Positions 1-64,000 of a DNA stretch of 64,000 nt are shown here, one piece after another. Each line of letters begins with the position of its first letter. Within the stretch, counting starts at the first letter, position 1. Below the pieces are notes generated by a model. It worked only from the letters and a program-made list of their open reading frames with translations. It was not told the DNA's origin and searched no databases. Source of the stretch: Candidatus Caenarcanales bacterium (lineage in GTDB: Bacteria; Cyanobacteriota; Vampirovibrionia; LMEP-6097); the NCBI GenBank assembly GCA_013216135.1, contig JABSOS010000016.1, forward strand, positions 6,718-70,717, given 5' to 3'. The translations under genes were made by a program, and so were the position numbers.

Positions 1-353
1 AGTTTTCTTACAGATTCAATTTTTGGTTTTATCTGCATTTGTCGCCTATTAATATACTTACCATAGTATTTGAGTTTCTAAAACTTCCTTCATACGACCT
101 ATCATTATCTTAAATATTCACGAACCATCATTAGCCCAACTAATAGTAACCATAAAAACTTATAACTTTACTTATAACTATATATTAACTAAGATTGAAT
201 ATAAGTTAAGTAGGAATACTTATTTCTTCATGGTCGTCTGCCCTTGATTTCAACCTAAATGATTCATCATCTCTTCTATCTTCAAGGGTAGACATTAATT
301 TTCTAAAATCTAATGATTAATGATTGTGCTAAAGTTAAAGCAATTATTAAACC

Positions 354-1625
354 ATGCCTTCTAATATTAATACTATAGACACCACTTGGATTCTAGTTTC
401 TAGTTCTTTTGTCTTCTTTATGATAATTGGGCTTGCCTTTTTCTATTCAGGTTTAGTTCGTAAGAAAAATGCTCTAAATACCATGATGATGAGTTTTATT
501 CCGATGGGGATAGTAACTATCACTTGGGCGTTATTTGGTTATAGCCTCGCCTACAGTGATGGAAACCTTTTCATCGGTGGCTTTGAAAACTTTTTTTTAA
601 ATGGTATAAATCTTGAAGCCACAGAAGATGGTGGCATTCCTATCATTTTAGATTTTATCTTCCAAGGAACCTTTGCGATTATTACAGCAGCTCTTATTAG
701 TGGCGCTGTAGTAGAAAGAATTCATTTTAGAGCGTATATGTTTTTCATATTCCTCTGGAGTATTTTAATCTATGCCCCTATGGCTAAATGGGTCTGGGGT
801 GATGGTTTATTCGAGCATCTTCCTACTGGGGCTGCTTTAGACTTCGCTGGTGGAACAGTAGTTCATATAAATGCTGCCATTAGTGCAGTAGTACTTTCAT
901 TTTTTATAGGTAGAAGAAAAGATGTCGGAAGACTAGCTATGCTGCCACACCAGGTACCATTAACTCTTTTAGGGGCTGGTATTCTATGGTTTGGCTGGTT
1001 TGGCTTCAATGGCGGTAGCGCCTACGCAGCTAACGCGCAAGCAGCTTTAGCTATGGCAAATACTCTACTAGCTCCAGCTGGAGCTATAGTATGCTGGGCA
1101 ATCTTAGATTGCATTTACACGAAGCGAGTTACAGCTGTAGGTTTAGCAACCTCTGTAATAGTAGGGCTAGTAGCAATCACTCCAGGAGCAGGTTTAATGT
1201 CGCCTAGCTCAGCTATTATCATCGGTATAATAACAAGCATCCCTTGCTTCTATATGATCATGTGGCGCTCAAGAACAGCTTTTGATGATTCGTTAGATGT
1301 CTTCGGCGCTCATGGACTTGGTGGAATAGTAGGTTCTTTGCTTACTGGTTTATTTGTCAGCACAGCTTGGGGCTCAGAAGTAGATGGAAGTTACATGCAA
1401 TTCCTGACTCAACTCATAGCAGTAATCATCGCAATAGCTTATAGCGCTGTAGGAACATATCTCATAGCCTCACTTGTGAACTACATCATTCCTATGAGAG
1501 TAGAAGAAAGTGATGAAAAATTAGGTTTAGACATCACTATGCATGGTGAGGAAGCTTATTCTGATGGTGAAGGAGCTTTACTAATTTTAGAGAAAACAGA
1601 AAAGGTCTTAAATGAAGTTAATTAG
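354..1625 (+). CDS. amt: ammonium transporter, Amt/MEP family
   Basis: 423 aa polytopic membrane protein; Amt signature region 'DFAGGTVVHINAAISAVVLSFFIGRR'; stop overlaps start of the P-II gene. Confidence 0.9.
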   Translation: MPSNINTIDTTWILVSSSFVFFMIIGLAFFYSGLVRKKNALNTMMMSFIPMGIVTITWALFGYSLAYSDGNLFIGGFENFFLNGINLEATEDGGIPIILDFIFQGTFAIITAALISGAVVERIHFRAYMFFIFLWSILIYAPMAKWVWGDGLFEHLPTGAALDFAGGTVVHINAAISAVVLSFFIGRRKDVGRLAMLPHQVPLTLLGAGILWFGWFGFNGGSAYAANAQAALAMANTLLAPAGAIVCWAILDCIYTKRVTAVGLATSVIVGLVAITPGAGLMSPSSAIIIGIITSIPCFYMIMWRSRTAFDDSLDVFGAHGLGGIVGSLLTGLFVSTAWGSEVDGSYMQFLTQLIAVIIAIAYSAVGTYLIASLVNYIIPMRVEESDEKLGLDITMHGEEAYSDGEGALLILEKTEKVLNEVN

Positions 1626-1959
1626 TGCAATTATTAGAAAAGAAAAGTTAAATGATGTTTTAGAAGCGTTATTTAATGTAGAGGTTCAGGGTCTTACCGT
1701 ATCTAAAGTAACTGGACACGGTGGAGAAACTGAAAAGATCGAAACTTATAGAGGAACCACAGTTAAAGTAGGTTTAACTGAAAAAGTAAAAATCGAAATC
1801 GGAGTCTCTGATAATTTTCAAGATACAGCTGTACAAGCGATTTTAAAATCAGCAAAGACAGGAGAAGTCGGCGACGGAAAAATCTTCGTCATGCCGATAG
1901 AAAAAGTTTACAGAATTAGAACTGGTGAAGAAGACGAAGAGGCTGTTACACCTAGATAA
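1612..1959 (+). CDS. glnK: nitrogen regulatory protein P-II (GlnK/NrgB-like)
   Basis: 115 aa; P-II fold motifs, T-loop 'GHGGETEKIETYRGTT' with Tyr; amt-glnK order as in B. subtilis nrgAB. Confidence 0.85.
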   Translation: MKLISAIIRKEKLNDVLEALFNVEVQGLTVSKVTGHGGETEKIETYRGTTVKVGLTEKVKIEIGVSDNFQDTAVQAILKSAKTGEVGDGKIFVMPIEKVYRIRTGEEDEEAVTPR

Positions 1960-1961
1960 AT

Positions 1962-2837
1962 CTACGAATTAATATTATCGTGAAGCTTCGCTAAAACATA
2001 ATCAGCAAAAGATTTTATTGCTTTTGATTTAGTTTGTTTCATTAATAATGCGATATGAGTATCTTCAAGCTTAGGAAGCTCACTTAAATTACAAATTTCT
2101 AAGCCACTAGGGATCATATTTTTAGGTAAAACTGTAATTCCAAGCCCTGCTTTTACAGCTGCAGTCGAGCCAATATAACTTGGGCTAGAGTATACGATCT
2201 TAGATTTAATGTTACTTTCATTTAAAGCCTTTAGGGCTCTTGCCCTATAAACACAAGGCTTCGGTGATAACACTAGGGGCAAAGCCCCTTCTTTTCTTTG
2301 AAAGCCTTTAGCAGCTACCCAAACTAATTTTTCAGACCAAATCTCGACACCATTTGGAAAATCATTTAAATCGTCTAACTTCACTAAAACTAAATCAAAC
2401 TTATTTTTCTTAAAGCTAGCAAGCAAATTTAAAGTTAAGTCACACTCTACGTTAACTGAAATCCTAGGATGATTAAAAGTAAAATCAGCAAGTATATCTT
2501 GCAAGTACAGAGTCGCAAAATCTTCAGGTAAACCAAAGGATAGTTCCCCCTCTAATTCTGGTTCTAGGAAATAATCTAATGCTTCTTGTTCGATTAATAC
2601 GATCTGCTTTGCATATCTCAAGAGGTTTTCACCTGCATCAGTTAAAGAGTTATTCTTGTGTCTATTAAGCAATTGTACCTTTAGATTCTTTTCCAGCCTT
2701 GAAATTTGCTGAGAAAGAGCAGACTGAGTAATACTGATTTTATTTGCAGCTTTTGTAAAACTACCTTCTTCTGCTACTGCAATAAAACATTTCAAATTAC
2801 CAATTTCTAAACTGGACATATTATTATCATACCCCAA
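1962..2837 (-). CDS. LysR-family transcriptional regulator
   Basis: N-terminal HTH 'FIAVAEEGSFTKAANKISITQSALSQQISRLE', LysR substrate-binding C-domain; true start probably the internal Met (MSSLEIGNL...); divergent from the dab pair. Confidence 0.8.
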   Translation of the reverse strand: MGYDNNMSSLEIGNLKCFIAVAEEGSFTKAANKISITQSALSQQISRLEKNLKVQLLNRHKNNSLTDAGENLLRYAKQIVLIEQEALDYFLEPELEGELSFGLPEDFATLYLQDILADFTFNHPRISVNVECDLTLNLLASFKKNKFDLVLVKLDDLNDFPNGVEIWSEKLVWVAAKGFQRKEGALPLVLSPKPCVYRARALKALNESNIKSKIVYSSPSYIGSTAAVKAGLGITVLPKNMIPSGLEICNLSELPKLEDTHIALLMKQTKSKAIKSFADYVLAKLHDNINS

Positions 2838-2881
2838 TATTAGTAAAACTAATTACTTCTGCAAGCCCCAAATCTTTACTT

Positions 2882-4282
2882 ATGATTAAAGATTCAATTC
2901 TTATTGTGATTTTCCCTAAAATAGGGAATAATTATAGGATGGACACCCCAATATTTCAGATAAATACACTTGGCTTAAGTCTAACCATACTAATTTTATT
3001 TGTGGGGTTTATCGTTATTCAGTTTTCAAAAAACTACCTTAGTGGCGATACATTATATAAAGCTTATTTTATAAGACTATTTGCCTTAATTATATCTGCC
3101 TGCCTTCTAGTTAATACAGATAACTTGATTGCCTTCTGTCTTTTCTTTGCATTAACAAATGCTTTGCTAACTTTACTCATGGTTCATAAAAGTCAGTGGA
3201 AAGCAGCACTCGAATCAGGAATTGTGGCAGCAAGAAATTTTGGGGTGGGAATTGTATGCCTTTTAGGCTTTAGTATTATCGTATATTCATTTACTGGTGA
3301 ACTGAGTATCAGTAAATTAAACCAAGTGTTTAGCTCAGTCCCAGGAATATACCAAATAGTAGCCCTTAGTTTAATCTGCATAGCAGCTTTAACTCAATCA
3401 GCATTATTTCCATTTCATGGTTGGCTTATATCATCGATGAACTCACCAACTCCTGTCTCAGCTCTTATGCATGCAGGAATAGTAAATGGTGGTGGCTTTC
3501 TTTTAGTTAAGCTAAGCCCAATGCTCCTTGAAAATCCAGTATTCTTACCGATCCTAAGTTTCATAGGAGCTTTAAGTGCTTTTCTAGCAATGCTTTGGGC
3601 ATTTACAAAAAATACAGTGAAAGCGACTTTAGTCTGTTCAACAGTTTCTCAAATGAGCTTTATGGTTCTTCAAATCGGTTTAGGTTTATTTCCTGCAGCA
3701 ATAAGTCACCTAATCATGCACGGCTTATTTAAAGCATTTCACTTTCTAGCAGCAGGTTCTGGAATTCAAATCAAGCGTCCAGCAAAGTTAAATTTAAATT
3801 TCCAAGAAAAAACGATTTATCTTTTAGTCGCTATGGCTTTTTCATATGTATCAATAAACCTTTTCTCTATTGCAGCTCACATCCCAATTAACTTCTATGA
3901 TAGTTCAATCATTTTGTTTGCTTTCATCTTCATGGCGTTAACTCAGCTAAGTATTAGCATACTTACAAGTAGCAAAAACTTTTTAGTTCCATTCTTTGCT
4001 TTCTTTGTATCTATCTCTGCAGCTGTACTCTACGGTGCATTCATCCATTTCTTTGAATTAATACTTGCAAGTAGTGTTCATATGCATACATATGCAGTTC
4101 ATTTACCTCAGTGGTTACTATTAAGTCCATTTGCAGTTTTATGGCTTGCGATGAATTATAAAGAGGATATACTTTACCTACTTCCAGAGGAAATCCACTT
4201 AAGAATCTATGCATTCTTGAAGAATACTTCTATGAGTAAAGAAGTTACTAATACTAGTGTTAGAGGGGAATACGCTAATTAA
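2882..4282 (+). CDS. dabB: NuoL/MnhA-type proton-translocating membrane subunit (DabB/MpsA-like)
   Basis: about 14 TM, complex-I antiporter-like (PF00361-type) sequence; immediately upstream of the DUF2309 gene; start likely the downstream Met at 2939 (MDTPIFQ...). Confidence 0.7.
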   Translation: MIKDSILIVIFPKIGNNYRMDTPIFQINTLGLSLTILILFVGFIVIQFSKNYLSGDTLYKAYFIRLFALIISACLLVNTDNLIAFCLFFALTNALLTLLMVHKSQWKAALESGIVAARNFGVGIVCLLGFSIIVYSFTGELSISKLNQVFSSVPGIYQIVALSLICIAALTQSALFPFHGWLISSMNSPTPVSALMHAGIVNGGGFLLVKLSPMLLENPVFLPILSFIGALSAFLAMLWAFTKNTVKATLVCSTVSQMSFMVLQIGLGLFPAAISHLIMHGLFKAFHFLAAGSGIQIKRPAKLNLNFQEKTIYLLVAMAFSYVSINLFSIAAHIPINFYDSSIILFAFIFMALTQLSISILTSSKNFLVPFFAFFVSISAAVLYGAFIHFFELILASSVHMHTYAVHLPQWLLLSPFAVLWLAMNYKEDILYLLPEEIHLRIYAFLKNTSMSKEVTNTSVRGEYAN

Positions 4283-4306
4283 GCATAATAAAAAAGGCAA
4301 TTAATT

Positions 4307-6955
4307 ATGATCACAAGTTTAAAAGACCAAGAATCTCTAAAAGATACCATCAATAATGTTTATAAAAGCTTCGATGATAAGAAGTTTACAGGAAATATGA
4401 TAAAAGCCTTTGTGGCAAATGCCTTTGAGGTAGTTAATACAAACTGGTCATTAAAAAGTTTCATAGCAATCAATCCACTAAAAGGGTTTGAAGATGAACA
4501 TTTTTTCGAAGCTACTAAGTCAGCTGCAAAATATTTCAGCGCTCAATCATTTTTCCCCATTGAAAAATACTATGAACTTCTGGATAAAGGTGAAATTAGC
4601 CGTGAGTATTTATTAGAAATTATTGAAAAAGAATTTAATGAAACAGGTATGTCTTTGATTTTCCTTCAGATGCTAGAAGATAAGCTTATAAAAGAGCCTC
4701 ACGTAAATTTCAAAAAAATATACCCTTACTCTCAGCATATTAATAATGGTAGAGTTCTCGATAAAGTAAATAACTACATGAACTACCTTTGCGCCGCTTA
4801 CTTTGATGAAAGTCAAGCCACGTGGGAATTACCAAACCGAGATAAAGGATTCTATACTTGTTGGAAAAAGCTTGGACCTTTTGATGATAAGTTAAGCAAG
4901 AACTCTAAAATCAAATCCTGGATGAGATTACTACCGGATTCAGCAGAAAAGACTTTAGTCGTAGGTTTAGAAACACTAGGTTTAAAGCAGAGCGACTGGA
5001 ATGAATATCTAAAATCAAATTTATGTTGTCAAAGCGGCTGGGCGAGCTTCATTAAATGGAGAGATATCAATAGTGAAAATAAAGACTTTAAATACAAGAT
5101 CAGTATGACTGATTTTTTAGCTGTTCGTTTAATCGTCGAAATCATTTACCTATTTGACTATCTAAACTTCAAAGATAAAGATGGTTTAAATGACTTTGAA
5201 GAATTTGAAGCACAGATCCTGAAAAAGCTTTTAGCAGAGCAAAACGATCAGATTGAAAAAAACCTTGAAGAAAGTTCAACGAATGAAGTAAGGGAAAATG
5301 AAGAAAAGATATCTACTCTTATTGAAAAAAACAACTTAGATTCTAAAGACCCAGATATCAAAAACACTCTTGAGAGATTCTCGGAAAAAGCTAGCTACCT
5401 TATGCAATGTGCATGGGAACTTACCGAGCATAAAAACTTACTTGAACATATATCAGCCAATCATGAAATGATGAACTTTAGTTCATCAAAGAAAAAACGT
5501 TCACTTGCACAAATGATTTTTTGTATCGATGTCAGATCGGAAGGAATTAGAAGATCAATAGAGAGTGTCGCTAATGTAGAAACACTTGGTTTTGCAGGAT
5601 TCTTCGGCTTACCTATCAGTTATAAAACCCATAAAGATACTAATCCTCAAGCTGCCTGTCCAGTTTTAATAACTCCAAATCATGAAGTACACGAGCACGT
5701 TCACCCTAAGAGTGCTGAAAAATTTATAGACTTTCAAATTAACCAAAGAATCTCAGAGCTTGTCTATAAAGCTTATAAAGCTCAGAAAAACAATGTAGCA
5801 GCAGCTTTCATCTTCGCTGAAGCATCTGGTTTAATTTATTTAGGTTTAATGTTATTAAAAACAATTACCCTGAAATTAAAAGTAGGAATAGAAAAACTTT
5901 TCTTTAAAGATAAAACTAAAGTTTACTTTGACCCTAATATTGACCTAAGTCCTACTAATGAGCACGGTCTTTCAAGAAAAGAGCAAGCCTTCTTTGCCGA
6001 AACAGCTTTAAGACTTATGGGGCTTACAGATAACTTCAGTGAGTTCATTCTCTTTACTGGACACGGCAGCCAAACAGAGAACAACCCTTATGCATCAGCT
6101 TTAGACTGTGGCGCCTGCGCTGGACAGCATGGTGGGTCAAATGCTAAGACTTTAGCAAAAGTACTCAACAACCCAGAAATCAGAAGATCTATAGCTGAAA
6201 ATGGAATTCAAATTCCAAATGATACTGTCTTTATCGGTGCGGAGCATAATACGACAACAGATGAAATCGAGATCTATGATATTGAGATTACAGATAAAGA
6301 AAACGTAGCCAAGCTAAAAGAATTAAAAACAAATTTAAAAATCGCAGCAAAGCTTAATAGAGCATCCAGAAATAGTTATGAAGAATATGATGTAACTGAC
6401 GCTGCGATACTTGCAAAATCTATCGATTGGTCTGAAACACGTCCTGAATGGGGACTTGCAGGGAACATGGCTTTTGTTATCGGTCCTAGAGAGCTTACGA
6501 AAGGAAATAATTTATCAAACCGTGTATTTATGCACTCCTATAGACAGGAATCTGATCCTGAAGGAGCTTTACTAGAAACCATAATGGGTGGTCCTATGGT
6601 AGTTACCCAGTGGATTAATAATCAATACTACTTCTCAAGTATGGACATTAAAAACTTTGGTAGTGGGAGTAAAATTACTCACAATATAGTTGGTGACTTA
6701 GGTGTACTTCAAGGAAACATGAGTGATCTCTTTACTGGTTTAAGCTTACAGTCTGTGTTTATGAATGATGAAGAGCTTTTTCATAAGCCTTTAAGATTAA
6801 GAGTTGTAATTCACGCTCCAAAAGAAAGAGTCAAAAAAATCTTAACTAGAAATCAGAATCTTACAGCACTTTTCACAAATCAATGGATTTATCTAAGCAT
6901 AATTGAACCAGAAACAGGTAATATTATTAATGTTGACAATATAGATAATATATAA
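4307..6955 (+). CDS. dabA: DUF2309 protein, DabA/MpsB-like inorganic carbon transporter subunit
   Basis: 882 aa; beta-carbonic-anhydrase-like CxDxR 'FCIDVRSE' and 'HGSQ...LDCGACAGQHGG' metal-site motifs typical of DabA; paired with the NuoL-like gene. Confidence 0.8.
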   Translation: MITSLKDQESLKDTINNVYKSFDDKKFTGNMIKAFVANAFEVVNTNWSLKSFIAINPLKGFEDEHFFEATKSAAKYFSAQSFFPIEKYYELLDKGEISREYLLEIIEKEFNETGMSLIFLQMLEDKLIKEPHVNFKKIYPYSQHINNGRVLDKVNNYMNYLCAAYFDESQATWELPNRDKGFYTCWKKLGPFDDKLSKNSKIKSWMRLLPDSAEKTLVVGLETLGLKQSDWNEYLKSNLCCQSGWASFIKWRDINSENKDFKYKISMTDFLAVRLIVEIIYLFDYLNFKDKDGLNDFEEFEAQILKKLLAEQNDQIEKNLEESSTNEVRENEEKISTLIEKNNLDSKDPDIKNTLERFSEKASYLMQCAWELTEHKNLLEHISANHEMMNFSSSKKKRSLAQMIFCIDVRSEGIRRSIESVANVETLGFAGFFGLPISYKTHKDTNPQAACPVLITPNHEVHEHVHPKSAEKFIDFQINQRISELVYKAYKAQKNNVAAAFIFAEASGLIYLGLMLLKTITLKLKVGIEKLFFKDKTKVYFDPNIDLSPTNEHGLSRKEQAFFAETALRLMGLTDNFSEFILFTGHGSQTENNPYASALDCGACAGQHGGSNAKTLAKVLNNPEIRRSIAENGIQIPNDTVFIGAEHNTTTDEIEIYDIEITDKENVAKLKELKTNLKIAAKLNRASRNSYEEYDVTDAAILAKSIDWSETRPEWGLAGNMAFVIGPRELTKGNNLSNRVFMHSYRQESDPEGALLETIMGGPMVVTQWINNQYYFSSMDIKNFGSGSKITHNIVGDLGVLQGNMSDLFTGLSLQSVFMNDEELFHKPLRLRVVIHAPKERVKKILTRNQNLTALFTNQWIYLSIIEPETGNIINVDNIDNI

Positions 6956-6967
6956 AAGGAAATTTAT

Positions 6968-7318
6968 ATGGAACAGTTACATTATGATGGAGAGAGCACA
7001 AGTATCCCACTAAATAAAATGCTTAAAGTCGAGGTGATAGTTTCAGGTGAAAACCAGGAATTAGTTACAGGGATGATGCAAGACTCTGGGGTAACAGGTT
7101 ATACCATTATTAATAACGTTTCTGGATATGGTCACGGTGGCTCTCATGAAGCGAGATTACTTTTTAATGATAAAGCAAACTTAATTATGATCGTGGCTGT
7201 AGCACCAGAATCCGTTATTACTAATATCGCAAAAGGTTTAAAAACTTTACTGGAAGGACAATCTGGAGTGATGTTTGTTTCTGAAGTTTCAGTTGCTAGG
7301 CTTACTTATTTTTCTTAA
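6968..7318 (+). CDS. P-II-like (GlnB-fold) small regulatory protein associated with the dab pair
   Basis: 116 aa; 'GYTIINNVSGYGHGG' loop resembling the P-II T-loop; follows dabA with a 12-bp gap. Confidence 0.5.
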   Translation: MEQLHYDGESTSIPLNKMLKVEVIVSGENQELVTGMMQDSGVTGYTIINNVSGYGHGGSHEARLLFNDKANLIMIVAVAPESVITNIAKGLKTLLEGQSGVMFVSEVSVARLTYFS

Positions 7319-7789
7319 ATTACCAAATAATTTAGGTATAGATTTATAAATATAATCAACCATATCATTTGCATATGATTCTATAAATTCTTTATACTTT
7401 GGGTTCTCAAAGCTATCTACAGCAGTATTATACTCATGAAAATCTAAAATACCTTCATCTTTATCATGAGCTAACTTATTAAAAAGCTCTGCTTTATAAG
7501 CAAACTCATCAAGTAAATATTCTTGATGATCAGTACTCATCGGGATTACAAAATCATTTTCCTTCAATAATTTCTCTGTCACCTTCTTATACTGATGTGA
7601 ATTACTTTCAATTTGATAAAAATCTAATCTATCAACAACTTCAGTCAAAAGATTTTGCACAATAGGTGCTGTACCAGCAGAATCTACTTCCACTCCATTA
7701 ATACCTTCACGGCGCAAATAGTCTTTGAGACATTTTTCAGCAATCATGCTTCTAAAAACATTTCCAGTACAAATAAATAGAATTTTCAT
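7289..7789 (-). CDS. low-molecular-weight protein-tyrosine phosphatase / ArsC-like
   Basis: N-terminal P-loop 'CTGNVFRS' (CX5R) eight residues from the N-terminus. Confidence 0.6.
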   Translation of the reverse strand: MKILFICTGNVFRSMIAEKCLKDYLRREGINGVEVDSAGTAPIVQNLLTEVVDRLDFYQIESNSHQYKKVTEKLLKENDFVIPMSTDHQEYLLDEFAYKAELFNKLAHDKDEGILDFHEYNTAVDSFENPKYKEFIESYANDMVDYIYKSIPKLFGNLRKISKPSN

Positions 7790-7797
7790 AATAGTTT

Positions 7798-8499
7798 TTA
7801 ATATTTTTCAGTTAAAAAGTTAAGCATTGCATATGTAGAAACAGCTATTGAAGCATTATTTTCACAGGCTACACTTAAATACTCGCTAATATGCTTTCTC
7901 TTAATCACATCCAACATCATCACAATACCATTATCTGCTGGTCTTAATAAACTGAAACCATATGGATTTTGTTTAACAGGAAAATGGCTTTTAAGATCGT
8001 CTAATGAATTATGAGAAGCATAAAGAATAAACAAGTCAAAAGTTTGAGAAGTTAAATGCCCAGATACTGCAAGATTCTTAGCCACAGAAAAAACATTTGT
8101 TAATTTCAAACCTGTCTCTTCAGCGACTTCTTTAATGATAGTTTTATCTGCGGTCTCGGTACCAACTTCATCTCCGATACTTCCACCTACAAACTCAACA
8201 CAAAAACTTGCCCCTCTTTCAATCTCAAGTGGGATTCTTCTTGCTCTTACAAAAACTACTTGATCATTTTCTTGCTTACCATGTTCATCTTTAATTAAAA
8301 TTAATCCAATCGCAACTCTATGTGCGTGAATATATGGCCATTTCTCAACTTTGGATTCATGGGAATAAAGACCATCAACATTAATTGCTTTAACTTGCAT
8401 GGAACAGGTATCAGAACTATGAATATCAGTTAAGTGATAAGAGTCACCTAAAATCGTAAAATCGTTTCGATCAAAAATTTCTGTCATAAATATCTCCAA
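7798..8499 (-). CDS. NUDIX hydrolase with N-terminal extra domain
   Basis: Nudix box 'GDEVGTETADKTIIKEVAEETGL' (GX5EX7[RK]EUXEEXGU). Confidence 0.55.
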   Translation of the reverse strand: MEIFMTEIFDRNDFTILGDSYHLTDIHSSDTCSMQVKAINVDGLYSHESKVEKWPYIHAHRVAIGLILIKDEHGKQENDQVVFVRARRIPLEIERGASFCVEFVGGSIGDEVGTETADKTIIKEVAEETGLKLTNVFSVAKNLAVSGHLTSQTFDLFILYASHNSLDDLKSHFPVKQNPYGFSLLRPADNGIVMMLDVIKRKHISEYLSVACENNASIAVSTYAMLNFLTEKY

Positions 8500-8644
8500 A
8501 GATATAAAGATAATTCCAGGGGTGGATTTATAGGTAATACTTAATGGTCAATTAATTCAAAGGTAATGATTTGAACCAACCATAAAAAACAATAAAAAAA
8601 TTACTTTGTATTATACGGAACTTAATATTTTAGGGGAGTAAAAT

Positions 8645-9769
8645 ATGGAAACTCAAGCTTTAGAGGCAATACAAAAAGTAGATCTAAGAAAAAAATCAAA
8701 TTTAGTACCTAATAAAAAGCCTTTAGTGAAAAAAGCACAAACTAGTAAAATATGGCAACCACCCCCTCAAGTAAAAATAGCTCTAATAAATTTCAGCCCT
8801 CTTTCACTTCCTGAAGTTAATGGTCAGGATAAAGATTACGAGCTAAGTAAAGCGGAAAGAATGAAATTCATATCCTTTACCTCTTCTTTAAATTTAAACC
8901 AGCAGCAAACCTCAAAACTTACCCCTGAAACCAAGAAAAATATTGCAATATTTGCAAATTCAGGAATCACTGAAAAGCATTTAAATACAATCAAACACTA
9001 TACAACTAGTTTAAATGGAGATAGAACCCCTCTTTATAATTTCCTAGATAGTATCCGTAAAAATCCACAACATGCAAAAAAAAGAGTGGAGAAATTAATG
9101 GAAGTTCAAAATAAAATAAATGGCTTTAAAAATATTCAAGAAGATAAAATTCTAAATCCCTTAAAGCAAAACTACTTTAGCGAAAAAAGTAACATAGACC
9201 AGGATGCTTTTTGGCTTTCAGTATTTAAGATTAGTTACCTTGATGTTCATAATCCAGATTATCTGAAACCAAACGTCATTGAAGCTCTCAACTTAATTGC
9301 TCCAAAGCCAGGAGAACTTCAAACTTACTCCTACATTCAAGACATATATTCTCACCCTCATAATGCAATTTTAGAAAGAAAAGATGAAAACACATTAATC
9401 ATTTCAGAAAAAGATTTTGAAAATAATCTAAAAAATAGTCTCACTAAAAATGTAATAAATAATGGCAATACCGATGTAACTTATGAAATTGATCTTAAAA
9501 CTGGTAAAGTTACAGAAATTGAAAATCTAAGCACTGATATAAATGGAAACCCTGTAGATGATGAGGTAGTAAGTTCTGCCCTTAAAATTGTAATGGATGT
9601 TTTAGGTGGGTTACCAGTAACTAGAGCTAAGGGTCCTTTCATTGAAACTATTACTGAATCTTCAAAAAGCACACAATACATTCTAGAAGAAGGACTGAAA
9701 GATAATCAATTAAAAGCTTTAGCTAAAGTATTAGAGAATAATCTACTTGAACCAGTTTATAGTTTGTAA
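8645..9769 (+). CDS. hypothetical protein (lineage-specific, effector-like)
   Basis: 374 aa ORF with AG-rich RBS; no recognisable motif. Confidence 0.5.
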   Translation: METQALEAIQKVDLRKKSNLVPNKKPLVKKAQTSKIWQPPPQVKIALINFSPLSLPEVNGQDKDYELSKAERMKFISFTSSLNLNQQQTSKLTPETKKNIAIFANSGITEKHLNTIKHYTTSLNGDRTPLYNFLDSIRKNPQHAKKRVEKLMEVQNKINGFKNIQEDKILNPLKQNYFSEKSNIDQDAFWLSVFKISYLDVHNPDYLKPNVIEALNLIAPKPGELQTYSYIQDIYSHPHNAILERKDENTLIISEKDFENNLKNSLTKNVINNGNTDVTYEIDLKTGKVTEIENLSTDINGNPVDDEVVSSALKIVMDVLGGLPVTRAKGPFIETITESSKSTQYILEEGLKDNQLKALAKVLENNLLEPVYSL

Positions 9770-9829
9770 GTAAAACTTCAATAATCTTTGAACCTATGAT
9801 TATTACAAACTCATAATAATAATTTCACT

Positions 9830-10531
9830 CTATGATGAAGAAAAAGTCAACACTGATAAATCTTCATTTAGTTCTTTTAACAGATTTTGCAAAGCAGGTT
9901 CAATTTCGTGAACATCGCTACTATCAAAATAATTATCATCATTGCTAGTTATAGATAGCTGATAAGGCTTACCTTTGTCTGTGACCGTTAACAATAATTT
10001 AAAGTTATAACCTCTAAACTCAAGCTTCCCAGTATAATTAGACATTCCAACTTGATCTTCTCTATTATTTAAATCATCTTGAACAATATTTCTAAACTCC
10101 CACTTATCAAAGGAAGTAAGAGCTTGTTTCAATTCAGTAGCAATGGTACTTGAATCATTCTTATCATCTTTAGCTTCAGAAAGTTGATTTAAATTACCGA
10201 TCGCTTCCCAAGATGGCATCAAATGTTGAGTAATTTGTTCAATAGAACTCTTTAAAGCATTAATCCCTTTATCTAAAGTTTCCTGAACAAAATTCATATC
10301 TATCCTCTTATCAGTATCAAGAGTAGGAATGTTTGCTTGCGGGGATTGAGTAATGAGTTCTTGCTCACGGTTTGATAGTGCAGAAGCAATTTCTCTTGCT
10401 CCAGGTAATAAATAGTTTTCAATTTCTTTCCCAATAGCATTATCAATTCTTGCTTTTGTTACTCTTTCAAGAGTAGTTGGAGGTGAATAAGGAGTGATGA
10501 GCGAAGACACGTTAATACAGTAGCAGCGCAA
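9830..10531 (-). CDS. hypothetical protein
   Basis: 233 aa ORF, no recognisable motif. Confidence 0.45.
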   Translation of the reverse strand: MRCYCINVSSLITPYSPPTTLERVTKARIDNAIGKEIENYLLPGAREIASALSNREQELITQSPQANIPTLDTDKRIDMNFVQETLDKGINALKSSIEQITQHLMPSWEAIGNLNQLSEAKDDKNDSSTIATELKQALTSFDKWEFRNIVQDDLNNREDQVGMSNYTGKLEFRGYNFKLLLTVTDKGKPYQLSITSNDDNYFDSSDVHEIEPALQNLLKELNEDLSVLTFSSS

Positions 10532-10561
10532 GTATTATCTTGTCAACGAGGGCGAAAAATA

Positions 10562-10591
10562 TTAAATAAAAAAGCGCCCCTTCGGGGCGCT
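10562..10591 (-). terminator. rho-independent terminator (AGCGCCCC-TTC-GGGGCGCT hairpin plus T-run on the minus strand)
   Basis: perfect 8-bp GC-rich stem at 10573-10591; the minus-strand reading is followed by TTTTTTATTT; lies 3' of the 10629-11273 gene. Confidence 0.7.
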
Positions 10592-10628
10592 CCACACACA
10601 AAATCTTACGCCAGGAAAGGCTTAGAAA

Positions 10629-11273
10629 CTAAACATCTTTAATCAGACGAGTAGCATGATAATCGTTATACAAAGAAGTATCTTTTGTTTTAACGAAATC
10701 CATAACCGTGTCCAACTCTTCATTCAAGATTTCATTTGCTTGCTCAAAGATCTCTGTAAGCTCTTGTCTTGCAGCTTTGCTCTGCCCGAATTTAGCATCT
10801 TTAGAATCAGAAGCGTTTTCGTAGTCATCTATCTTCATCTGTAAATCTTTTAAGATATCTCTTTCTAAGCCAAATTTATTTAATTTCTGAAGATTCTCCT
10901 CAACCAAGACTGCAATAGCCTTTGCTTTTTGCAAAAGGTCAGCATCTCTCATTTTCTTAAGCCCACTATTTGTAAGCCTAGTCATAATCTTCAGCTGTTC
11001 ATCATCATTTCTTCGAGCGAAGATATGAACCACACCAGCTACAGCAAGCAAAGCATCGATCAAATCATCTTCTGCCTTCTCTTTAGTCGCTGCCGCTCCT
11101 TCAGAAACTAATTTATATTTATTGTCGACCTCTGGGATTTCCTTTAGTAATTTCTGGAAATCTTTAAACACTAATGAAAGCGCGGGAGTTGAACTCACCG
11201 TTTCTTTACTTTCAAGAAGCACTTCCTCAACAGCTTTAAACATTACGTATCTGTTTTTCTCTTTTCTATCCAC
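10629..11273 (-). CDS. hypothetical protein (helical, charged)
   Basis: 214 aa ORF; divergent from the respiratory operon. Confidence 0.5.
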   Translation of the reverse strand: MDRKEKNRYVMFKAVEEVLLESKETVSSTPALSLVFKDFQKLLKEIPEVDNKYKLVSEGAAATKEKAEDDLIDALLAVAGVVHIFARRNDDEQLKIMTRLTNSGLKKMRDADLLQKAKAIAVLVEENLQKLNKFGLERDILKDLQMKIDDYENASDSKDAKFGQSKAARQELTEIFEQANEILNEELDTVMDFVKTKDTSLYNDYHATRLIKDV

Positions 11274-11367
11274 ACAAAACTCCTTCTACAAATATTGGAT
11301 TTCATTTTCTTTTAAGATTTTAGTCTTTTTCCAAAAAAAGATCATGATTTCTTAAGTTTTTTTGCAA

Positions 11368-11461
11368 ATTTCGTCACTTTGGATGACTATTTCGCGACTA
11401 AACTGAGTCATTTCGTGACAAAAGACATCAATTTCTCGACTTGAGATACCAATTTCTCCAC
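11368..11461. promoter_or_regulatory. five direct repeats ATTTC(G/T)(T/C)(G/C)AC phased at exactly 21 bp (starts 11368, 11389, 11410, 11431, 11452)
   Basis: read directly: ATTTCGTCAC / ATTTCGCGAC / ATTTCGTGAC / ATTTCTCGAC / ATTTCTCCAC; sits between divergent genes just upstream of a -10-like TACAAT and the 11531 start. Confidence 0.6.
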
Positions 11462-11530
11462 TTAATCCTTAGAAATATCTAAAGTAAAAAATGTTTTACG
11501 GAGTTACAATCATTCTTAAGGATAGTTTCT

Positions 11531-12628
11531 ATGGATCCGATAGCAAATATAGTTCCAAATTACCAAGATTTACCATTCCCAGCACCACTCTGGCTACTCC
11601 AAATACTCTTAATCGTCGGTTTTTTCACACATGTAGTGCCGATGAACGTAGCTTTAGCAGGTGGAGCGGTCTCAAGTATACTTTTAGGTAATAAAGAAGG
11701 TAGCTATGCCCATAAAGCTGGACGTCAGCTTGCATTTTCGCTGCCATTCTTCACTTCTTTAGCTATAACACAGGGTATAGTGCCTTTACTTTTCCTTCAA
11801 TTAATATATGGACCAGCTTTTTATAGCTCGTCTATATTAATGGCAGTGCCTTGGATTTTGATTTTAGTATTTTTATTAATAGGTTATTACGCTCAGTATA
11901 TTTATAAGTTCAAGGGTGAAAAATTTGGTAAAGCTGCACCTATCTTCTTAGTAATTTCAAGCTTCCTATTTTTAATAATCGCTTTTATTTTTGTTAATAA
12001 TATGACGCTAATGCTTAATCCTAATGAGTGGTTAGAACTAGCGAAAAAAGGAACTAGTGGTATTAATCTAAATTTAAATGATCCACAAATCATCCCTAGA
12101 TTTTTACACTTTGCAATTTCTTCTATCGCAATCACCGGTATCGCTTTAGGTGGCTTTGGTCTTTACTATCAGAAAAAAGATAAGGACTACGCTCACTGGT
12201 TATATAAGACAGGATCAGGAATCTATGCTGCTGTAACTCTTTTACAGTTAGGCTTCGGTACTTGGTTTATGCTTTCCTTACCTTTAGAAAGAGCGATACT
12301 TTTCATTAAAGGCGGTGGACTCGCTACAGCTTCATTCCATAGCTCAATGTTATTCATGATAGTTTCACTAGTATTTTCAGTTTTAGTTCTAATTAAACCT
12401 AGCAAAGCTAAATTCATCGGTGCTTTAATCAGTTCACTAGTAACAGTTTTACTCATGATAGTAATGAGACACTTCCTTAGAGTCTGGAGTCTAGAAGGAG
12501 CCTTAGATCCAGGAATAGTTCCAGTTCAAATTCAATGGGATTGGTTAGTAATATTCGGTGTTCTAACTATAGGTGTAATTTTTTATATAGGTTGGTTAAT
12601 TAAAATTTGTCTAAAGGCAAATAAGTAA
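11531..12628 (+). CDS. cytochrome bd subunit-I-like (CydA-like) membrane protein, divergent and truncated paralog
   Basis: 365 aa polytopic; aligns by eye to the N-terminal region of the 14464 protein and to CydA (TM1 His, '...NNMTLMLNPNEW' vs '...NGILSFMLTPGNW'); lacks the conserved Glu pair. Confidence 0.5.
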   Translation: MDPIANIVPNYQDLPFPAPLWLLQILLIVGFFTHVVPMNVALAGGAVSSILLGNKEGSYAHKAGRQLAFSLPFFTSLAITQGIVPLLFLQLIYGPAFYSSSILMAVPWILILVFLLIGYYAQYIYKFKGEKFGKAAPIFLVISSFLFLIIAFIFVNNMTLMLNPNEWLELAKKGTSGINLNLNDPQIIPRFLHFAISSIAITGIALGGFGLYYQKKDKDYAHWLYKTGSGIYAAVTLLQLGFGTWFMLSLPLERAILFIKGGGLATASFHSSMLFMIVSLVFSVLVLIKPSKAKFIGALISSLVTVLLMIVMRHFLRVWSLEGALDPGIVPVQIQWDWLVIFGVLTIGVIFYIGWLIKICLKANK

Positions 12629-12639
12629 GAGGTTTTGAG

Positions 12640-13086
12640 ATGATAGCAGGCACAAGAAGAGTTTTTGTTAGATGGATAACTGGAGTTTTTGCTGCTCTAT
12701 GGGCAGGGATGGCAAGTTACCCTTTCTTTAGATATTTAATTTCAGGTACTAAGAAAAAACAAGCAGGTGAAGAATTAGTAACCTCAATTTCACTTGGGAG
12801 CTCTGAAGAGTTTTTACCGGGAGCTTCTAAGAATTTCAAATTTGGTTCTGCTCCTGCTCTATTAGTAAGATCAGAAGATGGTGCTTTTCACGCTTATAAT
12901 GCTATCTGCACTCACTTAGGCTGTACAGTTCAATACAATGAAGAGAAAAAGAACATCTGGTGCGCTTGTCATGGTGGTGTCTATGACACAGCTTCAGGTA
13001 AAAACTTAGCTGGACCTCCACCTAAGCCATTAAAGGCTCTAAACGTGGAAGTTAAAGAGGGAGAGATTATTGTTTCAAGGGCATAG
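12640..13086 (+). CDS. petA: Rieske [2Fe-2S] protein
   Basis: 'CTHLGC' and 'CACHGG' Rieske boxes; Tat-like 'GTRRVFV' N-terminus plus TM anchor. Confidence 0.85.
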   Translation: MIAGTRRVFVRWITGVFAALWAGMASYPFFRYLISGTKKKQAGEELVTSISLGSSEEFLPGASKNFKFGSAPALLVRSEDGAFHAYNAICTHLGCTVQYNEEKKNIWCACHGGVYDTASGKNLAGPPPKPLKALNVEVKEGEIIVSRA

Positions 13087-13112
13087 AAAAACAAAGAACT
13101 TAGGCAATTTCT

Positions 13113-13216
13113 CAAATTCAAGGCTTTTGAGGATGAAAAAGCGCAGTGTAATGGAATTACATGAGCATTTTGAAGACGAGAATAACGCAGAAGTTGAGAA
13201 AGTGAGTAAGTTCTAA
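13113..13216 (+). repeat. intergenic module, copy 1 (Rieske / cyt b spacer)
   Basis: about 75-80% nucleotide identity to 14345-14450 (CAA[A/G]TTCAAGGCTT ... TTTTGAAG.[C/G]GAG.ATAACGCAGAA.TTG.G.AAGTGAGTAAG). Confidence 0.6.
13133..13216 (+). CDS. possible 27-aa small ORF inside the duplicated intergenic module (MKKRSVMELHEHFEDENNAEVEKVSKF)
   Basis: ATG-to-TAA ORF; its C-terminal half is conserved with the sORF at 14306; could instead be a structured RNA. Confidence 0.25.
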   Translation: MKKRSVMELHEHFEDENNAEVEKVSKF

Positions 13217-13220
13217 AAAG

Positions 13221-14306
13221 GTGTATAGTATGAGTTTAACGAGTTCCGACAACAAATTTTATAGCTGGCTTGATGATAGGGTTGGGGTTTCTGGCTTTAT
13301 TAAAGCAGCTGAGAAAAAAGAAGTTCCAGTTCATAAGCAAAGCATGTGGTATTACATGGGTGGAATTGCCATGGTATTACTTGCAATTCAAGGCTTAACT
13401 GGAATCTTATTAATGGTTTACTATGTACCAGAAATAAGTTCTGCACACTCATCTGTTTTATTTATTAATACTCAGATTGAATTTGGTTGGTTTGTAAGAT
13501 CACTTCATAGCTGGGCTGCAAATATTTTGATTTTCATTTTATTTGTGCACATGTTTAGTGCTTACTTTATGAAAGCTTATAGAAAGCCACGTGAAGTAAC
13601 CTGGTTCAGTGGTATGGCACTTTTAGGAATTTGCTTTGCTTTCGGTTTTACTGGTTACCTTTTACCATGGGATGAAATCGCTTTCTTCGCAACTAAAATA
13701 GGTTTAGACATCGCTGGTAAAACACCTTTCATCGGTGGCGTAATCGCTGACTTATTAAGAGGTGGTGCAGAGATCGGTCAAGGAACTATCTCTAGATTCT
13801 TTTTAATTCACGTTATTTTATTACCGATAGCATTATTTGCTGTTGCTGGTTTGCACCTACTTTTAGTTCAACTTCACGGTATGTCTGAACCAGAGAGTTT
13901 TAAGAAAGCTAAGAAAAAGAAATATGAAAAATTCTTCCCAGACTTTTTAGTAAAAGATTTTATGGTTTGGTTATTTTTCTTTAACTTAGTTGCAGGAATA
14001 GTAGCACTCTTCCCTTGGGGCTTAGGTCCAGAAGCTGATCCATTTGCTCCAGCTCCAGCTGGTATTAAACCAGAATGGTATTTTCTTGCTATGTTCCAAT
14101 TCTTAAAACTTCTTCCTCCTCACATCGGACCTTTTGAAGGAGAGATTTTAGGGATAGCATTCTTTGGAGTTTTAGCGTTAGTGCTTTTCGTTGCACCATT
14201 TATAGATACAGGTAAAAGTAAAGCTGTGAGTAAATTCTTTGATGTCTATGGAATTCTGTTCACTATAGGATTTGTTGGCTTTACTGTTTGGGGGATGCTT
14301 GATTAA
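13221..14306 (+). CDS. petB: cytochrome b, b6-type (b6 and subunit IV fused)
   Basis: His pairs in helices B ('HSWAANILIFILFVH') and D ('IHVILL...GLHLLL'); 'PEWYFL' motif; ATG at 13230 may be the real start. Confidence 0.85.
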   Translation: MYSMSLTSSDNKFYSWLDDRVGVSGFIKAAEKKEVPVHKQSMWYYMGGIAMVLLAIQGLTGILLMVYYVPEISSAHSSVLFINTQIEFGWFVRSLHSWAANILIFILFVHMFSAYFMKAYRKPREVTWFSGMALLGICFAFGFTGYLLPWDEIAFFATKIGLDIAGKTPFIGGVIADLLRGGAEIGQGTISRFFLIHVILLPIALFAVAGLHLLLVQLHGMSEPESFKKAKKKKYEKFFPDFLVKDFMVWLFFFNLVAGIVALFPWGLGPEADPFAPAPAGIKPEWYFLAMFQFLKLLPPHIGPFEGEILGIAFFGVLALVLFVAPFIDTGKSKAVSKFFDVYGILFTIGFVGFTVWGMLD

Positions 14307-14467
14307 TGAAACCTTTTGATAAAACTAGGGCTTGCGCACTTGCACAAGTTCAAGGCTTGCGAAAGCTGAAAAACCGCAGTTTACTTTTTGTAAATGAGGA
14401 TTTTGAAGCTGAGCATAACGCAGAAATTGGGCAAGTGAGTAAGCCCTATGAGGAGTTTGAATTATGA
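14306..14467 (+). CDS. 53-aa small ORF in intergenic module copy 2, translationally coupled on both sides
   Basis: ATG overlaps the cyt b stop (TAATG); its TGA overlaps the next ATG (ATGA); the C-terminus '...EDFEAEHNAEIGQVSK' is conserved with the 13133 sORF. Confidence 0.4.
   Translation: MKPFDKTRACALAQVQGLRKLKNRSLLFVNEDFEAEHNAEIGQVSKPYEEFEL
14345..14450 (+). repeat. intergenic module, copy 2 (cyt b / CydA-cyt c spacer)
   Basis: paralogous to 13113-13216; a small hairpin at the equivalent position carries compensatory changes (TGTAAT..ATTACA vs TTTAC..GTAAA). Confidence 0.6.
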
Positions 14468-15828
14468 ATTACCCTGTTTGGAGTATACCGGGAATAGGCG
14501 GATCATGGTTAGTAGGATTAATCTCTGTTATCCACGTCTTCTTGTCACACTTTGCAGTCGGTGGTGGAATTTTCTTCGCTATCACTGAATGGATCGCTTA
14601 TAAGCGTGGTGATGACAGAATTTACCAATATCTAAAGAAACACTCTAAGTTTTTCTTACTTGCAACCACAGTTGCTGGTGCAGTAACAGGTGTCGGGATT
14701 TGGTTCTCTATTAGTTTAGTAAGTCCTGATGGTACTGGTACTTTAATCCAAAATTACACACTTGGGTGGGCGACTGAATATCTATTCTTCTTAACTGAGA
14801 TTGCGACAGTATTTGTCTATTACTATACTTGGGATAAAATCTCTAAAGAAACTCACTTAACTTTAGCTAGATGGTATGCAGTTTTATCAGTGTTCACACT
14901 AGTAATTATTAATGGAATCCTTTCATTTATGCTTACTCCAGGAAACTGGGTCGAGTCTAAGTTATGGTACGAAGGTTTCTTTAACCCTACTTACTGGCCT
15001 TCTCTATTCTTAAGAATCTTTGTAATGCTTGCGATAGCAGGAATGTATTCTTTAGTAACTTCAGCTAGAATTAAGAATAAAGACTATAAAGAATTAAAAG
15101 TTAAAAACCCTGATCCAGAGCATAAGAACGAAGATGACTTTAGAGCGTACATGCTTAAATACTCTTCTAAGTGGTTCTTCCCTGTTTTCGTTTTAGGTCC
15201 AGTATTTGGTTTCTGGTTCTTCTCACAAGTCCCAGGAAATGTACTCGATAACATCTTCAATGGTATTCAGGCTTCTGGAGTTGGAAACTTCTCTATACTA
15301 GCGAGAGCCATTTACCTAAGTTTAATTCTTTCTGGAACTATACTTATCTTCGCTTATATCGGACCATACTTAAACCCGAGAGGTTTCTCTTTTATAGCAG
15401 CTTTAGCCTTTATGGTTTGTGGTCTAGGTGTAACTGCTATTTCAGAGTGGTCTCGTGAAATGCTGAGAAAACCTTACGTAATCTATGGTTACATGTACTC
15501 AAATGGTATTAAAGTCTCAGACGTCGATAAGATAAATGAAGAGGGCTTTTTAGCCCATTCTAAATGGCGACCAGCAGATAATGAAAGTCCAGGCGAGTTT
15601 ATCTTTAAGCAACAATGCATGAAGTGTCACACTACAGATGGATATAGAAGTATGACTAGATTGCTTGGTGAAAGAGATAAAGATGCTATTAAAGGTTTCC
15701 TAACTCTTATGCATGAAACAGATATTGAAAAGAATTCATATCTGAAAATTATGCCACCGTTTGTTGGGACTAATGAAGAGATAGATATGCTTGCTTCTTA
15801 CCTGAGTACTTTAAATAAGAATAAATAG
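14464..15828 (+). CDS. CydA-like (cytochrome bd subunit I family) membrane domain fused to a C-terminal mono-heme cytochrome c
   Basis: by-eye alignment to E. coli CydA: TM1 His, 'AITE' (Glu), 'IYQYLKKHSKFF' vs 'IYKDMTKFWGKLF', 'AGAVTGVGIWF' vs 'LGVATGLTMEF', 'ATEY/LTEI' vs the Glu99/Glu107 region, 'TWDKI' vs 'GWDRL', 'NG..MLTPGNW' vs 'NGWMQNP'; C-terminal 'CMKCH' heme site and 'MPPF' Met-ligand region. Confidence 0.7.
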   Translation: MNYPVWSIPGIGGSWLVGLISVIHVFLSHFAVGGGIFFAITEWIAYKRGDDRIYQYLKKHSKFFLLATTVAGAVTGVGIWFSISLVSPDGTGTLIQNYTLGWATEYLFFLTEIATVFVYYYTWDKISKETHLTLARWYAVLSVFTLVIINGILSFMLTPGNWVESKLWYEGFFNPTYWPSLFLRIFVMLAIAGMYSLVTSARIKNKDYKELKVKNPDPEHKNEDDFRAYMLKYSSKWFFPVFVLGPVFGFWFFSQVPGNVLDNIFNGIQASGVGNFSILARAIYLSLILSGTILIFAYIGPYLNPRGFSFIAALAFMVCGLGVTAISEWSREMLRKPYVIYGYMYSNGIKVSDVDKINEEGFLAHSKWRPADNESPGEFIFKQQCMKCHTTDGYRSMTRLLGERDKDAIKGFLTLMHETDIEKNSYLKIMPPFVGTNEEIDMLASYLSTLNKNK

Positions 15829-15869
15829 CACCTTGGCATTATCTTAACCGAAGTGCTAGTATATCTTTT

Positions 15870-16931
15870 GTGTCACTAAGAAGAATTAATCCTTTTTCAC
15901 AAAAGACCATAACTCAAGAAGAAAGAAGGAAGCTCATTGAACAAGATAAGCTAATACCTCTTAGACAAGGGGTTTCTTTAAAAAGATCTTTAATTAATCT
16001 AAAATTATTAGCACTAGATGAACAGATAGAAGCCCCAGAAAGTCATAAACATTTAGGTTATTTGAAATCTATAACTGGAATCAATACCGAAAATAAGGAT
16101 CTCTGGAAGAAACTAGGTATCTATGAAAAAAATAAGATCAAAACATATTTCATTAATAATTTATCTCAAAAAGAACTATTAACTTTAAAGGAAATTTTTA
16201 ATACGGTCTATAAACACAAGAAGCATGCGGTTTGGCATTTTTTTTCACTTATATTAAATGATAAAAACGACACTATAAAAAATAAAATTAAAGCATTTGA
16301 AAGAACCAAAGAAAAAGAACTGGAACACAAAAAGCTTTCTTCAGAAATCTTAAATTTAGTGAATAATAAATTTAATTTAAACTTATCTCAATTTGAATAT
16401 CATTTACTAGATCCTTTTAGAGGAGAAGGAAATAAAATTAACAGATCACACAGAGAAATATTAAAACTAATAAAACCTCAGCACCCCGTTGTTGAAAAGA
16501 AATTTTCATTTTTAATTCCTTACTATAAACATAATCACCAAGTAACAGTAAGAAGTTCACCAGGTACTAATAAATTAAGATTCAAAGTAAGAGATTTAGA
16601 AACTAATCTTCAGCATTATTTCTTCAAGACACCAGACCGTGATGAATCCTTAGATTATATATTTGATATAGACTTAGAAACTGGTGATTTTGATATAGTT
16701 GAAGACAACTCAGCTAAAGTTAAAAAGCCAAAAAGTGATCGAGAAAAAATTGGTTTAGCAATGAGTTTCATATTTAGAACTTTACATGGTGGTTATTCCC
16801 CTGGACTGGGGCAAGGTCCCGTAATTTCGGAAAAGGATATAGACGGAAATGTTAATCACCGACAAACTCTTTATACTGGACTAAATGATAATGAAATCGA
16901 AGCATTAGGCATTCTTGGTGAACTTGCTTAA
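15870..16931 (+). CDS. hypothetical protein (lineage-specific, effector-like)
   Basis: 353 aa ORF, K/N-rich, no recognisable motif. Confidence 0.45.
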   Translation: MSLRRINPFSQKTITQEERRKLIEQDKLIPLRQGVSLKRSLINLKLLALDEQIEAPESHKHLGYLKSITGINTENKDLWKKLGIYEKNKIKTYFINNLSQKELLTLKEIFNTVYKHKKHAVWHFFSLILNDKNDTIKNKIKAFERTKEKELEHKKLSSEILNLVNNKFNLNLSQFEYHLLDPFRGEGNKINRSHREILKLIKPQHPVVEKKFSFLIPYYKHNHQVTVRSSPGTNKLRFKVRDLETNLQHYFFKTPDRDESLDYIFDIDLETGDFDIVEDNSAKVKKPKSDREKIGLAMSFIFRTLHGGYSPGLGQGPVISEKDIDGNVNHRQTLYTGLNDNEIEALGILGELA

Positions 16932-16959
16932 TCTTTGGTATATATTTTCATTTTTTATA

Positions 16960-17211
16960 TTAAGACTCTTGATCTAACTTATATTTCTCAAGCTTTTTAT
17001 GCTTAGTTAATCTACCAGAAACTCTTTTACGCCATAATCTAAAGCTTCCAGCTTTAAGTTCACGGCGCATTAGCATGATAACTTCAGCTTCGCTGAAACC
17101 CATACTTTCATGAATTTCTTCAAAGCTTGTCTTATCATCCCAAGCAGCTTTAATGATTTTATTAATCTGCTCTTGCTTTAAAGCTCTGATTTTTTTTAAG
17201 CTTTTGGACAT
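16960..17211 (-). CDS. small conserved protein, TIGR03643/DUF2805-like
   Basis: 83 aa; motif 'AAWDDKTSFEEI...GFSEAEVIMLMRRELKAGSFRLWRKRVSGRLTKH' recalled for that family. Confidence 0.45.
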   Translation of the reverse strand: MSKSLKKIRALKQEQINKIIKAAWDDKTSFEEIHESMGFSEAEVIMLMRRELKAGSFRLWRKRVSGRLTKHKKLEKYKLDQES

Positions 17212-17404
17212 ATGGAAATCTTACCCAAAATTACCTTAAACTTAGTTCAAAGATGCCCAAAAGTAAGATTAACGGTTCAAATAAAGGAAAGAGGCTTTTA
17301 AAAATATAAATCGCAATAAAGTGAATTTGATAATTTAATATCAAATACTTGATTTTCAAAGCTTATATGTATTTCAATATAAACAATCTTCAAAGGAGTA
17401 TATT

Positions 17405-17599
17405 ATGAATTCAATCAATAGTCCCAAAAGTGCTGTAAAACCCTTTATTCGTTCAGTATATCAAACAGGACCTAGCCCTGATAAACCTACAGGTACAAAA
17501 ATAGTTGATACTCCTACTAATTCAATAGTACCCAGTCCAAATATTACGAATGGAGATGTAGCTGTTAAAGACACCACTGGAAGAGCCTTAGCCTCATAA
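17405..17599 (+). CDS. small Pro/Thr/Ser-rich protein (64 aa)
   Basis: strong SD (AAAGGAG) 8 nt upstream; followed by a terminator hairpin. Confidence 0.4.
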   Translation: MNSINSPKSAVKPFIRSVYQTGPSPDKPTGTKIVDTPTNSIVPSPNITNGDVAVKDTTGRALAS

Positions 17600-17625
17600 A
17601 ACCAAGTTTTAAACTTCAATTACAA

Positions 17626-17660
17626 AAAAGACTAAAGCAAATTTGTTTTAGTCTTTTTTT
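17626..17660. terminator. bidirectional rho-independent terminator (AAAAGACTAAA / TTTAGTCTTTT 11-bp stem)
   Basis: perfect inverted repeat followed by a T-run; between the small ORF and the convergent sbcC end. Confidence 0.65.
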
Positions 17661-20600
17661 ATACTAGGCTTCCACATAACCTCCAAACACCCACCCCAGA
17701 AATACTACTTCTTCCCAAACTAGAACTCTGAAGCTTAATCTGAACAGGTATCCTATCCTTAAGCGCAGGAATATGCGAAATAACCCCTATAAGCTTGCCA
17801 TCATCTTTCAAATTAGATAAAACTGAAAGTGCAGTCTCTAAAGCTTCTTCATCTAATGTCCCAAAGCCCTCATCTAAAAACAATGAATCAACTTGCACAT
17901 TAGCACTCGCCATCTTAGATAAACCAAGTGCTAAAGCTAAACTAACGATAAAACTCTCACCACCAGAAAGATTCTTCGTAGAACGAATTTCACCAGCCTG
18001 ATAATTATCCAAAATATTTAAAGCTAAATTATTTTTCTGATCTCTAACTAAAATATACCTATCAGTCATTTTTTCAAGCTGAATATTGGCTTGTGCAATC
18101 ATTATCTCAAAGCTAAGCCCCTGAGCAAAATTCCTAAACTTCTTACCATCAGAAGAACCTATCAACTCATGTAATAAACTAAATCTTTCAAGTTCCTTTT
18201 TCTGAGCATCTAAGTGAGTAAGCTTATCTTTCATCTCATCTTTGGCTTTAGCATTACTCTCTAGTTTCTCTTTAATAATCCCAAGTTCTTGATTTAGTGA
18301 ACTAATCAATGCAAACTTAGCATTAAGTTCTTTTTCATTTTCAAGTAAATCTTTTTCTATATCTAAGTCTTGAGAGTAAGCTAAATTATCAAGCGAAATA
18401 GAAAGCTCTTGCTGGCGGGTTTTAATATTTTCGATATTTAACTTAAGTAATTCATTTTCCTTTTCCAAATTATTCTTAGCAATATTAATATCTTTTTCTT
18501 TTTTAGTTAAAAGGTTCTCAGCACTTACTAATTCATTTTCAAAGTCAGCTAAACTTCCTTCTCCAAATAAATCAATACGCTTACTATATAAATCTTTATT
18601 GATTCTCTCCAACTCTAAACACTCAAGCTCTTTCTTTGAATATCTTTCATTAATTTGCACTAGTGAACTACTTATGGTTTCTAACTTCAATTCAGCTTCT
18701 CTAGATCTTAGCTTCAAGTCTTCAGCTTCATTTTTCTTTTGCTGGATTAGTTTAAAAGCTTTTTCTAAACTTAAATACTTATCTATAATCTTTCCATCAC
18801 CAGAAATTTTAATTTTAAAGTTTGAGAACTTCGCATCAAATCTCTCTTCTAAAGCTTTTAATTCAGAGTCCTGTTTTTTAACTTGCTCAGAAACTAAGCT
18901 ATGCTCTGACTTAAGCTTCACTCCTTTTTCTTTGATAGAATCTCTTTGAGATAAAGATTTCAAGAAATCAGCTTCTAAATTCCTAAGGGTTTTATTTTTT
19001 AAGCTAAGCTCTTTTTCTAAAGTCTCAACTTTATTTATCTTAGACTTTAAATCAACAGCTAAGTTTTCTAAATCTTTTATTGAAAGCTGTTCTATATTTT
19101 CAGTAAAACTTTGATCTAAATTAAACCCTGTTATTCTCTTGAAAAGGTTATCAAGACTTTTATTCGTTAACTCTATTTCCTTTTCAAGTGCACTAGTCTC
19201 AATCAAAAACTTACTATGTTCTTTATTAAGCATGTCTAGATCTTTTCTTTTTAGGTCCAGTTCTGAATCAGAATAATTCAAATCAGGTTCCTTATCTACA
19301 TACGGATGTTCAAGCGAACCACATAACGGGCACTCTTCACCATTACTTAGTTTCATCCTTTCTTCTTCTAAACTCGTTATTTTAAGTGCTTGTTCTTTAT
19401 TCTTCTCAAGTTGAACACAAAGCTCTTCCAATAAAGCTTTCTTATCAGAATTAACTTTCATATCCTTTGCTAATAAATCTAAAGATTTTATCGCTTCAAG
19501 TTTATTTTTTTCAGTAAGGGTAATTTCTTTTCTAGTACCAGTAGTTTCAAACTTAGCTTTAAAGTCATTTAAATCTTCACCATTTAAAATTTCATTTTTT
19601 TGGCTTTCAAGCTGTTTCAATTCAAGTTCAAGTTCATTTTTTTTCTGTTCAGAATTTTTCGATACTTGATCTACTGTTGCAAATTCTTTTCTAGCTTTTT
19701 GAAGCTCTTGTTCTAAAGAGCTATACTTAGACTTCATTTCTAGTGAGTCTTTTTCAAGCTTAGTTAGATTATCCACAATGTTTTTTAATAGAGGTAATTC
19801 TTGTTCAGCAAGCTCATAATCTAAAGCCCCTTTAAAATATTCTTGATATTCATTTAATCTAGTCTGTGACTGACTAATAAAAGTTTTCAAGTTTAAGCTT
19901 TCTTGATTAGTTTTCTCTGATTCAAATTTAATCTGCTTCAATTCACTTAAAGCTTTATCTGAATTTCTTTTAGCTTCATCTAACTTAAAATCAAGCTCAC
20001 GAACATTTTTAATCAAGTCTAAATTTTGCTGTTTAGTTTCAGCAAAAGCCTTCAAATCTCTTTCAATCTGTGACTGCTCTTCTCTAATACCTTCCATTTC
20101 ACCAGCTTTAGAGTTTAAATCTTTTTCTAAAGCCTGAAGAGAACTTTTAGATTTATTCTGCTCAGCTACTAAAGACTTTATTTCTTTTAAATGATTAGAT
20201 TTCTCTGTTAACTTTTTATGCTCTTGACTCAGCTCAGCTTGCCTAAGATCTTTTTCCTTAGAGGAATTTTCAAGTTCTATCAACTCTTCATCACTGAGTA
20301 ATTTAATCGAACTCAATTGATCTTCTAGAGACTGTAATTTAATTTGTTCTTCTCTTCTTCTTTCATGGACACGAAGAGAGATCTGGCTATAGATTTCAGT
20401 TCCAGTAATCTGCTCCAGTATAGGAGCCCTTTCATCAGAGCTTGCTTGAAGGAAGGCAGCAAAGCTGCCTTGTGCTAAAAGAATAGAACGAGTAAACTGT
20501 TCAAAGCTCATCCCGATCTTAGCTTCAACAACTTTTTCCACTTCTTTTAATTTATTAGCTTCAATAATATTTCCTGTTAGATCATCAACTATCTCATGCT

Positions 20601-20937
20601 TAGGCGTCTGAAGTTTACCATCAGCCTTTTTACGAGAACGCCTCTGACTCCAGTTAACTCTATATCTTCCCTTCTTCGTTTCAAAACTGATCTCAGAGAA
20701 GCATTCTCCAGTATGACGAGACATAATCTCATTACTACTTTCTGTAATTTTCCCCAAACGTGCTGTAGAACCATAAAGAGCTAAAGTAATAGCATCAAGT
20801 ATAGTAGTTTTACCAGCTCCAGTAGGTCCAGTAATGGCAAAAATACCATTTTCAATAAAGTTTTCATGACTAAAGTCGATTAGCCATTCACCTACTAAAG
20901 AGTTTAAATTCTTAAAGCGTAGTTCAAGTATCTTCAT
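17659..20937 (-). CDS. sbcC: exonuclease SbcC (Rad50-like ATPase)
   Basis: 1092 aa; Walker A 'GPTGAGKTT', long coiled coil, zinc hook 'CPLCGS', C-terminal signature/D-loop. Confidence 0.85.
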   Translation of the reverse strand: MKILELRFKNLNSLVGEWLIDFSHENFIENGIFAITGPTGAGKTTILDAITLALYGSTARLGKITESSNEIMSRHTGECFSEISFETKKGRYRVNWSQRRSRKKADGKLQTPKHEIVDDLTGNIIEANKLKEVEKVVEAKIGMSFEQFTRSILLAQGSFAAFLQASSDERAPILEQITGTEIYSQISLRVHERRREEQIKLQSLEDQLSSIKLLSDEELIELENSSKEKDLRQAELSQEHKKLTEKSNHLKEIKSLVAEQNKSKSSLQALEKDLNSKAGEMEGIREEQSQIERDLKAFAETKQQNLDLIKNVRELDFKLDEAKRNSDKALSELKQIKFESEKTNQESLNLKTFISQSQTRLNEYQEYFKGALDYELAEQELPLLKNIVDNLTKLEKDSLEMKSKYSSLEQELQKARKEFATVDQVSKNSEQKKNELELELKQLESQKNEILNGEDLNDFKAKFETTGTRKEITLTEKNKLEAIKSLDLLAKDMKVNSDKKALLEELCVQLEKNKEQALKITSLEEERMKLSNGEECPLCGSLEHPYVDKEPDLNYSDSELDLKRKDLDMLNKEHSKFLIETSALEKEIELTNKSLDNLFKRITGFNLDQSFTENIEQLSIKDLENLAVDLKSKINKVETLEKELSLKNKTLRNLEADFLKSLSQRDSIKEKGVKLKSEHSLVSEQVKKQDSELKALEERFDAKFSNFKIKISGDGKIIDKYLSLEKAFKLIQQKKNEAEDLKLRSREAELKLETISSSLVQINERYSKKELECLELERINKDLYSKRIDLFGEGSLADFENELVSAENLLTKKEKDINIAKNNLEKENELLKLNIENIKTRQQELSISLDNLAYSQDLDIEKDLLENEKELNAKFALISSLNQELGIIKEKLESNAKAKDEMKDKLTHLDAQKKELERFSLLHELIGSSDGKKFRNFAQGLSFEIMIAQANIQLEKMTDRYILVRDQKNNLALNILDNYQAGEIRSTKNLSGGESFIVSLALALGLSKMASANVQVDSLFLDEGFGTLDEEALETALSVLSNLKDDGKLIGVISHIPALKDRIPVQIKLQSSSLGRSSISGVGVWRLCGSLV

Positions 20938-22190
20938 TCAGCTTTAATATCTTCCTCCTGAATCGACTTGAGAACCTCACTATAGCTAGCTAGTAACAAG
21001 TCTTGCTTACCTTCTTCAACTTCATTAGTCACTAAACATCTTTTAAAGACTTCCATAGGACTTAAATCCTCAAGCTTCTCTTCGACTTTAAGGCTTGATA
21101 AATAATTTTTCAAAACAGTCTTATTTTTAAACCTAAGCAACTCTATCTCTGAACCAGAAAGTAATTCTAATATTTCTTCTCTAAAGCTCTGTCCTTCAAG
21201 GTCCCCTTCGTACTCTACTTCAAGCCAAATTGAACTATTTGCCGAGAGTAAATCTTCGATACGTTTTTTAATTACAGTTTCATCACCTGCAATTTTTTCA
21301 AGTGACTGAAAATTAGGAATTGGGATTTCTTGAATAGCAGGCTTAGTATCTTCAACTCCATATGCTAAAGTAATTATTTTTTTTACTTGCTTAGCTTCAC
21401 CAAAGCCCATAGGAATAGGTGAGCCACAATAGCGAATATATTCTGAACTTGAAACTTTTTGAGCTATATGTAAATGTCCTAAAGCGACATAATCAAATTC
21501 TTCAGGAAAAGTCTCTGCACTAACATATCCAAGTGAACCTACATACAGATCACGAACTCCTTCTCCAGGGCTGCCTCCGGCAGCAAACAAATGTCCCATT
21601 CCGATAATTGGAATATGTTTCTCAACTCCAGACTTTCCTGCACTTTCTAAGTAGTCATCACGGATAGTAACTGCAATCTCAGCCACCTTAGCATAATGAT
21701 CTTTAATACCTTGAACCAGATTCTCAGACTTAGTCTCTAAACTTTCCCCAGCTTGAACTTTACGCACATCTTTATCTCTAAGATAAGGCACAGCACAAAC
21801 TAATAATTCTAAATCCCCTTGATCATTTTTCAATTCAATAACTTCATCTTCTAAATTCTCAGTCACGGTGCCCACAACATGCACATCTAATGATTTCAAA
21901 ATATTTTTAGGAGCGCTTATAAAAGATGGTGAGTCATGGTTACCTGCGATAACTACGATATGACGGCACTTTGATTTAGCTACATTACATAAAAAACGAT
22001 AATAAATCTCCTGGGCACGGTTATTAGGAACAGAAGTGTCAAATATATCACCTGCAACCAAGAGCACATCAATTTCCTGAAGTTCTATTTCTTTTAATAA
22101 CCAATCAAAAAACGCTTCAAATTCGTCATATCTCTTTCTATCATAGAGATAGCGCCCTATATGCCAATCTGAACTATGGAGAATTTTCAC
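20934..22190 (-). CDS. sbcD: exonuclease SbcD (Mre11-like phosphoesterase)
   Basis: 'MKILHSSDWHIG', 'GDIFD', 'GNHD' phosphoesterase motifs; 4-nt overlap with sbcC. Confidence 0.85.
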   Translation of the reverse strand: MKILHSSDWHIGRYLYDRKRYDEFEAFFDWLLKEIELQEIDVLLVAGDIFDTSVPNNRAQEIYYRFLCNVAKSKCRHIVVIAGNHDSPSFISAPKNILKSLDVHVVGTVTENLEDEVIELKNDQGDLELLVCAVPYLRDKDVRKVQAGESLETKSENLVQGIKDHYAKVAEIAVTIRDDYLESAGKSGVEKHIPIIGMGHLFAAGGSPGEGVRDLYVGSLGYVSAETFPEEFDYVALGHLHIAQKVSSSEYIRYCGSPIPMGFGEAKQVKKIITLAYGVEDTKPAIQEIPIPNFQSLEKIAGDETVIKKRIEDLLSANSSIWLEVEYEGDLEGQSFREEILELLSGSEIELLRFKNKTVLKNYLSSLKVEEKLEDLSPMEVFKRCLVTNEVEEGKQDLLLASYSEVLKSIQEEDIKAE

Positions 22191-22750
22191 TCTATTTCAA
22201 TTCCTATATCTTTAGGTCCAAAAGCAAGTGGCAATAAATCAGATATCTTAGAAACTATAACCTTGTCTGAAACTGTATTTGACATGATTATTTCAATATC
22301 ATGATTAGACCTTTGAGCTGCTTCATATATGACTTGCCTACAAACACCACACGGTGCAACGACATCTTCCGTGTTAAAGTCATCACCTTTGCCAATTATT
22401 GCAATAGCTTTAACTTTAGTTTCTCCGAGAATATTCGCTCTAGCTAAAGCTGATCTTTCAGCACAAATCCCTGGGCTATATGCTGCATTCTCAACATTAG
22501 TGCCAGTTACAATTTTACCTGAAAAACTTCTAAGAGCTGAACCTACGTGAAAATGAGAATAAGGTGCATAGGATTTATCCATTGCTTTTCTAGCTTCATC
22601 TAAAAGCTTTTTTTGCTCATTATTTAAGGACTCATAATTAGTCTCTAGCATCTTGCCAGCCATCACTTTGCTAGGCAACTGAGAACTTTGATTTTGTTTA
22701 ACACAAGAACTTAAGCCAAATAATAATATGACTATTACCGCAAATCTCAT
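22187..22750 (-). CDS. cdd: cytidine deaminase (tetrameric type) with N-terminal lipoprotein-like signal peptide
   Basis: zinc motifs 'CAERSA' and 'PCGVCRQ'; N-terminus 'MRFAVIVILLFGLSSC' (lipobox LSSC); ATGA overlap with sbcD. Confidence 0.75.
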   Translation of the reverse strand: MRFAVIVILLFGLSSCVKQNQSSQLPSKVMAGKMLETNYESLNNEQKKLLDEARKAMDKSYAPYSHFHVGSALRSFSGKIVTGTNVENAAYSPGICAERSALARANILGETKVKAIAIIGKGDDFNTEDVVAPCGVCRQVIYEAAQRSNHDIEIIMSNTVSDKVIVSKISDLLPLAFGPKDIGIEIE

Positions 22751-22772
22751 TAGTATTAAAGGATATCAATAA

Positions 22773-23342
22773 TTAGCTTTGGTGAAAGAATAAATTTTCT
22801 GGAACTTGAAAACCAGAAATTTCAAGAAAAAGCATAAACTCACCATGAGCAGAGTCACCATTTTCTTTAGAAGCCTTTAGCTTTCCGTCATTTAATCTCT
22901 GAACTAGAATAATACTGTGATTATGCACATCACCTTCAATATTAAAAACCATAGAACCAGCAGAGACATATTTCTCAGCATCATAAAAAGATGGAAGTTG
23001 AGACATTGAAGGATCGTAGAAATAGCCTTCACCATTTCTATCTAAAAGCTGGTCTTTTAACTTATTAGCATTAGCAAACTCTAAACTTTGTTGAAAGTAT
23101 TTATTTTCTCTTAGTTCAATATCTTCAGCACCATCTAAAAAAGTCGGCTTTAAGACACCATATACTAAATCTAGTGCTAATAATACTTTTCCTTTAGTTT
23201 CGATAGTAGGATCTACGATCACATAGCTACTATTCTGACCAGAGTCATCTACCTGACAAAATAATTTAAATTTACCTTGGTCTAAACCTTCTTTAATATC
23301 TAATATTTTTGCTTGATCTCTTAGGTCCATCCCTCTACCCAC
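22773..23342 (-). CDS. hypothetical protein
   Basis: 189 aa ORF. Confidence 0.45.
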   Translation of the reverse strand: MGRGMDLRDQAKILDIKEGLDQGKFKLFCQVDDSGQNSSYVIVDPTIETKGKVLLALDLVYGVLKPTFLDGAEDIELRENKYFQQSLEFANANKLKDQLLDRNGEGYFYDPSMSQLPSFYDAEKYVSAGSMVFNIEGDVHNHSIILVQRLNDGKLKASKENGDSAHGEFMLFLEISGFQVPENLFFHQS

Positions 23343-23363
23343 TAAAATTTTAGCGTATTCTCC

Positions 23364-24062
23364 TTAAGTTGCCTGAGTAATTCCTAATAATTGTTGAGAA
23401 ACAGCTTCACTCACTTCTGGGTTAGCTTCATTTAAAACTAAATTTCCTGCTCCTGGTTTCAATTGATTTTTATTAACTTCTGCTTCACCTAAAGCTACGA
23501 CATCTGTACCTATATCAATTCCAGGTTGTTCTTTTATTATCGCATCAGATACGATATTCTCATTGTTAGTAGTAGCAACAAGACCTTTTTCACCAATAGG
23601 GTCTTCCTGAACAGCATTGCCAAATGCCATCCAAGCATCATCAGCCATATTAAGCTCATCTTGTCCCCTAATTCCATCTTTAGGTTGCTCATTTGTAATG
23701 TCTGTTGCCTTACCCATTATTACTGGATCAGTGTCTTTTTCAGCCTTAGACTGAGTTTTTTCTGCAACAGCTACTAAATTATTAACGTCTGCACTCGGTA
23801 ATGGACCAACTTCGGAAATTTTACCATCAGCAATATTTATAACATTATCTCGAGTTAAACCTGAATTATTAAAAGCTTCAGCTTCTGAACTACTAGGATC
23901 TTTTAATGCAACTTTAGCAGCATTTGAAAGTTGACCTTTTTTCTCACCTGGTAAAGAATCTAATCTTTGGGTTTTAACATCTCCACCAACAGGTGGCTTT
24001 GACTTATTAAACGCCAAAGTTCTCTGTTGCATTATTTGAGATTGATTGTTAATTTCACCCAC
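23364..24062 (-). CDS. hypothetical acidic low-complexity protein
   Basis: 232 aa ORF. Confidence 0.45.
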   Translation of the reverse strand: MGEINNQSQIMQQRTLAFNKSKPPVGGDVKTQRLDSLPGEKKGQLSNAAKVALKDPSSSEAEAFNNSGLTRDNVINIADGKISEVGPLPSADVNNLVAVAEKTQSKAEKDTDPVIMGKATDITNEQPKDGIRGQDELNMADDAWMAFGNAVQEDPIGEKGLVATTNNENIVSDAIIKEQPGIDIGTDVVALGEAEVNKNQLKPGAGNLVLNEANPEVSEAVSQQLLGITQAT

Positions 24063-24378
24063 GATTTCATCCTCTCTTCATGTATTCTTAGTAATTACAT
24101 GAGCAGATTAAGATCTGGTAAACAGACCCTTACAATTTACCCAGATAAGTATAAAAACATGTCAATCAAAAACACCATTAACACTACAAATCCTAGTCTA
24201 AGAGGGAATTAGTACCCTGTATTGGTATAATTATATCTTTTAATTTTCTATTAACTTTTCACCTTACATTTATAGGTGTTTATTAACCTAATTTTTACTT
24301 TCAAGGTATATAAAATAGTTGAGAAGATAACACCATAATTTGGGCTTATAATATATAAGCTCAGATTAAGAAGTCAAA

Positions 24379-24915
24379 ATGGAAAAAGAAGAAGCTCTTA
24401 ATCTTATAAATACACTTAGAGATGATACTAAAGAGTACAAAAAGTTACTCATCAGCTCAAAGCATCCAACAATGTCTAAGATCGTTAACAATCATGATCT
24501 GATAGAAGATTTTCGTCAAAAATTAATCACTGCCTATGAACAAATAAACTATGTGATTTATGATATAGGTGATAAACCACAAATTACTTATGGAATTACC
24601 CCTGAAGATTTTTGTGCATATGAAGCAGCCTACGATGATGATCAAGGAAAACTATTTAAAACTTTACCTGCACTAGAGTTATGCATTGAAGATTTACTAA
24701 AAATAAGGAAGAAAGTTATCCATATTGATGAAGCATCCTTCCATGATGTATACGGTGAAAAATTCAAACCTGAAAAAGTACAAAAACAATCAAGCTGGCT
24801 TGAGATGATTTTAGAACCATTTAGTTGGATGTTTAACATAGTACTTAGAAATAAAGTTACTTGCCTTACCATGTCTTTTTTAATACTAGTTTTTATCAAA
24901 TTAGTCTTAAACTAA
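24379..24915 (+). CDS. hypothetical protein with C-terminal TM helix
   Basis: 178 aa ORF; -10-like TATAAT upstream. Confidence 0.45.
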   Translation: MEKEEALNLINTLRDDTKEYKKLLISSKHPTMSKIVNNHDLIEDFRQKLITAYEQINYVIYDIGDKPQITYGITPEDFCAYEAAYDDDQGKLFKTLPALELCIEDLLKIRKKVIHIDEASFHDVYGEKFKPEKVQKQSSWLEMILEPFSWMFNIVLRNKVTCLTMSFLILVFIKLVLN

Positions 24916-24958
24916 AGAAGACAGATCTTTTGAGCTTGAACTTGTTATCATAGTACTG

Positions 24959-25813
24959 ATGGCTATTGATAAATTCAAAGAGACTGTAAAAGCTTTAAGA
25001 GACAAAGAAAAAGGTTGCCCTTGGGTTAAACAACAAACCCATTCATCTTTAAAAAGATATTTACTTGAAGAATTATATGAATGCTTAGAAGCTGTAGATG
25101 AAGTCACAGACTCTAATTCAGAAGCCGATATAGAAAAAGCCAATAAAACGCTTAAAGAAGAACTTGGTGATGTCCTTCTCCAAGTCATGCTTCACTCTCA
25201 AATCGCAGAAGAAAGAGGTGCATTTAGTTTTGCAGATGTAGTGAAAGATATTGATGAAAAGATGATTCGTAGAAACCCTCATGTATTTGCTACAGCAAAA
25301 GCTGAGAATACAGATGAAGTGGATAACAACTGGGAAAAAATTAAAAAGGCAGAAAAGAAATCACGTAAATCTATTTTTGAAGGCATTCCTAAAGAGTTAC
25401 CATCACTAGCAAGAGCGTGGAAAATCTCGAAAAAAGCTGTTCGTGAAAGCTTTGAGTGGGACGAAGAAGAAAAGTTGTATGAGCAATTAAATAGTGAAAT
25501 TGAAGAATTTAAAGAAGTTACTTTGAAGAAAGAAAAGCTGTCTGAAGAAGAGCATGCAGAAGCTGAACTAGAGCTAGGTGATATTTTATTTACTGTTGTA
25601 AACCTTGCTAGATGGTTCAAAATTGATCCAGAAGAGGCTTTAAGAAGAACTAACAATAAATTTGTTGAGCGCTTTAATATCATGGTAGAGATTATTAAAG
25701 AAACAGGCTCTAGTGGCTTGAAAGAACACAGCCCTAGTGAACTTCAAGACTTCTGGCAGAAAGCAAAGTATAAACAACTTGAATTAAAGTCGAAAGAAGC
25801 TTTAAGCCAGTGA
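24959..25813 (+). CDS. mazG: nucleoside triphosphate pyrophosphohydrolase MazG (tandem MazG domains)
   Basis: two 'E.LGD.L..V...A' MazG motifs (LGDVLLQVMLHSQIAEE / LGDILFTVVNLARWF). Confidence 0.75.
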   Translation: MAIDKFKETVKALRDKEKGCPWVKQQTHSSLKRYLLEELYECLEAVDEVTDSNSEADIEKANKTLKEELGDVLLQVMLHSQIAEERGAFSFADVVKDIDEKMIRRNPHVFATAKAENTDEVDNNWEKIKKAEKKSRKSIFEGIPKELPSLARAWKISKKAVRESFEWDEEEKLYEQLNSEIEEFKEVTLKKEKLSEEEHAEAELELGDILFTVVNLARWFKIDPEEALRRTNNKFVERFNIMVEIIKETGSSGLKEHSPSELQDFWQKAKYKQLELKSKEALSQ

Positions 25814-25814
25814 G

Positions 25815-27002
25815 ATGCAAGAAAAGTTTATAGCGCGATGCTTTGAATTAGCAAAACTTGGTGAAACAAATGCTTTCCCAAACCCAATAGTCGGTGCTGT
25901 AATAGTCCATAATGAAAAAGTTATTGGTGAAGGTTTTCATCGTATTTGTGGCAAGGAACACGCTGAGGTAAACGCTGTAAACTCAGTCATAGCTAAGTAT
26001 CCTAAAAACCATAAGGAGATACTAGCTGAGTCAGAAATCTATGTGAGTTTAGAACCTTGTAGCCATACAGGTAAAACCCCACCATGCACTGAGTTAATTA
26101 AAAAATACAGATTCAAGAAATTATGTTTTGCAATCAGTGACCCTAATCCAGACCTTGATCAGAATCGCTTAAAAGCTTTTAAAGCTATTCACAACAATGG
26201 GACAGAGATAGTTTATCCAGAAGAATTAAGCCTAGAAACTAAAAACAACGCAAATTTTATAAATAGAATTTTTTTTCATCTAATTTCATTAAAGAATAAA
26301 CAAAAAAATGAAACGAGAAATCCAAGCTGGATCAATATAAAAATCGCATCATATGCTGACTGTAACATGATTACAAAAGATGAAGATCAGTGGATTACAA
26401 ACAGTGAATCAAGAAAAGATGTTCACCGACTTCGTTCAACCCACGATATCTTAATTACAGGTATTAACTCAATAAAAAACGACAATTCAAAATTAAATAT
26501 TAGGTTTTCAGCTGAAGAACTAAATTTAGCAGATATAAAAACACCTGAGATTGTAATTTTAAAATCAAAACAGAATTTTACAGAAAATGAGAAAAAGAAT
26601 CTTAATATCTTTCAATATCATCACCCTCAAGAATATAAAATTGAAGATGTAGCTAAAGCAAATTCTCTTAAATCAGTATTAGAAGAGCTTTGCAAAAATT
26701 CACCACAAAGAATTATGGTCGAAGCAGGTCCTAAGCTTGCTGAGAGTTTTCTAAAACAAGATCTCTTTAATGAAATTACCCATTACATGTCTCTAAAGGG
26801 ATGCGACAGTTTATACAATGTTAAGAATATCCAAGCTCATGTTTTTTTCCAAAACAATAAAATCATACAAATCTTAGACAATATTCTCAAACACCACCAA
26901 AACTTCTCGAACCACAAGCTTAAAATCATCCACAAGGAGCTCATAAATTCAAAGTGTGGCGAAACACCAGATTTAAAAATAGTAATATCAAAATCACTTT
27001 AA
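25815..27002 (+). CDS. ribD: riboflavin biosynthesis deaminase/reductase RibD-like
   Basis: deaminase zinc motifs 'HAEVNAV' and 'LEPCSHTGKTPPC'; C-terminal reductase-like region with inserts. Confidence 0.65.
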   Translation: MQEKFIARCFELAKLGETNAFPNPIVGAVIVHNEKVIGEGFHRICGKEHAEVNAVNSVIAKYPKNHKEILAESEIYVSLEPCSHTGKTPPCTELIKKYRFKKLCFAISDPNPDLDQNRLKAFKAIHNNGTEIVYPEELSLETKNNANFINRIFFHLISLKNKQKNETRNPSWINIKIASYADCNMITKDEDQWITNSESRKDVHRLRSTHDILITGINSIKNDNSKLNIRFSAEELNLADIKTPEIVILKSKQNFTENEKKNLNIFQYHHPQEYKIEDVAKANSLKSVLEELCKNSPQRIMVEAGPKLAESFLKQDLFNEITHYMSLKGCDSLYNVKNIQAHVFFQNNKIIQILDNILKHHQNFSNHKLKIIHKELINSKCGETPDLKIVISKSL

Positions 27003-27054
27003 GATACATATCAAATACTTAAAGCCAAACCTTTGTATTGCAAAGGAAATTTAC

Positions 27055-27690
27055 ATGTCTTCCATTCGCGATATTTTAACTGCCCCACAACGTATTGAAA
27101 GGTTTAATATTGAATACTTAAATCCAGAACATAATGAAATTTATAAAAAAATTGATGTTGAATCTGAAGATGGTAGCCAAGTTCCAGACCAATTTATAAC
27201 TCCTACAGAAATCCAACAAGCGATAGAAAACAACACTGTAACAATTCCAGAATTAAATAGGGCTGGATTTAAAAAATATACTTCTAATAGCAACACAGAC
27301 TCTAATTACTGGTACAACTATGAATACAAACCAAATATCAACTCAAATGATGAAATATTAACAGAGGGAATACAAAATAATTTAGAATTAATAGCCCAAA
27401 ATACTAAAAATGGCTCAATTCCCATGGCAAATAGTGAAGATAAACCATTTATCTTCTCGATAGGAGATGGTGAGCAAAAGATAGGCTTAAAAGTCAGAGA
27501 AATTGATGGCGATAATGTAACTTACGAAGTATTTAACGGTACACCTATATCATTTATGCAGGAAAACAACTATATAAGCCTTGGTAAGATTACTATAAAC
27601 AATGCTAACAGCGATACTGAAGATCCGTCTTTCAATAATGTAATTGAAAATACTCCAACTCCACCAGACTTAGAAAGATATCTATATTAA
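27055..27690 (+). CDS. hypothetical protein
   Basis: 211 aa ORF; convergent with secY, 9-bp gap. Confidence 0.45.
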   Translation: MSSIRDILTAPQRIERFNIEYLNPEHNEIYKKIDVESEDGSQVPDQFITPTEIQQAIENNTVTIPELNRAGFKKYTSNSNTDSNYWYNYEYKPNINSNDEILTEGIQNNLELIAQNTKNGSIPMANSEDKPFIFSIGDGEQKIGLKVREIDGDNVTYEVFNGTPISFMQENNYISLGKITINNANSDTEDPSFNNVIENTPTPPDLERYLY

Positions 27691-27699
27691 TTTTAATCT

Positions 27700-29091
27700 C
27701 TAATCAAGTAAAGTCTTTGTTTGATATCTATGACTCTGAATATAAGAAAGAATCTGATTTCTTACATCTACAGCGACACCAACTAAGATGATTAAACTAG
27801 TAGATCCTAAACCACCTAAAGTGTTTACTTGGAACCACTGCTCAGCGTGGATTGGTAAAACCGCAATTAAACCAATAGAGCCTGCACCAATTAAAACTAA
27901 TCTTGAAATAGTCTTCTCAAGGAAATCACATGTAGGCTTTCCAGGCTTAACACCTTCAAGTGAGCTACCTGATTTCTTTAAGTTATCAGCTATATCTCTA
28001 GGGTTAAGAACGATAGATGAATAGAAGAAGGTAAAAGCAACGATTAGAACTAAATAAACAATCGAATGCTCAACTTTCGAATACTGGAAAATATACTCAA
28101 TTCTTTCAGCTATCCATGAACCAAATCCACCAATTGAAGTTCCAGCTAAGGCAGTTACTCCAGGAAACGCTGCAAAAGTCTCTCTTAATAAAATTGAAAC
28201 TGATTTATCTTGCATCCCAGCAAAAGTTAATAACTGAACTGGCATAAATAAAAGTGCACTAGCAAAGATGATAGGTAAAACACCTGCCGGATTTATTTTT
28301 AAAGGTAAAGCATGATCTTTAGTAACTACAGACTGCTTTCTTGCCCCAAAAATAGTTAGATTTCTAGAACCTTCTTGAATATAAATAATTAAAACGGTTA
28401 ATGCTAAGAATAAAGCTACTAGGGCAATTACACCCCACTGAGGGCTAGAACCAACTCTAAGTGCTGTAGCAGTATCTTTAATCATTACTGGAAGCTTAGA
28501 AGCAATACCAACAAATATTAATAAACTTGCTCCATTCCCCACACCTTTTTCAGTAATAACTTCACCTAACCACATTACGAATAGTGAAGTTACAGTTAAT
28601 ACTAAAATCGTTCTAGCATAGAATACAAATCCTGGATCTACTGCAATCTGAGCCACATCAAGGAATCTAGCTAAAGCTAAACTTTGGAAAAATGCTAGGA
28701 AAATAGTTAAAAAACGAGTAATTTTTTGAAATTGTTGTCTACCATCTTCACCATGATTTCTTTGAAGATCCTTTAAATATGGTACTACTTCAACCAAGAG
28801 CTGCATGATAATACTTGCAGTAATATATGGTCCGATACCTAAAGCAAAAATGGATAGAGCACTTAATGCTCCACCTGCAAACATATCAACTAAACCAAGT
28901 AACCCCGATGAGAGGACAGTACTTGATTGTAGTGCCTCTTGATCAACACCATATAGAGGTATATGAACACCAAATCTATATACTGCAATCATTACTGCAG
29001 TGAACAAAATCTTCTGCATTAAACCAGAAGATTTTGTTATTTCTTGAAAACTAAGTACTTGATTATTTTCAGACTTCAATTGCTTTACCAC
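27700..29091 (-). CDS. secY: preprotein translocase SecY
   Basis: 463 aa, 10 TM; typical SecY N-terminus and plug region; overlaps the rplO end. Confidence 0.9.
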   Translation of the reverse strand: MVKQLKSENNQVLSFQEITKSSGLMQKILFTAVMIAVYRFGVHIPLYGVDQEALQSSTVLSSGLLGLVDMFAGGALSALSIFALGIGPYITASIIMQLLVEVVPYLKDLQRNHGEDGRQQFQKITRFLTIFLAFFQSLALARFLDVAQIAVDPGFVFYARTILVLTVTSLFVMWLGEVITEKGVGNGASLLIFVGIASKLPVMIKDTATALRVGSSPQWGVIALVALFLALTVLIIYIQEGSRNLTIFGARKQSVVTKDHALPLKINPAGVLPIIFASALLFMPVQLLTFAGMQDKSVSILLRETFAAFPGVTALAGTSIGGFGSWIAERIEYIFQYSKVEHSIVYLVLIVAFTFFYSSIVLNPRDIADNLKKSGSSLEGVKPGKPTCDFLEKTISRLVLIGAGSIGLIAVLPIHAEQWFQVNTLGGLGSTSLIILVGVAVDVRNQILSYIQSHRYQTKTLLD

Positions 29092-29527
29092 CGGCTTTCT
29101 CTATAGCTTCTTTTGCAGATGCACTAAATTTGTTAGCTTTAACTGTAACAGCTTTAGTTAATTCACCTGCACCTAAAACTTTAAGTCCATATGGTTCAGC
29201 TTTCTTGATAATGCCGGCTTCCTCTAATACAAGTAAACTGATTTCAGTAATACCTTCTTCTGCTATGACTTGTAAGTCACTAAGATTAACAACAGAATAT
29301 TCTTTTCTATTAATTCTTGTGTTAACTTGTCTCTTTGGTAGACGTCTGTATAAAGGAGTCTGTCCACCTTCTCTCCAAGGCTTTTTAGAGTAACCAGATC
29401 TACATTTCTGTCCTCTCATTCCTCTACCACTAGTTTTACCAGCTCCAGAAGCAATACCTCTACCTTTTCTAGCTCTTTTTCTTGTAGCGCCTGTAGCACT
29501 ATCTAAATTTTTAAGATTTTCTGACAT
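29069..29527 (-). CDS. rplO: 50S ribosomal protein L15
   Basis: Gly/Arg-rich N-terminus 'RKRARKGRGIASGAGKTSGRG'. Confidence 0.85.
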   Translation of the reverse strand: MSENLKNLDSATGATRKRARKGRGIASGAGKTSGRGMRGQKCRSGYSKKPWREGGQTPLYRRLPKRQVNTRINRKEYSVVNLSDLQVIAEEGITEISLLVLEEAGIIKKAEPYGLKVLGAGELTKAVTVKANKFSASAKEAIEKAGGKAIEV

Positions 29528-29548
29528 TTTTAAACTCCTAGATTGCTA

Positions 29549-29773
29549 TTAAACTAGCTCCTCTACTTGAACTAAATGGTCAACTTTCTTAACCATTCCC
29601 ATTATAGTTGCAGAACCAAAATGCTCGACAACTGCGTTCGTTCTTCTAAGACCTAAAGACTCTAAAACTTTAGATTGTCTTTTTGAAGCTGCCGCATAAC
29701 CTCTTACTAATTTAATTGATAGTTTTTTCTTTTTTTGTTCTGCCATGATTCTATCCTTTAACCTTTTATGCAA
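29549..29773 (-). CDS. rpmD: 50S ribosomal protein L30
   Basis: 'GLGLRR' family motif, 74 aa. Confidence 0.75.
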   Translation of the reverse strand: MHKRLKDRIMAEQKKKKLSIKLVRGYAAASKRQSKVLESLGLRRTNAVVEHFGSATIMGMVKKVDHLVQVEELV

Positions 29774-30533
29774 AAAGCATTTGTTTAACAGTTAAACCTC
29801 TTAATTTTGCAACCTCTTTGAAACTTCTAAGTGATTGAAGTGCACCAACAGTCGCTCTTGCTACGTTTAATGGTGATTTAGAACCTTTAGACTTCGCTAA
29901 AATATCACCTAGTCCAGCAAGTTCTAAAACGATTCTAGCTGTACCACCAGCAATGATACCAGTACCTTCAGCAGCTGGCTTTAACATAATCTCAGATCCT
30001 GCTGATTTAGAAACAACTCTATGAGAAATAGTACTTCCAACCATAGAAATGTCAACTAAATTCTTTCTTGCATCGTAAACAGCTTTTCTAATAGCACTTA
30101 GTACTTCAGAAGCTTTACCTACTCCAACTCCAACTTTACCTTTTTCGTTACCGATAATAACAACTACTCTAAAAGATAGTTTCTTACCACCCTTAACTAC
30201 TTTAGTAACTCTTCTTACTTGAACAACTTTCTCTACATATTCAGCTTCTTGAGTTTCAGATCTTTTCTGTCTTCTTTGTCCGCCGTCTTTTTTCTTTTTC
30301 TTTTTGTTGAAAGCTTTTGCGTCAGATTTTTCTGAAGTAGTAGCAGCTTCTTTACCAATTACGGCATTAGAAGTATCATCCTTTTTACCTGCTGAAGCAG
30401 CAGTTTTATCATCAACTTTAGCTTCTGGATTGTTTTCTTTTTTATCCGCAGCTTTAGCTTCAACAGCTTTTTCTGTTTCTTTCACTTCAGTATTTTCGAC
30501 TTTATTTTCTTCTTTTTTTGCTTCTTCTGACAT
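29766..30533 (-). CDS. rpsE: 30S ribosomal protein S5 with about 95-aa Lys/Glu-rich N-terminal extension
   Basis: core 'RVTKVVKGGKKLSFRVVVIIGNEKGKVGVGVGKASEV'; 255 aa vs about 165 aa typical. Confidence 0.85.
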   Translation of the reverse strand: MSEEAKKEENKVENTEVKETEKAVEAKAADKKENNPEAKVDDKTAASAGKKDDTSNAVIGKEAATTSEKSDAKAFNKKKKKKDGGQRRQKRSETQEAEYVEKVVQVRRVTKVVKGGKKLSFRVVVIIGNEKGKVGVGVGKASEVLSAIRKAVYDARKNLVDISMVGSTISHRVVSKSAGSEIMLKPAAEGTGIIAGGTARIVLELAGLGDILAKSKGSKSPLNVARATVGALQSLRSFKEVAKLRGLTVKQMLFA

Positions 30534-30545
30534 AAAAAACTCCTA

Positions 30546-30932
30546 TTAGAACCATAGTCCCGATTCTCTTGCCGCATCAGCTAACGCTTTTACACGACCA
30601 TGATAAAGGTTACCACCCTTATCAAAGACTACAGTTTTTACTCCTTTTGCTTGAGCTAACTCAGCAATTTTCTTTCCTACTGCTTCAGCAGCACTTACAG
30701 TTGCACCTGAACTAAGATCTTTTTTAAGATCACTAGCATAAGATGCAGTACCACATAAAGTAATTGAACCTTTGTTTTCAGTAGCAGGATCAGCGTCAAC
30801 GATTATTTGTGCTGAGATGTGCTTATTAGATCTATAAACAGCTAATCTTGGTCTTTCTTGAGTACCATGAATTTTCTTCCTAGCTCTAACCTGTCTTTTC
30901 TGTCTTCTTACTTTTCTTGAACTTAACGCCAT
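30546..30932 (-). CDS. rplR: 50S ribosomal protein L18
   Basis: family-typical sequence. Confidence 0.8.
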
Positions 30933-30948
30933 TTATACTACCTCAAAC

Positions 30949-31506
30949 TTACTTACCACCAGACTTACCAGCTTTCTTACGAACGTGCTCGCCTTTATAT
31001 CTGATACCTTTTCCTTTATAAACTTCAACAGGTCTTAAAGATCTGATAGTCGCAGCGATCTGACCAACTAACTCTTTATCAGCTCCAGCAACTTTTATAC
31101 CAAGACCAGTTTTCTCAACTTCAAAACTAATTCCAGCAGGTGGCTCAAGAAGCTCAGGGTGAGACTTACCTAATTGGAAGTTAATGTTAGCTCCCTGTAA
31201 AGCTGCTCTGTAACCAACACCTTGGATTTCTAATTCTTTAGAGAAACCTACTGTTACACCAACAATCATGTTGTTAACAAGAGTTCTTGATAAACCATAG
31301 AATGCAGCTGATTGCTTAGTTTCTTTAGCTACAGTTAACTTTAACTTGATCTTATCTTCTAAAGTGATAGCGATCTCTGGACGAATTAATTTTTCTAATT
31401 CACCTTTAGGACCTTTAACCTTAACAAGAGTACCCAACTCAGACTCTTCCAATGTCACTTGGACATTTTCTGGGATTATTATTTCTTTTTTACCGATTCT
31501 TGACAT
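30949..31506 (-). CDS. rplF: 50S ribosomal protein L6
   Basis: 'MSRIGKK.I.IP' start. Confidence 0.85.
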   Translation of the reverse strand: MSRIGKKEIIIPENVQVTLEESELGTLVKVKGPKGELEKLIRPEIAITLEDKIKLKLTVAKETKQSAAFYGLSRTLVNNMIVGVTVGFSKELEIQGVGYRAALQGANINFQLGKSHPELLEPPAGISFEVEKTGLGIKVAGADKELVGQIAATIRSLRPVEVYKGKGIRYKGEHVRKKAGKSGGK

Positions 31507-31526
31507 TTTCTCTTATCCCTTTAAAA

Positions 31527-31964
31527 TTACCAAACTGTGCAAAGAAGCTCTCCACCGCATTTATCTGCTCTAGCTTTCCTATCAGTTATTAAACCTTTAT
31601 TAGTAGAAAGTACACAGATACCTAAACCATTAAGTACTCTAGGTACATATTTAGATTTAATATATTTTCTAAGACCAGGCTTAGAAACTCTTTTTAAACC
31701 TTTAATAGCCGGAACACCGCTTACATACTTTAATTCAACGATAATTGATTTAGTTGCAGGGTTATCATTGTTAACAATCTCATATGATTTGATATAACCT
31801 TCTTTCTGAAGTAAATCAACTAAACTTGCTTTTAATTTACTGAAAGGCACTAAAACTTTAGCTTTCTTAATAGTAATAGCGTTACGAATTCTAGTTAAGC
31901 AATCAGAAATTGGGTCATTGCTTACTTTATTCGACTTAATATTTAATTCTTTTGTTGCTGACAT
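31527..31964 (-). CDS. rpsH: 30S ribosomal protein S8
   Basis: 'DPISDCLTRIRNA'. Confidence 0.85.
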   Translation of the reverse strand: MSATKELNIKSNKVSNDPISDCLTRIRNAITIKKAKVLVPFSKLKASLVDLLQKEGYIKSYEIVNNDNPATKSIIVELKYVSGVPAIKGLKRVSKPGLRKYIKSKYVPRVLNGLGICVLSTNKGLITDRKARADKCGGELLCTVW

Positions 31965-31983
31965 CTTACTTATTAAACTCCTA

Positions 31984-32289
31984 TTACCAACTAGCCTTCG
32001 TTAAACCAGGTATTAAACCTTTATGTGCCATTTCTCTTAGAGAATTACGACATAAACCTAAATCTCTATGGTAACCACGAGGACGACCAGTTAACCAACA
32101 TCTGTTTCTATGTCTTACTCTTGAAGAGTTAAGAGGTAAATTTTCAAGTTTTTCCTGAATTAAAACTCTTTCTTCGAAATCAAGCTCAGGATTGTCTAAT
32201 TGCTTCTTAAGTTCAGCACGTTTTTTAGCGTACTTCTCAATTAACCTTTCTTTCTTTTTAGTTTTTTGAATACAAGATTTTTTCGCCAT
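31984..32289 (-). CDS. rpsN: 30S ribosomal protein S14 (long form)
   Basis: 101 aa, C-terminal 'RHRNRCWLTGRPRGYHRDLGLCR'. Confidence 0.85.
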   Translation of the reverse strand: MAKKSCIQKTKKKERLIEKYAKKRAELKKQLDNPELDFEERVLIQEKLENLPLNSSRVRHRNRCWLTGRPRGYHRDLGLCRNSLREMAHKGLIPGLTKASW

Positions 32290-32295
32290 GATTAA

Positions 32296-32856
32296 TTATC
32301 CTTTTGCTCCTGGTAATTTCTTGAACGGCATACCAAGCTTTTCTAAAAGTACTAAAGCATCTTTATCGTTAGTAGCTGTAGTACAGATAGTAATATCCAT
32401 ACCTCTGATAGCATCTACCTGATCATACTTGATCTCAGGGAAAATGATTTGCTCTTTAATACCTAGTGTATAGTTTCCTCTACCATCAAAAGCTTTTCTT
32501 GAGATACCTTGGAAATCTCTGATACGTGGCATCGCAATGTTAACAAGCTTACTGAAGAAGTTGTACATTTTCTCTTGTCTAAGAGTTACTTTAATACCGA
32601 TAGGCGCAGTTTCTCTTAATTTGAAACCAGCAATTGACTTCTTAGCTCTAGTGATAACTGGCTTTTGGCCAGAGATATTAGCTAATTCTTCAATAGCTCT
32701 TTCAAGGGTTTTTGAATTACCTGCAGACTCACCAAGACCAAAGTTGATAACAATCTTATCTAACTTAGGAATCTGGTGCACATTTGCACAGCCAAGCTCA
32801 TCTTTAAGATTGCTCTTGACTTCACTATTATACTTTTCTTTTAAACTAGTCGCCAT
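32296..32856 (-). CDS. rplE: 50S ribosomal protein L5
   Basis: family-typical sequence, 186 aa. Confidence 0.85.
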
Positions 32857-33296
32857 TAATCTAATTGCTCCCCACTTGCTTTGGAAATTCTAACTTTCTT
32901 TCCATTTTCAAGAACTTTTTTACCTACACGTGATGCTTTTTTAGCAGTCTCATCCCAAATCATTACATTAGATGCATAAATCGGTGATTCTACTTTAGAG
33001 ATCTCACTTTCTTGTCCAGGTGCGTAAGCTTTTTTATGCTTAGTTTTAATGTTTACACCCTCTACTAAAATTTTTCCGTTTTGGTAAACTTCAAGAACCT
33101 TAGAGATTTTACCTTTATCTGCACCAGCGATAACTACAACTTCATCACCACACTTAACGTGAGACTTAACTCTAGGGTTAGAAGCGCCAACTTTATTTAA
33201 GGCTCTTGATAAAAGTAACTTAGATCCTTTCTTTACGAAAGGCTTAACAGCTGCTTTAGTATATCTTTTTACTGGTTTCTTTTTCGTGTTCGGCAT
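32856..33296 (-). CDS. rplX: 50S ribosomal protein L24 with about 45-aa Lys-rich N-terminal extension
   Basis: KOW core '[20 protein letters not shown]'; 146 aa vs about 104 typical. Confidence 0.8.
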
Positions 33297-33661
33297 TATA
33301 CTACCTCCTGTGCAAGAGAAACGATTTTCATGAAACCATGCTCTCTTAATTCTCTAGCTATAGGACCAAATACACGAGAACCAATAGGATTTCCTGCTTT
33401 GTCAATTAAAACGCAAGCATTCTCATCAAATTCAATCCAACTACCATCTTTTCTTCTCTTACGCTTCTTCATACGTGCAACGACACCACGAACAATCGCA
33501 GATTTCTTTACTGACATGTTAGGAAGTGCATCCTTAACAGTAGCAACAAAAGTATCTCCAAGCTCTGCAAACTTTGCATTCGCTTTTAAAACTCTTATTA
33601 TTCTGACCCTTTTTGCGCCAGTGTTATCAGCAACATTTAACTCACTTTCTTGTTGTAACAT
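33296..33661 (-). CDS. rplN: 50S ribosomal protein L14
   Basis: '[16 protein letters not shown]'. Confidence 0.9.
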
Positions 33662-33671
33662 GCTTTATCCC

Positions 33672-33917
33672 TTAAATAGCTTTCTCCAATACGTTTAATA
33701 GAACCCATCTCTTAGACTTAGAAATAGGGCGTGATTCTTCAATAAGAACCTTGTCACCTTCAGCTGCTAGATTTTCTGGATCATGTGCAGCAAAAGTTTT
33801 AGATCTATTGATAATTTTGTGGTAACGCTTATGTTTTACTTTCGTAGTTACTAAAACTTGGATAGTTTTATCAACTTTAGCGCTCTTTACTATTCCGACT
33901 AAACTTCTCTTAGGCAT
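33672..33917 (-). CDS. rpsQ: 30S ribosomal protein S17
   Basis: family-typical sequence. Confidence 0.85.
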   Translation of the reverse strand: MPKRSLVGIVKSAKVDKTIQVLVTTKVKHKRYHKIINRSKTFAAHDPENLAAEGDKVLIEESRPISKSKRWVLLNVLEKAI

Positions 33918-34116
33918 TCTCTAGCTCTTCCTTTTCCTTGATTATCGTGTAAATTCTAGCTATGGACTTCTTAATCTCTCTGATTGAAGATAGATTCTCA
34001 AGTTTTCTTGAGTGAAGGGCCATTTTAGCCTCAAATAGATCATTATAAAGGGTTTCTAACTCAGATTTCAAATCTTCTAATGATTTATCTCTAAGATCTT
34101 TAGCTTTCAATAACAT
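33910..34116 (-). CDS. rpmC: 50S ribosomal protein L29
   Basis: 68 aa helical, family position between L16 and S17. Confidence 0.8.
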
Positions 34117-34530
34117 TTATAAGCCCTCCTTAGTAATGACTTTACATTTACATGGAAACTTAGCAGCAGCTAGCTCAAGTGCTCTTTTAGCTAAAGCTAA
34201 ATCAACACCAGCGATTTCAAAAATCACTCTACCTGGCTTAACAACAGCTACCCAAAACTCTGGATTACCTTTACCAGCACCCATTCTAGTTTCAGCTGGT
34301 CTCATCGTAATCGGCTTATCAGGGAAAATTCTAATCCAGATTCTACCACCCCTCTTGATGTGACGAGTCATAGCTCTTCTGGCTGCCTCAATCTGTCTAG
34401 AAGTGATCCATTTAGGCTCTAGAGCTTGAAGACCGATATCACCAAAATGAATCGCAGCACCACGGGTTTCCTTACCCTTCATGCGCCCACGCATTTGTTT
34501 TCTAAATTTAGTTCTCTTAGGCTGCAGCAT
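34117..34530 (-). CDS. rplP: 50S ribosomal protein L16
   Basis: '[19 protein letters not shown]'. Confidence 0.9.
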
Positions 34531-35233
34531 TAGCTGTTACTCCTCCCATATTTCCAGCAGCAGCTTTAATGTTTAATTTAGCTTTCTCTCCTGGCTTAAG
34601 AATTCCATGATTTACCCAAACTTTAATACCAATGTTTCCATAAGTAGTTAATGCTTCAGCAAAACCATAATCGATGTTAGCTCTGAAAGTGTGACAAGGA
34701 ACACTACCTTCCTGAGATCTCTCAGTTCTAGCAATTTCAATACCTGCTAATCTTCCAGAAACTTCAATCTTGATTCCAGTAGCTCCTGCTCTCATCGCTC
34801 TCTGGATAGATTGTTTCATAGCTCTTCTGAAAGCTATTCTTCTTTCTAATTGTTGAGCGATACTTTCAGCGATTAATTGAGCATCTACATCAATTTTATT
34901 AACCTCAAAAACGTTTACTTGTAAAGTTAAGTCTGGTCTATTAATAAGAGCAGTAAGCTCAGATCTTAAGTTATCTAAACCTTCGTTAGATTTACCAAAT
35001 ACTAAACCAGGTCTTGCAGTCATTAAGTTAACCTGAACTTGACCAGGCTTTCTTTGAATGATAATTTTACTGATTCCTGCATTTTTTAGCTTCTTCTTAA
35101 CGTACTTTCTGATAAGAGTATCTTCTTGAAGTACGTAGGCAAATTGACCAGCTCTAAATTCTACATATGTTATAGAATCTGAAGATTCAACTATACCAAG
35201 TCTATTTGCGCGTGGTGGTACCTTCTGTCCCAT
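34517..35233 (-). CDS. rpsC: 30S ribosomal protein S3
   Basis: 'MGQKV.P...RLGI', KH domain. Confidence 0.9.
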
Positions 35234-35664
35234 TACTTGCTAAGCTCCTTATTTTCCTTTTTCCAGTTTTTCTTGTTTCTAGGTGAAGTTTCCCAAACGT
35301 AGCTACCATACTCAGCTGGAGTCATATCACTTAAAACTATGTTCATTTGTGAACATCTCTTGTAGATAGAGAAAGCACGACCTCTCGCTCTTGCTCTGTA
35401 TCTCTTAAGGATGCTCTTATCATCTACTAAGAATTGTGAGATGTGTAATTCTTCTGGATTTTCGATACCATGGTTCGCTTTAGCGTTCGCCATAGCACTC
35501 ATAAGAAGTTTTTTAACTGGAGTAGCTGCTGCATAAGGTAAAAACCTTAATGTAGTTAAAGCCTCACCAGCTTTCATATTTCTAATAAGATTAACAGTTC
35601 TGCGAAGTTTTCTTGCAGTCTGTCTAATAAATCCTAATCTTGCTTTTACTGTTACTTTTTCCAT
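35233..35664 (-). CDS. rplV: 50S ribosomal protein L22
   Basis: family-typical sequence. Confidence 0.85.
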   Translation of the reverse strand: MEKVTVKARLGFIRQTARKLRRTVNLIRNMKAGEALTTLRFLPYAAATPVKKLLMSAMANAKANHGIENPEELHISQFLVDDKSILKRYRARARGRAFSIYKRCSQMNIVLSDMTPAEYGSYVWETSPRNKKNWKKENKELSK

Positions 35665-35945
35665 TACCTGCCAACTTTTGCTTTCTTAGACCCAGCGTGC
35701 CCTCTAAATGTTCTTGTAAGAGCAAACTCTCCTAACCTATGACCGACCATTGACTCAGAGCAATACACAGGGATAAATTTTTGACCATTATAAACAGCGA
35801 TCGTGAAACCAACCATCTCAGGAAGAATCATTGATGATCTCTTCCAAGTCTTAATTACTTTCTTCTCACCTTTTTCGATCATCTCTTGGAGTTTTTTCCA
35901 AAGAGAGTGATGTACGTATGGTCCTTTTTTTGTTGAACGTGACAT
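35664..35945 (-). CDS. rpsS: 30S ribosomal protein S19
   Basis: '[11 protein letters not shown]', '[13 protein letters not shown]'. Confidence 0.9.
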
Positions 35946-35965
35946 AAATCTTTACCTATAACCTT

Positions 35966-36808
35966 TTAACTAGTAGCTGCTACCTTTCTTCCTCTTCTGT
36001 TTGTGATGATGTACTTAGAAGAACGCTTATTAGTTCTAGTCTTAACACCAACACGTTTACCTTTAAACGTCTTAGGAATACCACCGATAGGAGCTCTACC
36101 TTCACCACCACCATGAGGGTGATCAACAGGGTTCATCGCAGAACCTCTAACCGTAGGTCTAATACCTTTGTGTCTATTGATACCAGCTTTACCAGTAACA
36201 GTGTTCTTCTGGTCAGCATTACCTAAAGTACCAATAGTCGCGATACAGTCTAAATGAACTCTTCTTAACTCACCAGATGGAAGCTTGATAATCGCATAAT
36301 CACCATCTTTCGCTGATAACATCGCTGAAGAACCAGCAGATCTTACCATTTGAGCACCTTTACCAAGGTTTAATTCGATACAGTGAATAGTAGTACCTTG
36401 AGGGATGTCTCTTAAAGGTAAGCAGTTGCCTACAGAAATCTCTGACTCAGGGCCTGACTCAACAGTAGCACCAATATTTAAGCCTTTAGGGGCTAAAATA
36501 TAACGCTTTTCACCGTCTTTATAAAATAAAAGAGCTAAGTGTACATTCCTGTTCGGATCATACTCAATAGCTTTAACTGTAGCTGGAATACCAGCTTTAT
36601 TTCTTTTCCAATCAATAACTCTGTATTTTTTCTTAACAGCGCCACCCTTATGTCTACAAGTGATTCTTCCTAAGTTGTTTCTACCAGTGGACTTTTTAAG
36701 CTTGACAGTTAAAGATTTTTCTGGTGAAGACTTCGTAATGTCTTCTCTATCTAGAGTGATCATTCCTCTAGAGCCAGGTGTTTGTGGTTTTTTCTTTTGT
36801 AGGGCCAT
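35966..36808 (-). CDS. rplB: 50S ribosomal protein L2
   Basis: 'GRNN.GRIT.RH.GGG', '[14 protein letters not shown]'; first gene of the block, no S10/L3/L4/L23 upstream. Confidence 0.9.
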
Positions 36809-37003
36809 GTCTTTTTCCTGAACTTATTTTTATTTACGAATACTTCGCATAAAAATAACGAACTAATATGATAGCAAAGTCTTTACCTCTTTAACCGTTT
36901 CAATTTGAAGAAAATCTAAAGATTTTAGCTTTACTTCTTTCTAATGCTTAACCATTCCTTAAAGTTGCCCCTATAGAATAGCACTAAGTCGGTTTTATCT
37001 AAG

Positions 37004-37300
37004 TTGGAGGATATTGTGAACCAAACTAAAAAGAAAATTAAATTAAATAAAGTAAGAGAAATTATTGCATCTCGCCTAAGAGATGACTTAAGGCAGCCAA
37101 CATTATTAAGATCTGCGATTCAGCAGGGTAAAAAAGAAAGAGAATCTGGTATTCCTGTATTTACACAAAGGGTTAACAAGGAAAATAGTGAGCCTGAAAT
37201 GAAGAAATTAACAGGAAATAGTACACCTATTAAAGATCCGAAGCAAGCTATGAAAAACTTTATTAAGCCAGTATCGATTTCTAAGATGATTGGGAAGTAA
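37004..37300 (+). CDS. small basic hypothetical protein
   Basis: about 95 aa Lys-rich ORF; GGAGG SD; start may be the GTG at 37016. Confidence 0.4.
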   Translation: MEDIVNQTKKKIKLNKVREIIASRLRDDLRQPTLLRSAIQQGKKERESGIPVFTQRVNKENSEPEMKKLTGNSTPIKDPKQAMKNFIKPVSISKMIGK

Positions 37301-37354
37301 ATAGTCTATTATATGTCTCTATAGCTATTCAAAGTTAATAGCTGTTATCAGCTT

Positions 37355-38290
37355 ATGATTTTTTTAATTCATGGAGAAGACGAATTTAGGGCTCAGCTGA
37401 GAGTTAAGGAGTTAACTCATGCCAAGGACTTTGAAGTTCTAGAAAATCCAAGTTTAAATCAAATCTCAGCAAAATTACAAGAAACTGGAAACTTATTGTT
37501 TCAAAAAAGTTCAGATCGTATTTTAGTTAAAAATACAGGTGTTTTTGCGAGCAAACAAGACGATAAAGAGCTTGAGTTCTTTCTAAAAGTCTTAAAAGAA
37601 GTTGCAAATGATAAAGAAATCGTTATCCATGCTAATACCTTTAAAGGCACGCTTAAAGTAGCGAAAGAATTGAAGAATCTACCTACAGCTAAAATCGAAC
37701 AGATTAAGGCTTTTAAAAGCTGGGATCAGAAGTTTTGTGCTGAATGGTTAGATAATGCGATTAAAAATCATACCGATTTGCAAATAGGTAGAAGAGATAT
37801 TATCGATTATGTCAACTACATGGGCTGTGAAGATACAGCGAAGCTGTTTACTGAGCTTGAAAGAATCGGAATTACCCATAAAAAAATTAATATCCAAATC
37901 ATAAAGGAATACTGCACAGCAAAGTATGACATCTTCGAGTTTATTAAATATTTAGCTAAAAATGACTCAATTCAAGCAATTAAAGAGCTGGAGAAAATAA
38001 AGAGTGATAGAAATCAGGAGAATAATTTAGGGTTTCTGAGCTTAATTCAAAGCAATATTGATCTTTATAAAACAGTCTTATTATTAATCCAGGAAAGATT
38101 TACAGATGAACAGATAGCTGGAGTGATCAATGCTAAAACAGGTAGGGTTTATCACCTAAAAAAAGATACGAGTTCTATGGATACTCAGCATTTAAATAAA
38201 CTGTCAGAAAAGTTACTAGAGTTTGAAACTAGGATCAAAACAGGATCTATGAAATTTTTAGATGCTTTAAGCCTGCTGGTTCATGTGTAA
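37355..38290 (+). CDS. holA: DNA polymerase III delta subunit (HolA)-like
   Basis: 311 aa; N-terminus 'MIFLIHGEDEFRAQ' resembles HolA starts; weak overall. Confidence 0.45.
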   Translation: MIFLIHGEDEFRAQLRVKELTHAKDFEVLENPSLNQISAKLQETGNLLFQKSSDRILVKNTGVFASKQDDKELEFFLKVLKEVANDKEIVIHANTFKGTLKVAKELKNLPTAKIEQIKAFKSWDQKFCAEWLDNAIKNHTDLQIGRRDIIDYVNYMGCEDTAKLFTELERIGITHKKINIQIIKEYCTAKYDIFEFIKYLAKNDSIQAIKELEKIKSDRNQENNLGFLSLIQSNIDLYKTVLLLIQERFTDEQIAGVINAKTGRVYHLKKDTSSMDTQHLNKLSEKLLEFETRIKTGSMKFLDALSLLVHV

Positions 38291-39105
38291 GCTTTTTCAT
38301 CAAAACTATTCATCTGTCTTTTCATAGACTTGGTTTTAGTTTTTAATTCAGTTAAAGATTTATATAAATCCTCTAACTTCTTCTCTGACTTAGTTATAGT
38401 GAGGTCTAAGTCCTCAAAGTTTTGGGTTAATAGTTCTATAGAATCATAGAAATTCTGGTAAGTACCTTCTAACTGAGAGTATTTAAAACATAATGAAACT
38501 GAATTAATTAAAGCTGAAAGGCTTGATGGGCTTGCAATTAGAATTTTGTATTCTCCTCTAAGCTGCTCTATGAAAGCTATATTTTGAATTAATAAATAGT
38601 ATAAAGATTCTATTGGTAGGAAAATAATCGCAAAATCTGTTGTATAAGGGGGCTTGATATATTTTTCACGAATCGATTTAGCTTCTACTTTAATTTTAGA
38701 TTCGATCTTTTTTATATATTTCTTTGCATTTTGATAGTTAATTTCTTCATTTGAGTTGAGGAAGTTCATGTAATCTTCTAAAGGTAATTTAGAATCGATG
38801 GGTAATAATATTGAATTATTATTTGCTGTTGGGATTTTCACAGCAGCATCTACAATAAAATCTGATTTCGGTTCTATATGGCACTGTAAATCAAACTGAG
38901 AAGAGGAAAGAGTTTCATTTAGTAAGTTTGCTAACTGCTCTTCTCCCCAAATGCCTTGGTTTTTAATATTTGAGAAGAAGTTTTTTACGTGAAGATCCTT
39001 ATTATTCTGAGTATTGCTTAGATTTTTTATCCAGAAAATAAGGCAAATAATTGCAAAAGCATTAAAGGACAATAATAAATTCGTAAAATTCAAAAAATCA
39101 GTCAT
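38281..39105 (-). CDS. rmuC: RmuC-family DNA recombination protein (short form)
   Basis: N-terminal TM; 'NQGIWGEEQLANLL' (RGxWGE-like), 'LPIDSKLPLEDY' (DAK.PLE.Y-like), 'AIIFLPIESLYY'. Confidence 0.5.
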   Translation of the reverse strand: MTDFLNFTNLLLSFNAFAIICLIFWIKNLSNTQNNKDLHVKNFFSNIKNQGIWGEEQLANLLNETLSSSQFDLQCHIEPKSDFIVDAAVKIPTANNNSILLPIDSKLPLEDYMNFLNSNEEINYQNAKKYIKKIESKIKVEAKSIREKYIKPPYTTDFAIIFLPIESLYYLLIQNIAFIEQLRGEYKILIASPSSLSALINSVSLCFKYSQLEGTYQNFYDSIELLTQNFEDLDLTITKSEKKLEDLYKSLTELKTKTKSMKRQMNSFDEKAYT

Positions 39106-39159
39106 TAAACATAGCTCGAAACTACTTATAACAATAACCTAAAAGCTCAGGCATATCCT

Positions 39160-39633
39160 TTAATTAATAAATTGATTCCAAATTTGAGTACTCGCTTGAG
39201 GACTAAAATCATCATAATCTCTATAATCATTACTAAAATCCAAAGTCTCTTGGGTAAAAATATCTCTTTGCTTTTCTTTTAACTTTCCAGATTCAACACC
39301 TGCTTCAAATGCTAACTCATCGACATTTGCAACTTGAACTTTAGGGTCAGCGATTTTTTGGAAAATTTCAGTCATTTGATCTGAGTTTAAACCGTAAGTG
39401 GATGCCCCTCTGTCTTTTAGAAATTCAGCAGCAACAGCCAGTTGTCTATAATTCTCAGCATTAGTACCTTCAGGTAATTCAATCTTACTTGAGTCAATTC
39501 CAATTTTTCCTAATGTCTCATTGATATCACTTTTATAAGAATTTATGAATGCTCCCTCATCTCCCCCACGAACTAATCTTTTATTGTTTAAAACTTGGTT
39601 AACTATAACTAAATCGTTTCTAAAATCTGACAT
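39160..39633 (-). CDS. hypothetical protein
   Basis: 157 aa ORF. Confidence 0.45.
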   Translation of the reverse strand: MSDFRNDLVIVNQVLNNKRLVRGGDEGAFINSYKSDINETLGKIGIDSSKIELPEGTNAENYRQLAVAAEFLKDRGASTYGLNSDQMTEIFQKIADPKVQVANVDELAFEAGVESGKLKEKQRDIFTQETLDFSNDYRDYDDFSPQASTQIWNQFIN

Positions 39634-39708
39634 ATACTTATCTCCTTATTATCAAATATCTTCTATAGATAAAAAGCATTTCAATAAAAAGTTATATATG
39701 TAATACTC

Positions 39709-40254
39709 TTAGATTTTAAAAGTCTCAATAAACTGCTCAATCTCAGGTCTAGCAGAAGACATTTCATCTTTCGGACCCAAAGCTTTAAAGAACCATTTTC
39801 CTTCTTCCACTTCTGCCACGATTGCATACATAGCATAAGCATCTAAAATTTCTTTTTTAGCACCTGGATTAAATGGATTTGAAGATTTTTTAAAATCTCC
39901 CTCCATATAAAACTCCGTAAGTGGAATAGCTTTAAAGTTATACTGCTCTAGCAGTAATTCTTTTTTAGACTGATTAGCCATGAATTGGTTTTTCCATCTA
40001 GCTATGTTTTCATCTACTGTTCCAGCAGAACCTGGTAAAAAATAGACAGCAAGCTCAGAATTTTCTGAAATCTGAAATTGCTCTAATCTCATGAAGTTCT
40101 CTGGGGTACCTAATTCCCAGTTTTCCAAAGCTTGATATTGAATCGGACCTACTGGTAAATGTGAAATATCATACTTTGATCTAACATCGTTACCTGAGCA
40201 TGAATAACTCAAGAGAACTAGCAATATTAATAGCCAAGAAAAGCTTTTTTTCAT
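39709..40254 (-). CDS. hypothetical exported/lipoprotein
   Basis: signal peptide 'MKKSFSWLLILLVLLSYSCSG'. Confidence 0.5.
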   Translation of the reverse strand: MKKSFSWLLILLVLLSYSCSGNDVRSKYDISHLPVGPIQYQALENWELGTPENFMRLEQFQISENSELAVYFLPGSAGTVDENIARWKNQFMANQSKKELLLEQYNFKAIPLTEFYMEGDFKKSSNPFNPGAKKEILDAYAMYAIVAEVEEGKWFFKALGPKDEMSSARPEIEQFIETFKI

Positions 40255-40271
40255 ATATTTTCAGTATAACT

Positions 40272-40454
40272 CTATTCTTCAAAAGCTTGAGTAGCATCTC
40301 TAAAATCAGCTACATCTACACGCTTTTTCTTAAAATTTCGGCTTAAATCTCGGTCTCTTTTTTCTAAAATCAGTTTAAGTCTAAGCTTCTGCCCATCTAA
40401 ATGTGGGTTACTTTTCATATATAATTCTATAAGCTCCTCACTTCTCATACGCAC
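40272..40454 (-). CDS. small hypothetical protein (60 aa)
   Basis: short basic ORF; weak. Confidence 0.25.
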   Translation of the reverse strand: MRMRSEELIELYMKSNPHLDGQKLRLKLILEKRDRDLSRNFKKKRVDVADFRDATQAFEE

Positions 40455-40535
40455 TCTCCTTCCATTAAGAAATGTATTTGATAATACAAAGAGTGATTTT
40501 GAGAAATTTGATAAAAATTTTTAAATTAATTCAAA

Positions 40536-41339
40536 TTATTCATCTAATTCATATTTTCTATTCGTATCTAAGAACTGGATTGTTTCTTCAGCTTCATTAA
40601 CAACCTGACCATACTCATCGAATTCAGCCCCAGCTAAATTATCAGGCTCCCTATTTGCTGCTTTTGTAGGGTTATTATCGACTCTATTTACAGCTTCTCT
40701 ATCCATGTCAGCTTCAATTTCATTAGGGTCTAAAACCTTTTGTTTTACTCCATTTACGACTTGAACAATAGAATCAGTACCTTCAGTTATAGTTAATTCA
40801 CCATTTTTTTCTTCAAGCCTGCCTTCTCTATCTAAAATTTCAGCCTCAATTCTATTGAGATCAACTTCTAACGCAGCATTAAGTTTCATGCTTGGGTTTT
40901 CAGAAAAACTTTGATTAATAGCATCAGCATACTCAAAACCAGCCTCGTTTAAATCATTTGGGGCTTGTGGATCTAAAGCTTTTAAAACCTCTATACTTAA
41001 AGCTGTTTTATTAACATCATTTGTCTCTTCATTATCAAATAAACCAGTATTTATCTCTCCAGATCTATCATTACCAGCTTCAGCTATCTCATAAGTTCTT
41101 TCAACTAAAGCTCCTAAACTATCGATACCATCAGTATTGGCTCCTGCAAGTGCCAGTAAAAACTCTTTAGTGTTCTCTAAATCACTTATTTCATTCTTTA
41201 ATATATTAATTTTGCCATTGAGTTTACCTATTTTCCCTAACTTTTCATGATGTGCAAACTCTTTGACTTCATTTAACTTAGTATTTTTGTTACTAGTTTG
41301 ATTATTAGTATCGATACCTCTCTGTGCGACTTTCATCAC
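40536..41339 (-). CDS. hypothetical acidic protein
   Basis: 267 aa ORF, low complexity. Confidence 0.45.
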   Translation of the reverse strand: MMKVAQRGIDTNNQTSNKNTKLNEVKEFAHHEKLGKIGKLNGKINILKNEISDLENTKEFLLALAGANTDGIDSLGALVERTYEIAEAGNDRSGEINTGLFDNEETNDVNKTALSIEVLKALDPQAPNDLNEAGFEYADAINQSFSENPSMKLNAALEVDLNRIEAEILDREGRLEEKNGELTITEGTDSIVQVVNGVKQKVLDPNEIEADMDREAVNRVDNNPTKAANREPDNLAGAEFDEYGQVVNEAEETIQFLDTNRKYELDE

Positions 41340-41501
41340 TGGCTCCTTTTCACTATTAAATTGTCAAAAAACTTCTAAAACGCCTATATTTAGGACTTAC
41401 TTATTACATGTATATTATGACAGTTTATTCTTAAGTTTAGGTTATGAACAATATTTAATAAGATTTATCTATCAAAATAGAGTAAGATAAATCGTGATAC
41501 G

Positions 41502-43331
41502 ATGCCTCCAAAAACTGAAAATATTAGAAATATCGCGATTATCGCCCACGTTGACCACGGAAAGACTACTCTTTTAGATGCTATTTTAGAGCAGACTAAT
41601 TGCTTTGCTGAACATAAAGAACACGAAGTTTGTGTCATGGATAGTAACCCTCTTGAAAAAGAGCGTGGAATTACGATCCTGAGCAAGAACACTTCTGTTA
41701 AATATAAAGACCAAACTATCAATATCGTAGATACCCCTGGTCACTCGGACTTTGGTGGTGAAGTAGAACGTGTTCTAGGTATGGTTCAAGGTTGTTTACT
41801 TTTAGTAGACGCGTTTGAAGGACCTATGCCTCAGACTAGATTCGTGCTAAAGAAAGCTTTTGAACAAGGTTTAAAACCTATTTTAGTTATCAATAAAGTT
41901 GATAAGCCTAATTCTGATCCAGCAAGAGTAATCGATGAAGTTCTTGAACTTTTCATCGACTTAGGTGCTGATGATGATCAAATCGAATTCCCAATAGTCT
42001 ATGCTTCTGGTGTAAATGGTATGGCTAAAGCTGAACTTGAAGATGAAGATGCTGGCATGGAAGTAATTTTAGACACTATCCTTAAAGAAGTTCCTCCTCC
42101 AGAAGGTAATGTTGAAGAGCCTTTCTTATTCCAAACCGTAAGTTTAGACTCTAATGAATACCTAGGAAGATTACTTGTAGGGAGAATTTTAAACGGTACT
42201 ATCTCAGTTAACCAACAAATGAACCTTATCAAAACTGATGAAGACGGTGAAAAGAGTATCTCTAAAAAGAAAATCGCTAAGATCTATGGTTTCCATGGTT
42301 TAGAGAAGATTGAACTAGAAACAGCAAGCGCTGGAATGATAGTTATGATCGCTGGTATGCCAGAAGGTAACATCGGAGATACTGTTTGTGACCCAACTTT
42401 AACTGAAGCACTGCCTTCAATTAAAGTTGACGAGCCTACTTTAGAAATGATCTTCTCAGTAAACTCTAGTCCATTTGCTGGTTTAGAAGGAAAATTCGTA
42501 ACTTCAAGACAGATAAAAGATAGACTTGATAAAGAATTAGAAACGAATGTAGCTTTAAAAGTTACTCCTACAGAGAACACTGATTCATTCTTAGTAGCGG
42601 GTCGTGGTGAACTTCACTTAGGTATTCTTATCGAAACTATGAGAAGAGAAGGATACGAATTCCAAGTAGGGAAACCAAGAGTTATCCAGAAAAATGTAGA
42701 CGGTAAAATACACGAGCCATTTGAAGAATTGATTATAGATGTAGAAGATGAGTTCTCTGGTGCTTGTATCGAAAGACTTGGAAAAAGAAAAGCTGAAATG
42801 ACTTTCATGAACACTCTTCATGGACGTACTCTTCTTAAATTCTTAGTTCCAACTCGTGGTCTAATCGGTTTCAGCACTGAGTTCATAAGAATCACAAAAG
42901 GTACTGGTATCATGACTCACTCTTACTATGAGTACAAGCCATATGCTGGTGACATCGATAAAGTGAGAATGGGTGTACTAGTGAACCTTGAAGAGGGAGC
43001 CGCTACCAGTTATGCTCTTGAAAACTTCTCAGACAGAGGTGTTTTCTTCGTTAAGCCTACAGATAAAGTCTACAAAGGAATGATAGTCGGTGAAGCAAAC
43101 AAAGTTCAAGACATCGAACTTAACCTTACTAAAGAAAAAGCGCTTACTAACATGAGATCAGCTGGAGCTGATGTTTTAGTTCAGTTAAAAGCTCCTCGCC
43201 AAGTGAAATTAGAAGAGGCTTTAGTTTACATTAATGATGAAGAGTTAGTTGAAATTACTCCTGAGAACATTCGTCTACGTAAGAAGATTCTTGATAAGAA
43301 AGCTCATCGTAAGAATGCGATGATGGGGTAG
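41502..43331 (+). CDS. typA: translational GTPase TypA/BipA
   Basis: 'IRNIAIIAHVDHGKTTL', 'DTPGHSDFGGEVER', 'NKVDK' G-motifs; 609 aa. Confidence 0.9.
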   Translation: MPPKTENIRNIAIIAHVDHGKTTLLDAILEQTNCFAEHKEHEVCVMDSNPLEKERGITILSKNTSVKYKDQTINIVDTPGHSDFGGEVERVLGMVQGCLLLVDAFEGPMPQTRFVLKKAFEQGLKPILVINKVDKPNSDPARVIDEVLELFIDLGADDDQIEFPIVYASGVNGMAKAELEDEDAGMEVILDTILKEVPPPEGNVEEPFLFQTVSLDSNEYLGRLLVGRILNGTISVNQQMNLIKTDEDGEKSISKKKIAKIYGFHGLEKIELETASAGMIVMIAGMPEGNIGDTVCDPTLTEALPSIKVDEPTLEMIFSVNSSPFAGLEGKFVTSRQIKDRLDKELETNVALKVTPTENTDSFLVAGRGELHLGILIETMRREGYEFQVGKPRVIQKNVDGKIHEPFEELIIDVEDEFSGACIERLGKRKAEMTFMNTLHGRTLLKFLVPTRGLIGFSTEFIRITKGTGIMTHSYYEYKPYAGDIDKVRMGVLVNLEEGAATSYALENFSDRGVFFVKPTDKVYKGMIVGEANKVQDIELNLTKEKALTNMRSAGADVLVQLKAPRQVKLEEALVYINDEELVEITPENIRLRKKILDKKAHRKNAMMG

Positions 43332-43349
43332 GTTTTATTTGCTGAAGCT

Positions 43350-46193
43350 ATGCATTTATATGACTTAGTCAGGGAAACGAAAGAATCACATGGTCAAAAA
43401 AGACCAGTAAATCTTTTAGACTATATGGCAAGGGATGAAGTCCCACCATCAAATATTCAAACAGATAAACTGGTTTCTAAGGAAATTTACCCAGCAAGTA
43501 CTGGATATACAGATCGAAATCAAATACATAGAAATTTAAATTACTCTCAGTTATTCAATAACTTAGAAGAAAAATTTAGCCATCTGTTACCAGCCCTCAG
43601 TCATAACAATAAAATTAGATCTAAAGACTTTCAAGGGCGTCTTCATGCTTTTTTTGAAAGTTATAAAAAAGTGCAAGATTTTTTCCAATTCCGCTTTAAA
43701 GAAGTTAAAGAAAGAGAGGAGTTACTAGAAAAATATAAAAATATTAGCTCAACAGAGGAAAAAGAGCGAATGCAAGCCATGTTCAAGCACCAAGTAGTTT
43801 CACTTGAAGCAATGAATAAAGTTTTATTTGAGATGATTCAAAAACTTGAACAAGCAAATAAAAAACTTACTTTGACAAGTGCTCAAGCTCACAAATTTAA
43901 AGATAGAACAAATAAACTTGTTCAAAATAGTCAAAAAAGTAAACAAGCTGAACAATATCAAGAGTTAATCAATAACCTCAAAGAAACTTCATCAAAAAAA
44001 GAAGAAAAAGATATTAAGAAGAAAATCAAAGCTCACCAAATAGGTAAAAATGCAATTGGTACATTTAAAAGCCTTTACAACAAATCAGTAAACTTGAATA
44101 ATGAAGAAAATTTTGGAGTATTTTCTGATGATCTAGCAAAGGCACAAAAACAAGTCTTAAAGAATTTAGCAAAGATCTTCTCATCAAAAATATCTGCTGG
44201 GTCAGATGATGATCCATATTTAGCAAACATCCTTGATGGTGAGAGATTTAAAGGAGTTTATAAACAGATACTAGATGTCTATGAACTTGCTATGGAAATA
44301 GCAATGGACAAAACAAATCCTTATGAGAGACCTAATTTTTCAGATAAATTAGTTGAATATGAAACAGTGGGTAAATCCTGGAGTGAGTTAGATAGTGAGG
44401 ATAAGGAGATTATTAATAACTATATTAAGAGATTTCAACTCACAAAATCAGAGAAAGACTTTCTTCCAGAAGGCTATGTAAAAGATCAAGAATTAAAGCA
44501 CAAAAAACAAGAAAGGAAAAAAAGAGATTTAATTTTTGCAACAGGTTACAGAACAGATCTTGTTGATGATGTCCTACCTAAATTACTTAGGAAAGATTTC
44601 AAAACTACCGTTAATATAGTGAAGGACTATGTCGAATGGCTCTATATGAATAATGTAGAACCAAATCACAAGAAGATGCCACCAGACTCAACCATTCCGA
44701 GCAATCTTAGAGTACTTGGAATTCCTAATCTTATTGAAGCTCAAAAGTCGTACTTTCCTTTTTTACCATTCAGTATGGGTGGGGTTAATGAAGACAGAGC
44801 CTTAATGACAGCTCAACTTTTAGATCAATTAACTAATAACAAGGATGTGGATAAAATTTCCAAATACTTAGAGCAAAAAGAAATTCAATTTAATAACATT
44901 GATGAGGAATTTAAAGATACAGCAAATTTTGTGGTGGAAAAAATTATCAACCCAATTTCACGTGGAGCATTTGATATCAGTGGTACTGATCTCTTAATGA
45001 TAGTTAAGGTTCCGAAAGACAAATCGAAAAAAATAAGAGATATAGATTCTGAAGATGAGTCTCTAATCGAACACAGACTTATTAAAATCCAAGTGAAAAG
45101 TTCTGAACTTGCTGTATTAATGTCAGAGAAATATAAGTATAAAGATACCCCCGCTTACCCAGGGAATCAAATCAAAGCAGATCCTAGGGAAAGAATGCAC
45201 CTCGGTGATAGGAAGTTTTCTAAATTCATAAGCGGCACTCAAGCAACATACACAGAAGAAGAAGTTGCTGAGAACTTTAGAAGAGCTGACCCTGATTTAC
45301 TATTAAAAATGATCCGTTCTGTAAACAGAAATATCGAACGTAATTTTCTTAAAATTAATAGTGAGCAAATGCAGGCTTTAGATCAGCTCATACAAGACCC
45401 TGCTTTATTTTCAGCAAAAGATCATATGATTCAAGCAAAAGTTCATGGTGCTGAAATTAAGCTGATGGAATTATTTAAAGAGCAAGGCTTACTTTCAGAT
45501 CTTGCCCTAGCCTATCAGAAATATCCAGCAAAATTAAAAGAATCACTCGAAAACCCTTACCCCAAAAATATTGATTCAGAATTTCTTGAAAAATTTCACA
45601 GATCTGCAGATATTTTAACTAGCTATTTATCTGAAAGACTTGGTCGAGATCCTGATTTCGAGTTAAGTCACGCTAATAAAAGTCTATTATTTAATGAAAT
45701 GAAAAAAGCTAAATTGGGTGAAGATTTCATTAAACCAATAATTTTTGTAATGCTAAAGTCTTTCCCAGAGAACCATCAATTTACAACAGAGGAAATGCAG
45801 TCTATAACTAACCATTATAAAGGTGTAGTTCATAACTGGAGAAGAGACTTAAGAGCTAATTTTTCAGTAAAAGATCAAGTCCTAGAGAATTACCTATCTG
45901 AAATTCTAGAAGTCACAAGACCAGAAATACAAGGTCCAGAAAAGCAAGGTTTAATGGAAGAGTTATTGACTGATAAATATCTAAAAAATATTTTCAACCC
46001 ACACTTCTTTTATTATTTAGGTACTGATCATGCAAGTGACCCTAATAATATTTTAAGCAAACTAGAACAGATGGGAAAACGTTTCAAAACACCTTTTGAG
46101 ACACCTCCTGCTAACTTAAATTTTAATTTTAGTAATAATGCAGCAGCTTCTATCCTCAATCCCAGGCGGGAAGAATTTGCAAATGCAGCCTAA
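43350..46193 (+). CDS. large hypothetical protein (947 aa), effector-like
   Basis: 18 bp after typA; helical, K/E-rich, no known motif. Confidence 0.5.
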   Translation: MHLYDLVRETKESHGQKRPVNLLDYMARDEVPPSNIQTDKLVSKEIYPASTGYTDRNQIHRNLNYSQLFNNLEEKFSHLLPALSHNNKIRSKDFQGRLHAFFESYKKVQDFFQFRFKEVKEREELLEKYKNISSTEEKERMQAMFKHQVVSLEAMNKVLFEMIQKLEQANKKLTLTSAQAHKFKDRTNKLVQNSQKSKQAEQYQELINNLKETSSKKEEKDIKKKIKAHQIGKNAIGTFKSLYNKSVNLNNEENFGVFSDDLAKAQKQVLKNLAKIFSSKISAGSDDDPYLANILDGERFKGVYKQILDVYELAMEIAMDKTNPYERPNFSDKLVEYETVGKSWSELDSEDKEIINNYIKRFQLTKSEKDFLPEGYVKDQELKHKKQERKKRDLIFATGYRTDLVDDVLPKLLRKDFKTTVNIVKDYVEWLYMNNVEPNHKKMPPDSTIPSNLRVLGIPNLIEAQKSYFPFLPFSMGGVNEDRALMTAQLLDQLTNNKDVDKISKYLEQKEIQFNNIDEEFKDTANFVVEKIINPISRGAFDISGTDLLMIVKVPKDKSKKIRDIDSEDESLIEHRLIKIQVKSSELAVLMSEKYKYKDTPAYPGNQIKADPRERMHLGDRKFSKFISGTQATYTEEEVAENFRRADPDLLLKMIRSVNRNIERNFLKINSEQMQALDQLIQDPALFSAKDHMIQAKVHGAEIKLMELFKEQGLLSDLALAYQKYPAKLKESLENPYPKNIDSEFLEKFHRSADILTSYLSERLGRDPDFELSHANKSLLFNEMKKAKLGEDFIKPIIFVMLKSFPENHQFTTEEMQSITNHYKGVVHNWRRDLRANFSVKDQVLENYLSEILEVTRPEIQGPEKQGLMEELLTDKYLKNIFNPHFFYYLGTDHASDPNNILSKLEQMGKRFKTPFETPPANLNFNFSNNAAASILNPRREEFANAA

Positions 46194-48286
46194 ACCATCT
46201 CTCTAAACTTCTCTTCAGAAAGCACTTCAACACCTAAGTCTTGAGCCTTAGTAAGCTTAGAACCAGCGTCGTCACCACAAAGTAAATATGAAGTCTTTTT
46301 GGAGACACTCGAGCTTACCTTGCCGCCATTATCCTTAATAATCTTCTCAAAGTACGACCTGCTCTCAGACAGTGTTCCAGTAATCACGAAAGTCATTCCT
46401 GCAAACTTATCAGAAAGTTCACGCTTCACTAATTCTTTAAAATCAAAGCCTAAATCAATATAATCTCGCTTAACCTGAACATAAATCTCTGATTCAAAAA
46501 AATGTTTTAAAGAGTATAAAATCTTCTCCCCAAGACCATCTAACTTTAATAAATCCACACCATGATTTCCTAGAACTTCTTTTTCAAGCTCAAAAAGGCT
46601 TGGGTAAACAGATGCTATTAACTCAGAAACATTTAAACCTACATGTTTAATTCCTAAAGCGTGTAAGAATCTATGAAAAGGTATTTCACGACTCTTCTCT
46701 AAAGCAGCTAACAAATTATTAACAGACTTTTCTGCCATACGCTCTAGAGGAGCTAAATCATCAAACTTTAGTTTATAAAGATCAAAAGGATTTTTAATTA
46801 ACTTCTCAGAGAGTAGTTGTTCTACTACTGCTGGACCTAGTCCAGCAATATCCATAGCTTTTTTCGATGCCCAGTGCTCTATTCTTCTTTGAATCTGCGC
46901 TGCACAACCTACGATATTAGGGCATCTAAGAATAGTATCTTCTTGCTCTAGAGCAGTGCCGCAGACAGGACAATGTCCAGGACGAGTAACATCAACAAGT
47001 TCTATAGTTTCACCATTAACACTTTGTCTACGTTTAGCTTCATCCACTTTAATAATCTCTGGAATGATCTCTCCAGCTTTACGTACTAAGACAAAGTCTC
47101 CGACTTTAACACCAAGTCTATCTACCTGATCAAAGTTATGAATTGTAGCTCTTTTAACTGTAGTCCCCGCCAGTAAAACTGGCTCTAAGTTAGCTACTGG
47201 AGTAATAGCACCTGTTCTACCGACTTCCATATCCACAGACAGGACATGAGTCAAAGCTTCTTCAGCACTGAATTTAAGAGCAGTCGCCCAACGTGGAGCT
47301 TTGCTTGTTTCGCCTAAAGTCTTTTGTAGATCTAATTGATTAACTTTAACTACAGCACCATCAATTTCAAAATCTAATGAATCTTTTTTCTCTTGCCATT
47401 CTTGATAAAGACTTATTACTTCCTCTATATTTTTGCAGAGATGGTTATGCTCTTTATTAACATGGAAACCCAGCTTCTCAAGGTACTCCAAAGAATTAAA
47501 ATGTTCATTAATTGAATTTGAAGAAGACTTAACTTGCTCAGTTTCAGCATAGCCTAAATTATTATAAGGAAAGTAATTATAAAAGATCGCATCTAAATTA
47601 CGCGCAGCTGTAATCTTTGGGTCAAGCTGCCTTAAAGCACCAGAAGCTGTATTACGAGGATTAGCATAAAGATCTAAACCTTCTTTTTCACGCTCAGCAT
47701 TGATTTTTTTAAAATCTTCTTTCGGTAAATAAACTTCGCCACGAATTGAAAAATCTGACTTTTCCAGTAGCTCAAGAGGAATCTCTTTAGGCAAAGACTT
47801 TATAGTCATTAAGTTAGCCGTAACATCTTCACCAACTTTCCCATTACCACGAGTAGCAGCTCGGTAGAGTTTACCATTTTTATAATCAAGCGCAATACTC
47901 AAACCATCAATCTTCAGTTCGAAAACATACTCACGAGGAGTTTCCTCGCCTATAATTCTATTAATTCTATTTTCCCAGTCTCTGATGTCCTCTTCCCCAA
48001 AGGCATTATCGAGGCTCATCATTTTTTCAAGATGATAAGTTTTAGTAAAACTAGTCTGATAAACTCCAGAACCGATCGTTTTAGTGATACTATCCGCTTC
48101 AACTAAATCTGGATGCTCTGTTTCTAAAGCTTTAAGCTCTTCTAAGTGAGCGTCATAGACTGCATCTTCAACCTCACTTATATTTTCAATATAGTACTTG
48201 TGACTCCAGTGTTTTAATTTACTTTGTAATTCTGAATATTTTTCTTTTAACAAACTTAGATCTTGCACATTTACACTCATATTCAT
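46190..48286 (-). CDS. ligA: NAD-dependent DNA ligase LigA
   Basis: adenylation 'KIDGLS' (KxDG), Zn-finger 'CPVCGT...CPN..C', HhH and BRCT regions; 698 aa. Confidence 0.9.
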   Translation of the reverse strand: MNMSVNVQDLSLLKEKYSELQSKLKHWSHKYYIENISEVEDAVYDAHLEELKALETEHPDLVEADSITKTIGSGVYQTSFTKTYHLEKMMSLDNAFGEEDIRDWENRINRIIGEETPREYVFELKIDGLSIALDYKNGKLYRAATRGNGKVGEDVTANLMTIKSLPKEIPLELLEKSDFSIRGEVYLPKEDFKKINAEREKEGLDLYANPRNTASGALRQLDPKITAARNLDAIFYNYFPYNNLGYAETEQVKSSSNSINEHFNSLEYLEKLGFHVNKEHNHLCKNIEEVISLYQEWQEKKDSLDFEIDGAVVKVNQLDLQKTLGETSKAPRWATALKFSAEEALTHVLSVDMEVGRTGAITPVANLEPVLLAGTTVKRATIHNFDQVDRLGVKVGDFVLVRKAGEIIPEIIKVDEAKRRQSVNGETIELVDVTRPGHCPVCGTALEQEDTILRCPNIVGCAAQIQRRIEHWASKKAMDIAGLGPAVVEQLLSEKLIKNPFDLYKLKFDDLAPLERMAEKSVNNLLAALEKSREIPFHRFLHALGIKHVGLNVSELIASVYPSLFELEKEVLGNHGVDLLKLDGLGEKILYSLKHFFESEIYVQVKRDYIDLGFDFKELVKRELSDKFAGMTFVITGTLSESRSYFEKIIKDNGGKVSSSVSKKTSYLLCGDDAGSKLTKAQDLGVEVLSEEKFREMV

Positions 48287-48301
48287 ATATATTTTAATTC
48301 T

Positions 48302-49207
48302 TTACGTAAGTAAATTAAATACCACTCCAAGAAAACTTATCACCAAAACCGGAAACACTGTCAAAGCGACAGCTACCCGTATATCAAAAGCCTGTTTATA
48401 AACCACTAAAGTTGTAAAGTTCACACCAGGACTTGCGGTCATAAAAGCTAAAACCGAACCTAATGCAACTCCTAGATCTAAGAATTCTGCACTCATAGCA
48501 ACATCAGCCCCAGCACATAAATAAAGCGGGAAAGCTATTAAAGACATAAAGAACGGACTAACCAATTCGTTTTGTAACAGTGCACCAGCATTCGTTAAAA
48601 CAAAATCATGATTAAAGTGCATTAAACTTGCCACTAAAACTGCAAAAATTATCCACGGTAAAAACTGTAAACTAGTTTCTTTTAAATCAGACCAGATTTT
48701 CTTTAACTTAGAAACCTTAGGACCACAACATCCCTTCTTTTTCTCTTCAGTCTCTGCAAGCTTGGCTTCAATGATACCTGCAATAGCTTCACTATAAAAT
48801 AAAGAAAATAAAAGTACATTAATCACTGCAAACAGTACCGCAAAATTAAAACGCCAAAGTGTAGATTCCCAACCTAAGACACCAAGGTTCAAAATCAAAG
48901 CAGAAATACTACAAGCGTTACCAGCAAGTAAAAAGGCTAGAATAAACTTCCAATTAAGCTTTTTCTTTAAAAGCCCTATTGCAAGCGGGATCATTCCACA
49001 TGTACATATCGGTATCAAGGCTCCTAAAACAGCTGCAACAACTAATCCTAAACTTGCTTTAAATTTAGAATCTCCAATAAAGTTATTTTCAATCTTTTCA
49101 AAATAGTTATTCGGAAGATAAAGATCTATTAATGAAGAGCATATTACCGCGATTAAAAAAACCGGTAAAATTTCCAAAAGAATATGTAAAGAATGCTTTA
49201 AAAACAC
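48302..49207 (-). CDS. predicted permease, DUF318/YraQ/ArsP-like
   Basis: 8-TM protein with 'ICTCGMIP' cysteine motif typical of that family. Confidence 0.55.
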   Translation of the reverse strand: MFLKHSLHILLEILPVFLIAVICSSLIDLYLPNNYFEKIENNFIGDSKFKASLGLVVAAVLGALIPICTCGMIPLAIGLLKKKLNWKFILAFLLAGNACSISALILNLGVLGWESTLWRFNFAVLFAVINVLLFSLFYSEAIAGIIEAKLAETEEKKKGCCGPKVSKLKKIWSDLKETSLQFLPWIIFAVLVASLMHFNHDFVLTNAGALLQNELVSPFFMSLIAFPLYLCAGADVAMSAEFLDLGVALGSVLAFMTASPGVNFTTLVVYKQAFDIRVAVALTVFPVLVISFLGVVFNLLT

Positions 49208-49233
49208 TTTCTACAAGTATATCAAGAACAGAC

Positions 49234-50853
49234 TTAACGCTGAATTCTAAACTTGAATTTTTTCACAAGTTTAGAGCCACTTGCACTAGAAGCTTCAACC
49301 CTTAAGTTAATAAAACGTTTTTTCGTTAAAAACCTCTTCGGTAAGTTTCGATACCAAACAAGCTCATGGTCATCATTAAAGATAAAATATCTTTTCATTT
49401 TATTTAAGACTCTAAATCTTAAACCTGGAACAGGGCTATCAGTAGTGAAAGTCAAAACTGGCTCAGAGTCTGCAGTAAGAGTGGCAATAGAAATTATAGG
49501 AACAGCACCTTCATAACTAAAATCATTGCCTTCATCAAAATCTAAAAAATCATTTTCGTCATCAGAACTATTGTCATTATCGTTGTTATTTTCATCATTG
49601 CTACTATCATCATTATTGTCTTCACCAGCCTCAAGGCGATCTTCAACAGTAATAGCAAAAGTTCTTTCCAAGTAATCACCATCAGGCTCAGTAGCTCTTA
49701 CCCTAATCGAGTAAGAAGACCTAGTTTCATAATCAAATGACACAGATGCTCTAACAGTACCGATATCAGAAACTTCAAAGAATGCAGTGTCACCACCTAC
49801 TAAAGTGTAATCATAGGAAAACTTACTGTAATCACCACCGACAACATCCAAAAAACCTACTATCCACTTAGAGCTAGTCCAGTTCTCTGGAACTGTGTTG
49901 TCAGACAAAGAAATTTGCCCAGCAGCCGTGTTAGTCCCACCATTATCAGGACTTTCAGGTTCATCAGTATCATCTCTATCTTCAACAACTATAGAAAAAG
50001 TTTGTTCTAAATAGTCACCACCAGGTTCAGTAGCCCTTACCGTAACTGAATATGAGGACTTCGTTTCATAATCAAATGGCACAGATGCTCTTAAAGTACC
50101 GACACTTGAAATTTCAAAAACATCAGTATCTCCAGCGACTAAACTCAGATCATAACTAAATATACTTGCGTAATCACCACCACTAATATCAACAAAACCT
50201 ACTATCCACTTAGAGCTAGTCCAATTTTCAGGTACCCAGTTCGAGGATAAACTTAATCTTCCAGCAGCTGAATTGCTGCCACTGCTTGGAGTCTCAGGCT
50301 CAGTTTCAGGACTCGACTCATTAGGATCATCTAAAACTCTAATATTAAATGTCGATATTAAATAAGTATCATCTGATGCAGTAACTTTAACAGTTAGTGT
50401 ATATGAAGTTTGTTCTTCATAATCTAAAGGTACTTTAACCCTGATAGAGCCTACAGAAGTAATATAAAACTTAGAAGTATCTCCAGATATAATCTCAAAA
50501 TCATGGAATATAGGAAATTCACCGTCTATAGTAATAAAACCTACTATCCATTCAGAACTAGTCCAATTTTCAGGCACCCAGTCAGAACTTAACTCTAAGT
50601 TTCCGGTACCAGTTCCTGTAGTTGCAAAATTAACGATCTGAGCAGATCTAACTGCACCACAAGCAGCTTGATATCTTTGTTGATTTTCCTCTAAAAGACC
50701 TTTTTCGATATCAGCATCATGCTGAGTAATATTAAGCAGCTTTTGCTGCCTTTTAACTGATATTTCCTGATAATTACGGCTAGCAGCCTCAACATCTGTA
50801 ACTAAGAAATTACAGGCTATAAGCGCCAATATTAAGACCAAGCCTCTCAACAT
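49234..50853 (-). CDS. exported protein with three cadherin-like repeats and a poly-acidic tract
   Basis: signal peptide; three ~110-aa repeats '...SSDWVPENWTSS.WIVGF...SGDT..F.I.SVG..R..V.FDYE..SSY...V.AT..'; 'DDSSNDENNNDNDNSSDDEND'. Confidence 0.6.
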   Translation of the reverse strand: MLRGLVLILALIACNFLVTDVEAASRNYQEISVKRQQKLLNITQHDADIEKGLLEENQQRYQAACGAVRSAQIVNFATTGTGTGNLELSSDWVPENWTSSEWIVGFITIDGEFPIFHDFEIISGDTSKFYITSVGSIRVKVPLDYEEQTSYTLTVKVTASDDTYLISTFNIRVLDDPNESSPETEPETPSSGSNSAAGRLSLSSNWVPENWTSSKWIVGFVDISGGDYASIFSYDLSLVAGDTDVFEISSVGTLRASVPFDYETKSSYSVTVRATEPGGDYLEQTFSIVVEDRDDTDEPESPDNGGTNTAAGQISLSDNTVPENWTSSKWIVGFLDVVGGDYSKFSYDYTLVGGDTAFFEVSDIGTVRASVSFDYETRSSYSIRVRATEPDGDYLERTFAITVEDRLEAGEDNNDDSSNDENNNDNDNSSDDENDFLDFDEGNDFSYEGAVPIISIATLTADSEPVLTFTTDSPVPGLRFRVLNKMKRYFIFNDDHELVWYRNLPKRFLTKKRFINLRVEASSASGSKLVKKFKFRIQR

Positions 50854-50954
50854 AATATCCCCTTATCGTAACATACAAAGTGAGTACTCAATTCTGGTTT
50901 ATATGGAAAAGCTAATATGAACTTTTTCTTAGATTCACCTCAAAAACTATCTAA

Positions 50955-51839
50955 TTAATGGTGATCACCGTGTACTAAATGCTCAGCGTGCTGCACAGCA
51001 CCACCAACATAAACACAGGTAAGAATAGTAAATAAGAAAGCTTGAAGCACTCCTACGAACATCTCAAAACCAAGAACTACGATAGGTAAAACCAGCGCAA
51101 CTAAACCTATAAATGTAGCAAGTAAAGTTTCACCAGCAACAGTGTTAGCAAAAAGTCGAAGTGTAAGAGTTAAAGGTCTAATAGCTAAATCCATGATCTC
51201 TATTAAGCACATTAGATTTAAACTGATACCTTTTCCTTTGTTGTAATTGATAGGTAAGAACATTTGAACGTACTTCCAGCCACCAATCATCGCACCAGAG
51301 AAGAAATAAACGACTACTACTAAAATAGCGAGTGCAGCAGGAACATTTATATCAGCACAAGTACTAGCACCATGCCAAATATGAGCAGCGTGACTAGCTA
51401 TAGATTCACCTGCACTGTGTGCAGCATGAGCAGTTTCTGTTACAGCGGCAGTATGAGCATCTACAGCATGTTCAGCGTGAGCTGTAGCTTCATGTCCATG
51501 CTCAGAAGGTAACTTTGGCCACCATGGGAAAAATTCACCCATTTTCCATGGAAGTAAACCAGCGTAGTAATTAACTAAGATAAAAATAAATATTGAACCA
51601 ATTAAAGCGATGTATTTCTCACCACGCTTACCAATCTGTTCACTAGCAAGGCTTCTAAAGAAAGAATATAAACTCTCAGAAATTAACTGTCTAGCACCAT
51701 ATTTTTCAGGGTCATTACTAAGACCAGCACTTAAAAAGATTGCTACAGCTAAGATCACAGCCATAGAACCCCACGCATAATAAAGAGTGTCTATATGAAC
51801 TGATTGACCTAAAATTTCACCTGTTATATGTTGAGTCAT
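50955..51839 (-). CDS. atpB: F-type ATPase a-subunit homolog (stand-alone) with His-rich insertions
   Basis: 'LRLFANTVAGE' (essential Arg region, cf. LRLFGNMYAGE) and 'LQAFLFTILTCVY' (cf. LQAFIFMVLTIVY); about 45-aa His/Ala-rich insert 'HGHEATAHAEHAVDAHTAA...HAAHIWHG' and C-terminal 'HAEHLVHGDHH'. Confidence 0.65.
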   Translation of the reverse strand: MTQHITGEILGQSVHIDTLYYAWGSMAVILAVAIFLSAGLSNDPEKYGARQLISESLYSFFRSLASEQIGKRGEKYIALIGSIFIFILVNYYAGLLPWKMGEFFPWWPKLPSEHGHEATAHAEHAVDAHTAAVTETAHAAHSAGESIASHAAHIWHGASTCADINVPAALAILVVVVYFFSGAMIGGWKYVQMFLPINYNKGKGISLNLMCLIEIMDLAIRPLTLTLRLFANTVAGETLLATFIGLVALVLPIVVLGFEMFVGVLQAFLFTILTCVYVGGAVQHAEHLVHGDHH

Positions 51840-51879
51840 ATCGTTTGAAAATTCCTTTTAAAGAATAAATCTTTAAAAC

Positions 51880-52911
51880 CTAAAATAGGATTATAGCAAC
51901 TAAATAAAGCAAATACAGGAATCCCATAAAAGTTAATGTCGCAGCGTGCACTTTTTTAAAAACTTTTAATGAAAATAGTAAGATTCCAGCAGAAAGTATC
52001 GATAATATTACGCAGAAAATCGTATGAGAGTCTAAATTCCATGGAGTTAAACTAACGCCGACAGCACATGGAATCGCGGATTGGAAAACCATAGCTCCAG
52101 TAATGTTACCTAAAGCTAAACCATCTTTTCCAGAACTTGCCCAAAACCAACTATTCACTTTCTCAGGAAGCTCCGTAGCTATAGGAGCAATAATTAAACT
52201 TAAAATCAGTGGACTGACATTCATTAAATGAGATGCCTTTTCGATCTCTAAAATAAATTCATGAGCAAAAACAATTATTCCAGCGAGTGATAAGAAGACT
52301 TGGAAACACATCCAGAATAAATTTGAGGGTAAGCTATAGCCTGCAACAGAGAAACTTGAGATATAGAGTTTATCGACATCATCTTCAGCGTCTTCAAACT
52401 CAGCATCAGTTCCTTCCTTTAGGGTAGTAATAAAATAAGTCGCATAAATTCCGACTAAAACTATCGCAAAGCCTACTTTAACTTGTACCTGATGGAATAA
52501 AGTCGCTGAAACAGCTACAAATAAAGCGATTAAAAAGTAAGTTAAATCTTTAGTGATGTGTTTATGACAGACTTTCAAATCTAAATTTTGACGTTTCTTA
52601 TAACTAACTAAAACTGCTAAACCTAAAAGGAACATCGCTAAAGTCGAAAGTAAAAAAGGCGCACCAATAATAGAACCTATAGCAATCTCAGTTTTAGGAT
52701 CACCGTGAGCATGAGTTCCTGCAAGGAAAATAGCGATAATCGGCAAAAGCGTCTCAGGCAAAGCAGTTCCTATAGCTGCAAGCAAGCTACCTACAACCTG
52801 CTCCCCTAATTTCAGTCTAACCCCTACATTCTCAACTGCGTTCGTAAACCATAAACAAACGATTAAAATCGCAGCTAATAAAAGTAAAATCTTACCGAAA
52901 ACTAGAAACAT
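51880..52911 (-). CDS. Ca2+/cation antiporter, CaCA (YrbG-like) family
   Basis: two alpha-repeat motifs 'GTALPE' and 'ATELPE'; 10 TM. Confidence 0.65.
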   Translation of the reverse strand: MFLVFGKILLLLAAILIVCLWFTNAVENVGVRLKLGEQVVGSLLAAIGTALPETLLPIIAIFLAGTHAHGDPKTEIAIGSIIGAPFLLSTLAMFLLGLAVLVSYKKRQNLDLKVCHKHITKDLTYFLIALFVAVSATLFHQVQVKVGFAIVLVGIYATYFITTLKEGTDAEFEDAEDDVDKLYISSFSVAGYSLPSNLFWMCFQVFLSLAGIIVFAHEFILEIEKASHLMNVSPLILSLIIAPIATELPEKVNSWFWASSGKDGLALGNITGAMVFQSAIPCAVGVSLTPWNLDSHTIFCVILSILSAGILLFSLKVFKKVHAATLTFMGFLYLLYLVAIILF

Positions 52912-52980
52912 ATAAAACTCTAAGTATATTCTACCCTAGTGCTTGTTTTATTTCTAAATTTCTGCGTTATGCTTCTGCTA

Positions 52981-53715
52981 TTAAGCCTTAGCTGCTGCTT
53001 CTGTAATTTCTTCTTGAACAAGCTCTTCAAAGCATTCAATTGCTACTGGGAACTTAGTTTTCACAAGCTCAATAGAAGCTTTAGCATACTGCTGAATTTC
53101 CCACTGAGCATCTTTAGGTGCTCTAAGGTTATACCAGTGCATATAATTACGTAAGTTAACAGTAGTAATAAATTCAGTATGAGAACCCACAGGAAGTACA
53201 CCACGAGCCTGCTCACGGCAAACGCCTAAATCAAGTAATTTATTATAAGCGTCTAAAGAAACCTTCCATGAATTTTCATAAATCTTAGTAGCTTCTGCTT
53301 GATTTAATTCTTCAGTAGCTTCAACACTTGCTTGTTTATTTTTCTCAGCCTGCTCTCTGAACGCCTCCGGAGTATAAATAGTGTTATCGAAAACAGTGTA
53401 TCTAGCACTAATTTCGTTAAAAACCCAGCATCTATGCTTCATCCACTGACGAGCGATATAAATAGGACACTTCACTCTAAACTTAATGGAGTTCTGTTCA
53501 AATGGAGTCCAGTGCTTATGCTTAGCTAAAAACTTAACTAGCTTTTTATCTCTAGCCTCAAACTCATCTGAAGTTTTATTATAAGAAACCCTAGCTGCAT
53601 TTACGATACTAAGATCATCACCCATAGTATCTAATAATTCAATATATCCTAATGGACCTAAATCAGCCTTAAGATCTTCAATCTTAGCTGTGGATTTCTC
53701 TAAAAGTTCTGTCAT
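52981..53715 (-). CDS. thyX: flavin-dependent thymidylate synthase ThyX
   Basis: ThyX motif 'KHRCWVFNEISARY' ([RK]HRX7S); 244 aa. Confidence 0.85.
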   Translation of the reverse strand: MTELLEKSTAKIEDLKADLGPLGYIELLDTMGDDLSIVNAARVSYNKTSDEFEARDKKLVKFLAKHKHWTPFEQNSIKFRVKCPIYIARQWMKHRCWVFNEISARYTVFDNTIYTPEAFREQAEKNKQASVEATEELNQAEATKIYENSWKVSLDAYNKLLDLGVCREQARGVLPVGSHTEFITTVNLRNYMHWYNLRAPKDAQWEIQQYAKASIELVKTKFPVAIECFEELVQEEITEAAAKA

Positions 53716-53832
53716 ACTACTTTATTTTACAATAGGCGGAGTCTTGTATTCTGTAAAATTTAAAATTGCAGTGATTACCGTAATTTTCTTAAAACATAAA
53801 TATTTCATATTAAATTTATTTCTGATTATGTC

Positions 53833-54058
53833 GGTTAAAAATGAGCTACCTGCACACGTGAAAATCTTTAGTTCAGTTATGACTTTACTTGGAGTTGCAT
53901 TAATTAGCCCGTTAGGGTTATTGATACAAAGATGGTTAGAGAGTAAAAATCAATGGCTTTTTAGTAGTTTGCTTGCTTTCTCTGGATTAGGATTTATCCT
54001 CTTAAACATAATCCATGCTAGATGGTATATTGAAGAAAGGAAAAAGAAAAATGTCTGA
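53833..54058 (+). CDS. small membrane protein (start uncertain; ORF opens at 53690)
   Basis: two predicted TM helices; the upstream part overlaps the thyX start, so the internal Met is favoured. Confidence 0.3.
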
Positions 54059-54155
54059 AGACTTTTACGCTTACACTGGAATTGCTATGTTTATCATTTT
54101 CCCATTACTTGGCTTTGTAGCTATGTACTATGCTGATAGAGATAAGAAATTTTAA
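54051..54155 (+). CDS. 34-aa single-TM peptide (MSEDFYAYTGIAMFIIFPLLGFVAMYYADRDKKF)
   Basis: SD 'GAAAGGAAAAAG' upstream; overlaps the stop of the preceding ORF. Confidence 0.3.
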   Translation: MSEDFYAYTGIAMFIIFPLLGFVAMYYADRDKKF

Positions 54156-54193
54156 TTTTCACTGAAAAGTCATTCACAGGATATTCATTAAGA

Positions 54194-54730
54194 TCACCGA
54201 ATCAAGCCCAAAATATCTCTAAAAATCTCTGGTTCTTCTTTTATATGACCAGTATAGAAAATAAAAACCTTAGATAATGGAACCGACTTATATTCACCTT
54301 TAGAGTTAGCTAAAACAGGAGTCTCTTCCTGAATACAGTAAACCTTCACAACATCTCCACGGTCTTTAAAATTTTCCTTCCATGGAAACCTATTTTTGTA
54401 CTTCAATTCCTTAAGCTTACGTGCAATAATCTTAGCCTTAGCAAATTTCAGGGGTGCAATTCTTTCAAGTTTAGAATCAAAATTACTGAACTCAGAGTTA
54501 TGAACTCCTGGGTCATGGAGAACCGTGGTATTAACGATAGGTTCATCAAAAAATCTATACTCAGTAATTCTATCTTTAAAAAATTCCCGATACTCGACTT
54601 TAAAAAGCATCTTTGCTGTTAAAGTCTCATCAGCAAGTTCCTTTAAGGTCTTATTTGCAAGCTCCTCAGAACAAGAACTTGTAAGCAAAAGCCCCATAAA
54701 AATAAATAGACTAATAAAAAAACGCTGCAT
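54194..54730 (-). CDS. hypothetical lipoprotein
   Basis: 'MQRFFISLFIFMGLLLTSSC' signal/lipobox. Confidence 0.5.
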   Translation of the reverse strand: MQRFFISLFIFMGLLLTSSCSEELANKTLKELADETLTAKMLFKVEYREFFKDRITEYRFFDEPIVNTTVLHDPGVHNSEFSNFDSKLERIAPLKFAKAKIIARKLKELKYKNRFPWKENFKDRGDVVKVYCIQEETPVLANSKGEYKSVPLSKVFIFYTGHIKEEPEIFRDILGLIR

Positions 54731-54797
54731 TTATATATCTTCCCATAATTATTAAGAGTAAGACATTAAATAGTCTTGAAATTGGAATAATATAATC

Positions 54798-55988
54798 ATG
54801 CAAGAAATATCAGCTGACTCACCAAATAATAAGTCAAGCTTAACAGCAAGTGATAAAAATAAATTAACTCAAAATACCCTTGAGTCAAAATCTAATTCCC
54901 TTGGTACAAATAATCGAGTAAATAATATCAGTCTGAATGAAGCTAATCAAACCTTTAGTTTTGAAGTTCAAGTTCCTGGAAGCAAAGGTGGTGGAATTCT
55001 AAAGTATCAATTCCCAATCTCAGAAAATGCTAACTTAAAAGTACTTTATTATGAAAACATTCTCAATAATTTATCAAATTCTGTTGAAGTGGAGTACAGA
55101 ACAAAAAATATAAGCCAAAAAGGAACATTTCCCCTACAAGAACTAAGTAACCATCAAACTATAGTATCTTTAACAAAAACAGCTTTGGCAAATGCAATCT
55201 TGGAGAAAGGAAGAACAAAGAACAATGATTCACTTGATTCAAAATCATTGGTTAATAACTCAATACCAATTTTCGTCAACTATGTCGACAGCACAGAAGA
55301 TTTAGTTGAAACAACTCGCCTTGCAGCTAATGAAACACTTGTATCTATACTCAAAGATCAATCTGAACAATTAATTCAAGCAGAAGGTTTCACCGATATC
55401 ATTTACCAATTAATAGATAGAGCAGAAGCTGATAAAGATTTAAGTATCGAGCTTGGTACTTTACTTGAAAGTGGGACAGAGTTAGCCCCTGGAGTAGTTA
55501 TTAGAGAAGATATAAAACTAGTATTAAATAATGATAGAAAAAATACCAATGAAATTTCTTTTTCAACTAATAACATTATGATAAATATGGACTCATATGA
55601 TACTTCGCTTGTTTACCCTGCAGTTGATTTTAAAGTGAGCTTCGAACCTCCCCTGAGTAAAAAAATTGGAGGATTAATTAAAAGAGATCTATTTTCACTC
55701 TTAGGAAAGAATAATCAAGTATTTATAGATCTAATTAACGATGCTGAAATACCAGAAAGGGGAGCTGATCTTAATAACTTAACGAGAGATCTACAAGGCG
55801 ACATCCCATCAATAAAGAATCAAGTGATTGATCCTGATACTCTTATAATTGGACTTAAAAGAGCTACTGTCTCTGTAGATAAAGAACAAACTAGACTTTT
55901 AAAAGTTAATTACTATTTAGATGTTCTCCATAAAGGAGAAGAAAAAAAAGTTAAGTTAAGTTTCAACATACCTGCTGGAGCTAAATAA
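54798..55988 (+). CDS. hypothetical protein
   Basis: 396 aa ORF, N/S-rich N-terminus. Confidence 0.45.
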   Translation: MQEISADSPNNKSSLTASDKNKLTQNTLESKSNSLGTNNRVNNISLNEANQTFSFEVQVPGSKGGGILKYQFPISENANLKVLYYENILNNLSNSVEVEYRTKNISQKGTFPLQELSNHQTIVSLTKTALANAILEKGRTKNNDSLDSKSLVNNSIPIFVNYVDSTEDLVETTRLAANETLVSILKDQSEQLIQAEGFTDIIYQLIDRAEADKDLSIELGTLLESGTELAPGVVIREDIKLVLNNDRKNTNEISFSTNNIMINMDSYDTSLVYPAVDFKVSFEPPLSKKIGGLIKRDLFSLLGKNNQVFIDLINDAEIPERGADLNNLTRDLQGDIPSIKNQVIDPDTLIIGLKRATVSVDKEQTRLLKVNYYLDVLHKGEEKKVKLSFNIPAGAK

Positions 55989-55998
55989 ACTTTAGCCT

Positions 55999-56769
55999 TT
56001 ATATTATAGATTTAAGATTCTCAATATAGTCATAGTGAGTCATATCAAAAGTAACTGGTGTAATTGAAACTTTATTATTCATAACAGCGTAGCCATCAGT
56101 TCCTGGTACTTCTTTATCTTCAACTGGATCTCCTGCTAACCAGTAATAACTTCTACCACGAGGATCGACTCGTTCTTCAAAATTCTCTTTATAAGCCCTA
56201 TGACCTAAAACAGTCACCTCATCAGCAACATACTCTTCCCTAGAGACAGGCGGAAAGTTAATATTCAAGAAAGTGTTCTTAGGTAAATTTCTAAAATGTT
56301 CTTCTTTTTTAATAAAGTCTCTAACCCACTCTGCTGCTGGAGTGAATTCTTTAGAACTATAACTATAAAGGCTGGTAGCTATTGATGGATAACCCATTAG
56401 CATCGCTTCCATAGCAGCAGATACAGTACCGGAGTATAAAACATCAATCCCTAAGTTAGGACCGTGATTTATACCTGATAGTACTAGATCAAATTTAATA
56501 TCTTTAAAAACTTGCCTAAGCGCAATTTTCACACAGTCAGCTGGTGTACCTGAAGTCACACAACCATCTGTGATATTTTCAATCCATGGAACTCTTTTCG
56601 TAAGAGGACTTACCATCAATGGTTTATTTAAGCTCATAGAATGACCAGTGGCACTTCGTTCTCGATCAGGAGCACAAATATAAACTTCATGTTCTTTTCC
56701 GATTACGGATGCTAAAGTTCTTATACCTTCAGCAAAAATACTATCGTCATTTGCTATTAAAATCTTCAC
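55999..56769 (-). CDS. surE: 5'/3'-nucleotidase SurE
   Basis: 'MKILIANDDSIFAEGIRTL', 'GINHGPNLG'. Confidence 0.85.
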   Translation of the reverse strand: MKILIANDDSIFAEGIRTLASVIGKEHEVYICAPDRERSATGHSMSLNKPLMVSPLTKRVPWIENITDGCVTSGTPADCVKIALRQVFKDIKFDLVLSGINHGPNLGIDVLYSGTVSAAMEAMLMGYPSIATSLYSYSSKEFTPAAEWVRDFIKKEEHFRNLPKNTFLNINFPPVSREEYVADEVTVLGHRAYKENFEERVDPRGRSYYWLAGDPVEDKEVPGTDGYAVMNNKVSITPVTFDMTHYDYIENLKSII

Positions 56770-56800
56770 TTATAATATATTATACCCTGGATAAAAGTAA

Positions 56801-57136
56801 TTAAGCAGTATTATCAGATCTTGAATCTGCAGCCCTTCTATGTGGGTTAGAATTATCAGCTCTTATGTAAGCTTCTGTATTTGCTCTTGCTGTTTCCCAT
56901 GCTCTAATCTTTTCTAAATTAATCACAGCATCCATACCATAAGTAGGGTCTCCAAGCTCTAACTGCTTCATATATATATCTTCAAGCATATCAGATGCAT
57001 CTTGGACTGCATGAACACTTGAACCGAACTGAAAAGCGTGATTTGCACCCGAATTACGAATAGGTTGGACTAAATTTGCACCAACATCATAGCCTTCTAT
57101 ATTAATTCCTTTTGGTATTCCACCTGGACCAGACAT
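56801..57136 (-). CDS. small hypothetical protein (111 aa)
   Basis: part of four tightly spaced small genes upstream of surE. Confidence 0.4.
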   Translation of the reverse strand: MSGPGGIPKGINIEGYDVGANLVQPIRNSGANHAFQFGSSVHAVQDASDMLEDIYMKQLELGDPTYGMDAVINLEKIRAWETARANTEAYIRADNSNPHRRAADSRSDNTA

Positions 57137-57201
57137 AATAAATTCTCCTTGTTTATAGTTACTTAACAGAAATGTGTTAACAATAGGTTAACTAATTATA
57201 A

Positions 57202-57495
57202 CTATTGAGTTTTTGCATAATCATTCTCGATATTTACTGGTAACTCTTTACCATCTTCTGTAACCATTCTTGCTCCAGAAACAAAACCAATCCAATTAGC
57301 AGTATTTGTTGCCAATAAAGTGGCAATTGTCATAGATTTATTCGCTTCCATTGATTCGCGTGTAACAATACCGGTATCACCCGTTTCTAAAGATTTCATA
57401 GCTGCTTGCTCTGATTGATTGGCAGCCCTTTCATAGGCATAAGTACCTATATGCCTTTTACCGATATCACTTCCACCTATTGCTCCGTATCCCAT
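57202..57495 (-). CDS. small hypothetical protein (97 aa)
   Basis: as above. Confidence 0.4.
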   Translation of the reverse strand: MGYGAIGGSDIGKRHIGTYAYERAANQSEQAAMKSLETGDTGIVTRESMEANKSMTIATLLATNTANWIGFVSGARMVTEDGKELPVNIENDYAKTQ

Positions 57496-57515
57496 ATTTA
57501 TCTCCTTAATTTTAA

Positions 57516-57746
57516 TTATGCGTTAGGGTCAAGCATCCTGTTATAAACACCATTATCGGGACCAGAAATTATATGTTGCCAGTATTTAGAATCATCTGCT
57601 GCTGCTGTTTCAACGATAACATTTGCTTTAGCTAAATTTGTTGAAGCTCTAGTCAAAGCACCAAAATCATCATCTTTATGAGCCTGCACCTGGGCATATT
57701 GATTCTGTTCTTTTATGTGATTGTAATATGGTAATAGTTTTGTCAT
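57516..57746 (-). CDS. small hypothetical protein (76 aa)
   Basis: as above. Confidence 0.4.
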   Translation of the reverse strand: MTKLLPYYNHIKEQNQYAQVQAHKDDDFGALTRASTNLAKANVIVETAAADDSKYWQHIISGPDNGVYNRMLDPNA

Positions 57747-57772
57747 TAATCATTCTCCCTTTGAACTAAAAC

Positions 57773-58000
57773 CTAGACTTGTAAATTTGCGTAACCCCTT
57801 CTCATATTGAGGTAAGTCTGAGCCACCTTAGCTTTATCCGCGATAATAGTTTCAAACTTATTAAGCTCTTTGTTTAAAGTTTGAGAAGCTTGAGCTACTA
57901 TCTCTGGCGCTTGGTTCTCATCTGCTTGAACAAATTCATCATAATCCAGATTTACTTGCTGTATACCTTGGTTTACGAAATCTTCTGTTGATTGTGTCAT
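57773..58000 (-). CDS. small helical protein (75 aa), paralog of the N-terminus of the 60968 protein
   Basis: 'NQGIQQVNLDYDEFVQ' vs 'ANQQLKLDYEEFTN'. Confidence 0.45.
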   Translation of the reverse strand: MTQSTEDFVNQGIQQVNLDYDEFVQADENQAPEIVAQASQTLNKELNKFETIIADKAKVAQTYLNMRRGYANLQV

Positions 58001-58091
58001 TTTTGGTTTGTCCTCCTGCTAATAAAAAGATTAATGGTAATAATTTTTGATATATATTTTTTTTACCTTCATCTATAAATTTTTCTAACAT

Positions 58092-59783
58092 TTGTTCCTT
58101 ATATATAGTATGAATCGTAGATTTGAGTCGGTTCTATTACCAAATAGTTTTATCCCCGGCTCTAAACCAAATCAATTTAATAAAACATATAGAAGATCAT
58201 CAAAGAATCAATTCGAACAGCAACGTCTAACTAGAACCACTGGTACTTTTGATGAAACCATTTTAGCAAAAGAGCCAAGCACGCCAAATCCTTTTAACTC
58301 TTTAGCTGTCAGTAGAAGAACACAAGAGCCAAGCAATGACTCTGAACCAACCACTGTTCAACCAAGAGAAAACAAATTTACCAGCTTAAGAATAAAGCGT
58401 GAACCTAGAAGCAGTAATCCTCAACCAGTAACCACTACTACAGTGGTTCAACCAAGAGAAAATAAATTTACCAGCTTAAGAATAAAGCGTGAACCTAGAA
58501 GCAATAGCCCTCAACCAACAACATCAACGACGACTTCTAGACCCAAAAATCTATTTTCAAACATCAAAGTAAATGGTAGGAACCCAGATGGAAGCCAACC
58601 TAAACCTCAAAGTGCATTTAGAAATATTACAGTAAATGGAAGGAATCCAAATACAACAAACCCTTCTGGCTCTGGAAGAAATATTTTTAATAACTTGAGA
58701 TCAAGACAAGGTTCTCAAAAAACAGCTGTAATTGATCAATTTGCAGATAAGCCACCTAATGAGTATTTAAATACAGGTGATTATAATATCGTTCAAAGAG
58801 ACTTAGAAGATACCAAGTTAAGTAATCTTAATAATCAAACTTATACAAAGTATTATAAAGACTTAATTGGCAGCGAAAAATACCAAGACTTACTAACAAG
58901 TGAACTTGCCAAAACTAAAGCTGGCAATGCAGATGAAAGAACAGCCAAACTAGGTTATTTCAGAGCTCATTTATATAAGAACCAGTTACGCAAAGCTATT
59001 TTCAATAAAGACTTGAGTCCAGGTCAAAAACGTGATAACTATGAAGTCCTAAATGATGCCCTAAATGCATCCTTAGGCACCACTGATAATGAAAACCCAC
59101 TAAATATAGAAATGCAAGAAAGAATCATTCCAGAAATGATGAAACTTATGGCTGCAGATGGTATTAAAGTAATCATCGAAGATTCATCTGGTAATAAGAC
59201 TGAACACCCAGATAATCAAGCAGATGCAAGGCAAGAATATGTATTTAAGATGGATAACAATATGTGGAGAACACAAATTGGTGACAGCTTATTCGGTAAA
59301 TATGCAGAACAGGTATTAGACCTTGCTGAGAACCCAAATTCTGAAATCAGTTATAGGGAGATGTATAGAGATGCAAATAAGGCAGAAATTACTGATTTTA
59401 CGAATAGTGTAAAAAAACTTGACGGTAAAGAAAATGAAATTATTCAAGCTTTAAAAAGTAGCTCTAGAACTCCAGACCAGAGTCAATTAATAGCAGATGC
59501 AAAAGTCAGTCTAGAAATGATGTTAAATAATCCGATGAGATACAAAGATTCAAGCACAGCTTTAGCTAATGCTAATAGTATTCTTGGTGGAGATAAAAAT
59601 GCACTTGCTGCACTTTTAGTATATTTAGTCCAAACCCCAGTCAAAGTCAAAGACTCAGAAGGTAAGACTATTGAAATTACCCAAAGTAATATTTTTGATT
59701 CTGATGATAAAGGTAATGCATACCTTAATAATCCTGAATTAAAAGCTGAATTATTAAAAAAATTAAACTCTGGCTTACTTTAA
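58092..59783 (+). CDS. repeat-containing hypothetical protein (563 aa)
   Basis: N-terminal low-complexity region with 30-aa tandem repeats 'VQPRENKFTSLRIKREPRS.(N)PQP' and 'N[IT][KT]VNGRNP' repeats; globular C-terminal half. Confidence 0.5.
   Translation: MFLIYSMNRRFESVLLPNSFIPGSKPNQFNKTYRRSSKNQFEQQRLTRTTGTFDETILAKEPSTPNPFNSLAVSRRTQEPSNDSEPTTVQPRENKFTSLRIKREPRSSNPQPVTTTTVVQPRENKFTSLRIKREPRSNSPQPTTSTTTSRPKNLFSNIKVNGRNPDGSQPKPQSAFRNITVNGRNPNTTNPSGSGRNIFNNLRSRQGSQKTAVIDQFADKPPNEYLNTGDYNIVQRDLEDTKLSNLNNQTYTKYYKDLIGSEKYQDLLTSELAKTKAGNADERTAKLGYFRAHLYKNQLRKAIFNKDLSPGQKRDNYEVLNDALNASLGTTDNENPLNIEMQERIIPEMMKLMAADGIKVIIEDSSGNKTEHPDNQADARQEYVFKMDNNMWRTQIGDSLFGKYAEQVLDLAENPNSEISYREMYRDANKAEITDFTNSVKKLDGKENEIIQALKSSSRTPDQSQLIADAKVSLEMMLNNPMRYKDSSTALANANSILGGDKNALAALLVYLVQTPVKVKDSEGKTIEITQSNIFDSDDKGNAYLNNPELKAELLKKLNSGLL
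58356..58535 (+). repeat. near-identical 90-bp tandem duplication inside the CDS
   Basis: 'GTTCAACCAAGAGAAAA[C/T]AAATTTACCAGCTTAAGAATAAAGCGTGAACCTAGAAGCA...' x2. Confidence 0.8.
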
Positions 59784-59835
59784 TTCTCTATCAAAATCAA
59801 GCAAAAACAGCTTTGTATATACATAGGAAATTATT

Positions 59836-60798
59836 ATGACAACAGACTTATTATTACAAGGTAACAACGGAAATACCCAAACTAGAGAATCAAGAAATCA
59901 ATTTGAAAAATTAAGAGTACGAAGAGAGCCTGATACTTCAACATCAGAAAAGAAATCGGAATACGATCCATTTGGTTCTCTAAGAAGAACAGAACAAAAT
60001 AACCCAAGTGGGAAAAATGGCTCGGTAGATCAAAGGTATATAGACCAAGTAGTTAATGACCCACAGTTAAAAAAGATTTTTAGCAGTGAAAGACTTGTAG
60101 AACTATATGAAAAAGAATTGGCAGATCAAGATTTAACTGCAGAAGAACAAAAAGAGCTTGATGAAGAGCTAAGTAAAAATGGTATTCATAGAGAAAGTAA
60201 GAATACTTATATAGGCTGGAGAAGGGCTACTATTAAAAGTTTAAAAACTGATGTCGATAATCCAGATGAGATTATTAAAGCGCTTGAAAAGATTTATGAC
60301 TTACCTTCTAAAGCGGCAAAAGAGGCAATCTTAAATAGAGTAAAAGCAGAATTAAAAGATTCAACAGTAATTAACAACAGTGCCTTTACTATTGATAATA
60401 TACTTTCAGAAGCAGGTTTAGATATACTTAGAGATAACCCTGAGATAGCAAGCTCAGTTGCAAAAGCTCTTAATAAAGATGCTGGCAACCAAGAATATAT
60501 TGACTCTCTTGAGAAGAAAGAAGAAGTTACATCTCGAGGTAAAATTGGAGCTTGGACTACAACATTAGCAATAGTTGGAGCTGGTATAGGAGCAGCTTTA
60601 TTAGTACCAGCAACAGGAGGAGCTAGCATAGGTGGATTTTTGGCTTTTACAGCAGCTGGGGCTGGAACTGGTGCAGCTGTAGGCTCTGTTGGTGCAGCTA
60701 CGTACGAAACAAGAGACTCAGAATCAAAATGGAACAATACCGTTTGGGAGCCTATAAAAGAAGCTCCTGGAAACCTTTGGAACAACCTGTTCGGCTAA
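59836..60798 (+). CDS. hypothetical protein with C-terminal glycine-zipper TM segment; N-terminus paralogous to 58092
   Basis: 'RNQFEKLRVRREP...DPFGSLRRTEQNNP' vs 'KNQFEQQRLTRT...NPFNSLAVSRRTQEP'; C-terminus 'AIVGAGIGAALLVPATGGASIGGFLAFTAAGAGTGAAVGSVGAA'. Confidence 0.5.
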   Translation: MTTDLLLQGNNGNTQTRESRNQFEKLRVRREPDTSTSEKKSEYDPFGSLRRTEQNNPSGKNGSVDQRYIDQVVNDPQLKKIFSSERLVELYEKELADQDLTAEEQKELDEELSKNGIHRESKNTYIGWRRATIKSLKTDVDNPDEIIKALEKIYDLPSKAAKEAILNRVKAELKDSTVINNSAFTIDNILSEAGLDILRDNPEIASSVAKALNKDAGNQEYIDSLEKKEEVTSRGKIGAWTTTLAIVGAGIGAALLVPATGGASIGGFLAFTAAGAGTGAAVGSVGAATYETRDSESKWNNTVWEPIKEAPGNLWNNLFG

Positions 60799-60815
60799 AG
60801 TAACAATTCATAATT

Positions 60816-60864
60816 CAAAAAAGAAAAAGGAAATGTAATCAAAACATTTCCTTTTTCTTTTTTT
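60816..60864 (+). terminator. rho-independent terminator (AAAAAGAAAAAGGAAATGT / ACATTTCCTTTTTCTTTTT)
   Basis: 19-bp perfect inverted repeat followed by T-run. Confidence 0.75.
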
Positions 60865-60967
60865 GAAACAAACCTTATTATATTAAGATCCCATTAAGTG
60901 ATTCAGTATTAACGCATCACAACTCTCCTCTTTATATATTTATAATCAAAAGGAGCAAAGAAGCGCA

Positions 60968-61546
60968 ATGACAGGAATAAACCCGGTATTAACCACACAA
61001 GTAAATACAAACACAAATACAAACTCAACATTAGATCAAATTAGCCAGAAGACAAAATTCGTCTTACAAGCTAATCAACAATTAAAGTTAGATTATGAAG
61101 AGTTTACAAACTCTACTGATGATTCAAATGTAATAAGCCAGGGATCACAGATTTATAATTCACTAGTTTTAAGCAATGAAGAAGCTAGCTTTGTAAATCA
61201 AAGTGGAGCATACGCAAAACTTCGTCAATCAGGTCTAAGTGAAGAAAATGCTGTAGAAACCCTCCAGGAAGCATTAGAGAAAGATTATAAAGAAATCATG
61301 CAAAGCAGTAATGACCCTCAAACTCAGGCTACAGCGAGTAAAGAATATGAAGCTGCAAAAGCAGCTTTAAGTAAGCTAGAAGACATAGTTACAAAAAATC
61401 CAGGAAATGCTGATCAAGTAATTTTTAATGAAATTAATAAATTTGTTGAAAAATTTGACCAAGCTCAATCAAGTGGAAGTATGTTTAATTCTATAGTTGC
61501 ATTAGAATCTAGCTCTAATGGCAATAAAGCAATGGCTTTAGCTTAA
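60968..61546 (+). CDS. hypothetical helical protein (192 aa) sharing N-terminal motif with the 57773-58000 gene
   Basis: 'LKLDYEEF' motif; T/N-rich N-terminus. Confidence 0.5.
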   Translation: MTGINPVLTTQVNTNTNTNSTLDQISQKTKFVLQANQQLKLDYEEFTNSTDDSNVISQGSQIYNSLVLSNEEASFVNQSGAYAKLRQSGLSEENAVETLQEALEKDYKEIMQSSNDPQTQATASKEYEAAKAALSKLEDIVTKNPGNADQVIFNEINKFVEKFDQAQSSGSMFNSIVALESSSNGNKAMALA

Positions 61547-61566
61547 GCAAAAAGAAATAGCAGAAA

Positions 61567-61607
61567 AGAAAAACACGGAACATAGTTTCGTGTTTTTCTT
61601 TTTTTAG
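61567..61607. terminator. rho-independent terminator hairpin (GAAAAACACGGAAC / GTTTCGTGTTTTTC) plus T-run
   Basis: 13/14 inverted repeat followed by TTTTTTT; between convergent genes. Confidence 0.65.
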
Positions 61608-61652
61608 TATGCTATAAAAGTTTCAATACACCTAATCCAAATTCAATTTTAA

Positions 61653-62414
61653 TTAATTAGAATTAAATTTAAGCTTATGGTTTTCATAACGTCTTCGACC
61701 TAAGAAAGTAGTCGATAAAATGTTTTGTATCGGTCTAAACATATTGGTTAGAATACCATCAATGCCCTTCTGAAGCCTTACTGGAGTATTTTTAGAACCA
61801 CGCCCTTTTCCTCTGTGATATTGTTGACCAAGTTCTAATGCACCAATACCTGCTGCCTGAATAAATAATTGAGAAATTGCAGACTTAGTCTGCTTCTCAT
61901 CTGATGAATTAACTAATTTTTTAACCTCGCCAGCACCTAAATTTAATAAAAATCCTTTAGCTAAACTTCCAACTGAATCCAATGGATTCCCTCTTCTAAA
62001 CCCATCAAAAGCAGCGAAGTACTGTGTGACAGAAGAAATATTAATCAAAGTCGGTAAAAATGAAAGTATTTTCCTCATAAGGTCTCCCTGTTTTGAGTCC
62101 AATACAAAATTACGCACTTGTTGTCCAAGTGCACTTCCAGCACCAGTAATAGATTCAACAACCCCCACAAAGGCTGCACTAACATGATCAAGTAAACTCG
62201 ATGGAGCTACTGCAGCTGTACCATCAGAAGAAATCGCCAAATCAGATGATCCAGCAGCCACTCTTGGTTGAGCAAGCGCCCTACCCACCTGATAATTATC
62301 CCTAGGTCTCCTAGCGGTTTCCTGAGGTTTACTAGATCTAGACAGCTCTTCTGGAGAAAGGCTTTCACCTTTCTCCAGAAGAGCTGTATTTAATGTAGTA
62401 TCTTGATTTATCAA
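61653..62414 (-). CDS. hypothetical protein
   Basis: 253 aa ORF. Confidence 0.45.
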   Translation of the reverse strand: MINQDTTLNTALLEKGESLSPEELSRSSKPQETARRPRDNYQVGRALAQPRVAAGSSDLAISSDGTAAVAPSSLLDHVSAAFVGVVESITGAGSALGQQVRNFVLDSKQGDLMRKILSFLPTLINISSVTQYFAAFDGFRRGNPLDSVGSLAKGFLLNLGAGEVKKLVNSSDEKQTKSAISQLFIQAAGIGALELGQQYHRGKGRGSKNTPVRLQKGIDGILTNMFRPIQNILSTTFLGRRRYENHKLKFNSN

Positions 62415-62429
62415 ATTTCAAATCTCATA

Positions 62430-63134
62430 TTATGTAGTAGTCAAATCTTTATTAAAACGAGAGTTATCGAAATAAAGCTCACCTTTAAGACCTGCTCTAC
62501 CGTAGTCGTAGCCCATATTTCTATCTCGTTGCTCGTAGTAACGGACAATTGGCTGGAAACTACTCTTCCTAAAGCCATTCTCTGTGGTGTAAACACTTCC
62601 GAAATTACCCATGAATGCCCAGCGATCGAGTTCAGTAGCACCACCATCTGCTGATTTCATAACCATTTCGAGTCCATTATTAACTGTACCTGTAGCTAAA
62701 CCTGCAGCTCTTAAACCAAATTTGACAATATTATTTTTTGATTTAATCGAAGCCGTATTTAAAGCTAATGAAATTGCTTTTAAACCTGCTTGGTCTAAAT
62801 TCTCACTAACAGTCCATTCATTACCACCAGAACTAGTCGTAGTGTTCCAAATCTGCAGACCATCAGTAACCAAGCCACTTGCAGAGGAGACGGAATTTAA
62901 CCACCAGGCTGTCTCTACAACTTGAGCACCTAAATTAAATGTATCAATAGTTTCATCCGCAAGATTTGCCGTCTTTGCTATATGACCAGCCATAGTAGCT
63001 TCTGGCAATATTGAAAACTTTAAAGTATTACCAGCTTTTGAAGCTAAACCAGGAGCATTATTCTTAATAACTGATCCTAATTTACCAAAAACTCTTTCAC
63101 CAAGCTCCCAGCCTAATTGTAATTTTCCTGACAT
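62430..63134 (-). CDS. hypothetical protein
   Basis: 234 aa ORF; 15-bp spacing to the downstream gene. Confidence 0.45.
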   Translation of the reverse strand: MSGKLQLGWELGERVFGKLGSVIKNNAPGLASKAGNTLKFSILPEATMAGHIAKTANLADETIDTFNLGAQVVETAWWLNSVSSASGLVTDGLQIWNTTTSSGGNEWTVSENLDQAGLKAISLALNTASIKSKNNIVKFGLRAAGLATGTVNNGLEMVMKSADGGATELDRWAFMGNFGSVYTTENGFRKSSFQPIVRYYEQRDRNMGYDYGRAGLKGELYFDNSRFNKDLTTT

Positions 63135-63287
63135 ATTTTATTACTTTCCTTTTTTAGAACGAATCCGTAAATACAAAGATCTTCACATGAATATATTTAT
63201 ACAAATTTATTCAAAACTTAATATAAATTTACGAGTCACCGCAACATTGTATTAACAAGTTACACAGAAAAGGAACTATTAAAAAAT

Positions 63288-64000
63288 ATGTTAGGAATTG
63301 GACTCGGAAATATAATTAGAAACCCAGTAGGTTTAGATACTTTCACCTCAGAATTTGATAACGCCTGGGATGCCTTCCATGGAACATTCGGTGAAAAAGG
63401 AAGAGAGCCCAATAAATTTAGTCATTTAAGGAAAGATGCCAACCCTAACCATCTTTTAGCATTTGCCAAAACATACTTTTTAGGTGAAATCGCTGGAGAT
63501 ATTGGGGGTGCAGACGGGATCACAGAAGTTGCAGCCAGTATTGCAAGCTCCCTTACTAACCCTTTAGACTGGGCAAAAGATTTAGGTTCAGGTATCTCAA
63601 TATTAACGAGAGCTGCAGCCGAAGGTGACTTAGATGTAATGAAAATAATGGAAGCTGGAGGTTATATTGCTGGCGCAATTCCAGTCCTAGGAACATTTGT
63701 CGATATTGCCAAATTTAACAAACTTTTTAACACCATGATAAAAACAGGTGGTGAAGTAAGCAGTTTAAATAAAACCTTAGATTCAGCACTCGATGCAGCA
63801 AAAGCAAATACTACAGGTAAGCTACTCAAACTAAGCGATGACGCAGGTGGCAAAATTTTAAAAGTTGATGACTTGTTTGATAGTGCTACTGATCTTAGTA
63901 AGATTGAAGGTTGGGATAGCTTTAGAAAAGTTACAGTAGATGTTGCCGATGGTAAAAAAATCAAGACCCTAAAAATGGAAGATGCTATTAAAAAATATAA
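63288..64000 (+). CDS. hypothetical protein, 3'-partial (runs off window)
   Basis: ATG at 63288 with 'AAAAGGAA' SD; open frame to window end (MLGIGLGNIIRNPVGLDTF...). Confidence 0.45.
   Translation, partial: MLGIGLGNIIRNPVGLDTFTSEFDNAWDAFHGTFGEKGREPNKFSHLRKDANPNHLLAFAKTYFLGEIAGDIGGADGITEVAASIASSLTNPLDWAKDLGSGISILTRAAAEGDLDVMKIMEAGGYIAGAIPVLGTFVDIAKFNKLFNTMIKTGGEVSSLNKTLDSALDAAKANTTGKLLKLSDDAGGKILKVDDLFDSATDLSKIEGWDSFRKVTVDVADGKKIKTLKMEDAIKKY

Follow-up and report, generated by a model that had tools for sequence, protein, structure and literature searches.

In a 64,000 nucleotide stretch of DNA (the window) from the Vampirovibrionia, a group of non-photosynthetic relatives of cyanobacteria, four genes (p1 to p4) encode a Rieske protein and a cytochrome b flanked by two relatives of cytochrome bd subunit I (CydA). 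One of the two, p4, is fused to a cytochrome c. On the basis of the sequence comparisons described below, we consider it fairly probable that the operon specifies one membrane-bound respiratory assembly of four subunits, acting as a quinol:O2 oxidoreductase.

Organisation of the locus

The original prediction placed four genes at positions 11531–15828. An ORF check found all four there, on the + strand (Table 1). The p1 product is annotated everywhere as 'hypothetical protein', whilst the name given to p4, 'cytochrome ubiquinol oxidase subunit I', wrongly implies a direct quinol oxidase.

Table 1. Features of the p1–p4 locus (positions in the window).
Feature	Position	Strand	Description
p1	11531..12628	+	365 aa, 9-TM CydA paralogue resembling OR-C1b; proposed equivalent of CydB, pairing with p4
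p2	12640..13086	+	148 aa, Rieske [2Fe-2S] protein; N-terminal membrane anchor, twin-arginine-like TRRVF motif
Intergenic hairpin-forming repeat, copy 1	13087..13220	+	Also contains a 27-aa ORF
p3	13221..14306	+	361 aa, fused cytochrome b6/subunit IV, 7 TM; PEWY Qo motif, without heme-cn Cys
Intergenic hairpin-forming repeat, copy 2	14307..14463	+	
p4, whole	14464..15828	+	454 aa
p4 membrane domain, residues 1–334	14464..15465	+	8-TM CydA fold, OR-C1a type
p4 C-terminal cytochrome c domain, residues ~351–454	15514..15828	+	Periplasmic, mono-heme, class-I-like

No terminator positioned to split the operon was found, and a promoter scan returned 12 promoter-like sites against 14.2 expected. An Rfam search of positions 11200–16100 gave no match. 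The operon was predicted to lack a cytochrome c1 or other c-type partner and this was borne out: there is no CxxCH motif in p1, p2 or p3, leaving p4 as the only CxxCH protein of the operon. Across the loci compared, no other c-type cytochrome was kept with the operon. Clustering of all ORFs from 80 loci gave no conserved fifth gene; the largest clusters after the four operon genes consisted of shadow ORFs that overlap the operon.

p4 joins a CydA-type membrane domain to cytochrome c

p4 matched the Pfam family Cyt_bd_oxida_I (PF01654, 4.5e-13; score 49 bits, cut-off 26.2). The match was limited to p4 residues 16–201, corresponding to profile positions 5–197 of 418. It had been claimed that 330 residues align with CydA residue by residue. 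This description holds for residues ~16–201, where the sequence-level alignment is significant, and for a motif match at 328–345. Elsewhere, the membrane domain is CydA-like by modelled fold. The structure model has a moderate pLDDT of 76.8, with low values at residues 267–290 and 335–341. A membrane subunit of the NrfD/ActC/PsrC type was also considered and rejected, because fold scores were clearly lower than for CydA; the initial choice of CydA over NrfD/ActC survives this comparison, which had been named as a refuting check.

Two residue assignments in the original prediction were wrong. The TM1 histidine, H24, had been described as a heme b558 ligand. It corresponds to E. coli CydA H19, which is a ligand for heme d/b595. 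Similarly, the glutamate pair E105/E112 had been assigned to a periplasmic loop and corresponds to E. coli E99/E107, the proton-channel pair in a membrane helix. Six residues separate E105 and E112, the shorter spacing seen in qOR3/OR-C types. In all 82 homologues aligned, drawn from at least 10 phyla, residues H24, E105, E112, H131, E328, R331, E332, R335, K336, P337 and the CxxCH motif were invariant. As judged from the alignment, this pattern of constraint is typical of a catalytic site. Outside CxxCH, the invariant residues of that set thus include the histidines H24 and H131. Among 27 sequences from Vampirovibrionia, H131 was the sole invariant histidine outside CxxCH; H24, H29 and H60 were nearly invariant. 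Residues 329–345 of p4 (WSREMLRKPYVIYGYMY) align with residues 375–391 of Geobacillus CydA (YLAEVGRQPWILRGYMK), in an alignment that is short, local and not significant alone. Hence, E332 would fall on the glutamate that ligates an active-site heme. The membrane domain, having only ~334 residues and 8 TM helices, is without the Q-loop and the b558 ligands (equivalents of H186 and M393).

The cytochrome c part carries the expected CMKCH (residues 385–389) and MPPF (residues 430–433) motifs. C385, C388 and H389 are invariant. M430, kept in 81 of the 82 homologues, is probably the sixth heme ligand. Matches to cytochrome c profiles were weak and below the cut-off (PF13442, 2.6e-4; PF00034, 0.016). 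Since p4 has 8 TM helices, with both termini predicted to be outside, the heme c domain would be periplasmic.

p1 is a candidate CydB equivalent

No Pfam or NCBIfam profile matched p1. Hence, its description as 'CydA-like' could not be demonstrated by the profile search proposed at the outset; profile-profile and fold comparisons did reveal the likeness. Comparison of p1 with p4 by BLASTP gave a marginal match of 67 residues (E 0.012). The p1 family, for which there is no Pfam model, comprises more than 2,000 cluster representatives at 50% identity. p1 retains the invariant TM1 histidine (H34) and is without the proton-channel glutamate pair. The predicted model has 9 TM helices, with the N-terminus outside and the C-terminus inside, so that the anchor of a fused Rieske protein would bring its cluster domain to the periplasmic side.

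Wherever a locus is complete enough to judge, p4 is accompanied by p1. We propose that p1 is the CydB-equivalent partner of p4, as in CydAA'-type enzymes, and the data fit this assignment. Because H34 is kept, p1 may not be a passive partner of the CydB kind. The locus had been described as having no cydB. Among 34 scanned ORFs, of the 51 in the window that are at least 150 aa, there was indeed no match to the CydB family (PF02322), nor to a heme-copper oxidase. The description misleads, nonetheless, if p1 fills the place of CydB.

p2 and p3 have the hallmarks of a quinol-oxidising complex

The expectation that p2 is a Rieske protein with a Tat-like signal was confirmed by a match to PF00355 (4.9e-15) and the N-terminal TRRVF motif. 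The best NCBIfam match was to the b6f iron-sulfur subunit (1.6e-20, below the cut-off). The cluster boxes are CTHLGC at residue 90 and CACH at residue 108; in 69 homologues C90, H92, C95, C108, C110 and H111 were invariant. Within the twin-arginine-like motif, R6 was kept in 68 of the 69 and R7 in 40.

For p3, described beforehand as a fused b6/subunit IV cytochrome b, matches to both Cytochrome_B (PF00033, 3.6e-44) and Cytochrom_B_C (PF00032, 9.5e-10) agree with the fusion, as do the NCBIfam matches to cytochrome b6 (7.7e-67) and subunit IV (5.1e-07). The heme histidines H96, H110, H197 and H212, and PEWY at 284–287, were invariant in 71 homologues. At position 46, where heme cn would be attached, the residue was W, M, L, A or F, and Cys in none of the 71. 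Thus, p2 and p3 share with cytochrome b6f/bc1 complexes the Rieske cluster boxes, four heme b histidines and the PEWY Qo motif. They differ from these complexes in having no dedicated cytochrome f or c1 subunit, and from b6f specifically in that b6 and subunit IV are fused, rather than split as PetB and PetD, and in the absent heme-cn cysteine.

Gene order is conserved and natural fusions occur

The identities and folds of the gene products, and their conserved residues, are observations; so too are the synteny and fusions described here. Comparison of 80 related loci, from at least 10 phyla, showed the order p1–Rieske–cytochrome b–p4 in 68. In six more, contig ends cut the operon and the remainder is consistent with the same order. 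Six loci (L005, L047, L074, L075, L077 and L080) have p1 and p4 without the Rieske and cytochrome b genes. The reversed order, p4–p1, occurs in Kryptonia, Bacteroidota and Ignavibacteria.

In Verrucomicrobiota, p1 and the Rieske protein are fused in a 554-aa polypeptide (27 member sequences, more than 100 contigs). A second, independent p1–Rieske fusion has 556 aa. At one locus (L081) a p4-like gene comes immediately after a p1–Rieske fusion gene; the Rieske domain is present and cytochrome b absent. Together with the six loci that have only p1 and p4, this indicates that the modules can work in other combinations. An 807-aa protein (P0467), apparently a p4–p1 fusion, was rejected as Rosetta-stone evidence. 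It looks like a frameshift read-through, since an Arg-rich stretch at the junction takes the place of the last part of the cytochrome c domain.

Relatives of p4 are found in at least 566 species-level genome matches. The cultured bacterium Geothrix rubra carries the operon (L055), whilst Chthonomonas, Fimbriimonas, Chthoniobacter and Fimbriiglobus appear among the carriers as MAG labels only. The carriers come from soils, sediments, waters and bioreactors, and many of the phyla are poorly studied.

Relationship to known systems

Murali, Gennis and Hemp (2021) classified c-fused, 8-TM relatives of cytochrome bd with a paralogous partner as OR-C (OR-C1a/OR-C1b), and their survey records the phylum Cyanobacteria as a carrier. 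p4 shares residue numbering with the OR-C1a reference row (their Supplementary Table 6) at H24, V77, W80, E105, E112, Y119, Y121, H131, T145 and L153; position 183 is Leu, compared to Phe in the reference. For OR-C1a, the table lists no equivalent of E445. The CydA-type core, made up of the first four TM helices with an H19 equivalent, the glutamate pair, the lack of a quinol site and the C-terminal heme c are all OR-C1a traits. On this residue signature and architecture, we place p4 in OR-C1a. p1 has the trait of the 'b' subunit, being a CydA paralogue encoded with OR-C1a in which the glutamate pair is missing. It differs from OR-C1b, as described by Murali et al. (2021), in having no heme c and, in our model, 9 rather than 8 TM helices. 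The 8 TM helices of p4, its periplasmic C-terminal CxxCH, the absence of Q-loop and b558 and the nearby 'b' paralogue all resemble OR-C. The difference is that the 'a' and 'b' genes are here separated by those for Rieske and cytochrome b. Murali et al. (2021) proposed soluble cytochrome c as the OR-C donor. Conversely, the split gene arrangement makes quinol, via Rieske and cytochrome b, the likely donor here.

A similar theme is found in the sister subfamilies OR-N1 and OR-N5a/b of Nitrospira, Nitrospina and Chloroflexota. These are bd-superfamily subunits without a quinol site, reported to be encoded in operons with petA/petB/petD (Murali et al., 2021), and this arrangement, as here, suggests a quinol-fed bc–bd assembly. 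Unlike p4, the OR-N subunits described in that work have 10–14 TM helices, are not fused to a heme c domain and conserve another set of residues. CydAB (qOR1–3) and archaeal CydAA' (qOR4a/4b) differ from p4, which is without b558 ligands, Q-loop or a direct quinol site. In addition, the locus has no PF02322 CydB and electrons are proposed to enter through the heme c fused to p4. By sequence, then, the p1/p4 module is not a canonical CydAB. The standard cluster ligands of p2, and the b6-type p3 with its four His and PEWY, resemble those of b6f/bc complexes. The actinobacterial bcc-aa3 supercomplex is an obligate III–IV assembly without a soluble carrier. The same logic is proposed here, except that the partner oxidase would be bd-type and not heme-copper.

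The specific fusion and operon had been presented as outside textbook systems. As regards the fusion this overstated the novelty; the p4 family was classified in 2021 and the operon is widespread. In the text of the papers located, an operon combining OR-C with Rieske and cytochrome b genes is not described; these papers offer just the classification of the family and, in a 2019 supplement, a remark on gene adjacency, which mentions a lone cydA beside a second cytochrome b6 gene set in a Melainabacteria genome. The operon is not mentioned by Dibrova et al. (2017) in their account of bc-complex evolution. A 2024 source describes the composition and function of OR-C and OR-N enzymes as unconfirmed.

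Proposed function and alternatives

We propose that quinol is oxidised by the Rieske protein and the fused cytochrome b at a PEWY-type Qo site. The [2Fe-2S] centre would then hand the high-potential electron to the mono-heme cytochrome c domain of p4, which would substitute for cytochrome c1/f. In the bd-like module, the terminal acceptor, most probably O2, would be reduced, in that case to water, with protons supplied through the conserved E105/E112 path. The diverged paralogue p1 would pair with p4 where CydB sits in canonical bd oxidases. Synteny, invariant residues of the active-site type and the p1–Rieske fusions favour this route, which was the core of the original prediction; its heme assignment, novelty and account of cydB were the parts that needed correction. 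The gene order kept in 68 of 80 loci and the natural p1–Rieske fusions argue for physical association of the four subunits in a single complex. We infer the direction of electron flow, as well as how many hemes p4 and p1 contain and of which type, and O2 as the acceptor is suggested solely by homology to the bd active site. Tentatively, and with less than even confidence, we raise a more specific model: an obligate 'bc–bd' supercomplex, an unstudied type of terminal respiratory machine, in which Rieske reduces the heme c of a bd-type oxygen reductase and p1 binds heme via its TM1 His and a His or Asp at the position equivalent to E445.

The bd-like module might use an acceptor other than O2, such as NO, H2O2 or a different oxidant of the periplasm or membrane. 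Alternatively, p4 and p1 might be an anchored cytochrome c1 substitute that feeds soluble carriers and separate oxidases. We regard this as unlikely. H24, E105, E112 and the E332 motif, invariant across phyla, represent the heme ligand and proton path of a bd active site, for which an anchor or an electron relay alone would have no use, and CydAA', the sole assayed relative of this kind, is an O2 reductase. In favour of a different acceptor, published accounts of OR-C give no measured activity for any such enzyme, and report that OR-C enzymes are frequent among anaerobes, Desulfovibrionia for example, with as many as 8 hemes c (Murali et al., 2021). NO and peroxide are also reported to be handled by canonical bd enzymes. 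Furthermore, some Melainabacteria also have cbb3-type and canonical bd oxidases.

The operon could also encode two independent enzymes, namely a Rieske/cytochrome b complex and a cytochrome c-oxidising OR-C dimer, co-transcribed and linked by a carrier rather than in a supercomplex. The six loci with p1 and p4 alone, the p4–p1 order of some phyla and the soluble donor proposed for OR-C are what such enzymes would predict. Even so, the bd-like genes lie on either side of the pet genes and do not make up a block of their own, the operon offers the Rieske centre no acceptor in the form of cytochrome c1/f or another CxxCH protein, and the p1–Rieske fusions covalently tie a subunit of the bd module to one of the bc module. 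Two separate enzymes are therefore improbable. We give very little credence to reverse flow, from a periplasmic donor to the quinone pool, or to a role as redox sensor or as a protective scavenger of O2 that does not conserve energy. Protective roles are described for canonical bd oxidases, and nothing specific in our results points this way. The invariant PEWY, heme b histidines and Rieske ligands are as expected of a working Q-cycle enzyme, carrier phyla are mostly heterotrophs, and the operon has no donor-oxidising enzyme.

Complex III chemistry is joined to O2 reduction in two known ways: by bc1, soluble cytochrome c and a heme-copper oxidase, or by the actinobacterial bcc-aa3 supercomplex. 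A single quinol:O2 oxidoreductase of the kind favoured here would be a third. It would be copper-free machinery with a bd-type active site; in canonical bd enzymes, such sites confer high O2 affinity and cyanide tolerance. Inventories seeking only CydAB and heme-copper oxidases would then under-call aerobic or microaerobic capacity. For the Vampirovibrionia, a b6-type Rieske/cytochrome b complex with an unusual partner becomes a further element in discussions of how respiration and b6f originated in the cyanobacterial lineage. If our proposal is correct, coupling of that complex to a copper-free oxidase would be part of the respiratory repertoire of these closest non-photosynthetic relatives of cyanobacteria.

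An intergenic repeat

The gaps on either side of p3 contain copies of a repeat with 81% column identity. Its 29-nt core occurs twice in the window, compared to 0 expected. A fixed-spacing pattern search for the repeat in other loci found nothing, owing to a 1-nt indel. Reading of the sequence located copy 1 in a relative (L002), where copy 2 is absent from its position. The predicted fold of copy 2 has a minimum free energy of −33.1 kcal/mol (z −2.2).

A Rieske/cytochrome b operon flanked by two cytochrome bd-related genes

The four predicted open reading frames are all present, on the + strand and where the original prediction had placed them. They encode p1, p2 (Rieske protein), p3 (cytochrome b) and p4 (carrying a fused heme c). 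The G+C content of the window is ~34%. Caenarcaniphilales, Vampirovibrio and Obscuribacter supply the best named relatives of p1 and p4, which assigns the window to a member of the Vampirovibrionia (Melainabacteria). This class is the non-photosynthetic sister of the oxygenic cyanobacteria. The nearest loci are in a Melainabacteria MAG (L001, 98% identity) and a Caenarcanales MAG, isolate ALOHA_ZT_4 (L002, 92%).

Coordinates of features in the window
Feature	Position	Strand	Remark
Ammonium transporter	354-1625
LysR regulator, divergent	1962-2837	-
DabB (Proton_antipo_M)	2882-4282
DabA	4307-6955		4.9e-233
p1	11531-12628	+	365 aa
p2	12640-13086	+	148 aa
Repeat copy 1	13087-13220		between p2 and p3
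ORF within repeat copy 1	13130-13213	+	27 aa
p3	13221-14306	+	361 aa
Repeat copy 2	14307-14463		between p3 and p4
p4	14464-15828	+	454 aa
ATP-synt_A-like ORF	50955-51839	-

In profile searches p2 matched Pfam PF00355 (4.9e-15), and in NCBIfam it came closest to the model for the iron-sulfur subunit of b6f. The CTHLGC and CACH boxes are present and the cluster ligands are all invariant among 69 homologues, confirming a Rieske protein. The N-terminus reads TRRVF. Since the first arginine occurs in 68 of the 69 homologues and the second in 40, 'Tat-like' is a reasonable description of this signal, but not a universal one. The match of p3 to PF00033 (3.6e-44), PF00032 (9.5e-10) and NCBIfam cytochrome b6 (7.7e-67) bears out a fused b6/subunit IV. 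Its heme b ligands H96, H110, H197 and H212, and the PEWY motif (residues 284-287), are invariant in 71 homologues. None of the 71 has a cysteine at the position of the b6f heme cn cysteine. A further histidine, residue 38 (window 13332-13334), lies outside the four canonical heme ligands in an N-terminal cytoplasmic stretch (VPVHKQ) and is invariant in 71/71 homologues.

p4 has the features of an OR-C1a subunit

The first transmembrane histidine of p4 had been assigned to heme b558, and a glutamate pair to a periplasmic loop. Both assignments are wrong. Residues E105 and E112 match the proton-channel pair E99/E107, which lies in a membrane helix, and H24 matches E. coli H19. This histidine ligates an active-site heme, which is d in E. 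coli and b595 in Geobacillus (supplement of Murali, Gennis and Hemp, 2021). The b558 ligands (H186 and M393) and the Q-loop have no counterpart in p4. It is these elements that make canonical cytochrome bd a quinol oxidase. TM8 of p4 is followed by an invariant E328-x-x-R331-E332-x-x-R335-K336-P337 motif, which HMMER places on E378-V-G-R-Q-P-W of Geobacillus CydA, in a second domain that is non-significant alone. If the equivalence with E378 holds, p4 would keep both of the active-site heme ligands, and the fused heme c would replace the electron-entry heme b558. Residues H24, W80, E105, E112, Y119, H131, N150 and R184 are invariant in all 82 p4 homologues, as are E328, R331, E332, R335, K336, P337, C385, C388 and H389; M430 is kept in 81.

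Murali, Gennis and Hemp (2021) divided the bd superfamily into qOR, OR-C and OR-N. By their definition, an OR-C CydA has about eight TM helices, no quinol site and a C-terminal periplasmic heme c portion, and a paralogue, OR-C1b, is encoded beside OR-C1a. The 'a' subunits have E99/E107, which 'b' subunits lack. The OR-C1a reference row in their Supplementary Table 6 lists H24, E105, E112, S145, H131, L153, Y119, Y121, V77, W80 and F183. At the same numbers p4 has T145 and L183 instead of S145 and F183; the other nine positions are identical. The serine is 'sometimes a threonine' in OR-C1a according to their supplement. Thus, by residue signature and architecture, p4 is classed as an OR-C1a-type subunit and p1 fits OR-C1b. 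The claim that the fusion and operon were novel ignored this classification, and the remark that cydB is missing overlooked p1.

p1 belongs to a largely unannotated branch of the bd superfamily

Searches with p1 against Pfam, NCBIfam and PDB sequences gave no match. Family profiles of p1 and p4 are co-linear over 265 columns (hhalign 96.6%, E 6.1e-10), from the TM1 histidine (p1 H34 on p4 H24) to the R-x-x-x-R motif after TM8. The predicted model of p1 has nine TM helices, as in CydA and CydB. Together, these results uphold the proposed CydA-like nature of p1, which is a bd-superfamily protein, and argue against the alternative that the membrane domains belong to the NrfD/ActC family. Eight residues (H34, Q90, Y98, W108, Y119, Y123, R190 and R313) are invariant in 73/73 p1 homologues. 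At the position equivalent to p4 E332, p1 proteins have histidine in Vampirovibrionia and aspartate in other phyla. Because the TM1 histidine is universal and this second position is His/Asp, p1 may itself bind a heme.

A profile search of 1.84 billion representatives recovered 2,227 p1-family members, these being representatives at 50% identity. The family also comprises ~1,700 clusters at 90% identity. Among the matches listed, nearly every one bears the source name 'hypothetical protein', and the precomputed Pfam column has no entries. The family is thus an annotation gap for a respiratory subunit.

The operon is widespread

Relatives of p4 are encoded in at least 566 stretches when one genome per species is scanned, and we analysed gene neighbourhoods for the best 80 of these. 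The order p1-Rieske-cytochrome b-p4 was found in 68; six more end at a contig edge and are consistent with this order as far as they go. In the remaining six, p1 and p4 are adjacent without Rieske/cytochrome b, as p1-p4 (L005, L047), p4-p1 (L074, L075, L077) or p4-p4-p1 (L080). No conserved fifth gene was found among the 80 loci. The four-gene operon is complete in Vampirovibrionia and, at 40-45% p4 identity, in Planctomycetota, Armatimonadota, Verrucomicrobiota, Acidobacteriota, Fibrobacterota, Omnitrophota, Hydrogenedentota and Sumerlaeia. Cultured Geothrix rubra (Acidobacteriota; L055) has the complete set. The operon is therefore not peculiar to the genome studied here. In Supplementary Table 3 of Murali et al. 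(2021), OR-C is marked in Cyanobacteria, Armatimonadota, Planctomycetota and Acidobacteriota.

L005 and L047 are Caenarcaniphilales-like (~70% p4 identity) and come from close relatives of the window organism. Their sister loci L003, L004 and L006, at the same identity, keep all four genes, which suggests that the pet (Rieske and cytochrome b) genes were recently lost or moved elsewhere. Two separate complete operons occur in each of two MAGs, DATNPJ01 (L008 and L022) and CAVYWD01 (L044 and L056), which suggests paralogous complexes in some organisms. Vampirovibrionia-like operons with 58-71% p4 identity (L003, L008/L022, L010, L023, L027) are on contigs whose record titles include Proteobacteria, Gammaproteobacteria, Coleofasciculaceae and Flavobacterium psychrophilum; the contig of an operon at 42% identity (L060) bears the title 'uncultured archaeon'. 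Mislabelling or misbinning of these MAG contigs is probable.

Natural fusions of p1-like and Rieske proteins

Two of the 2,227 p1-family members, P0382 (554 aa) and P0393 (556 aa), are longer proteins that begin with an entire p1-like 9-TM domain and continue into a Rieske anchor helix and Rieske domain. The P0382 cluster holds 27 member sequences on more than 100 contigs, labelled Verrucomicrobiota, so this fusion is not an assembly accident. In the predicted topology, TM9 leaves the end of p1 on the cytoplasmic side, from where the Rieske anchor crosses outward. At L081 (2472-5506 of a Verrucomicrobiota-type contig) a p4-like gene with CMICH and MPP lies immediately downstream of the fusion gene. 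No cytochrome b is encoded on this 5.7-kb contig. Hence, in the L081 lineage, the link of the Rieske protein to the bd-like module is closer than its link to cytochrome b.

A model for electron transfer

As predicted, no c-type cytochrome other than p4 was found in the operon, which leaves the heme c of p4 as the sole encoded acceptor for the Rieske centre. In loci complete enough to tell, p1 and p4 co-occur even without the pet genes, which is what a heterodimer would show. The originally noted operon is real and well above chance. The parts are established with their folds, conserved residues, synteny, fusions and topology; the mechanism that follows is a proposal. Quinol, expected to be menaquinol in this lineage, would be oxidised at the PEWY Qo site in p3. 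Box II of p2 is CACHGG and not CPCHGS, the high-potential Rieske form, and so is consistent with a low-potential quinone pool. One electron would be recycled via hemes bL/bH. The other would pass from the Rieske centre to the p4 heme c and on to the heme(s) at H24/E332, where O2 would be reduced with protons delivered via E105/E112. In this scheme p1 would pair with p4 as CydB does with CydA. The central idea of the original prediction, Rieske/cytochrome b feeding a bd-like module through the fused heme c, is reasonable, although several of the residue assignments are wrong and the remark on the missing cydB overlooks p1.

The bd-like module might instead reduce an acceptor other than O2, or act only as a c1-like relay. 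We consider this unlikely, though it is the alternative to be taken most seriously; the invariance of the proton-path and ligand residues argues against a mere relay. That the two modules are separate enzymes, simply co-transcribed, is less probable again; both the p1::Rieske fusion and the position of the bd-like genes on either side of the pet genes argue against it. Reverse operation of the assembly, or a non-respiratory role, seems very improbable. By analogy with OR-N1 and OR-N5, where a bd-type subunit is likewise wired to Rieske/cytochrome b, we regard the operon as an OR-C enzyme wired in this way.

Operons with petA/petB/petD have been described for OR-N1 and OR-N5a/b. For OR-C, Murali et al. 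(2021) propose that the donor is a soluble cytochrome c, and the neighbouring 'b' gene is the only one they mention. Earlier literature on such gene adjacency amounts to one sentence in a supplementary note, beyond which our literature search found nothing on an OR-C and Rieske/cytochrome b operon. Both OR-C and OR-N continue to be cited as uncharacterised. Thus, an OR-C linked to Rieske/cytochrome b in one operon appears to be undescribed so far. The wide distribution of the operon, a p1 family that lacks annotation and the naturally occurring fusions together make a concrete, testable case for a predicted copper-free bc-bd terminal oxidase.

Intergenic repeats and neighbouring genes

Two ~125-nt repeat copies with 81% column identity fill both intergenic gaps of the operon that flank p3. 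Their 29-nt core, ATAACGCAGAARTTGNGNAAGTGAGTAAG, has no other occurrence in the window. Each copy forms a long imperfect hairpin, and the apical stems differ by compensatory changes. Predicted fold z-scores are -2.2 (copy 2) and -3.5 (the L002 copy), and no Rfam match was found for the repeat. L002 has the first copy only; in other Vampirovibrionia the genes abut. Copy 1 contains a 27-aa ORF, MKKRSVMELHEHFEDENNAEVEKVSKF, whose first 18 codons are identical in L002. In copy 2 the frame is not kept from the start, although a comparable frame for an acidic peptide stops at a TGA that overlaps the ATG of p4. The repeat with its ORF may encode a peptide, act as an RNA element or be mobile.

The ORFs flanking the operon (374, 233, 214 and 353 aa; 8645-11273 and 15870-16931) are rich in Lys, Asn and Glu, and none of the four has a Pfam match. 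By eye, those at 8645-9769 and 15870-16931 share C-terminal features (…GLKDNQLKALAKVLE… / …GLNDNEIEALGILGE…). A lone ATP-synt_A-like ORF lies between genes for a cadherin-domain protein and a Na/Ca exchanger family protein (49234-50853 and 51880-52911; - strand); no further ATP synthase genes were found among the window ORFs scanned. The ammonium transporter, divergent LysR regulator and DabB/DabA pair at 354-6955 form a putative system for energy-coupled uptake of inorganic carbon, here in a relative of cyanobacteria that is not photosynthetic.

What the first reader, a model, noticed from the sequence alone, without database searches (positions are those of the whole stretch)
13113..14467. 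Duplicated ~110-nt intergenic module inside the operon; copy 2 carries a 53-aa ORF coupled by TAATG and ATGA overlaps
The Rieske/cyt b spacer and the cyt b/CydA-cyt c spacer are paralogous at about 75-80% identity (CAA[AG]TTCAAGGCTT ... TTTTGAAG..GAG.ATAACGCAGAA.TTG.G.AAGTGAGTAAG).

Copy 2 encodes MKPFDKTRACALAQVQGLRKLKNRSLLFVNEDFEAEHNAEIGQVSKPYEEFEL. Its ATG overlaps the cytochrome b stop and its stop overlaps the next gene's ATG, a strong signature of a genuinely translated, stoichiometrically coupled small subunit.

Copy 1 has only a 27-aa ORF with the same C-terminal motif (FE.E.NAE...VSK). An indel shifts the frame upstream, yet the nucleotide similarity continues. A small hairpin at the equivalent position also differs by compensatory changes (TGTAAT-GG-ATTACA vs TTTAC-TTTTT-GTAAA).

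So it may be an intra-operon structured RNA element, such as a processing or stability site or a translational coupler. Or it may be a duplicated micro-protein gene, with copy 1 decaying. Either would be a new accessory feature of a bc-type complex.
Basis: seen in the sequence. Interest (0 to 1): 0.65.

Follow-up and report, generated by a model that had tools for sequence, protein, structure and literature searches.

The report
Structured RNA repeat inserted twice in operon
The two similar spacers in this respiratory operon are insertions of a widespread, hairpin-forming, repeated RNA element; they are not a small protein subunit gene and are not specific to the enzyme complex, and the 53-residue reading frame is a by-product of an in-frame insertion.

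Summary
Two ~120-nt modules (13095-13214 and 14326-14448) are about 78% identical, and copy 2 lies inside a 53-codon ORF that overlaps both neighbouring genes.

The 25-bp outer arms differ between copies by compensatory changes. Every fetched operon at 66-73% cytochrome b identity (L086-L092) is compact and lacks the module. Only the 92%-identical sister genome has copy 1, and it lacks copy 2.

The same element occurs in unrelated contexts:
- Bacteroidota-like contigs, sometimes in tandem
- Pseudomonas, Halomonas and Fukatsuia replicons
- the 16S-23S spacer of a record deposited as a Staphylococcus aureus plasmid

More than 400 database "hypothetical proteins" match a profile built from its translations. 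It has no Rfam match.

Between the window and its sister genome, synonymous sites are only 51-57% identical, yet the core differs at 2 positions. All six changed codons (seven base changes) in the 27-aa ORF are non-synonymous. The 53-aa peptide has no homologue.

The sister genome has a 13-codon bridging mini-ORF with the same overlaps, and the 53-aa ORF equals that plus exactly 40 codons.

Verdict: this is a dispersed structured RNA repeat resembling MITE, ERIC, MIRU and RPE elements. Its function is inferred, not shown.

The parts
13095..13214 (+). Copy 1 of the structured repeat, in the Rieske-to-cytochrome b spacer. Outer arms are 13095-13119 and 13190-13214, the conserved core is about 13117-13192, and the apical hairpin is 13146-13162.
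   Evidence: Inverted repeat I5. MFE -33.5 kcal/mol, z -4.1. CM R1 139.5 bits. An ortholog in L004 at 4748-4872 has a near-identical core and compensatory changes in the arms.
14326..14448 (+). Copy 2 of the structured repeat, between cytochrome b and the CydA-like/cytochrome c gene. Outer arms are 14326-14351 and 14423-14448, and the apical hairpin is 14379-14395.
   Evidence: Inverted repeat I1. MFE -52.1 kcal/mol, z -5.9. CM R1 145.9 bits. Absent from the sister genome L004, whose spacer is 37 nt.
14306..14467 (+). 53-codon bridging ORF. Its ATG shares one base with the cytochrome b stop (TAATG), and its TGA overlaps the next gene's ATG (ATGA). It contains copy 2 in frame.
   Evidence: It has only a self-hit in the protein database and no Pfam or NCBIfam match. 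L004 has a 13-codon ORF, MIYKKRTFSRGLL, with the same overlaps; 53 - 13 = 40 codons = 120 nt.
13133..13216 (+). 27-codon ORF inside copy 1, judged incidental. The same frame stays open back to TTG 13070.
   Evidence: The window and L004 versions differ at 6 codons, all non-synonymous, and the first 18 codons are identical at every base.
14450..14455 (+). GAGGAG Shine-Dalgarno sequence of the CydA-like/cytochrome c gene, 2 nt after the base of the copy-2 hairpin and 8 nt before ATG 14464.
   Evidence: Read from the sequence. In the 151-nt MFE fold, GAGG pairs with CCUU upstream of the hairpin. This is a weak inference.
11531..15828 (+). Host operon: 365-aa membrane protein, Rieske protein (12640-13086), cytochrome b (13230-14306), and the CydA-like/cytochrome c fusion (14464-15828).
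   Evidence: Pfam and NCBIfam. The same gene order occurs in the melainabacterial and the acidobacterial and other loci L004-L023, L051 and L056, without the repeat.

Best explanation
The two modules are independent insertions, or an ancient duplication, of a dispersed repeat element of about 120 nt that is selected at the RNA level. It belongs to the same broad kind as bacterial MITE, ERIC, MIRU and RPE elements.

Shown:
- Each copy folds on the transcribed strand into one long, irregular hairpin.
- That hairpin has a variable but covarying outer stem, a covarying middle helix, and a sequence-conserved apical module: GAAAAAGCGSAG, a 6-bp hairpin, then UGAGCAUUUUGA.
- 5'-CAAGGC and 3'-AACGCAG lie opposite each other lower down the rod.
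- The element is not part of the ancestral operon. Copy 1 entered the Rieske-cytochrome b spacer in the common ancestor of this genome and its 92%-identical sister. Copy 2 is present only in this genome.
- The core has been held nearly invariant while synonymous sites approached saturation, and the arms changed only by compensatory pairs.

Inferred:
- The element is co-transcribed with the operon and acts, if at all, as an intercistronic stem-loop.
- That stem-loop could be a ribonuclease processing site, a decay barrier that sets relative levels of the cistrons, or at minimum a compact structured spacer that does not expose naked RNA to Rho.
- Copy 2 sits in frame inside a short bridging ORF that relays ribosomes from the cytochrome b stop to the next start codon.
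- Ribosomes would therefore translate through and melt the hairpin, then reinitiate at ATG 14464.
- The 53-aa product is a by-product with no function of its own.
For: Structure and covariation
- Among five copies, 94.8% of cells are paired and 17 of 39 pairs changed on both sides. No shuffle of 500 reached this, and slid controls gave 28-45% paired.
- Among 13 copies from four phyla, 84% are paired and 17 of 25 pairs are compensatory. Again no shuffle of 500 reached this.
- The sense strand is more stable than the antisense strand in 14 of 16 copies.

Selection in place
- Between the window and L004, genes are 78-81% identical in nucleotides, and third codon positions are 51-57% identical.
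- The ~76-nt core (13117-13192) differs at 2 positions, and the arms differ at about 13 positions, mostly in compensating pairs.

Not ancestral to the operon
- The closest other operons (cytochrome b 66-73% identical; L086-L092) have Rieske-cytochrome b spacers of 5-27 nt.
- They have a direct cytochrome b/next-gene overlap: ATGA in L086, L091 and L092, and 19 nt in L089.
- Loci L005-L023 are likewise compact.

Dispersed family
- L058 and L059 came from a metagenome pattern scan.
- Plasmid or chromid copies occur in Pseudomonas, Halomonas (at least 6 places) and Fukatsuia.
- Copies lie in the 16S-23S spacer of a record deposited as an S. aureus plasmid.
- Copies lie at prophage-host junctions.
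- Tandem copies occur in L093-L095.
- 402 short 'hypothetical proteins' match a profile built from translations of the element.

Orientation
- The element has the same sense as a flanking gene or rRNA at about 13 independent loci, and is antisense at one, L093.

Peptide is incidental.

Bridging mini-ORF in L004.
Against: - No transcript, processing or ribosome data exist for this uncultured organism. Every functional step is inference.
- Only two copies are visible in 64 kb, both in one operon. Dispersal within this genome is therefore assumed from other genomes.
- A generic stem-loop role does not explain why about 45 nt of the apical module are 85-95% identical across phyla. That points to a sequence-specific partner that this account does not name.
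- Target-site duplication is ambiguous (TA or CTA at copy 2), and no mobilising enzyme was identified.
- One locus (L093) carries the element antisense to both neighbouring genes.
- Near-identity of the core between the two genomes could partly reflect gene conversion among copies rather than selection at this locus.
Confidence: 0.6

Rival explanations
1. The modules encode small proteins. The 53-aa product of copy 2, and a decaying 27-aa paralogue in copy 1, would be stoichiometrically coupled accessory subunits of the Rieske/cytochrome b complex.
For: - The ORF has exact TAATG and ATGA overlaps.
- Gene callers call it in three assemblies.
- The frame containing (H/D)FE(D/A)E is open across the core in all copies examined.
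- A stop-free, in-frame 120-nt insert has a chance probability of only a few percent (my estimate).
Against: - The peptide matches only itself among 5.8 billion proteins and has no Pfam or NCBIfam match.
- The ORF is absent from the sister genome and from every other homologous operon.
- Substitutions between copies fall mostly on codon positions 1 and 2. Six of six changed codons between orthologous copy-1 ORFs are non-synonymous, and they pair with changes outside the ORF.
- L058 has no start codon for this frame.
- Indels of 14 nt put the upstream half in another frame in L074.
- Only one frame can be open, because the conserved GTAAATGAG carries TAA and TGA in the other two.
Confidence: 0.04
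2. The module is a cis-regulatory RNA specific to this respiratory operon, such as a riboswitch, attenuator or thermometer controlling cytochrome b and the CydA-like gene.
For: - Both copies end 2-4 nt before the Shine-Dalgarno sequence of the next gene.
- The core is strongly conserved between the two sister genomes.
- The architecture of conserved internal loops resembles ligand- or protein-binding RNAs.
Against: - Gene contexts across the family are unrelated: a T9SS-tailed protein 3' region, nadK, a MATE transporter, coronafacate ligase, hypothetical genes and the rRNA spacer.
- In L059 and L077 no co-oriented gene follows the element.
- No other Rieske/cytochrome b operon examined carries the module.
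- There is no Rfam match.
Confidence: 0.04
3. The module is a purely selfish DNA transposon remnant (a MITE). The hairpin would be a side effect of terminal inverted repeats recognised by a transposase, with no role for the RNA.
For: - The filled site in the window can be compared with the empty site in L004, with possible TA/CTA flanks.
- Several copies occur per replicon, and tandem copies occur.
- Copies occur on plasmids and next to prophages.
- In the gammaproteobacterial subfamily the outermost arms (TGTACGAAAAGT...) are conserved across genera, like terminal inverted repeats.
Against: - Across subfamilies the arms are not conserved in sequence, only in pairing. The interior is the conserved part, which is the reverse of a typical MITE.
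- There is strand asymmetry: the sense strand folds better in 14 of 16 copies, and a G-U closing pair is kept in 12 of 13.
- Orientation is biased towards the sense of transcription.
- The stem was maintained by compensatory change at one locus, over a period in which synonymous sites diverged by about 45%.
Confidence: 0.15
4. The module is a sequence-specific functional RNA carried on a mobile scaffold. The conserved apical module would recruit a conserved cellular factor, such as a ribonuclease, a ribosomal or K-turn-type protein, or the transcription antitermination machinery. This would explain its presence in an rRNA spacer and inside operons.
For: - The apical roughly 45 nt are 85-95% identical from Melainabacteria to Staphylococcus, while the outer stems are unrelated.
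- An A before the G-U closing pair and a GA after it are invariant, giving a tandem G-A-like internal loop.
- In S. aureus one copy ends 18 nt before the 23S 5' end, and another lies just upstream of a boxA-like sequence.
- The core is 97% conserved in place.
Against: - No partner was identified.
- There is no match to any Rfam family, including ribozymes.
- The apical stem sequence itself can change: GUGUAAU/AUUACAU in copy 1 and GCAUAC/GUAUGU in L094.
- The resemblance to boxA or a K-turn is partial and comes from memory.
Confidence: 0.17

Closest known systems
MIRU (mycobacterial interspersed repetitive units; Supply et al. 1997, as summarised in PMC3184786)
   Same: - Both are short repeats inserted in intergenic regions inside operons and transcribed as part of the polycistron.
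- Both carry small ORFs whose ends overlap the stop and start codons of the neighbouring genes.
- In both, filled and empty sites are found in related genomes.
   Different: - MIRUs are 40-100 bp, G+C-rich units specific to Mycobacterium.
- The present element is a 120-180-nt rod with a conserved apical module, and it is found in several phyla.
- No sequence relationship to MIRUs was tested here.
ERIC / IRU elements of Enterobacteriaceae and Vibrio
   Same: Both are imperfect palindromes of about 127 bp in transcribed intergenic regions. Both have a long RNA stem-loop, variable copy number and conservation across genera. This comparison comes from my own knowledge and from PMC3184786.
   Different: - There is no sequence similarity. 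An 81-nt core query found nothing in 5,426 E. coli genomes.
- ERIC occurs in both orientations, whereas this family is strongly biased to the sense strand in the sample examined.
RPE (Rickettsia palindromic elements) and MITE-ORF fusions
   Same: Both are palindromic elements of 100-150 nt that can sit in frame inside reading frames, so that a hydrophilic peptide is translated from them (PMC3184786). Here, 40 stop-free codons are inserted into a bridging ORF.
   Different: - RPEs insert into genuine protein genes and are restricted to Rickettsia.
- Here the host ORF is a 13-codon relay with no evident protein function.
Correia elements (CREE/NEMIS) of Neisseria and RUP/BOX of Streptococcus pneumoniae
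   Same: All are small non-autonomous repeats that are co-transcribed with neighbouring genes and fold into long hairpins. They alter mRNA processing or stability: Correia elements are RNase III substrates (my knowledge), and BOX elements are transcribed.
   Different: - Correia elements have conserved 26-nt terminal inverted repeats and a clear TA duplication.
- In the present family the termini vary between subfamilies and the interior is conserved.
Intercistronic RNase III sites of phage T7 and intervening sequences of 23S rRNA
   Same: All are irregular rod-like hairpins with internal loops, placed between cistrons or within rRNA precursors (my knowledge). This is the best mechanistic analogy for what the hairpin could do.
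   Different: Those sites are not repeated mobile families with a conserved core. Cleavage of the present element has not been tested.

Membership tests
MITE (miniature inverted-repeat transposable element) | Small size (<400 bp) and no transposase gene | tested here: met
   Elements are 120-180 nt. Their only ORFs are incidental.
MITE (miniature inverted-repeat transposable element) | Terminal inverted repeats | tested here: inconclusive
   Arms of 25-26 nt are about 85% complementary. However, arm sequences are shared only within subfamilies and covary between them.
MITE (miniature inverted-repeat transposable element) | Target-site duplication flanking the element | tested here: inconclusive
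   Copy 2 is flanked by CTA...CTA, and the empty site in L004 has CTCTAGAGG. These bases also form the base of the stem, and other indels blur the junction.
MITE (miniature inverted-repeat transposable element) | Many dispersed copies per genome | tested here: inconclusive
   - The 64-kb window holds only two copies, both in one operon.
- The Halomonas chromid has at least 6 places.
- Tandem copies occur in L093-L095.
- 402 proteins match a profile of the element's translations; the subset named by their sources are mostly Pseudomonas- and Halomonas-group species.
MITE (miniature inverted-repeat transposable element) | A related autonomous insertion sequence with the same ends | not tested
   No search for a parent insertion sequence was possible with the remaining collection scans.
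ERIC / IRU | Sequence homology to the ERIC consensus; presence in E. coli | tested here: not met
   No blastn match in 5,426 E. coli genomes.
MIRU-like operon repeat | Located between genes of one operon, with an ORF overlapping both neighbours' stop and start codons | tested here: met
   Copy 2 lies in ORF 14306-14467, with TAATG and ATGA overlaps. This is an analogy only: homology to MIRU was not tested, and it is unlikely given the composition and size.
Any Rfam 15 family (riboswitches, ribozymes, sRNAs, leaders) | Covariance-model score at or near the gathering threshold | tested here: not met
   - The whole window gave no hit at gathering thresholds.
- Nothing overlaps the modules at E<=10.
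- Nothing overlaps the elements in L058, L072 or L073 at E<=5.
Conserved small-protein family / accessory subunit | Homologous ORF in related genomes, with substitutions biased to synonymous sites | tested here: not met
   There is only a self-hit. Six of six changed codons are non-synonymous. Start codon and frame are not conserved across the family.
Riboswitch / operon-specific cis-regulator | Consistent functional class of the downstream gene | tested here: not met
   Contexts are unrelated, and some copies have no co-oriented downstream gene.
Integron attC site | Conserved R''(RYYYAAC) and R'(GTTRRRY) ends with a variable centre | tested here: not met
   The termini read AG...CT(A)A and vary, while the centre is the conserved part. 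The consensus features of attC are taken from memory.
REP / REPIN mobilised by RAYT transposases | REP units of about 35 nt with a 5' GTAG, in inverted pairs; a RAYT gene in the genome | not testable with these tools
   GTAGGCGAGG occurs in the outer arms of some Pseudomonas copies, but not in the window copies. Whole genomes were not available to look for RAYT.

The most novel reading that the evidence does not exclude
The element is an undescribed, cross-phylum class of structured RNA. Its nearly invariant apical module (GAAAAAGCGSAG, a hairpin, then UGAGCAUUUUGA, with an invariant A and GA internal loop) would be a docking site for a conserved cellular machine, such as a ribonuclease, a ribosomal protein, or the transcription elongation/antitermination complex. 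It rides on a self-propagating hairpin scaffold. It has been recruited both into an rRNA spacer (in a record deposited as a Staphylococcus plasmid) and into mRNA operons, including this respiratory operon, where translation through it is preserved by an in-frame relay ORF.
Probability: 0.2. Interest if true: 0.8.

Novelty: new variant of a known kind. Interest (0 to 1): 0.5.

Why it matters
- It removes a false lead. Neither the 53-aa ORF, nor the database "hypothetical proteins" that are translations of the same element (402 matched its profile), are protein genes. This is an annotation artefact that can be corrected with one covariance model.
- It adds a well-supported structured-RNA repeat family that is absent from Rfam. 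The family spans Melainabacteria, Bacteroidota, Gammaproteobacteria and a Staphylococcus-labelled rRNA spacer. Its conserved interior and variable ends are unusual, and they pose a clear question: what recognises the core?
- The pair of genomes gives a natural experiment. One has a 13-codon relay ORF, and the other has the same relay with 40 extra stop-free codons of hairpin. This shows how translational coupling in a tightly packed operon can survive invasion by a repeat.

Tried and rejected
- **Three-way-junction model.** I first proposed a local hairpin GGCUU/AAGCC on the 5' side, based on L058 and L059. I dropped it for a continuous rod. L083, L072, L074 and the S. aureus copies pair that segment with the 3' strand instead (GCUUGC/GCAAGC, AAAAACAGCC/GGCUGUUUU). 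Column pair 46/101 also covaries.
- **Third copy in the window.** The site at 52956-52970 matches 14 of 15 bases of the core pattern. It is an isolated short match with no flanking similarity and no CM hit.
- **Viral pattern scan.** Scanning viral contigs with TTTTGAAGNNGAGNATAACG gave 11 hits, all chance. L060 from the metagenome scan was also chance.
- **Phage and E. coli collections.** These gave no matches.
- **Literature.** A text search for the core sequence, and searches for described repeats, found no named family. R178 of P. fluorescens is listed as a 101-bp MITE-like repeat, but no sequence was available to compare.
- **Known RNA and DNA classes considered from memory and rejected:**
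  - hammerhead-like core: CUGAAAA lacks the invariant G
  - retron msr/msd: no reverse transcriptase nearby
  - attC: see the membership test
  - 6S, SRP and Y RNAs: no Rfam hit
  - rrn boxA: only UUUAAC is shared, and it is base-paired
  - canonical K-turn: the bulge is 1 nt, not 3
  - TyrR-type operator: the apical stem changes by compensation
- **Promoter and terminator scan.** It found nothing notable in the spacers.
Full report
**What is in the window**

The region is a four-gene operon on the + strand:
- a 365-aa membrane protein, 11531-12628
- a Rieske protein, 12640-13086
- cytochrome b, 13230-14306
- a 454-aa fusion of a CydA-like domain with a c-type cytochrome domain, 14464-15828

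The closest public genomes are marine Caenarcaniphilales (Melainabacteria/Vampirovibrionia) MAGs.

- 78% identity over 82 nt and 71% over 41 nt, separated by a 1-nt indel
- a 53-codon ORF in copy 2 with TAATG and ATGA overlaps
- a 27-codon ORF in copy 1 in the equivalent frame

Each module is bounded by a 25-26-nt inverted repeat: 13095-13119/13190-13214 and 14326-14351/14423-14448. The whole 120-123 nt therefore folds into one long hairpin.
- MFE is -33.5 and -52.1 kcal/mol, with z-scores of -4.1 and -5.9.
- The complementary strand folds less well.
- The arm sequences differ between the copies, but they differ in pairs.

**Relatives of the operon**

I fetched 55 homologous loci from GTDB genomes and seven more through cytochrome b relatives.
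- Only the sister MAG L004 (454-aa protein 92% identical) has a long Rieske-cytochrome b spacer. That spacer holds an orthologous copy 1.
- L004 has no copy 2. Its cytochrome b to next-gene spacer is 37 nt.
- The next closest operons (cytochrome b 66-73% identical) are compact. Their Rieske-cytochrome b spacers are 5-27 nt, and cytochrome b overlaps the next gene: by ATGA in L086, L091 and L092, and by 19 nt in L089.
- The more distant loci that carry the full operon (L005-L023, L051, L056) are also compact.

The module is therefore a late arrival in one small lineage. It is not a feature of this type of complex.

**RNA, not peptide**

Between the window and L004:
- The four genes are 78-81% identical in nucleotides. 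Third codon positions are only 51-57% identical.
- The ~76-nt core of copy 1 (13117-13192) differs at 2 positions.
- The two arms differ at about 13 positions, most of which compensate each other.
- Within the 27-codon ORF, the first 18 codons are identical at every base. The six changed codons are all non-synonymous, and several of these changes pair with changes in the 5' arm, which lies outside the ORF.

Other evidence against a peptide:
- Between copy 1 and copy 2, most differences fall on codon positions 1 and 2 (read by eye).
- The 53-aa peptide matches only itself in 5.8 billion proteins.
- It has no Pfam or NCBIfam match.

**The family**

An exact-pattern scan of JGI metagenomes with the core found two further full elements next to unrelated genes.
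- L059 lies 56 nt after the stop of a gene with a T9SS sorting domain, between convergent genes, in a Bacteroidota-like contig.
- L058 lies next to a bile-acid/sodium symporter gene.
- Their outer stems share no sequence with the window copies, yet they pair. Their cores are nearly the same.

Five copies give an RNAalifold rod of 39 pairs.
- 17 of those pairs changed on both sides, and 94.8% of cells are paired.
- Controls with the 3' partner slid by 1-3 columns gave 28-45% paired, and no shuffle of 500 reached the observed values.
- A covariance model (R1) finds only the two copies in the window, even with filters off.

blastn against plasmids found more distant members:
- on Pseudomonas plasmids and megaplasmids
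- on a Halomonas chromid, in at least 6 places
- on a Candidatus Fukatsuia plasmid
- on a record deposited as an S. aureus plasmid

R1 confirmed these at 22-44 bits.

In the S. aureus record the element lies in the 16S-23S spacer. One copy ends 18 nt before the 23S 5' end. A second copy lies in the longer spacer variant, just upstream of a boxA-like sequence.

Pattern scans of IMG/VR found five more.
- L083 bridges the melainabacterial and gammaproteobacterial types.
- Three of the five lie at prophage-host junctions.

A profile of the one open translation frame retrieved 402 short "hypothetical proteins" of 43-86 aa. The ones named by their sources come mostly from Pseudomonas, Stutzerimonas, Halopseudomonas, Halomonas, Salinicola and Billgrantia. 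Several of these span two tandem elements.

On a 13-sequence core alignment from four phyla, 84% of cells pair, 17 of 25 pairs show changes on both sides, and no shuffle of 500 reached this. No member matches any Rfam 15 family.

**Anatomy**

All members fold as a rod. From base to tip:
- an outer stem that is lineage-specific in sequence
- an internal loop with 5'-CAAGGC opposite 3'-AACGCAG
- a covarying middle helix, for example AAAAACAGCC/GGCUGUUUU, AAAAAUC/GAUUUUU or GCUUGC/GCAAGC
- GAAAAAGC paired with GCAUUUUGA
- a small asymmetric loop with an invariant A on one side and GA on the other
- a 6-bp apical hairpin closed by a G-U pair

The apical stem can itself change by compensation: GUGUAAU/AUUACAU in copy 1 and GCAUAC/GUAUGU in L094.

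The sense strand folds better than the antisense strand in 14 of 16 members.

At about 13 independent loci where neighbours are known, the element has the sense of a flanking gene or of the rRNA. At one locus (L093) it is antisense to both neighbours.

**The 53-codon ORF**

In L004 the 37-nt spacer is spanned by a 13-codon ORF, MIYKKRTFSRGLL. Its ATG shares a base with the cytochrome b stop (TGATG), and its TGA overlaps the next ATG.

The window ORF has the same geometry and is exactly 40 codons longer.
- Its first 8 and last 5 codons correspond in position to the L004 mini-ORF.
- The 40 extra codons are the element.

In L086, L091 and L092 cytochrome b itself overlaps the next gene by ATGA (19 nt in L089). 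The mini-ORF is thus a relay that restores termination-reinitiation coupling in this lineage.

Only one frame of the element can be open, because the conserved GTAAATGAG supplies TAA and TGA in the other two frames. The insert is in that frame. I read this as selection for continued translation through the spacer, not for the peptide. Chance (a few percent by my estimate) is not excluded.

**Origin of copy 2**

Copy 2 keeps the family-typical apical hairpin GUUUAC/GUAAAU. Copy 1 and its L004 ortholog share a derived version.
- Copy 1 and copy 2 are 78% identical (D1, 82 nt).
- The two orthologous copies of copy 1 are about 87% identical.

Copy 2 is therefore not a recent duplicate of copy 1. 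Either it predates the split and was cleanly lost from L004, leaving the relay ORF, or it came from a third copy elsewhere in the genome.

**Mechanism**

Shown: a transcribed-strand hairpin under purifying and compensatory selection; a member of a dispersed family; a secondary insertion; an incidental peptide.

Inferred:
- The element acts as an intercistronic stem-loop. It could be a processing site, a decay barrier, or a structured spacer that resists Rho. This is by analogy with REP, ERIC, Correia and T7 RNase III sites.
- At copy 2, ribosomes read through it.

What remains unexplained is the 85-95% identity of the apical module across phyla. This calls for a sequence-specific partner, either a host factor or a trans-acting mobilisation enzyme. 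I could not identify one.

**Comparison and novelty**

The closest analogues are:
- MIRU: an intra-operon repeat with ORFs overlapping both neighbours
- ERIC
- RPE: in-frame palindromic inserts
- Correia elements

The element is homologous to none that I could test. There was no E. coli hit, no Rfam hit, and no literature hit for the core sequence.

I rate it a new variant of a known kind. It is a structured intergenic repeat whose interior, rather than its ends, is conserved, and it has an unusually wide phylogenetic spread.

Noticed in passing
L004:5961-6003 (sister genome, cytochrome b to next-gene spacer): A 13-codon ORF, MIYKKRTFSRGLL, starts on the last base of the cytochrome b stop (TGATG) and ends on the next gene's start (ATGA). 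It looks like a pure translational relay. In L086, L091 and L092 cytochrome b itself overlaps the next gene by ATGA.
   Followed up: yes
L079:2480-2618 and 2767-2880; L080:2456-2569 (NZ_CP077935.1, deposited as an S. aureus plasmid): The same structured element lies in the 16S-23S rRNA spacer. One copy ends 18 nt before the 23S 5' end. A second copy in the longer spacer variant lies just upstream of a boxA-like TTGTACATTGAAAACTAG. The 256-kb 'plasmid' carries rRNA operons and may be misassigned chromosome.
   Followed up: partly
L084:581-702 and L085:10842-10962 (Pseudomonas-like prophage contigs): At two different host loci the element's 5' arm and core are intact, but the 3' arm is replaced by prophage DNA immediately after ...TTTTTAACGCWGT. 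In L082 an intact copy sits between a Mu-like Mor gene and host nadK. The element may be an integration hot spot.
   Followed up: partly
Proteins P0122-P0240; L093:~9990-10243, L094:~3000-3244, L095:2138-2368: 402 database 'hypothetical proteins' of 43-86 aa matched a profile built from translations of the element. The ones named by their sources are mostly from Pseudomonas, Stutzerimonas, Halomonas and relatives. Some span two tandem copies. This is a systematic gene-calling artefact.
   Followed up: partly
window:11531-15828 and loci L005-L057: The 365-aa membrane protein and the CydA-like/cytochrome c fusion travel together in many phyla, either with Rieske/cytochrome b between them (Melainabacteria, Acidobacteria) or adjacent without it (Ignavibacteria, Nitrospirota, Bacteroidota and others). 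The 365-aa protein has no Pfam match but shows weak similarity to the CydA-like protein in some loci.
   Followed up: no
L001:1-55 and L003:1: Two independent assemblies of near-identical genomes break at the elements. The Logan contig starts inside copy 1, and the 98%-identical MAG contig starts 5 codons into the gene after copy 2. This suggests that further copies elsewhere in the genome confuse assemblers.
   Followed up: no
window:13206-13216 versus L086:2474-2500: The 3' terminal bases of the copy-1 stem plus the following bases (TAAGTTCTAAAAAGG) resemble the short ancestral-type spacer of L086 (TTAAGTTCTAAGAAGAGG). Either the base of the stem was built from target DNA, or L086 carries a scar of a lost element.
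   Followed up: no
window:52956-52970 (- strand), between thyX (52981-53715) and a Na/Ca exchanger gene (51880-52911): There is a 14-of-15 match to the core motif ATAACGCAGAANTTG, with no surrounding similarity and no CM hit. I judged it a chance match.
   Followed up: yes

Follow-up and report, generated by a model that had tools for sequence, protein, structure and literature searches.

The question raised by this locus is whether a gene for the a-subunit of the F-type ATP synthase that lies apart from the other atp genes still serves the enzyme, or whether it has been given another function. The gene, atpB, lies in a window of 64 kb (by which we mean the whole stretch of DNA analysed) from a non-photosynthetic relative of cyanobacteria. 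The original prediction had noted its position beside a gene of the CaCA cation exchanger superfamily, as well as a His-rich insert and a His-rich tail in its product. It proposed either that atpB is uniquely detached from its operon here or that it is a paralog, which might form an ion half-channel working with the adjacent antiporter. Both open reading frames on which it relied were confirmed, at 50955-51839(-) with 294 aa and at 51880-52911(-) with 343 aa. The genes of this part of the window are the following.

46190..48286, (-): LigA, NAD-dependent DNA ligase, end of the atpB-ArsP_1-LigA run (Pfam domains)
48302..49207, (-): ArsP_1-family permease (PF03773 at 4.2e-38)
49234..50853, (-): 539-aa secreted repeat protein with weak cadherin-like matches (PF00028 at 1.2e-16)
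50955..51839, (-): atpB, F-type ATP synthase subunit a, detached type, 294 aa (Pfam, TIGR01131, structure matches)
51880..52911, (-): divergent CaCA (Na_Ca_ex) cation exchanger, 343 aa (PF01699 twice, at 8.8e-25)
52981..53715, (-): ThyX, first gene of the ThyX-CaCA-atpB-ArsP_1 block (PF02511 at 1.2e-52)

Identity and Fold of the atpB Product

The window atpB is a genuine gene for the proton-channel (a) subunit of an F-type ATP synthase, with its defining motifs intact, as had been claimed. The product matches PF00119 (ATP-synt_A) over residues 23-278 at 9e-39 and 134 bits (cut-off 33.9), and its TIGR01131 score of 113.7 bits is above the cut-off of 102.6. Its best solved relative is the chloroplast subunit a (6fkf_a, 2.5e-31). 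An AF2 model (pLDDT 65.5), with helices at residues 16-37, 49-69, 71-101, 165-194, 209-244, and 251-293, gives TM values of 0.70-0.73 versus 6vm4_a and 6fkf_a, and the best 48 matches in a Foldseek search of the PDB with this model are all a-subunits. The elements of the a-subunit fold are present: an N-terminal TM helix, an amphipathic helix, a TM hairpin, and the tilted helix 5/6 hairpin. Three parts of the protein deserve separate mention.

50958..50990, (-): C-terminal HAEHLVHGDHH tail, at the cytoplasmic end of the last helix (family alignment)
51129..51161, (-): LRLFANTVAGE, residues 227-237, with the essential Arg228, Asn232, and Glu237 (motif spacing)
51378..51515, (-): hypervariable loop rich in His, Ala, and Glu (residues 109-154), following TM helix 2 and preceding the 'ADINVPA' helix

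By motif spacing, R228, N232, and E237 are the equivalents of aR210, aN214, and aE219 of E. coli, and E259, Q266, and Y277 correspond to aH245 (a position that may also hold Glu), aQ252, and aY263, with Q266 and Y277 at the two ends of the segment QAFLFTILTCVY (residues 266-277). The spacing of the channel residues is identical to that of the E. coli set, every channel residue is intact, and all six are invariant in 67 homologs of 46-96% identity. The product is probably the functional stator a-subunit of the organism's F1Fo ATP synthase and would form with the c-ring two proton half-channels via Arg228, Asn232, Glu237, Glu259, and Gln266. The His-rich tail that had been singled out is present, but it is not peculiar to this protein. 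It is family-wide, with the consensus 'HAEHLxHDxHH', in which H284 and E286 never vary among 67 family members and H287 is kept in at least 90% of them, and it resembles the C-termini of chloroplast and other a-subunits.

Among known systems, the chloroplast/cyanobacterial subunit a (AtpI/subunit IV; chain a of 6FKF and 6VM4) is the closest in both sequence and fold. The two share the 'LPWK...LP.HG...DIN' loop frame, the Arg/Asn/Glu helix, and a C-terminus ending in His. They differ in the loop, which has 46 residues and is His/Ala-rich in the atpB product versus ~10 residues in the chloroplast protein, in an extra segment of ~15 aa before helix 5, and in the longer His tail. Moreover, unlike the chloroplast gene, the window atpB is not followed by atpH/c.

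The subunit a of N-ATPases (TIGR03306) was also considered as an identity and rejected, with a score of 55.6 bits versus a cut-off of 302.1; no atpDCQRBEFAG operon is present either.

Gene Neighborhood and Detachment

The usual, not obligatory, atp-gene neighborhood of subunit a is missing around the window atpB. The earlier statement that c, b, delta, alpha, gamma, beta, and epsilon genes are absent from the vicinity holds for the whole 64-kb window. In tblastn with Veillonella atpE/F/H/A/G/D/C and a Melainabacteria c/b'/b/delta/alpha/gamma set as queries, atpB was the sole match in the window, and no ORF of at least 40 aa in it matches a 143-sequence c-subunit HMM at E<=10. Rieske, cytochrome b, and cytochrome bd-like oxidase proteins are encoded in the window, from which it follows that the organism generates a proton-motive force and requires a complete ATP synthase. 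For published Melainabacteria genomes, which are of the 'typical' type described below, 7-8 of 8 F-ATPase subunits are reported (PMC3787301, supplement 2).

This detachment had been regarded as possibly unique, which turned out to be incorrect, since it is a trait of a whole Melainabacteria (Vampirovibrionia) clade. It is found in all 17 related loci examined, which fall into four arrangement types, and the related loci that show it are the window, L003-L019, L091, L094, and L222. With tblastn and the c-subunit HMM, no other atp gene was found within 10 kb on either side of atpB in 16 related loci. A contig scan with the a-subunit alignment gave nine Melainabacteria loci, all of them detached. 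Isolated atpB genes also occur in the split atp loci of Helicobacter/Campylobacter and of Aquifex aeolicus, where the gene of a canonical a-subunit is likewise separated from the rest of the Fo/F1 genes; these belong to different phyla and are independent events, and we know of no His-rich loop described for them.

The gene order around atpB is partly conserved. The block ThyX-CaCA-atpB-ArsP_1 is syntenic in L003, L011, L012, and L094, the pair atpB-ArsP_1 in 11 loci, with ArsP_1 following atpB in arrangement types 1 and 2, and the run atpB-ArsP_1-LigA in L008, L009, L014-L016, and L094. The 539-aa repeat protein between atpB and ArsP_1 occurs only in the window lineage, as none of the related loci has it at this position. 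Searches for promoters and terminators around the atpB block gave no excess over the shuffled expectation. Co-transcription of atpB with CaCA, ArsP_1, and LigA is probable, as a mere consequence of the compactness of the genome.

The presence of a CaCA gene beside atpB, as originally reported, was corroborated: it lies 40 bp upstream on the same strand, and its product has two Na_Ca_ex repeats, each with an alpha-repeat Glu, as is typical of the superfamily. These are GTALPE (E53) and ATELPE (E250), which are invariant in five orthologs. The product aligns full-length to NCX_Mj (MJ0091) at 3e-7 and shares with it and with YrbG ten helices and two alpha-repeats, each with a central Glu. It differs from NCX_Mj by changes at the Na+/Ca2+ sites (S51A, S210E, N81S, and D240Q), and it does not have the equivalog score, the GTSLPE motif, and the Na+-site residues of a YrbG/NCX-type antiporter (TIGR00367, only 64.2 bits for a cut-off of 179.65; PRK10734, 44.3 bits for a cut-off of 432).

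It could be imagined that the a-subunit homolog provides an ion half-channel to CaCA and/or ArsP_1, in a Ca2+/metal-proton module independent of the ATP synthase. The tight linkage would agree with this, as the CaCA stop even overlaps the atpB start in L003 and the order CaCA-atpB-ArsP_1 is kept in five species-level loci. So would the His-rich loop, the weak similarity of the permease to the SO_0444 Cu/Zn efflux family (86.8 bits versus a cut-off of 300), and the Pfam label of AtpZ as a putative Ca2+/Mg2+ transporter. We nevertheless consider such a module highly improbable. CaCA adjacency is restricted to the window's subclade; in types 2 and 3, as well as in the P0144 type, no CaCA gene fills the upstream slot, yet conservation of the a-subunit is just as high. 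Exchangers of the CaCA superfamily, with their ten helices, need no partner, and an a-subunit by itself lacks a complete path for ions. The same block also contains ThyX and LigA, so the linkage of atpB is not function-specific.

What occupies the slot in the sister lineages is an AtpI-like gene, with or without AtpZ. The AtpZ there matches PF09527 at 25.6 bits (cut-off 26.6), and 6 of the 10 AtpI-like genes match PF03899 over the full profile length (best E 2e-4), with scores below the 25.1-bit cut-off; one matches CGL160_C. All these matches, which come from arrangement types 2 and 3, are below the Pfam cut-offs; position and size fit AtpI/UncI, a four-helix membrane protein of ~130 aa encoded directly before atpB. 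Small membrane proteins are encoded at this very place in Bacillus atp operons (AtpZ/AtpI) and in chloroplasts and cyanobacteria (CGL160/Atp1), and atp operons normally begin with AtpZ/AtpI upstream of atpB. The slot in the sister lineages thus argues for an operon-head remnant rather than for a machine made of CaCA and the a-subunit. In the window's subclade AtpI/AtpZ is missing from this head and ThyX and CaCA are in its position; no AtpI-like homolog was found in the window.

The history suggested by these arrangements is that, in the ancestor of this Melainabacteria group, the atp1 operon was split immediately downstream of atpB. Its head, AtpZ/AtpI-atpB, would have kept its place, the c-b'-b-delta-alpha-gamma genes would lie elsewhere without an a-subunit gene, and a ThyX-CaCA pair would later have replaced the AtpI gene in the window's subclade.

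Relation to Operon-Attached a-Subunits

A profile search of 1.84 billion representatives revealed a second, 'typical' type of Melainabacteria a-subunit (P0148). It comes from the same class of organisms and has the same catalytic residues (OGI01445.1 of GWF2_37_15; EKE03893.1 of the ACD genome set), but it is only 29-40% identical to the detached type, has 210-233 aa, lacks the His loop, and has no AtpI/AtpZ upstream. Among the Melainabacteria operons retrieved it is always part of an a-c-b'-b-delta-alpha-gamma operon, and searches with P0148 and its neighboring c-subunit returned typical, attached operons only (for the c-subunit, among the best 50 candidates). A c-subunit match and a detached a-subunit on contigs of equal length (73,623 bp) proved to belong to two different contigs, and no flanking gene is common to typical-operon and detached loci. 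A scan of metagenome DNA with the alpha-subunit signature 'YRT.SLLLRRPPGREA' gave mostly other phyla among the matches listed, with three Melainabacteria-like loci, none of them informative. A rough neighbor-joining tree unites the detached-type sequences in a single clade, whose sister group is that of the typical Melainabacteria a-subunits, with the chloroplast group joining next, an order that looks like ordinary vertical divergence.

The existence of this second type raises the possibility of an extra paralog, that is, that a regular atp operon including a typical a-subunit gene exists beside the detached type in the same genomes. The detached copy would then be an alternative stator subunit for particular pH or metal conditions or would have another membrane role. 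In its favor, all Melainabacteria operons that were retrieved include an a-subunit gene of their own (L092, L093, L097, L111, and L223/L224), and none without atpB was among them. The atp operons of ACD20 and MEL.A1/B1/B2 likewise each have their own a-subunit (PMC3787301, supplement 4). The low identity between the types, the lineage-specific insertions, and the stable linkage of the detached atpB to transporter genes point in the same direction.

Several observations stand against this paralog. The two types were never seen on one contig, and a comparison of NCBI protein accessions gave no pair from the same assembly. Typical-operon contigs of 2.08 Mb, 853 kb, and 728 kb are without the detached-type cluster, the longest contig with that cluster has 929,942 bp, and no typical a or c was among the matches listed for the 930-kb and 482-kb detached-type contigs. 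If the operon were present in every genome, such non-overlap would arise by chance with a probability of ~0.16 by our own estimate for genomes of ~2.5 Mb, so that it is a weak argument. The typical operons also differ in composition from the window lineage (tetranucleotide r of 0.88-0.91, versus 0.97-0.99 within the lineage). Moreover, the Arg and all the c-ring-facing residues are invariant in the detached type, which is understandable only if there is a c-ring; the detached type is accompanied by AtpZ and AtpI; and the a-subunit tree looks like a species tree, not like an old duplication with co-occurrence.

We therefore judge the paralog unlikely. A specific form of it, in which some Melainabacteria have two a-subunit genes and the detached one, with its His loop, is an alternative stator that re-tunes the proton inlet in response to pH, Ca2+, or metals, while keeping company with AtpI/AtpZ or with CaCA and a metal-type permease, seems to us rather more doubtful still. 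A detached a-subunit acting wholly outside the ATP synthase is less likely. In our opinion, the window atpB is probably a relocated, canonical gene and the sole one for subunit a; it would be the only a-subunit of its organism, complemented by an operon elsewhere without one.

The Histidine-Rich Loop

The insert of roughly 45 aa that had been noticed before the 'ADINVPA' helix is real. It spans the 46 residues that separate 'WWP' from 'WHGAS', and 9 of these are His (P = 7e-8 against the 1.7% His background of the window). In the alignment to 6fkf_a it maps between the chloroplast segments 'LLPWKII' and 'QLPHGELAAPTNDINTT', and homology to the chloroplast subunit a places it on the periplasmic (p) side. 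It is predicted to be a disordered loop, as residues 110-159 of the AF2 model have pLDDT <50 and no secondary structure.

The original prediction had named an insert common to all a-subunits of the clade as evidence against itself, and this is partly the case: a His-containing loop is shared by the clade, but its length varies continuously, with 2 aa in the shortest and 59 aa in the longest of 67 family members (median 14), and the loop is absent from arrangement type 3. It also evolves fast. Compared with P0001, 13% of the loop positions differ versus 2% elsewhere, a rate ~6 times higher. No DNA tandem repeats that might explain its origin were found in the loop-coding DNA.

One may ask whether this loop is adaptive, gathering protons as an antenna or sensing Zn, Ni, or Cu by binding them at the periplasmic entrance, or whether it is neutral low-complexity sequence. 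The strong His enrichment speaks for a role of this kind, as do the retention of at least two His in almost every loop of types 1 and 2, the conserved 'H-x-W-H-G' end, and the p-side location, by homology to 6fkf, beside the entry half-channel. His/Ala/Glu-rich N-terminal extensions of similar composition occur in the unrelated a-subunits P0145, P0149, and P0152. The wide range of lengths among close relatives, the absence from type 3, the sixfold divergence, and the predicted disorder weigh on the other side, and we hold an adaptive role to be less likely than not. We think of the insert as a disordered periplasmic loop beside the proton-entry side that expands and contracts quickly and that might at most tune local proton or metal binding, without constituting a new domain.

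Conclusions and Perspectives

The window atpB is an ordinary gene in an unusual form; it does not represent a novel type of transporter. If it is indeed the relocated, sole a-subunit gene, this is mostly a point of annotation: in one branch of the Vampirovibrionia atpB is located away from the atp operon, and pathway-completeness tools would still count it.

Beyond annotation, two points are of some modest use. Melainabacteria have two distinct types of a-subunit, of which one is part of the operon while the other is detached and retains AtpI/AtpZ. They would then offer a dated, lineage-specific example of an operon break exactly at the a/c boundary, and the detached type with AtpI/AtpZ is a natural test of whether the role of AtpI is tied to the a-subunit. 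Finally, the hypervariable His/Ala-rich loop, which lies where the proton path opens to the periplasm, may, along with the similar His-rich N-terminal extensions in other phyla, provide a cheap experimental handle on the long-discussed surface proton antennae and metal sensitivity of Fo.

Identity of the a-subunit

Around atpB, ThyX lies upstream, and a 539-aa repeat protein, an ArsP_1 permease and LigA follow downstream on the same strand. The two open reading frames of the original prediction (294 and 343 aa) are present as described.

Genes next to atpB in the window
48302–49207 (−): ArsP_1 permease, 'CTCG' motif and 'GCCG' segment (SO_0444 Cu/Zn efflux 86.8 bits, cut-off 300)
49234–50853 (−): 539-aa signal-peptide protein, three internal ~110-aa repeats, weak cadherin hits
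50955–51839 (−): atpB, F-type a-subunit, 294 aa (Pfam ATP-synt_A 9e-39, nearly full profile)
51880–52911 (−): Na_Ca_ex (CaCA) protein, 343 aa (two repeats, 8.8e-25)

The a-subunit identity is borne out by the Pfam match, by NCBIfam TIGR01131 ('F0F1 ATP synthase subunit A', 113.7 bits, exceeding the cut-off of 102.6) and by the channel residues R228, N232, E237, E259, Q266 and Y277, which do not vary among 67 aligned members of the family (46–96% identity to the window's a-subunit). They are spaced exactly like aR210, aN214, aE219, aH245, aQ252 and aY263 of E. coli, in the established numbering of the motif LRLFGNMYAGE...H...Q...Y. Among solved structures, the closest in sequence is 6fkf_a, subunit a of the spinach chloroplast enzyme (2.5e-31). 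The AlphaFold2 model (pLDDT 65.5, pTM 0.59) contains the six expected helices, and its structural matches are, with essentially no exceptions, a-subunits: those of chloroplasts, mycobacteria, Chloroflexus and E. coli (TM-scores 0.70–0.73 on the target). By sequence and predicted structure, the protein is a real F-type a-subunit. The alternate a-subunit of N-ATPases was ruled out (55.6 bits vs. a cut-off of 302.1).

The C-terminal 'HAEHLxHDxHH' is kept across the whole family. Typical Melainabacteria a-subunits also end in His (...EEH, ...KEHH), as do other a-subunits, and the tail reads as an extension of these known His-ending C-termini.

Detachment of atpB

The separation of atpB from other atp genes holds for the whole window: tblastn with the Veillonella atpZ-I-B-E-F-H-A-G-D-C set (locus L056) revealed no other atp gene, and the Melainabacteria a-c-b'-b-delta-alpha-gamma set matched atpB alone. 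An HMM from 143 c-subunit sequences of many phyla, which recovered every c-subunit of the control operons, found none in the window at E ≤ 10. The suggestion that atpB is uniquely detached in this genome did not hold, as 17 related loci (10 kb per side where the contig allowed, in four arrangements) share the trait.

Gene order around atpB
Type 1 (window, L003–L005, L011, L012, L094/L095): ThyX-CaCA-atpB-ArsP_1(-LigA)
Type 2 (L008, L009/L010, L013–L016): methyltransferase, 107–138-aa membrane protein, atpB, ArsP_1, LigA
Type 3 (L006/L007, L017–L019, L091): TPR protein, 64–71-aa protein, 118–135-aa membrane protein, atpB, convergent ABC gene
More distant 271-aa type (P0144/P0294; L222): rpsB-tsf, then atpB

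Relative to the window, type 1 loci have a-subunits 61–68% and CaCA proteins 64–79% identical, and type 3 a-subunits are ~40–45% identical. Since no locus of the four arrangements holds a second atp gene, the detachment is a trait of the clade.

The CaCA neighbour

The CaCA gene shares its strand with atpB, with 40 bp between them. Its product aligns with NCX_Mj over the full length (3e-7) and keeps both alpha-repeat glutamates, and it differs at four site residues (S51A, S210E, N81S and D240Q), changes conserved in all five orthologs. It scores far under curated calcium/sodium antiporter cut-offs. On this sequence evidence it is a divergent CaCA exchanger. The idea that the a-subunit is a half-channel partner of this exchanger is not supported, because the adjacency is limited to type 1 and the conserved block also holds ThyX, ArsP_1 and LigA; we therefore interpret the linkage as gene order handed down within a compact genome rather than as a functional pairing.

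The ArsP_1 permease resembles SO_0444 Cu/Zn efflux transporters weakly, below the cut-off; in relatives the end of its gene runs into or directly adjoins the start of LigA. Only in the window's lineage is the 539-aa repeat protein inserted between atpB and ArsP_1. In the type 1 relative L094, an island of T5orf172/MUG113, YhcG and Eco57I-like genes, likely a restriction/defence cassette, has been inserted between ArsP_1 and LigA (11921–17594).

Genomic background

Homologs carry the names 'Candidatus Melainabacteria' and 'Candidatus Caenarcaniphilales', and the G+C content of the window is ~34%.

Other genes of the window
354–1959: Amt-P-II pair
2882–4282, 4307–6955, 6968–7318 (+): DAB-type inorganic-carbon uptake module (Proton_antipo_M subunit and DabA, 776 bits), then P-II-like protein
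12640–13086 (+): Rieske protein
13221–14306 (+): cytochrome b
14464–15828 (+): cytochrome bd subunit-I-like gene

The last three, consecutive genes are respiratory-chain components and, therefore, the organism respires; the ORFs flanking them (11531–12628 and 15870–16931) gave no Pfam match. To find a DAB-type module in a relative of cyanobacteria that does not photosynthesise is noteworthy. In the regions 56801–58000 (−) and 58092–60798 (+), four small ORFs of 75–111 aa, conserved in L001 and L002, are without a Pfam match; two large ORFs adjoin them, of which the first contains 'VQPRENKFTSLRIKREPRS' in tandem and matches no family.

One a-subunit or two

For Melainabacteria, Di Rienzi et al. 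(PMC3787301, supplement) report 7–8 of 8 F-ATPase subunits, with beta and epsilon placed elsewhere. A second, typical a-subunit (210–233 aa, without the His loop) shares 29–40% identity with the detached one; in all its loci retrieved (L092, L093, L097, L111, L223/L224), the genes for c, b', b, delta, alpha and gamma come directly after it, and neither AtpI nor AtpZ lies upstream. The other type (240–305 aa) is always detached (window, L003–L019, L091, L094, L222), with AtpI/AtpZ-like genes upstream in some lineages. The window family is small, with 18 representatives at E ≤ 1e-30 in a profile search of 1.84 billion; P0143/P0144 come next in rank and later, at 148 bits, P0148 (OGI01445.1, Melainabacteria GWF2_37_15), which is of the typical type. 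In a rough neighbour-joining tree, the detached types form one clade, with the typical Melainabacteria a-subunits as its sister clade; then comes the chloroplast group, whose sequence serves as an outgroup only. Among alpha subunits (loci L020–L090), a motif around 'HAWAYR' is common to Melainabacteria and Chloroflexota, whereas Veillonella differs (QAAAYR); a distinctive 'LTRHAWAYRTMS' is common to all three Melainabacteria alpha subunits examined.

In alignment, the 107–138-aa proteins from types 2 and 3 make up a single family; 6 of 10 members match ATP-synt_I along the entire profile (best E 2e-4, scores below the 25.1-bit cut-off), and one matches CGL160_C. The small type 3 protein reaches 25.6 bits against Pfam ATPase_gene1 (AtpZ), below the cut-off of 26.6. 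Going by these matches, the AtpZ-like and AtpI-like genes probably correspond to those with which an atp operon usually begins. No homolog of them exists in the window, and in type 1 the ThyX-CaCA pair sits in their place.

We think that the window atpB is probably relocated and the sole a-subunit of its genome. Detached and typical types never occur on one contig: detached-type clusters are only on contigs of ≤929,942 bp, so the typical-operon contigs of 2.08 Mb, 853 kb and 728 kb have no detached copy, and none of the typical a- or c-subunits among the matches listed comes from the detached-type contigs of 930 kb and 482 kb. Tetranucleotide correlations between the recovered typical operons and the window lineage are 0.88–0.91, compared with 0.97–0.99 within the lineage. 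An additional paralog beside a typical operon, as the original prediction also considered, seems rather unlikely to us: AtpI and AtpZ accompany the detached a-subunit, its channel residues facing the c-ring are invariant, and the organism respires. Three points count against a single copy: every operon retrieved has its own a-subunit; the c and alpha probes reached lineages other than the detached-type ones; and the non-co-occurrence is statistically weak, since by our own estimate, which assumes genomes of ~2.5 Mb, it would arise with a probability of ~0.16 even with a typical operon in all genomes.

The His-rich loop

The predicted His-rich insert is real: 46 aa separate the conserved 'WWP' from 'WHGAS', of which 14 are Ala, 9 His and 5 Glu (His enrichment P = 7e-8 vs. 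window background), and the DNA of this segment has no tandem repeat. As for relatives, types 1 and 2 almost always have a His-containing segment, but its length is not fixed, varying continuously across the family from 2 to 59 aa (median 14); type 3 has 'KLDNGEH' (7 aa) in its place. Between the window protein and the 96%-identical P0001, 13% of loop positions changed vs. 2% elsewhere, and between relatives with an overall identity of 91% the loop can already be longer or shorter by as many as 18 residues. In the AlphaFold model, residues 110–159 are without secondary structure, and their pLDDT stays under 50. Alignment to 6fkf puts the loop between membrane helices 2 and 3, on the p-side, where chloroplast subunit a has only the short lumenal 'QLPHGELAAP'. 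Together, these features point to a periplasmic loop that is hypervariable, probably disordered and close to the side where protons enter.

The protein family is, then, ordinary and its gene arrangement unusual but clade-wide; the new element on it is the hypervariable His-rich loop. The loop may act as a proton antenna or bind metal; similar His/Ala/Glu-rich N-terminal extensions (e.g., 'AEHGAHAVNAASEVAHGAGEAAHHAEGG') occur in P0145, P0149 and P0152, a-subunits of other lineages. These extensions, close to the window's loop in composition, may represent a recurrent p-side feature of Fo.
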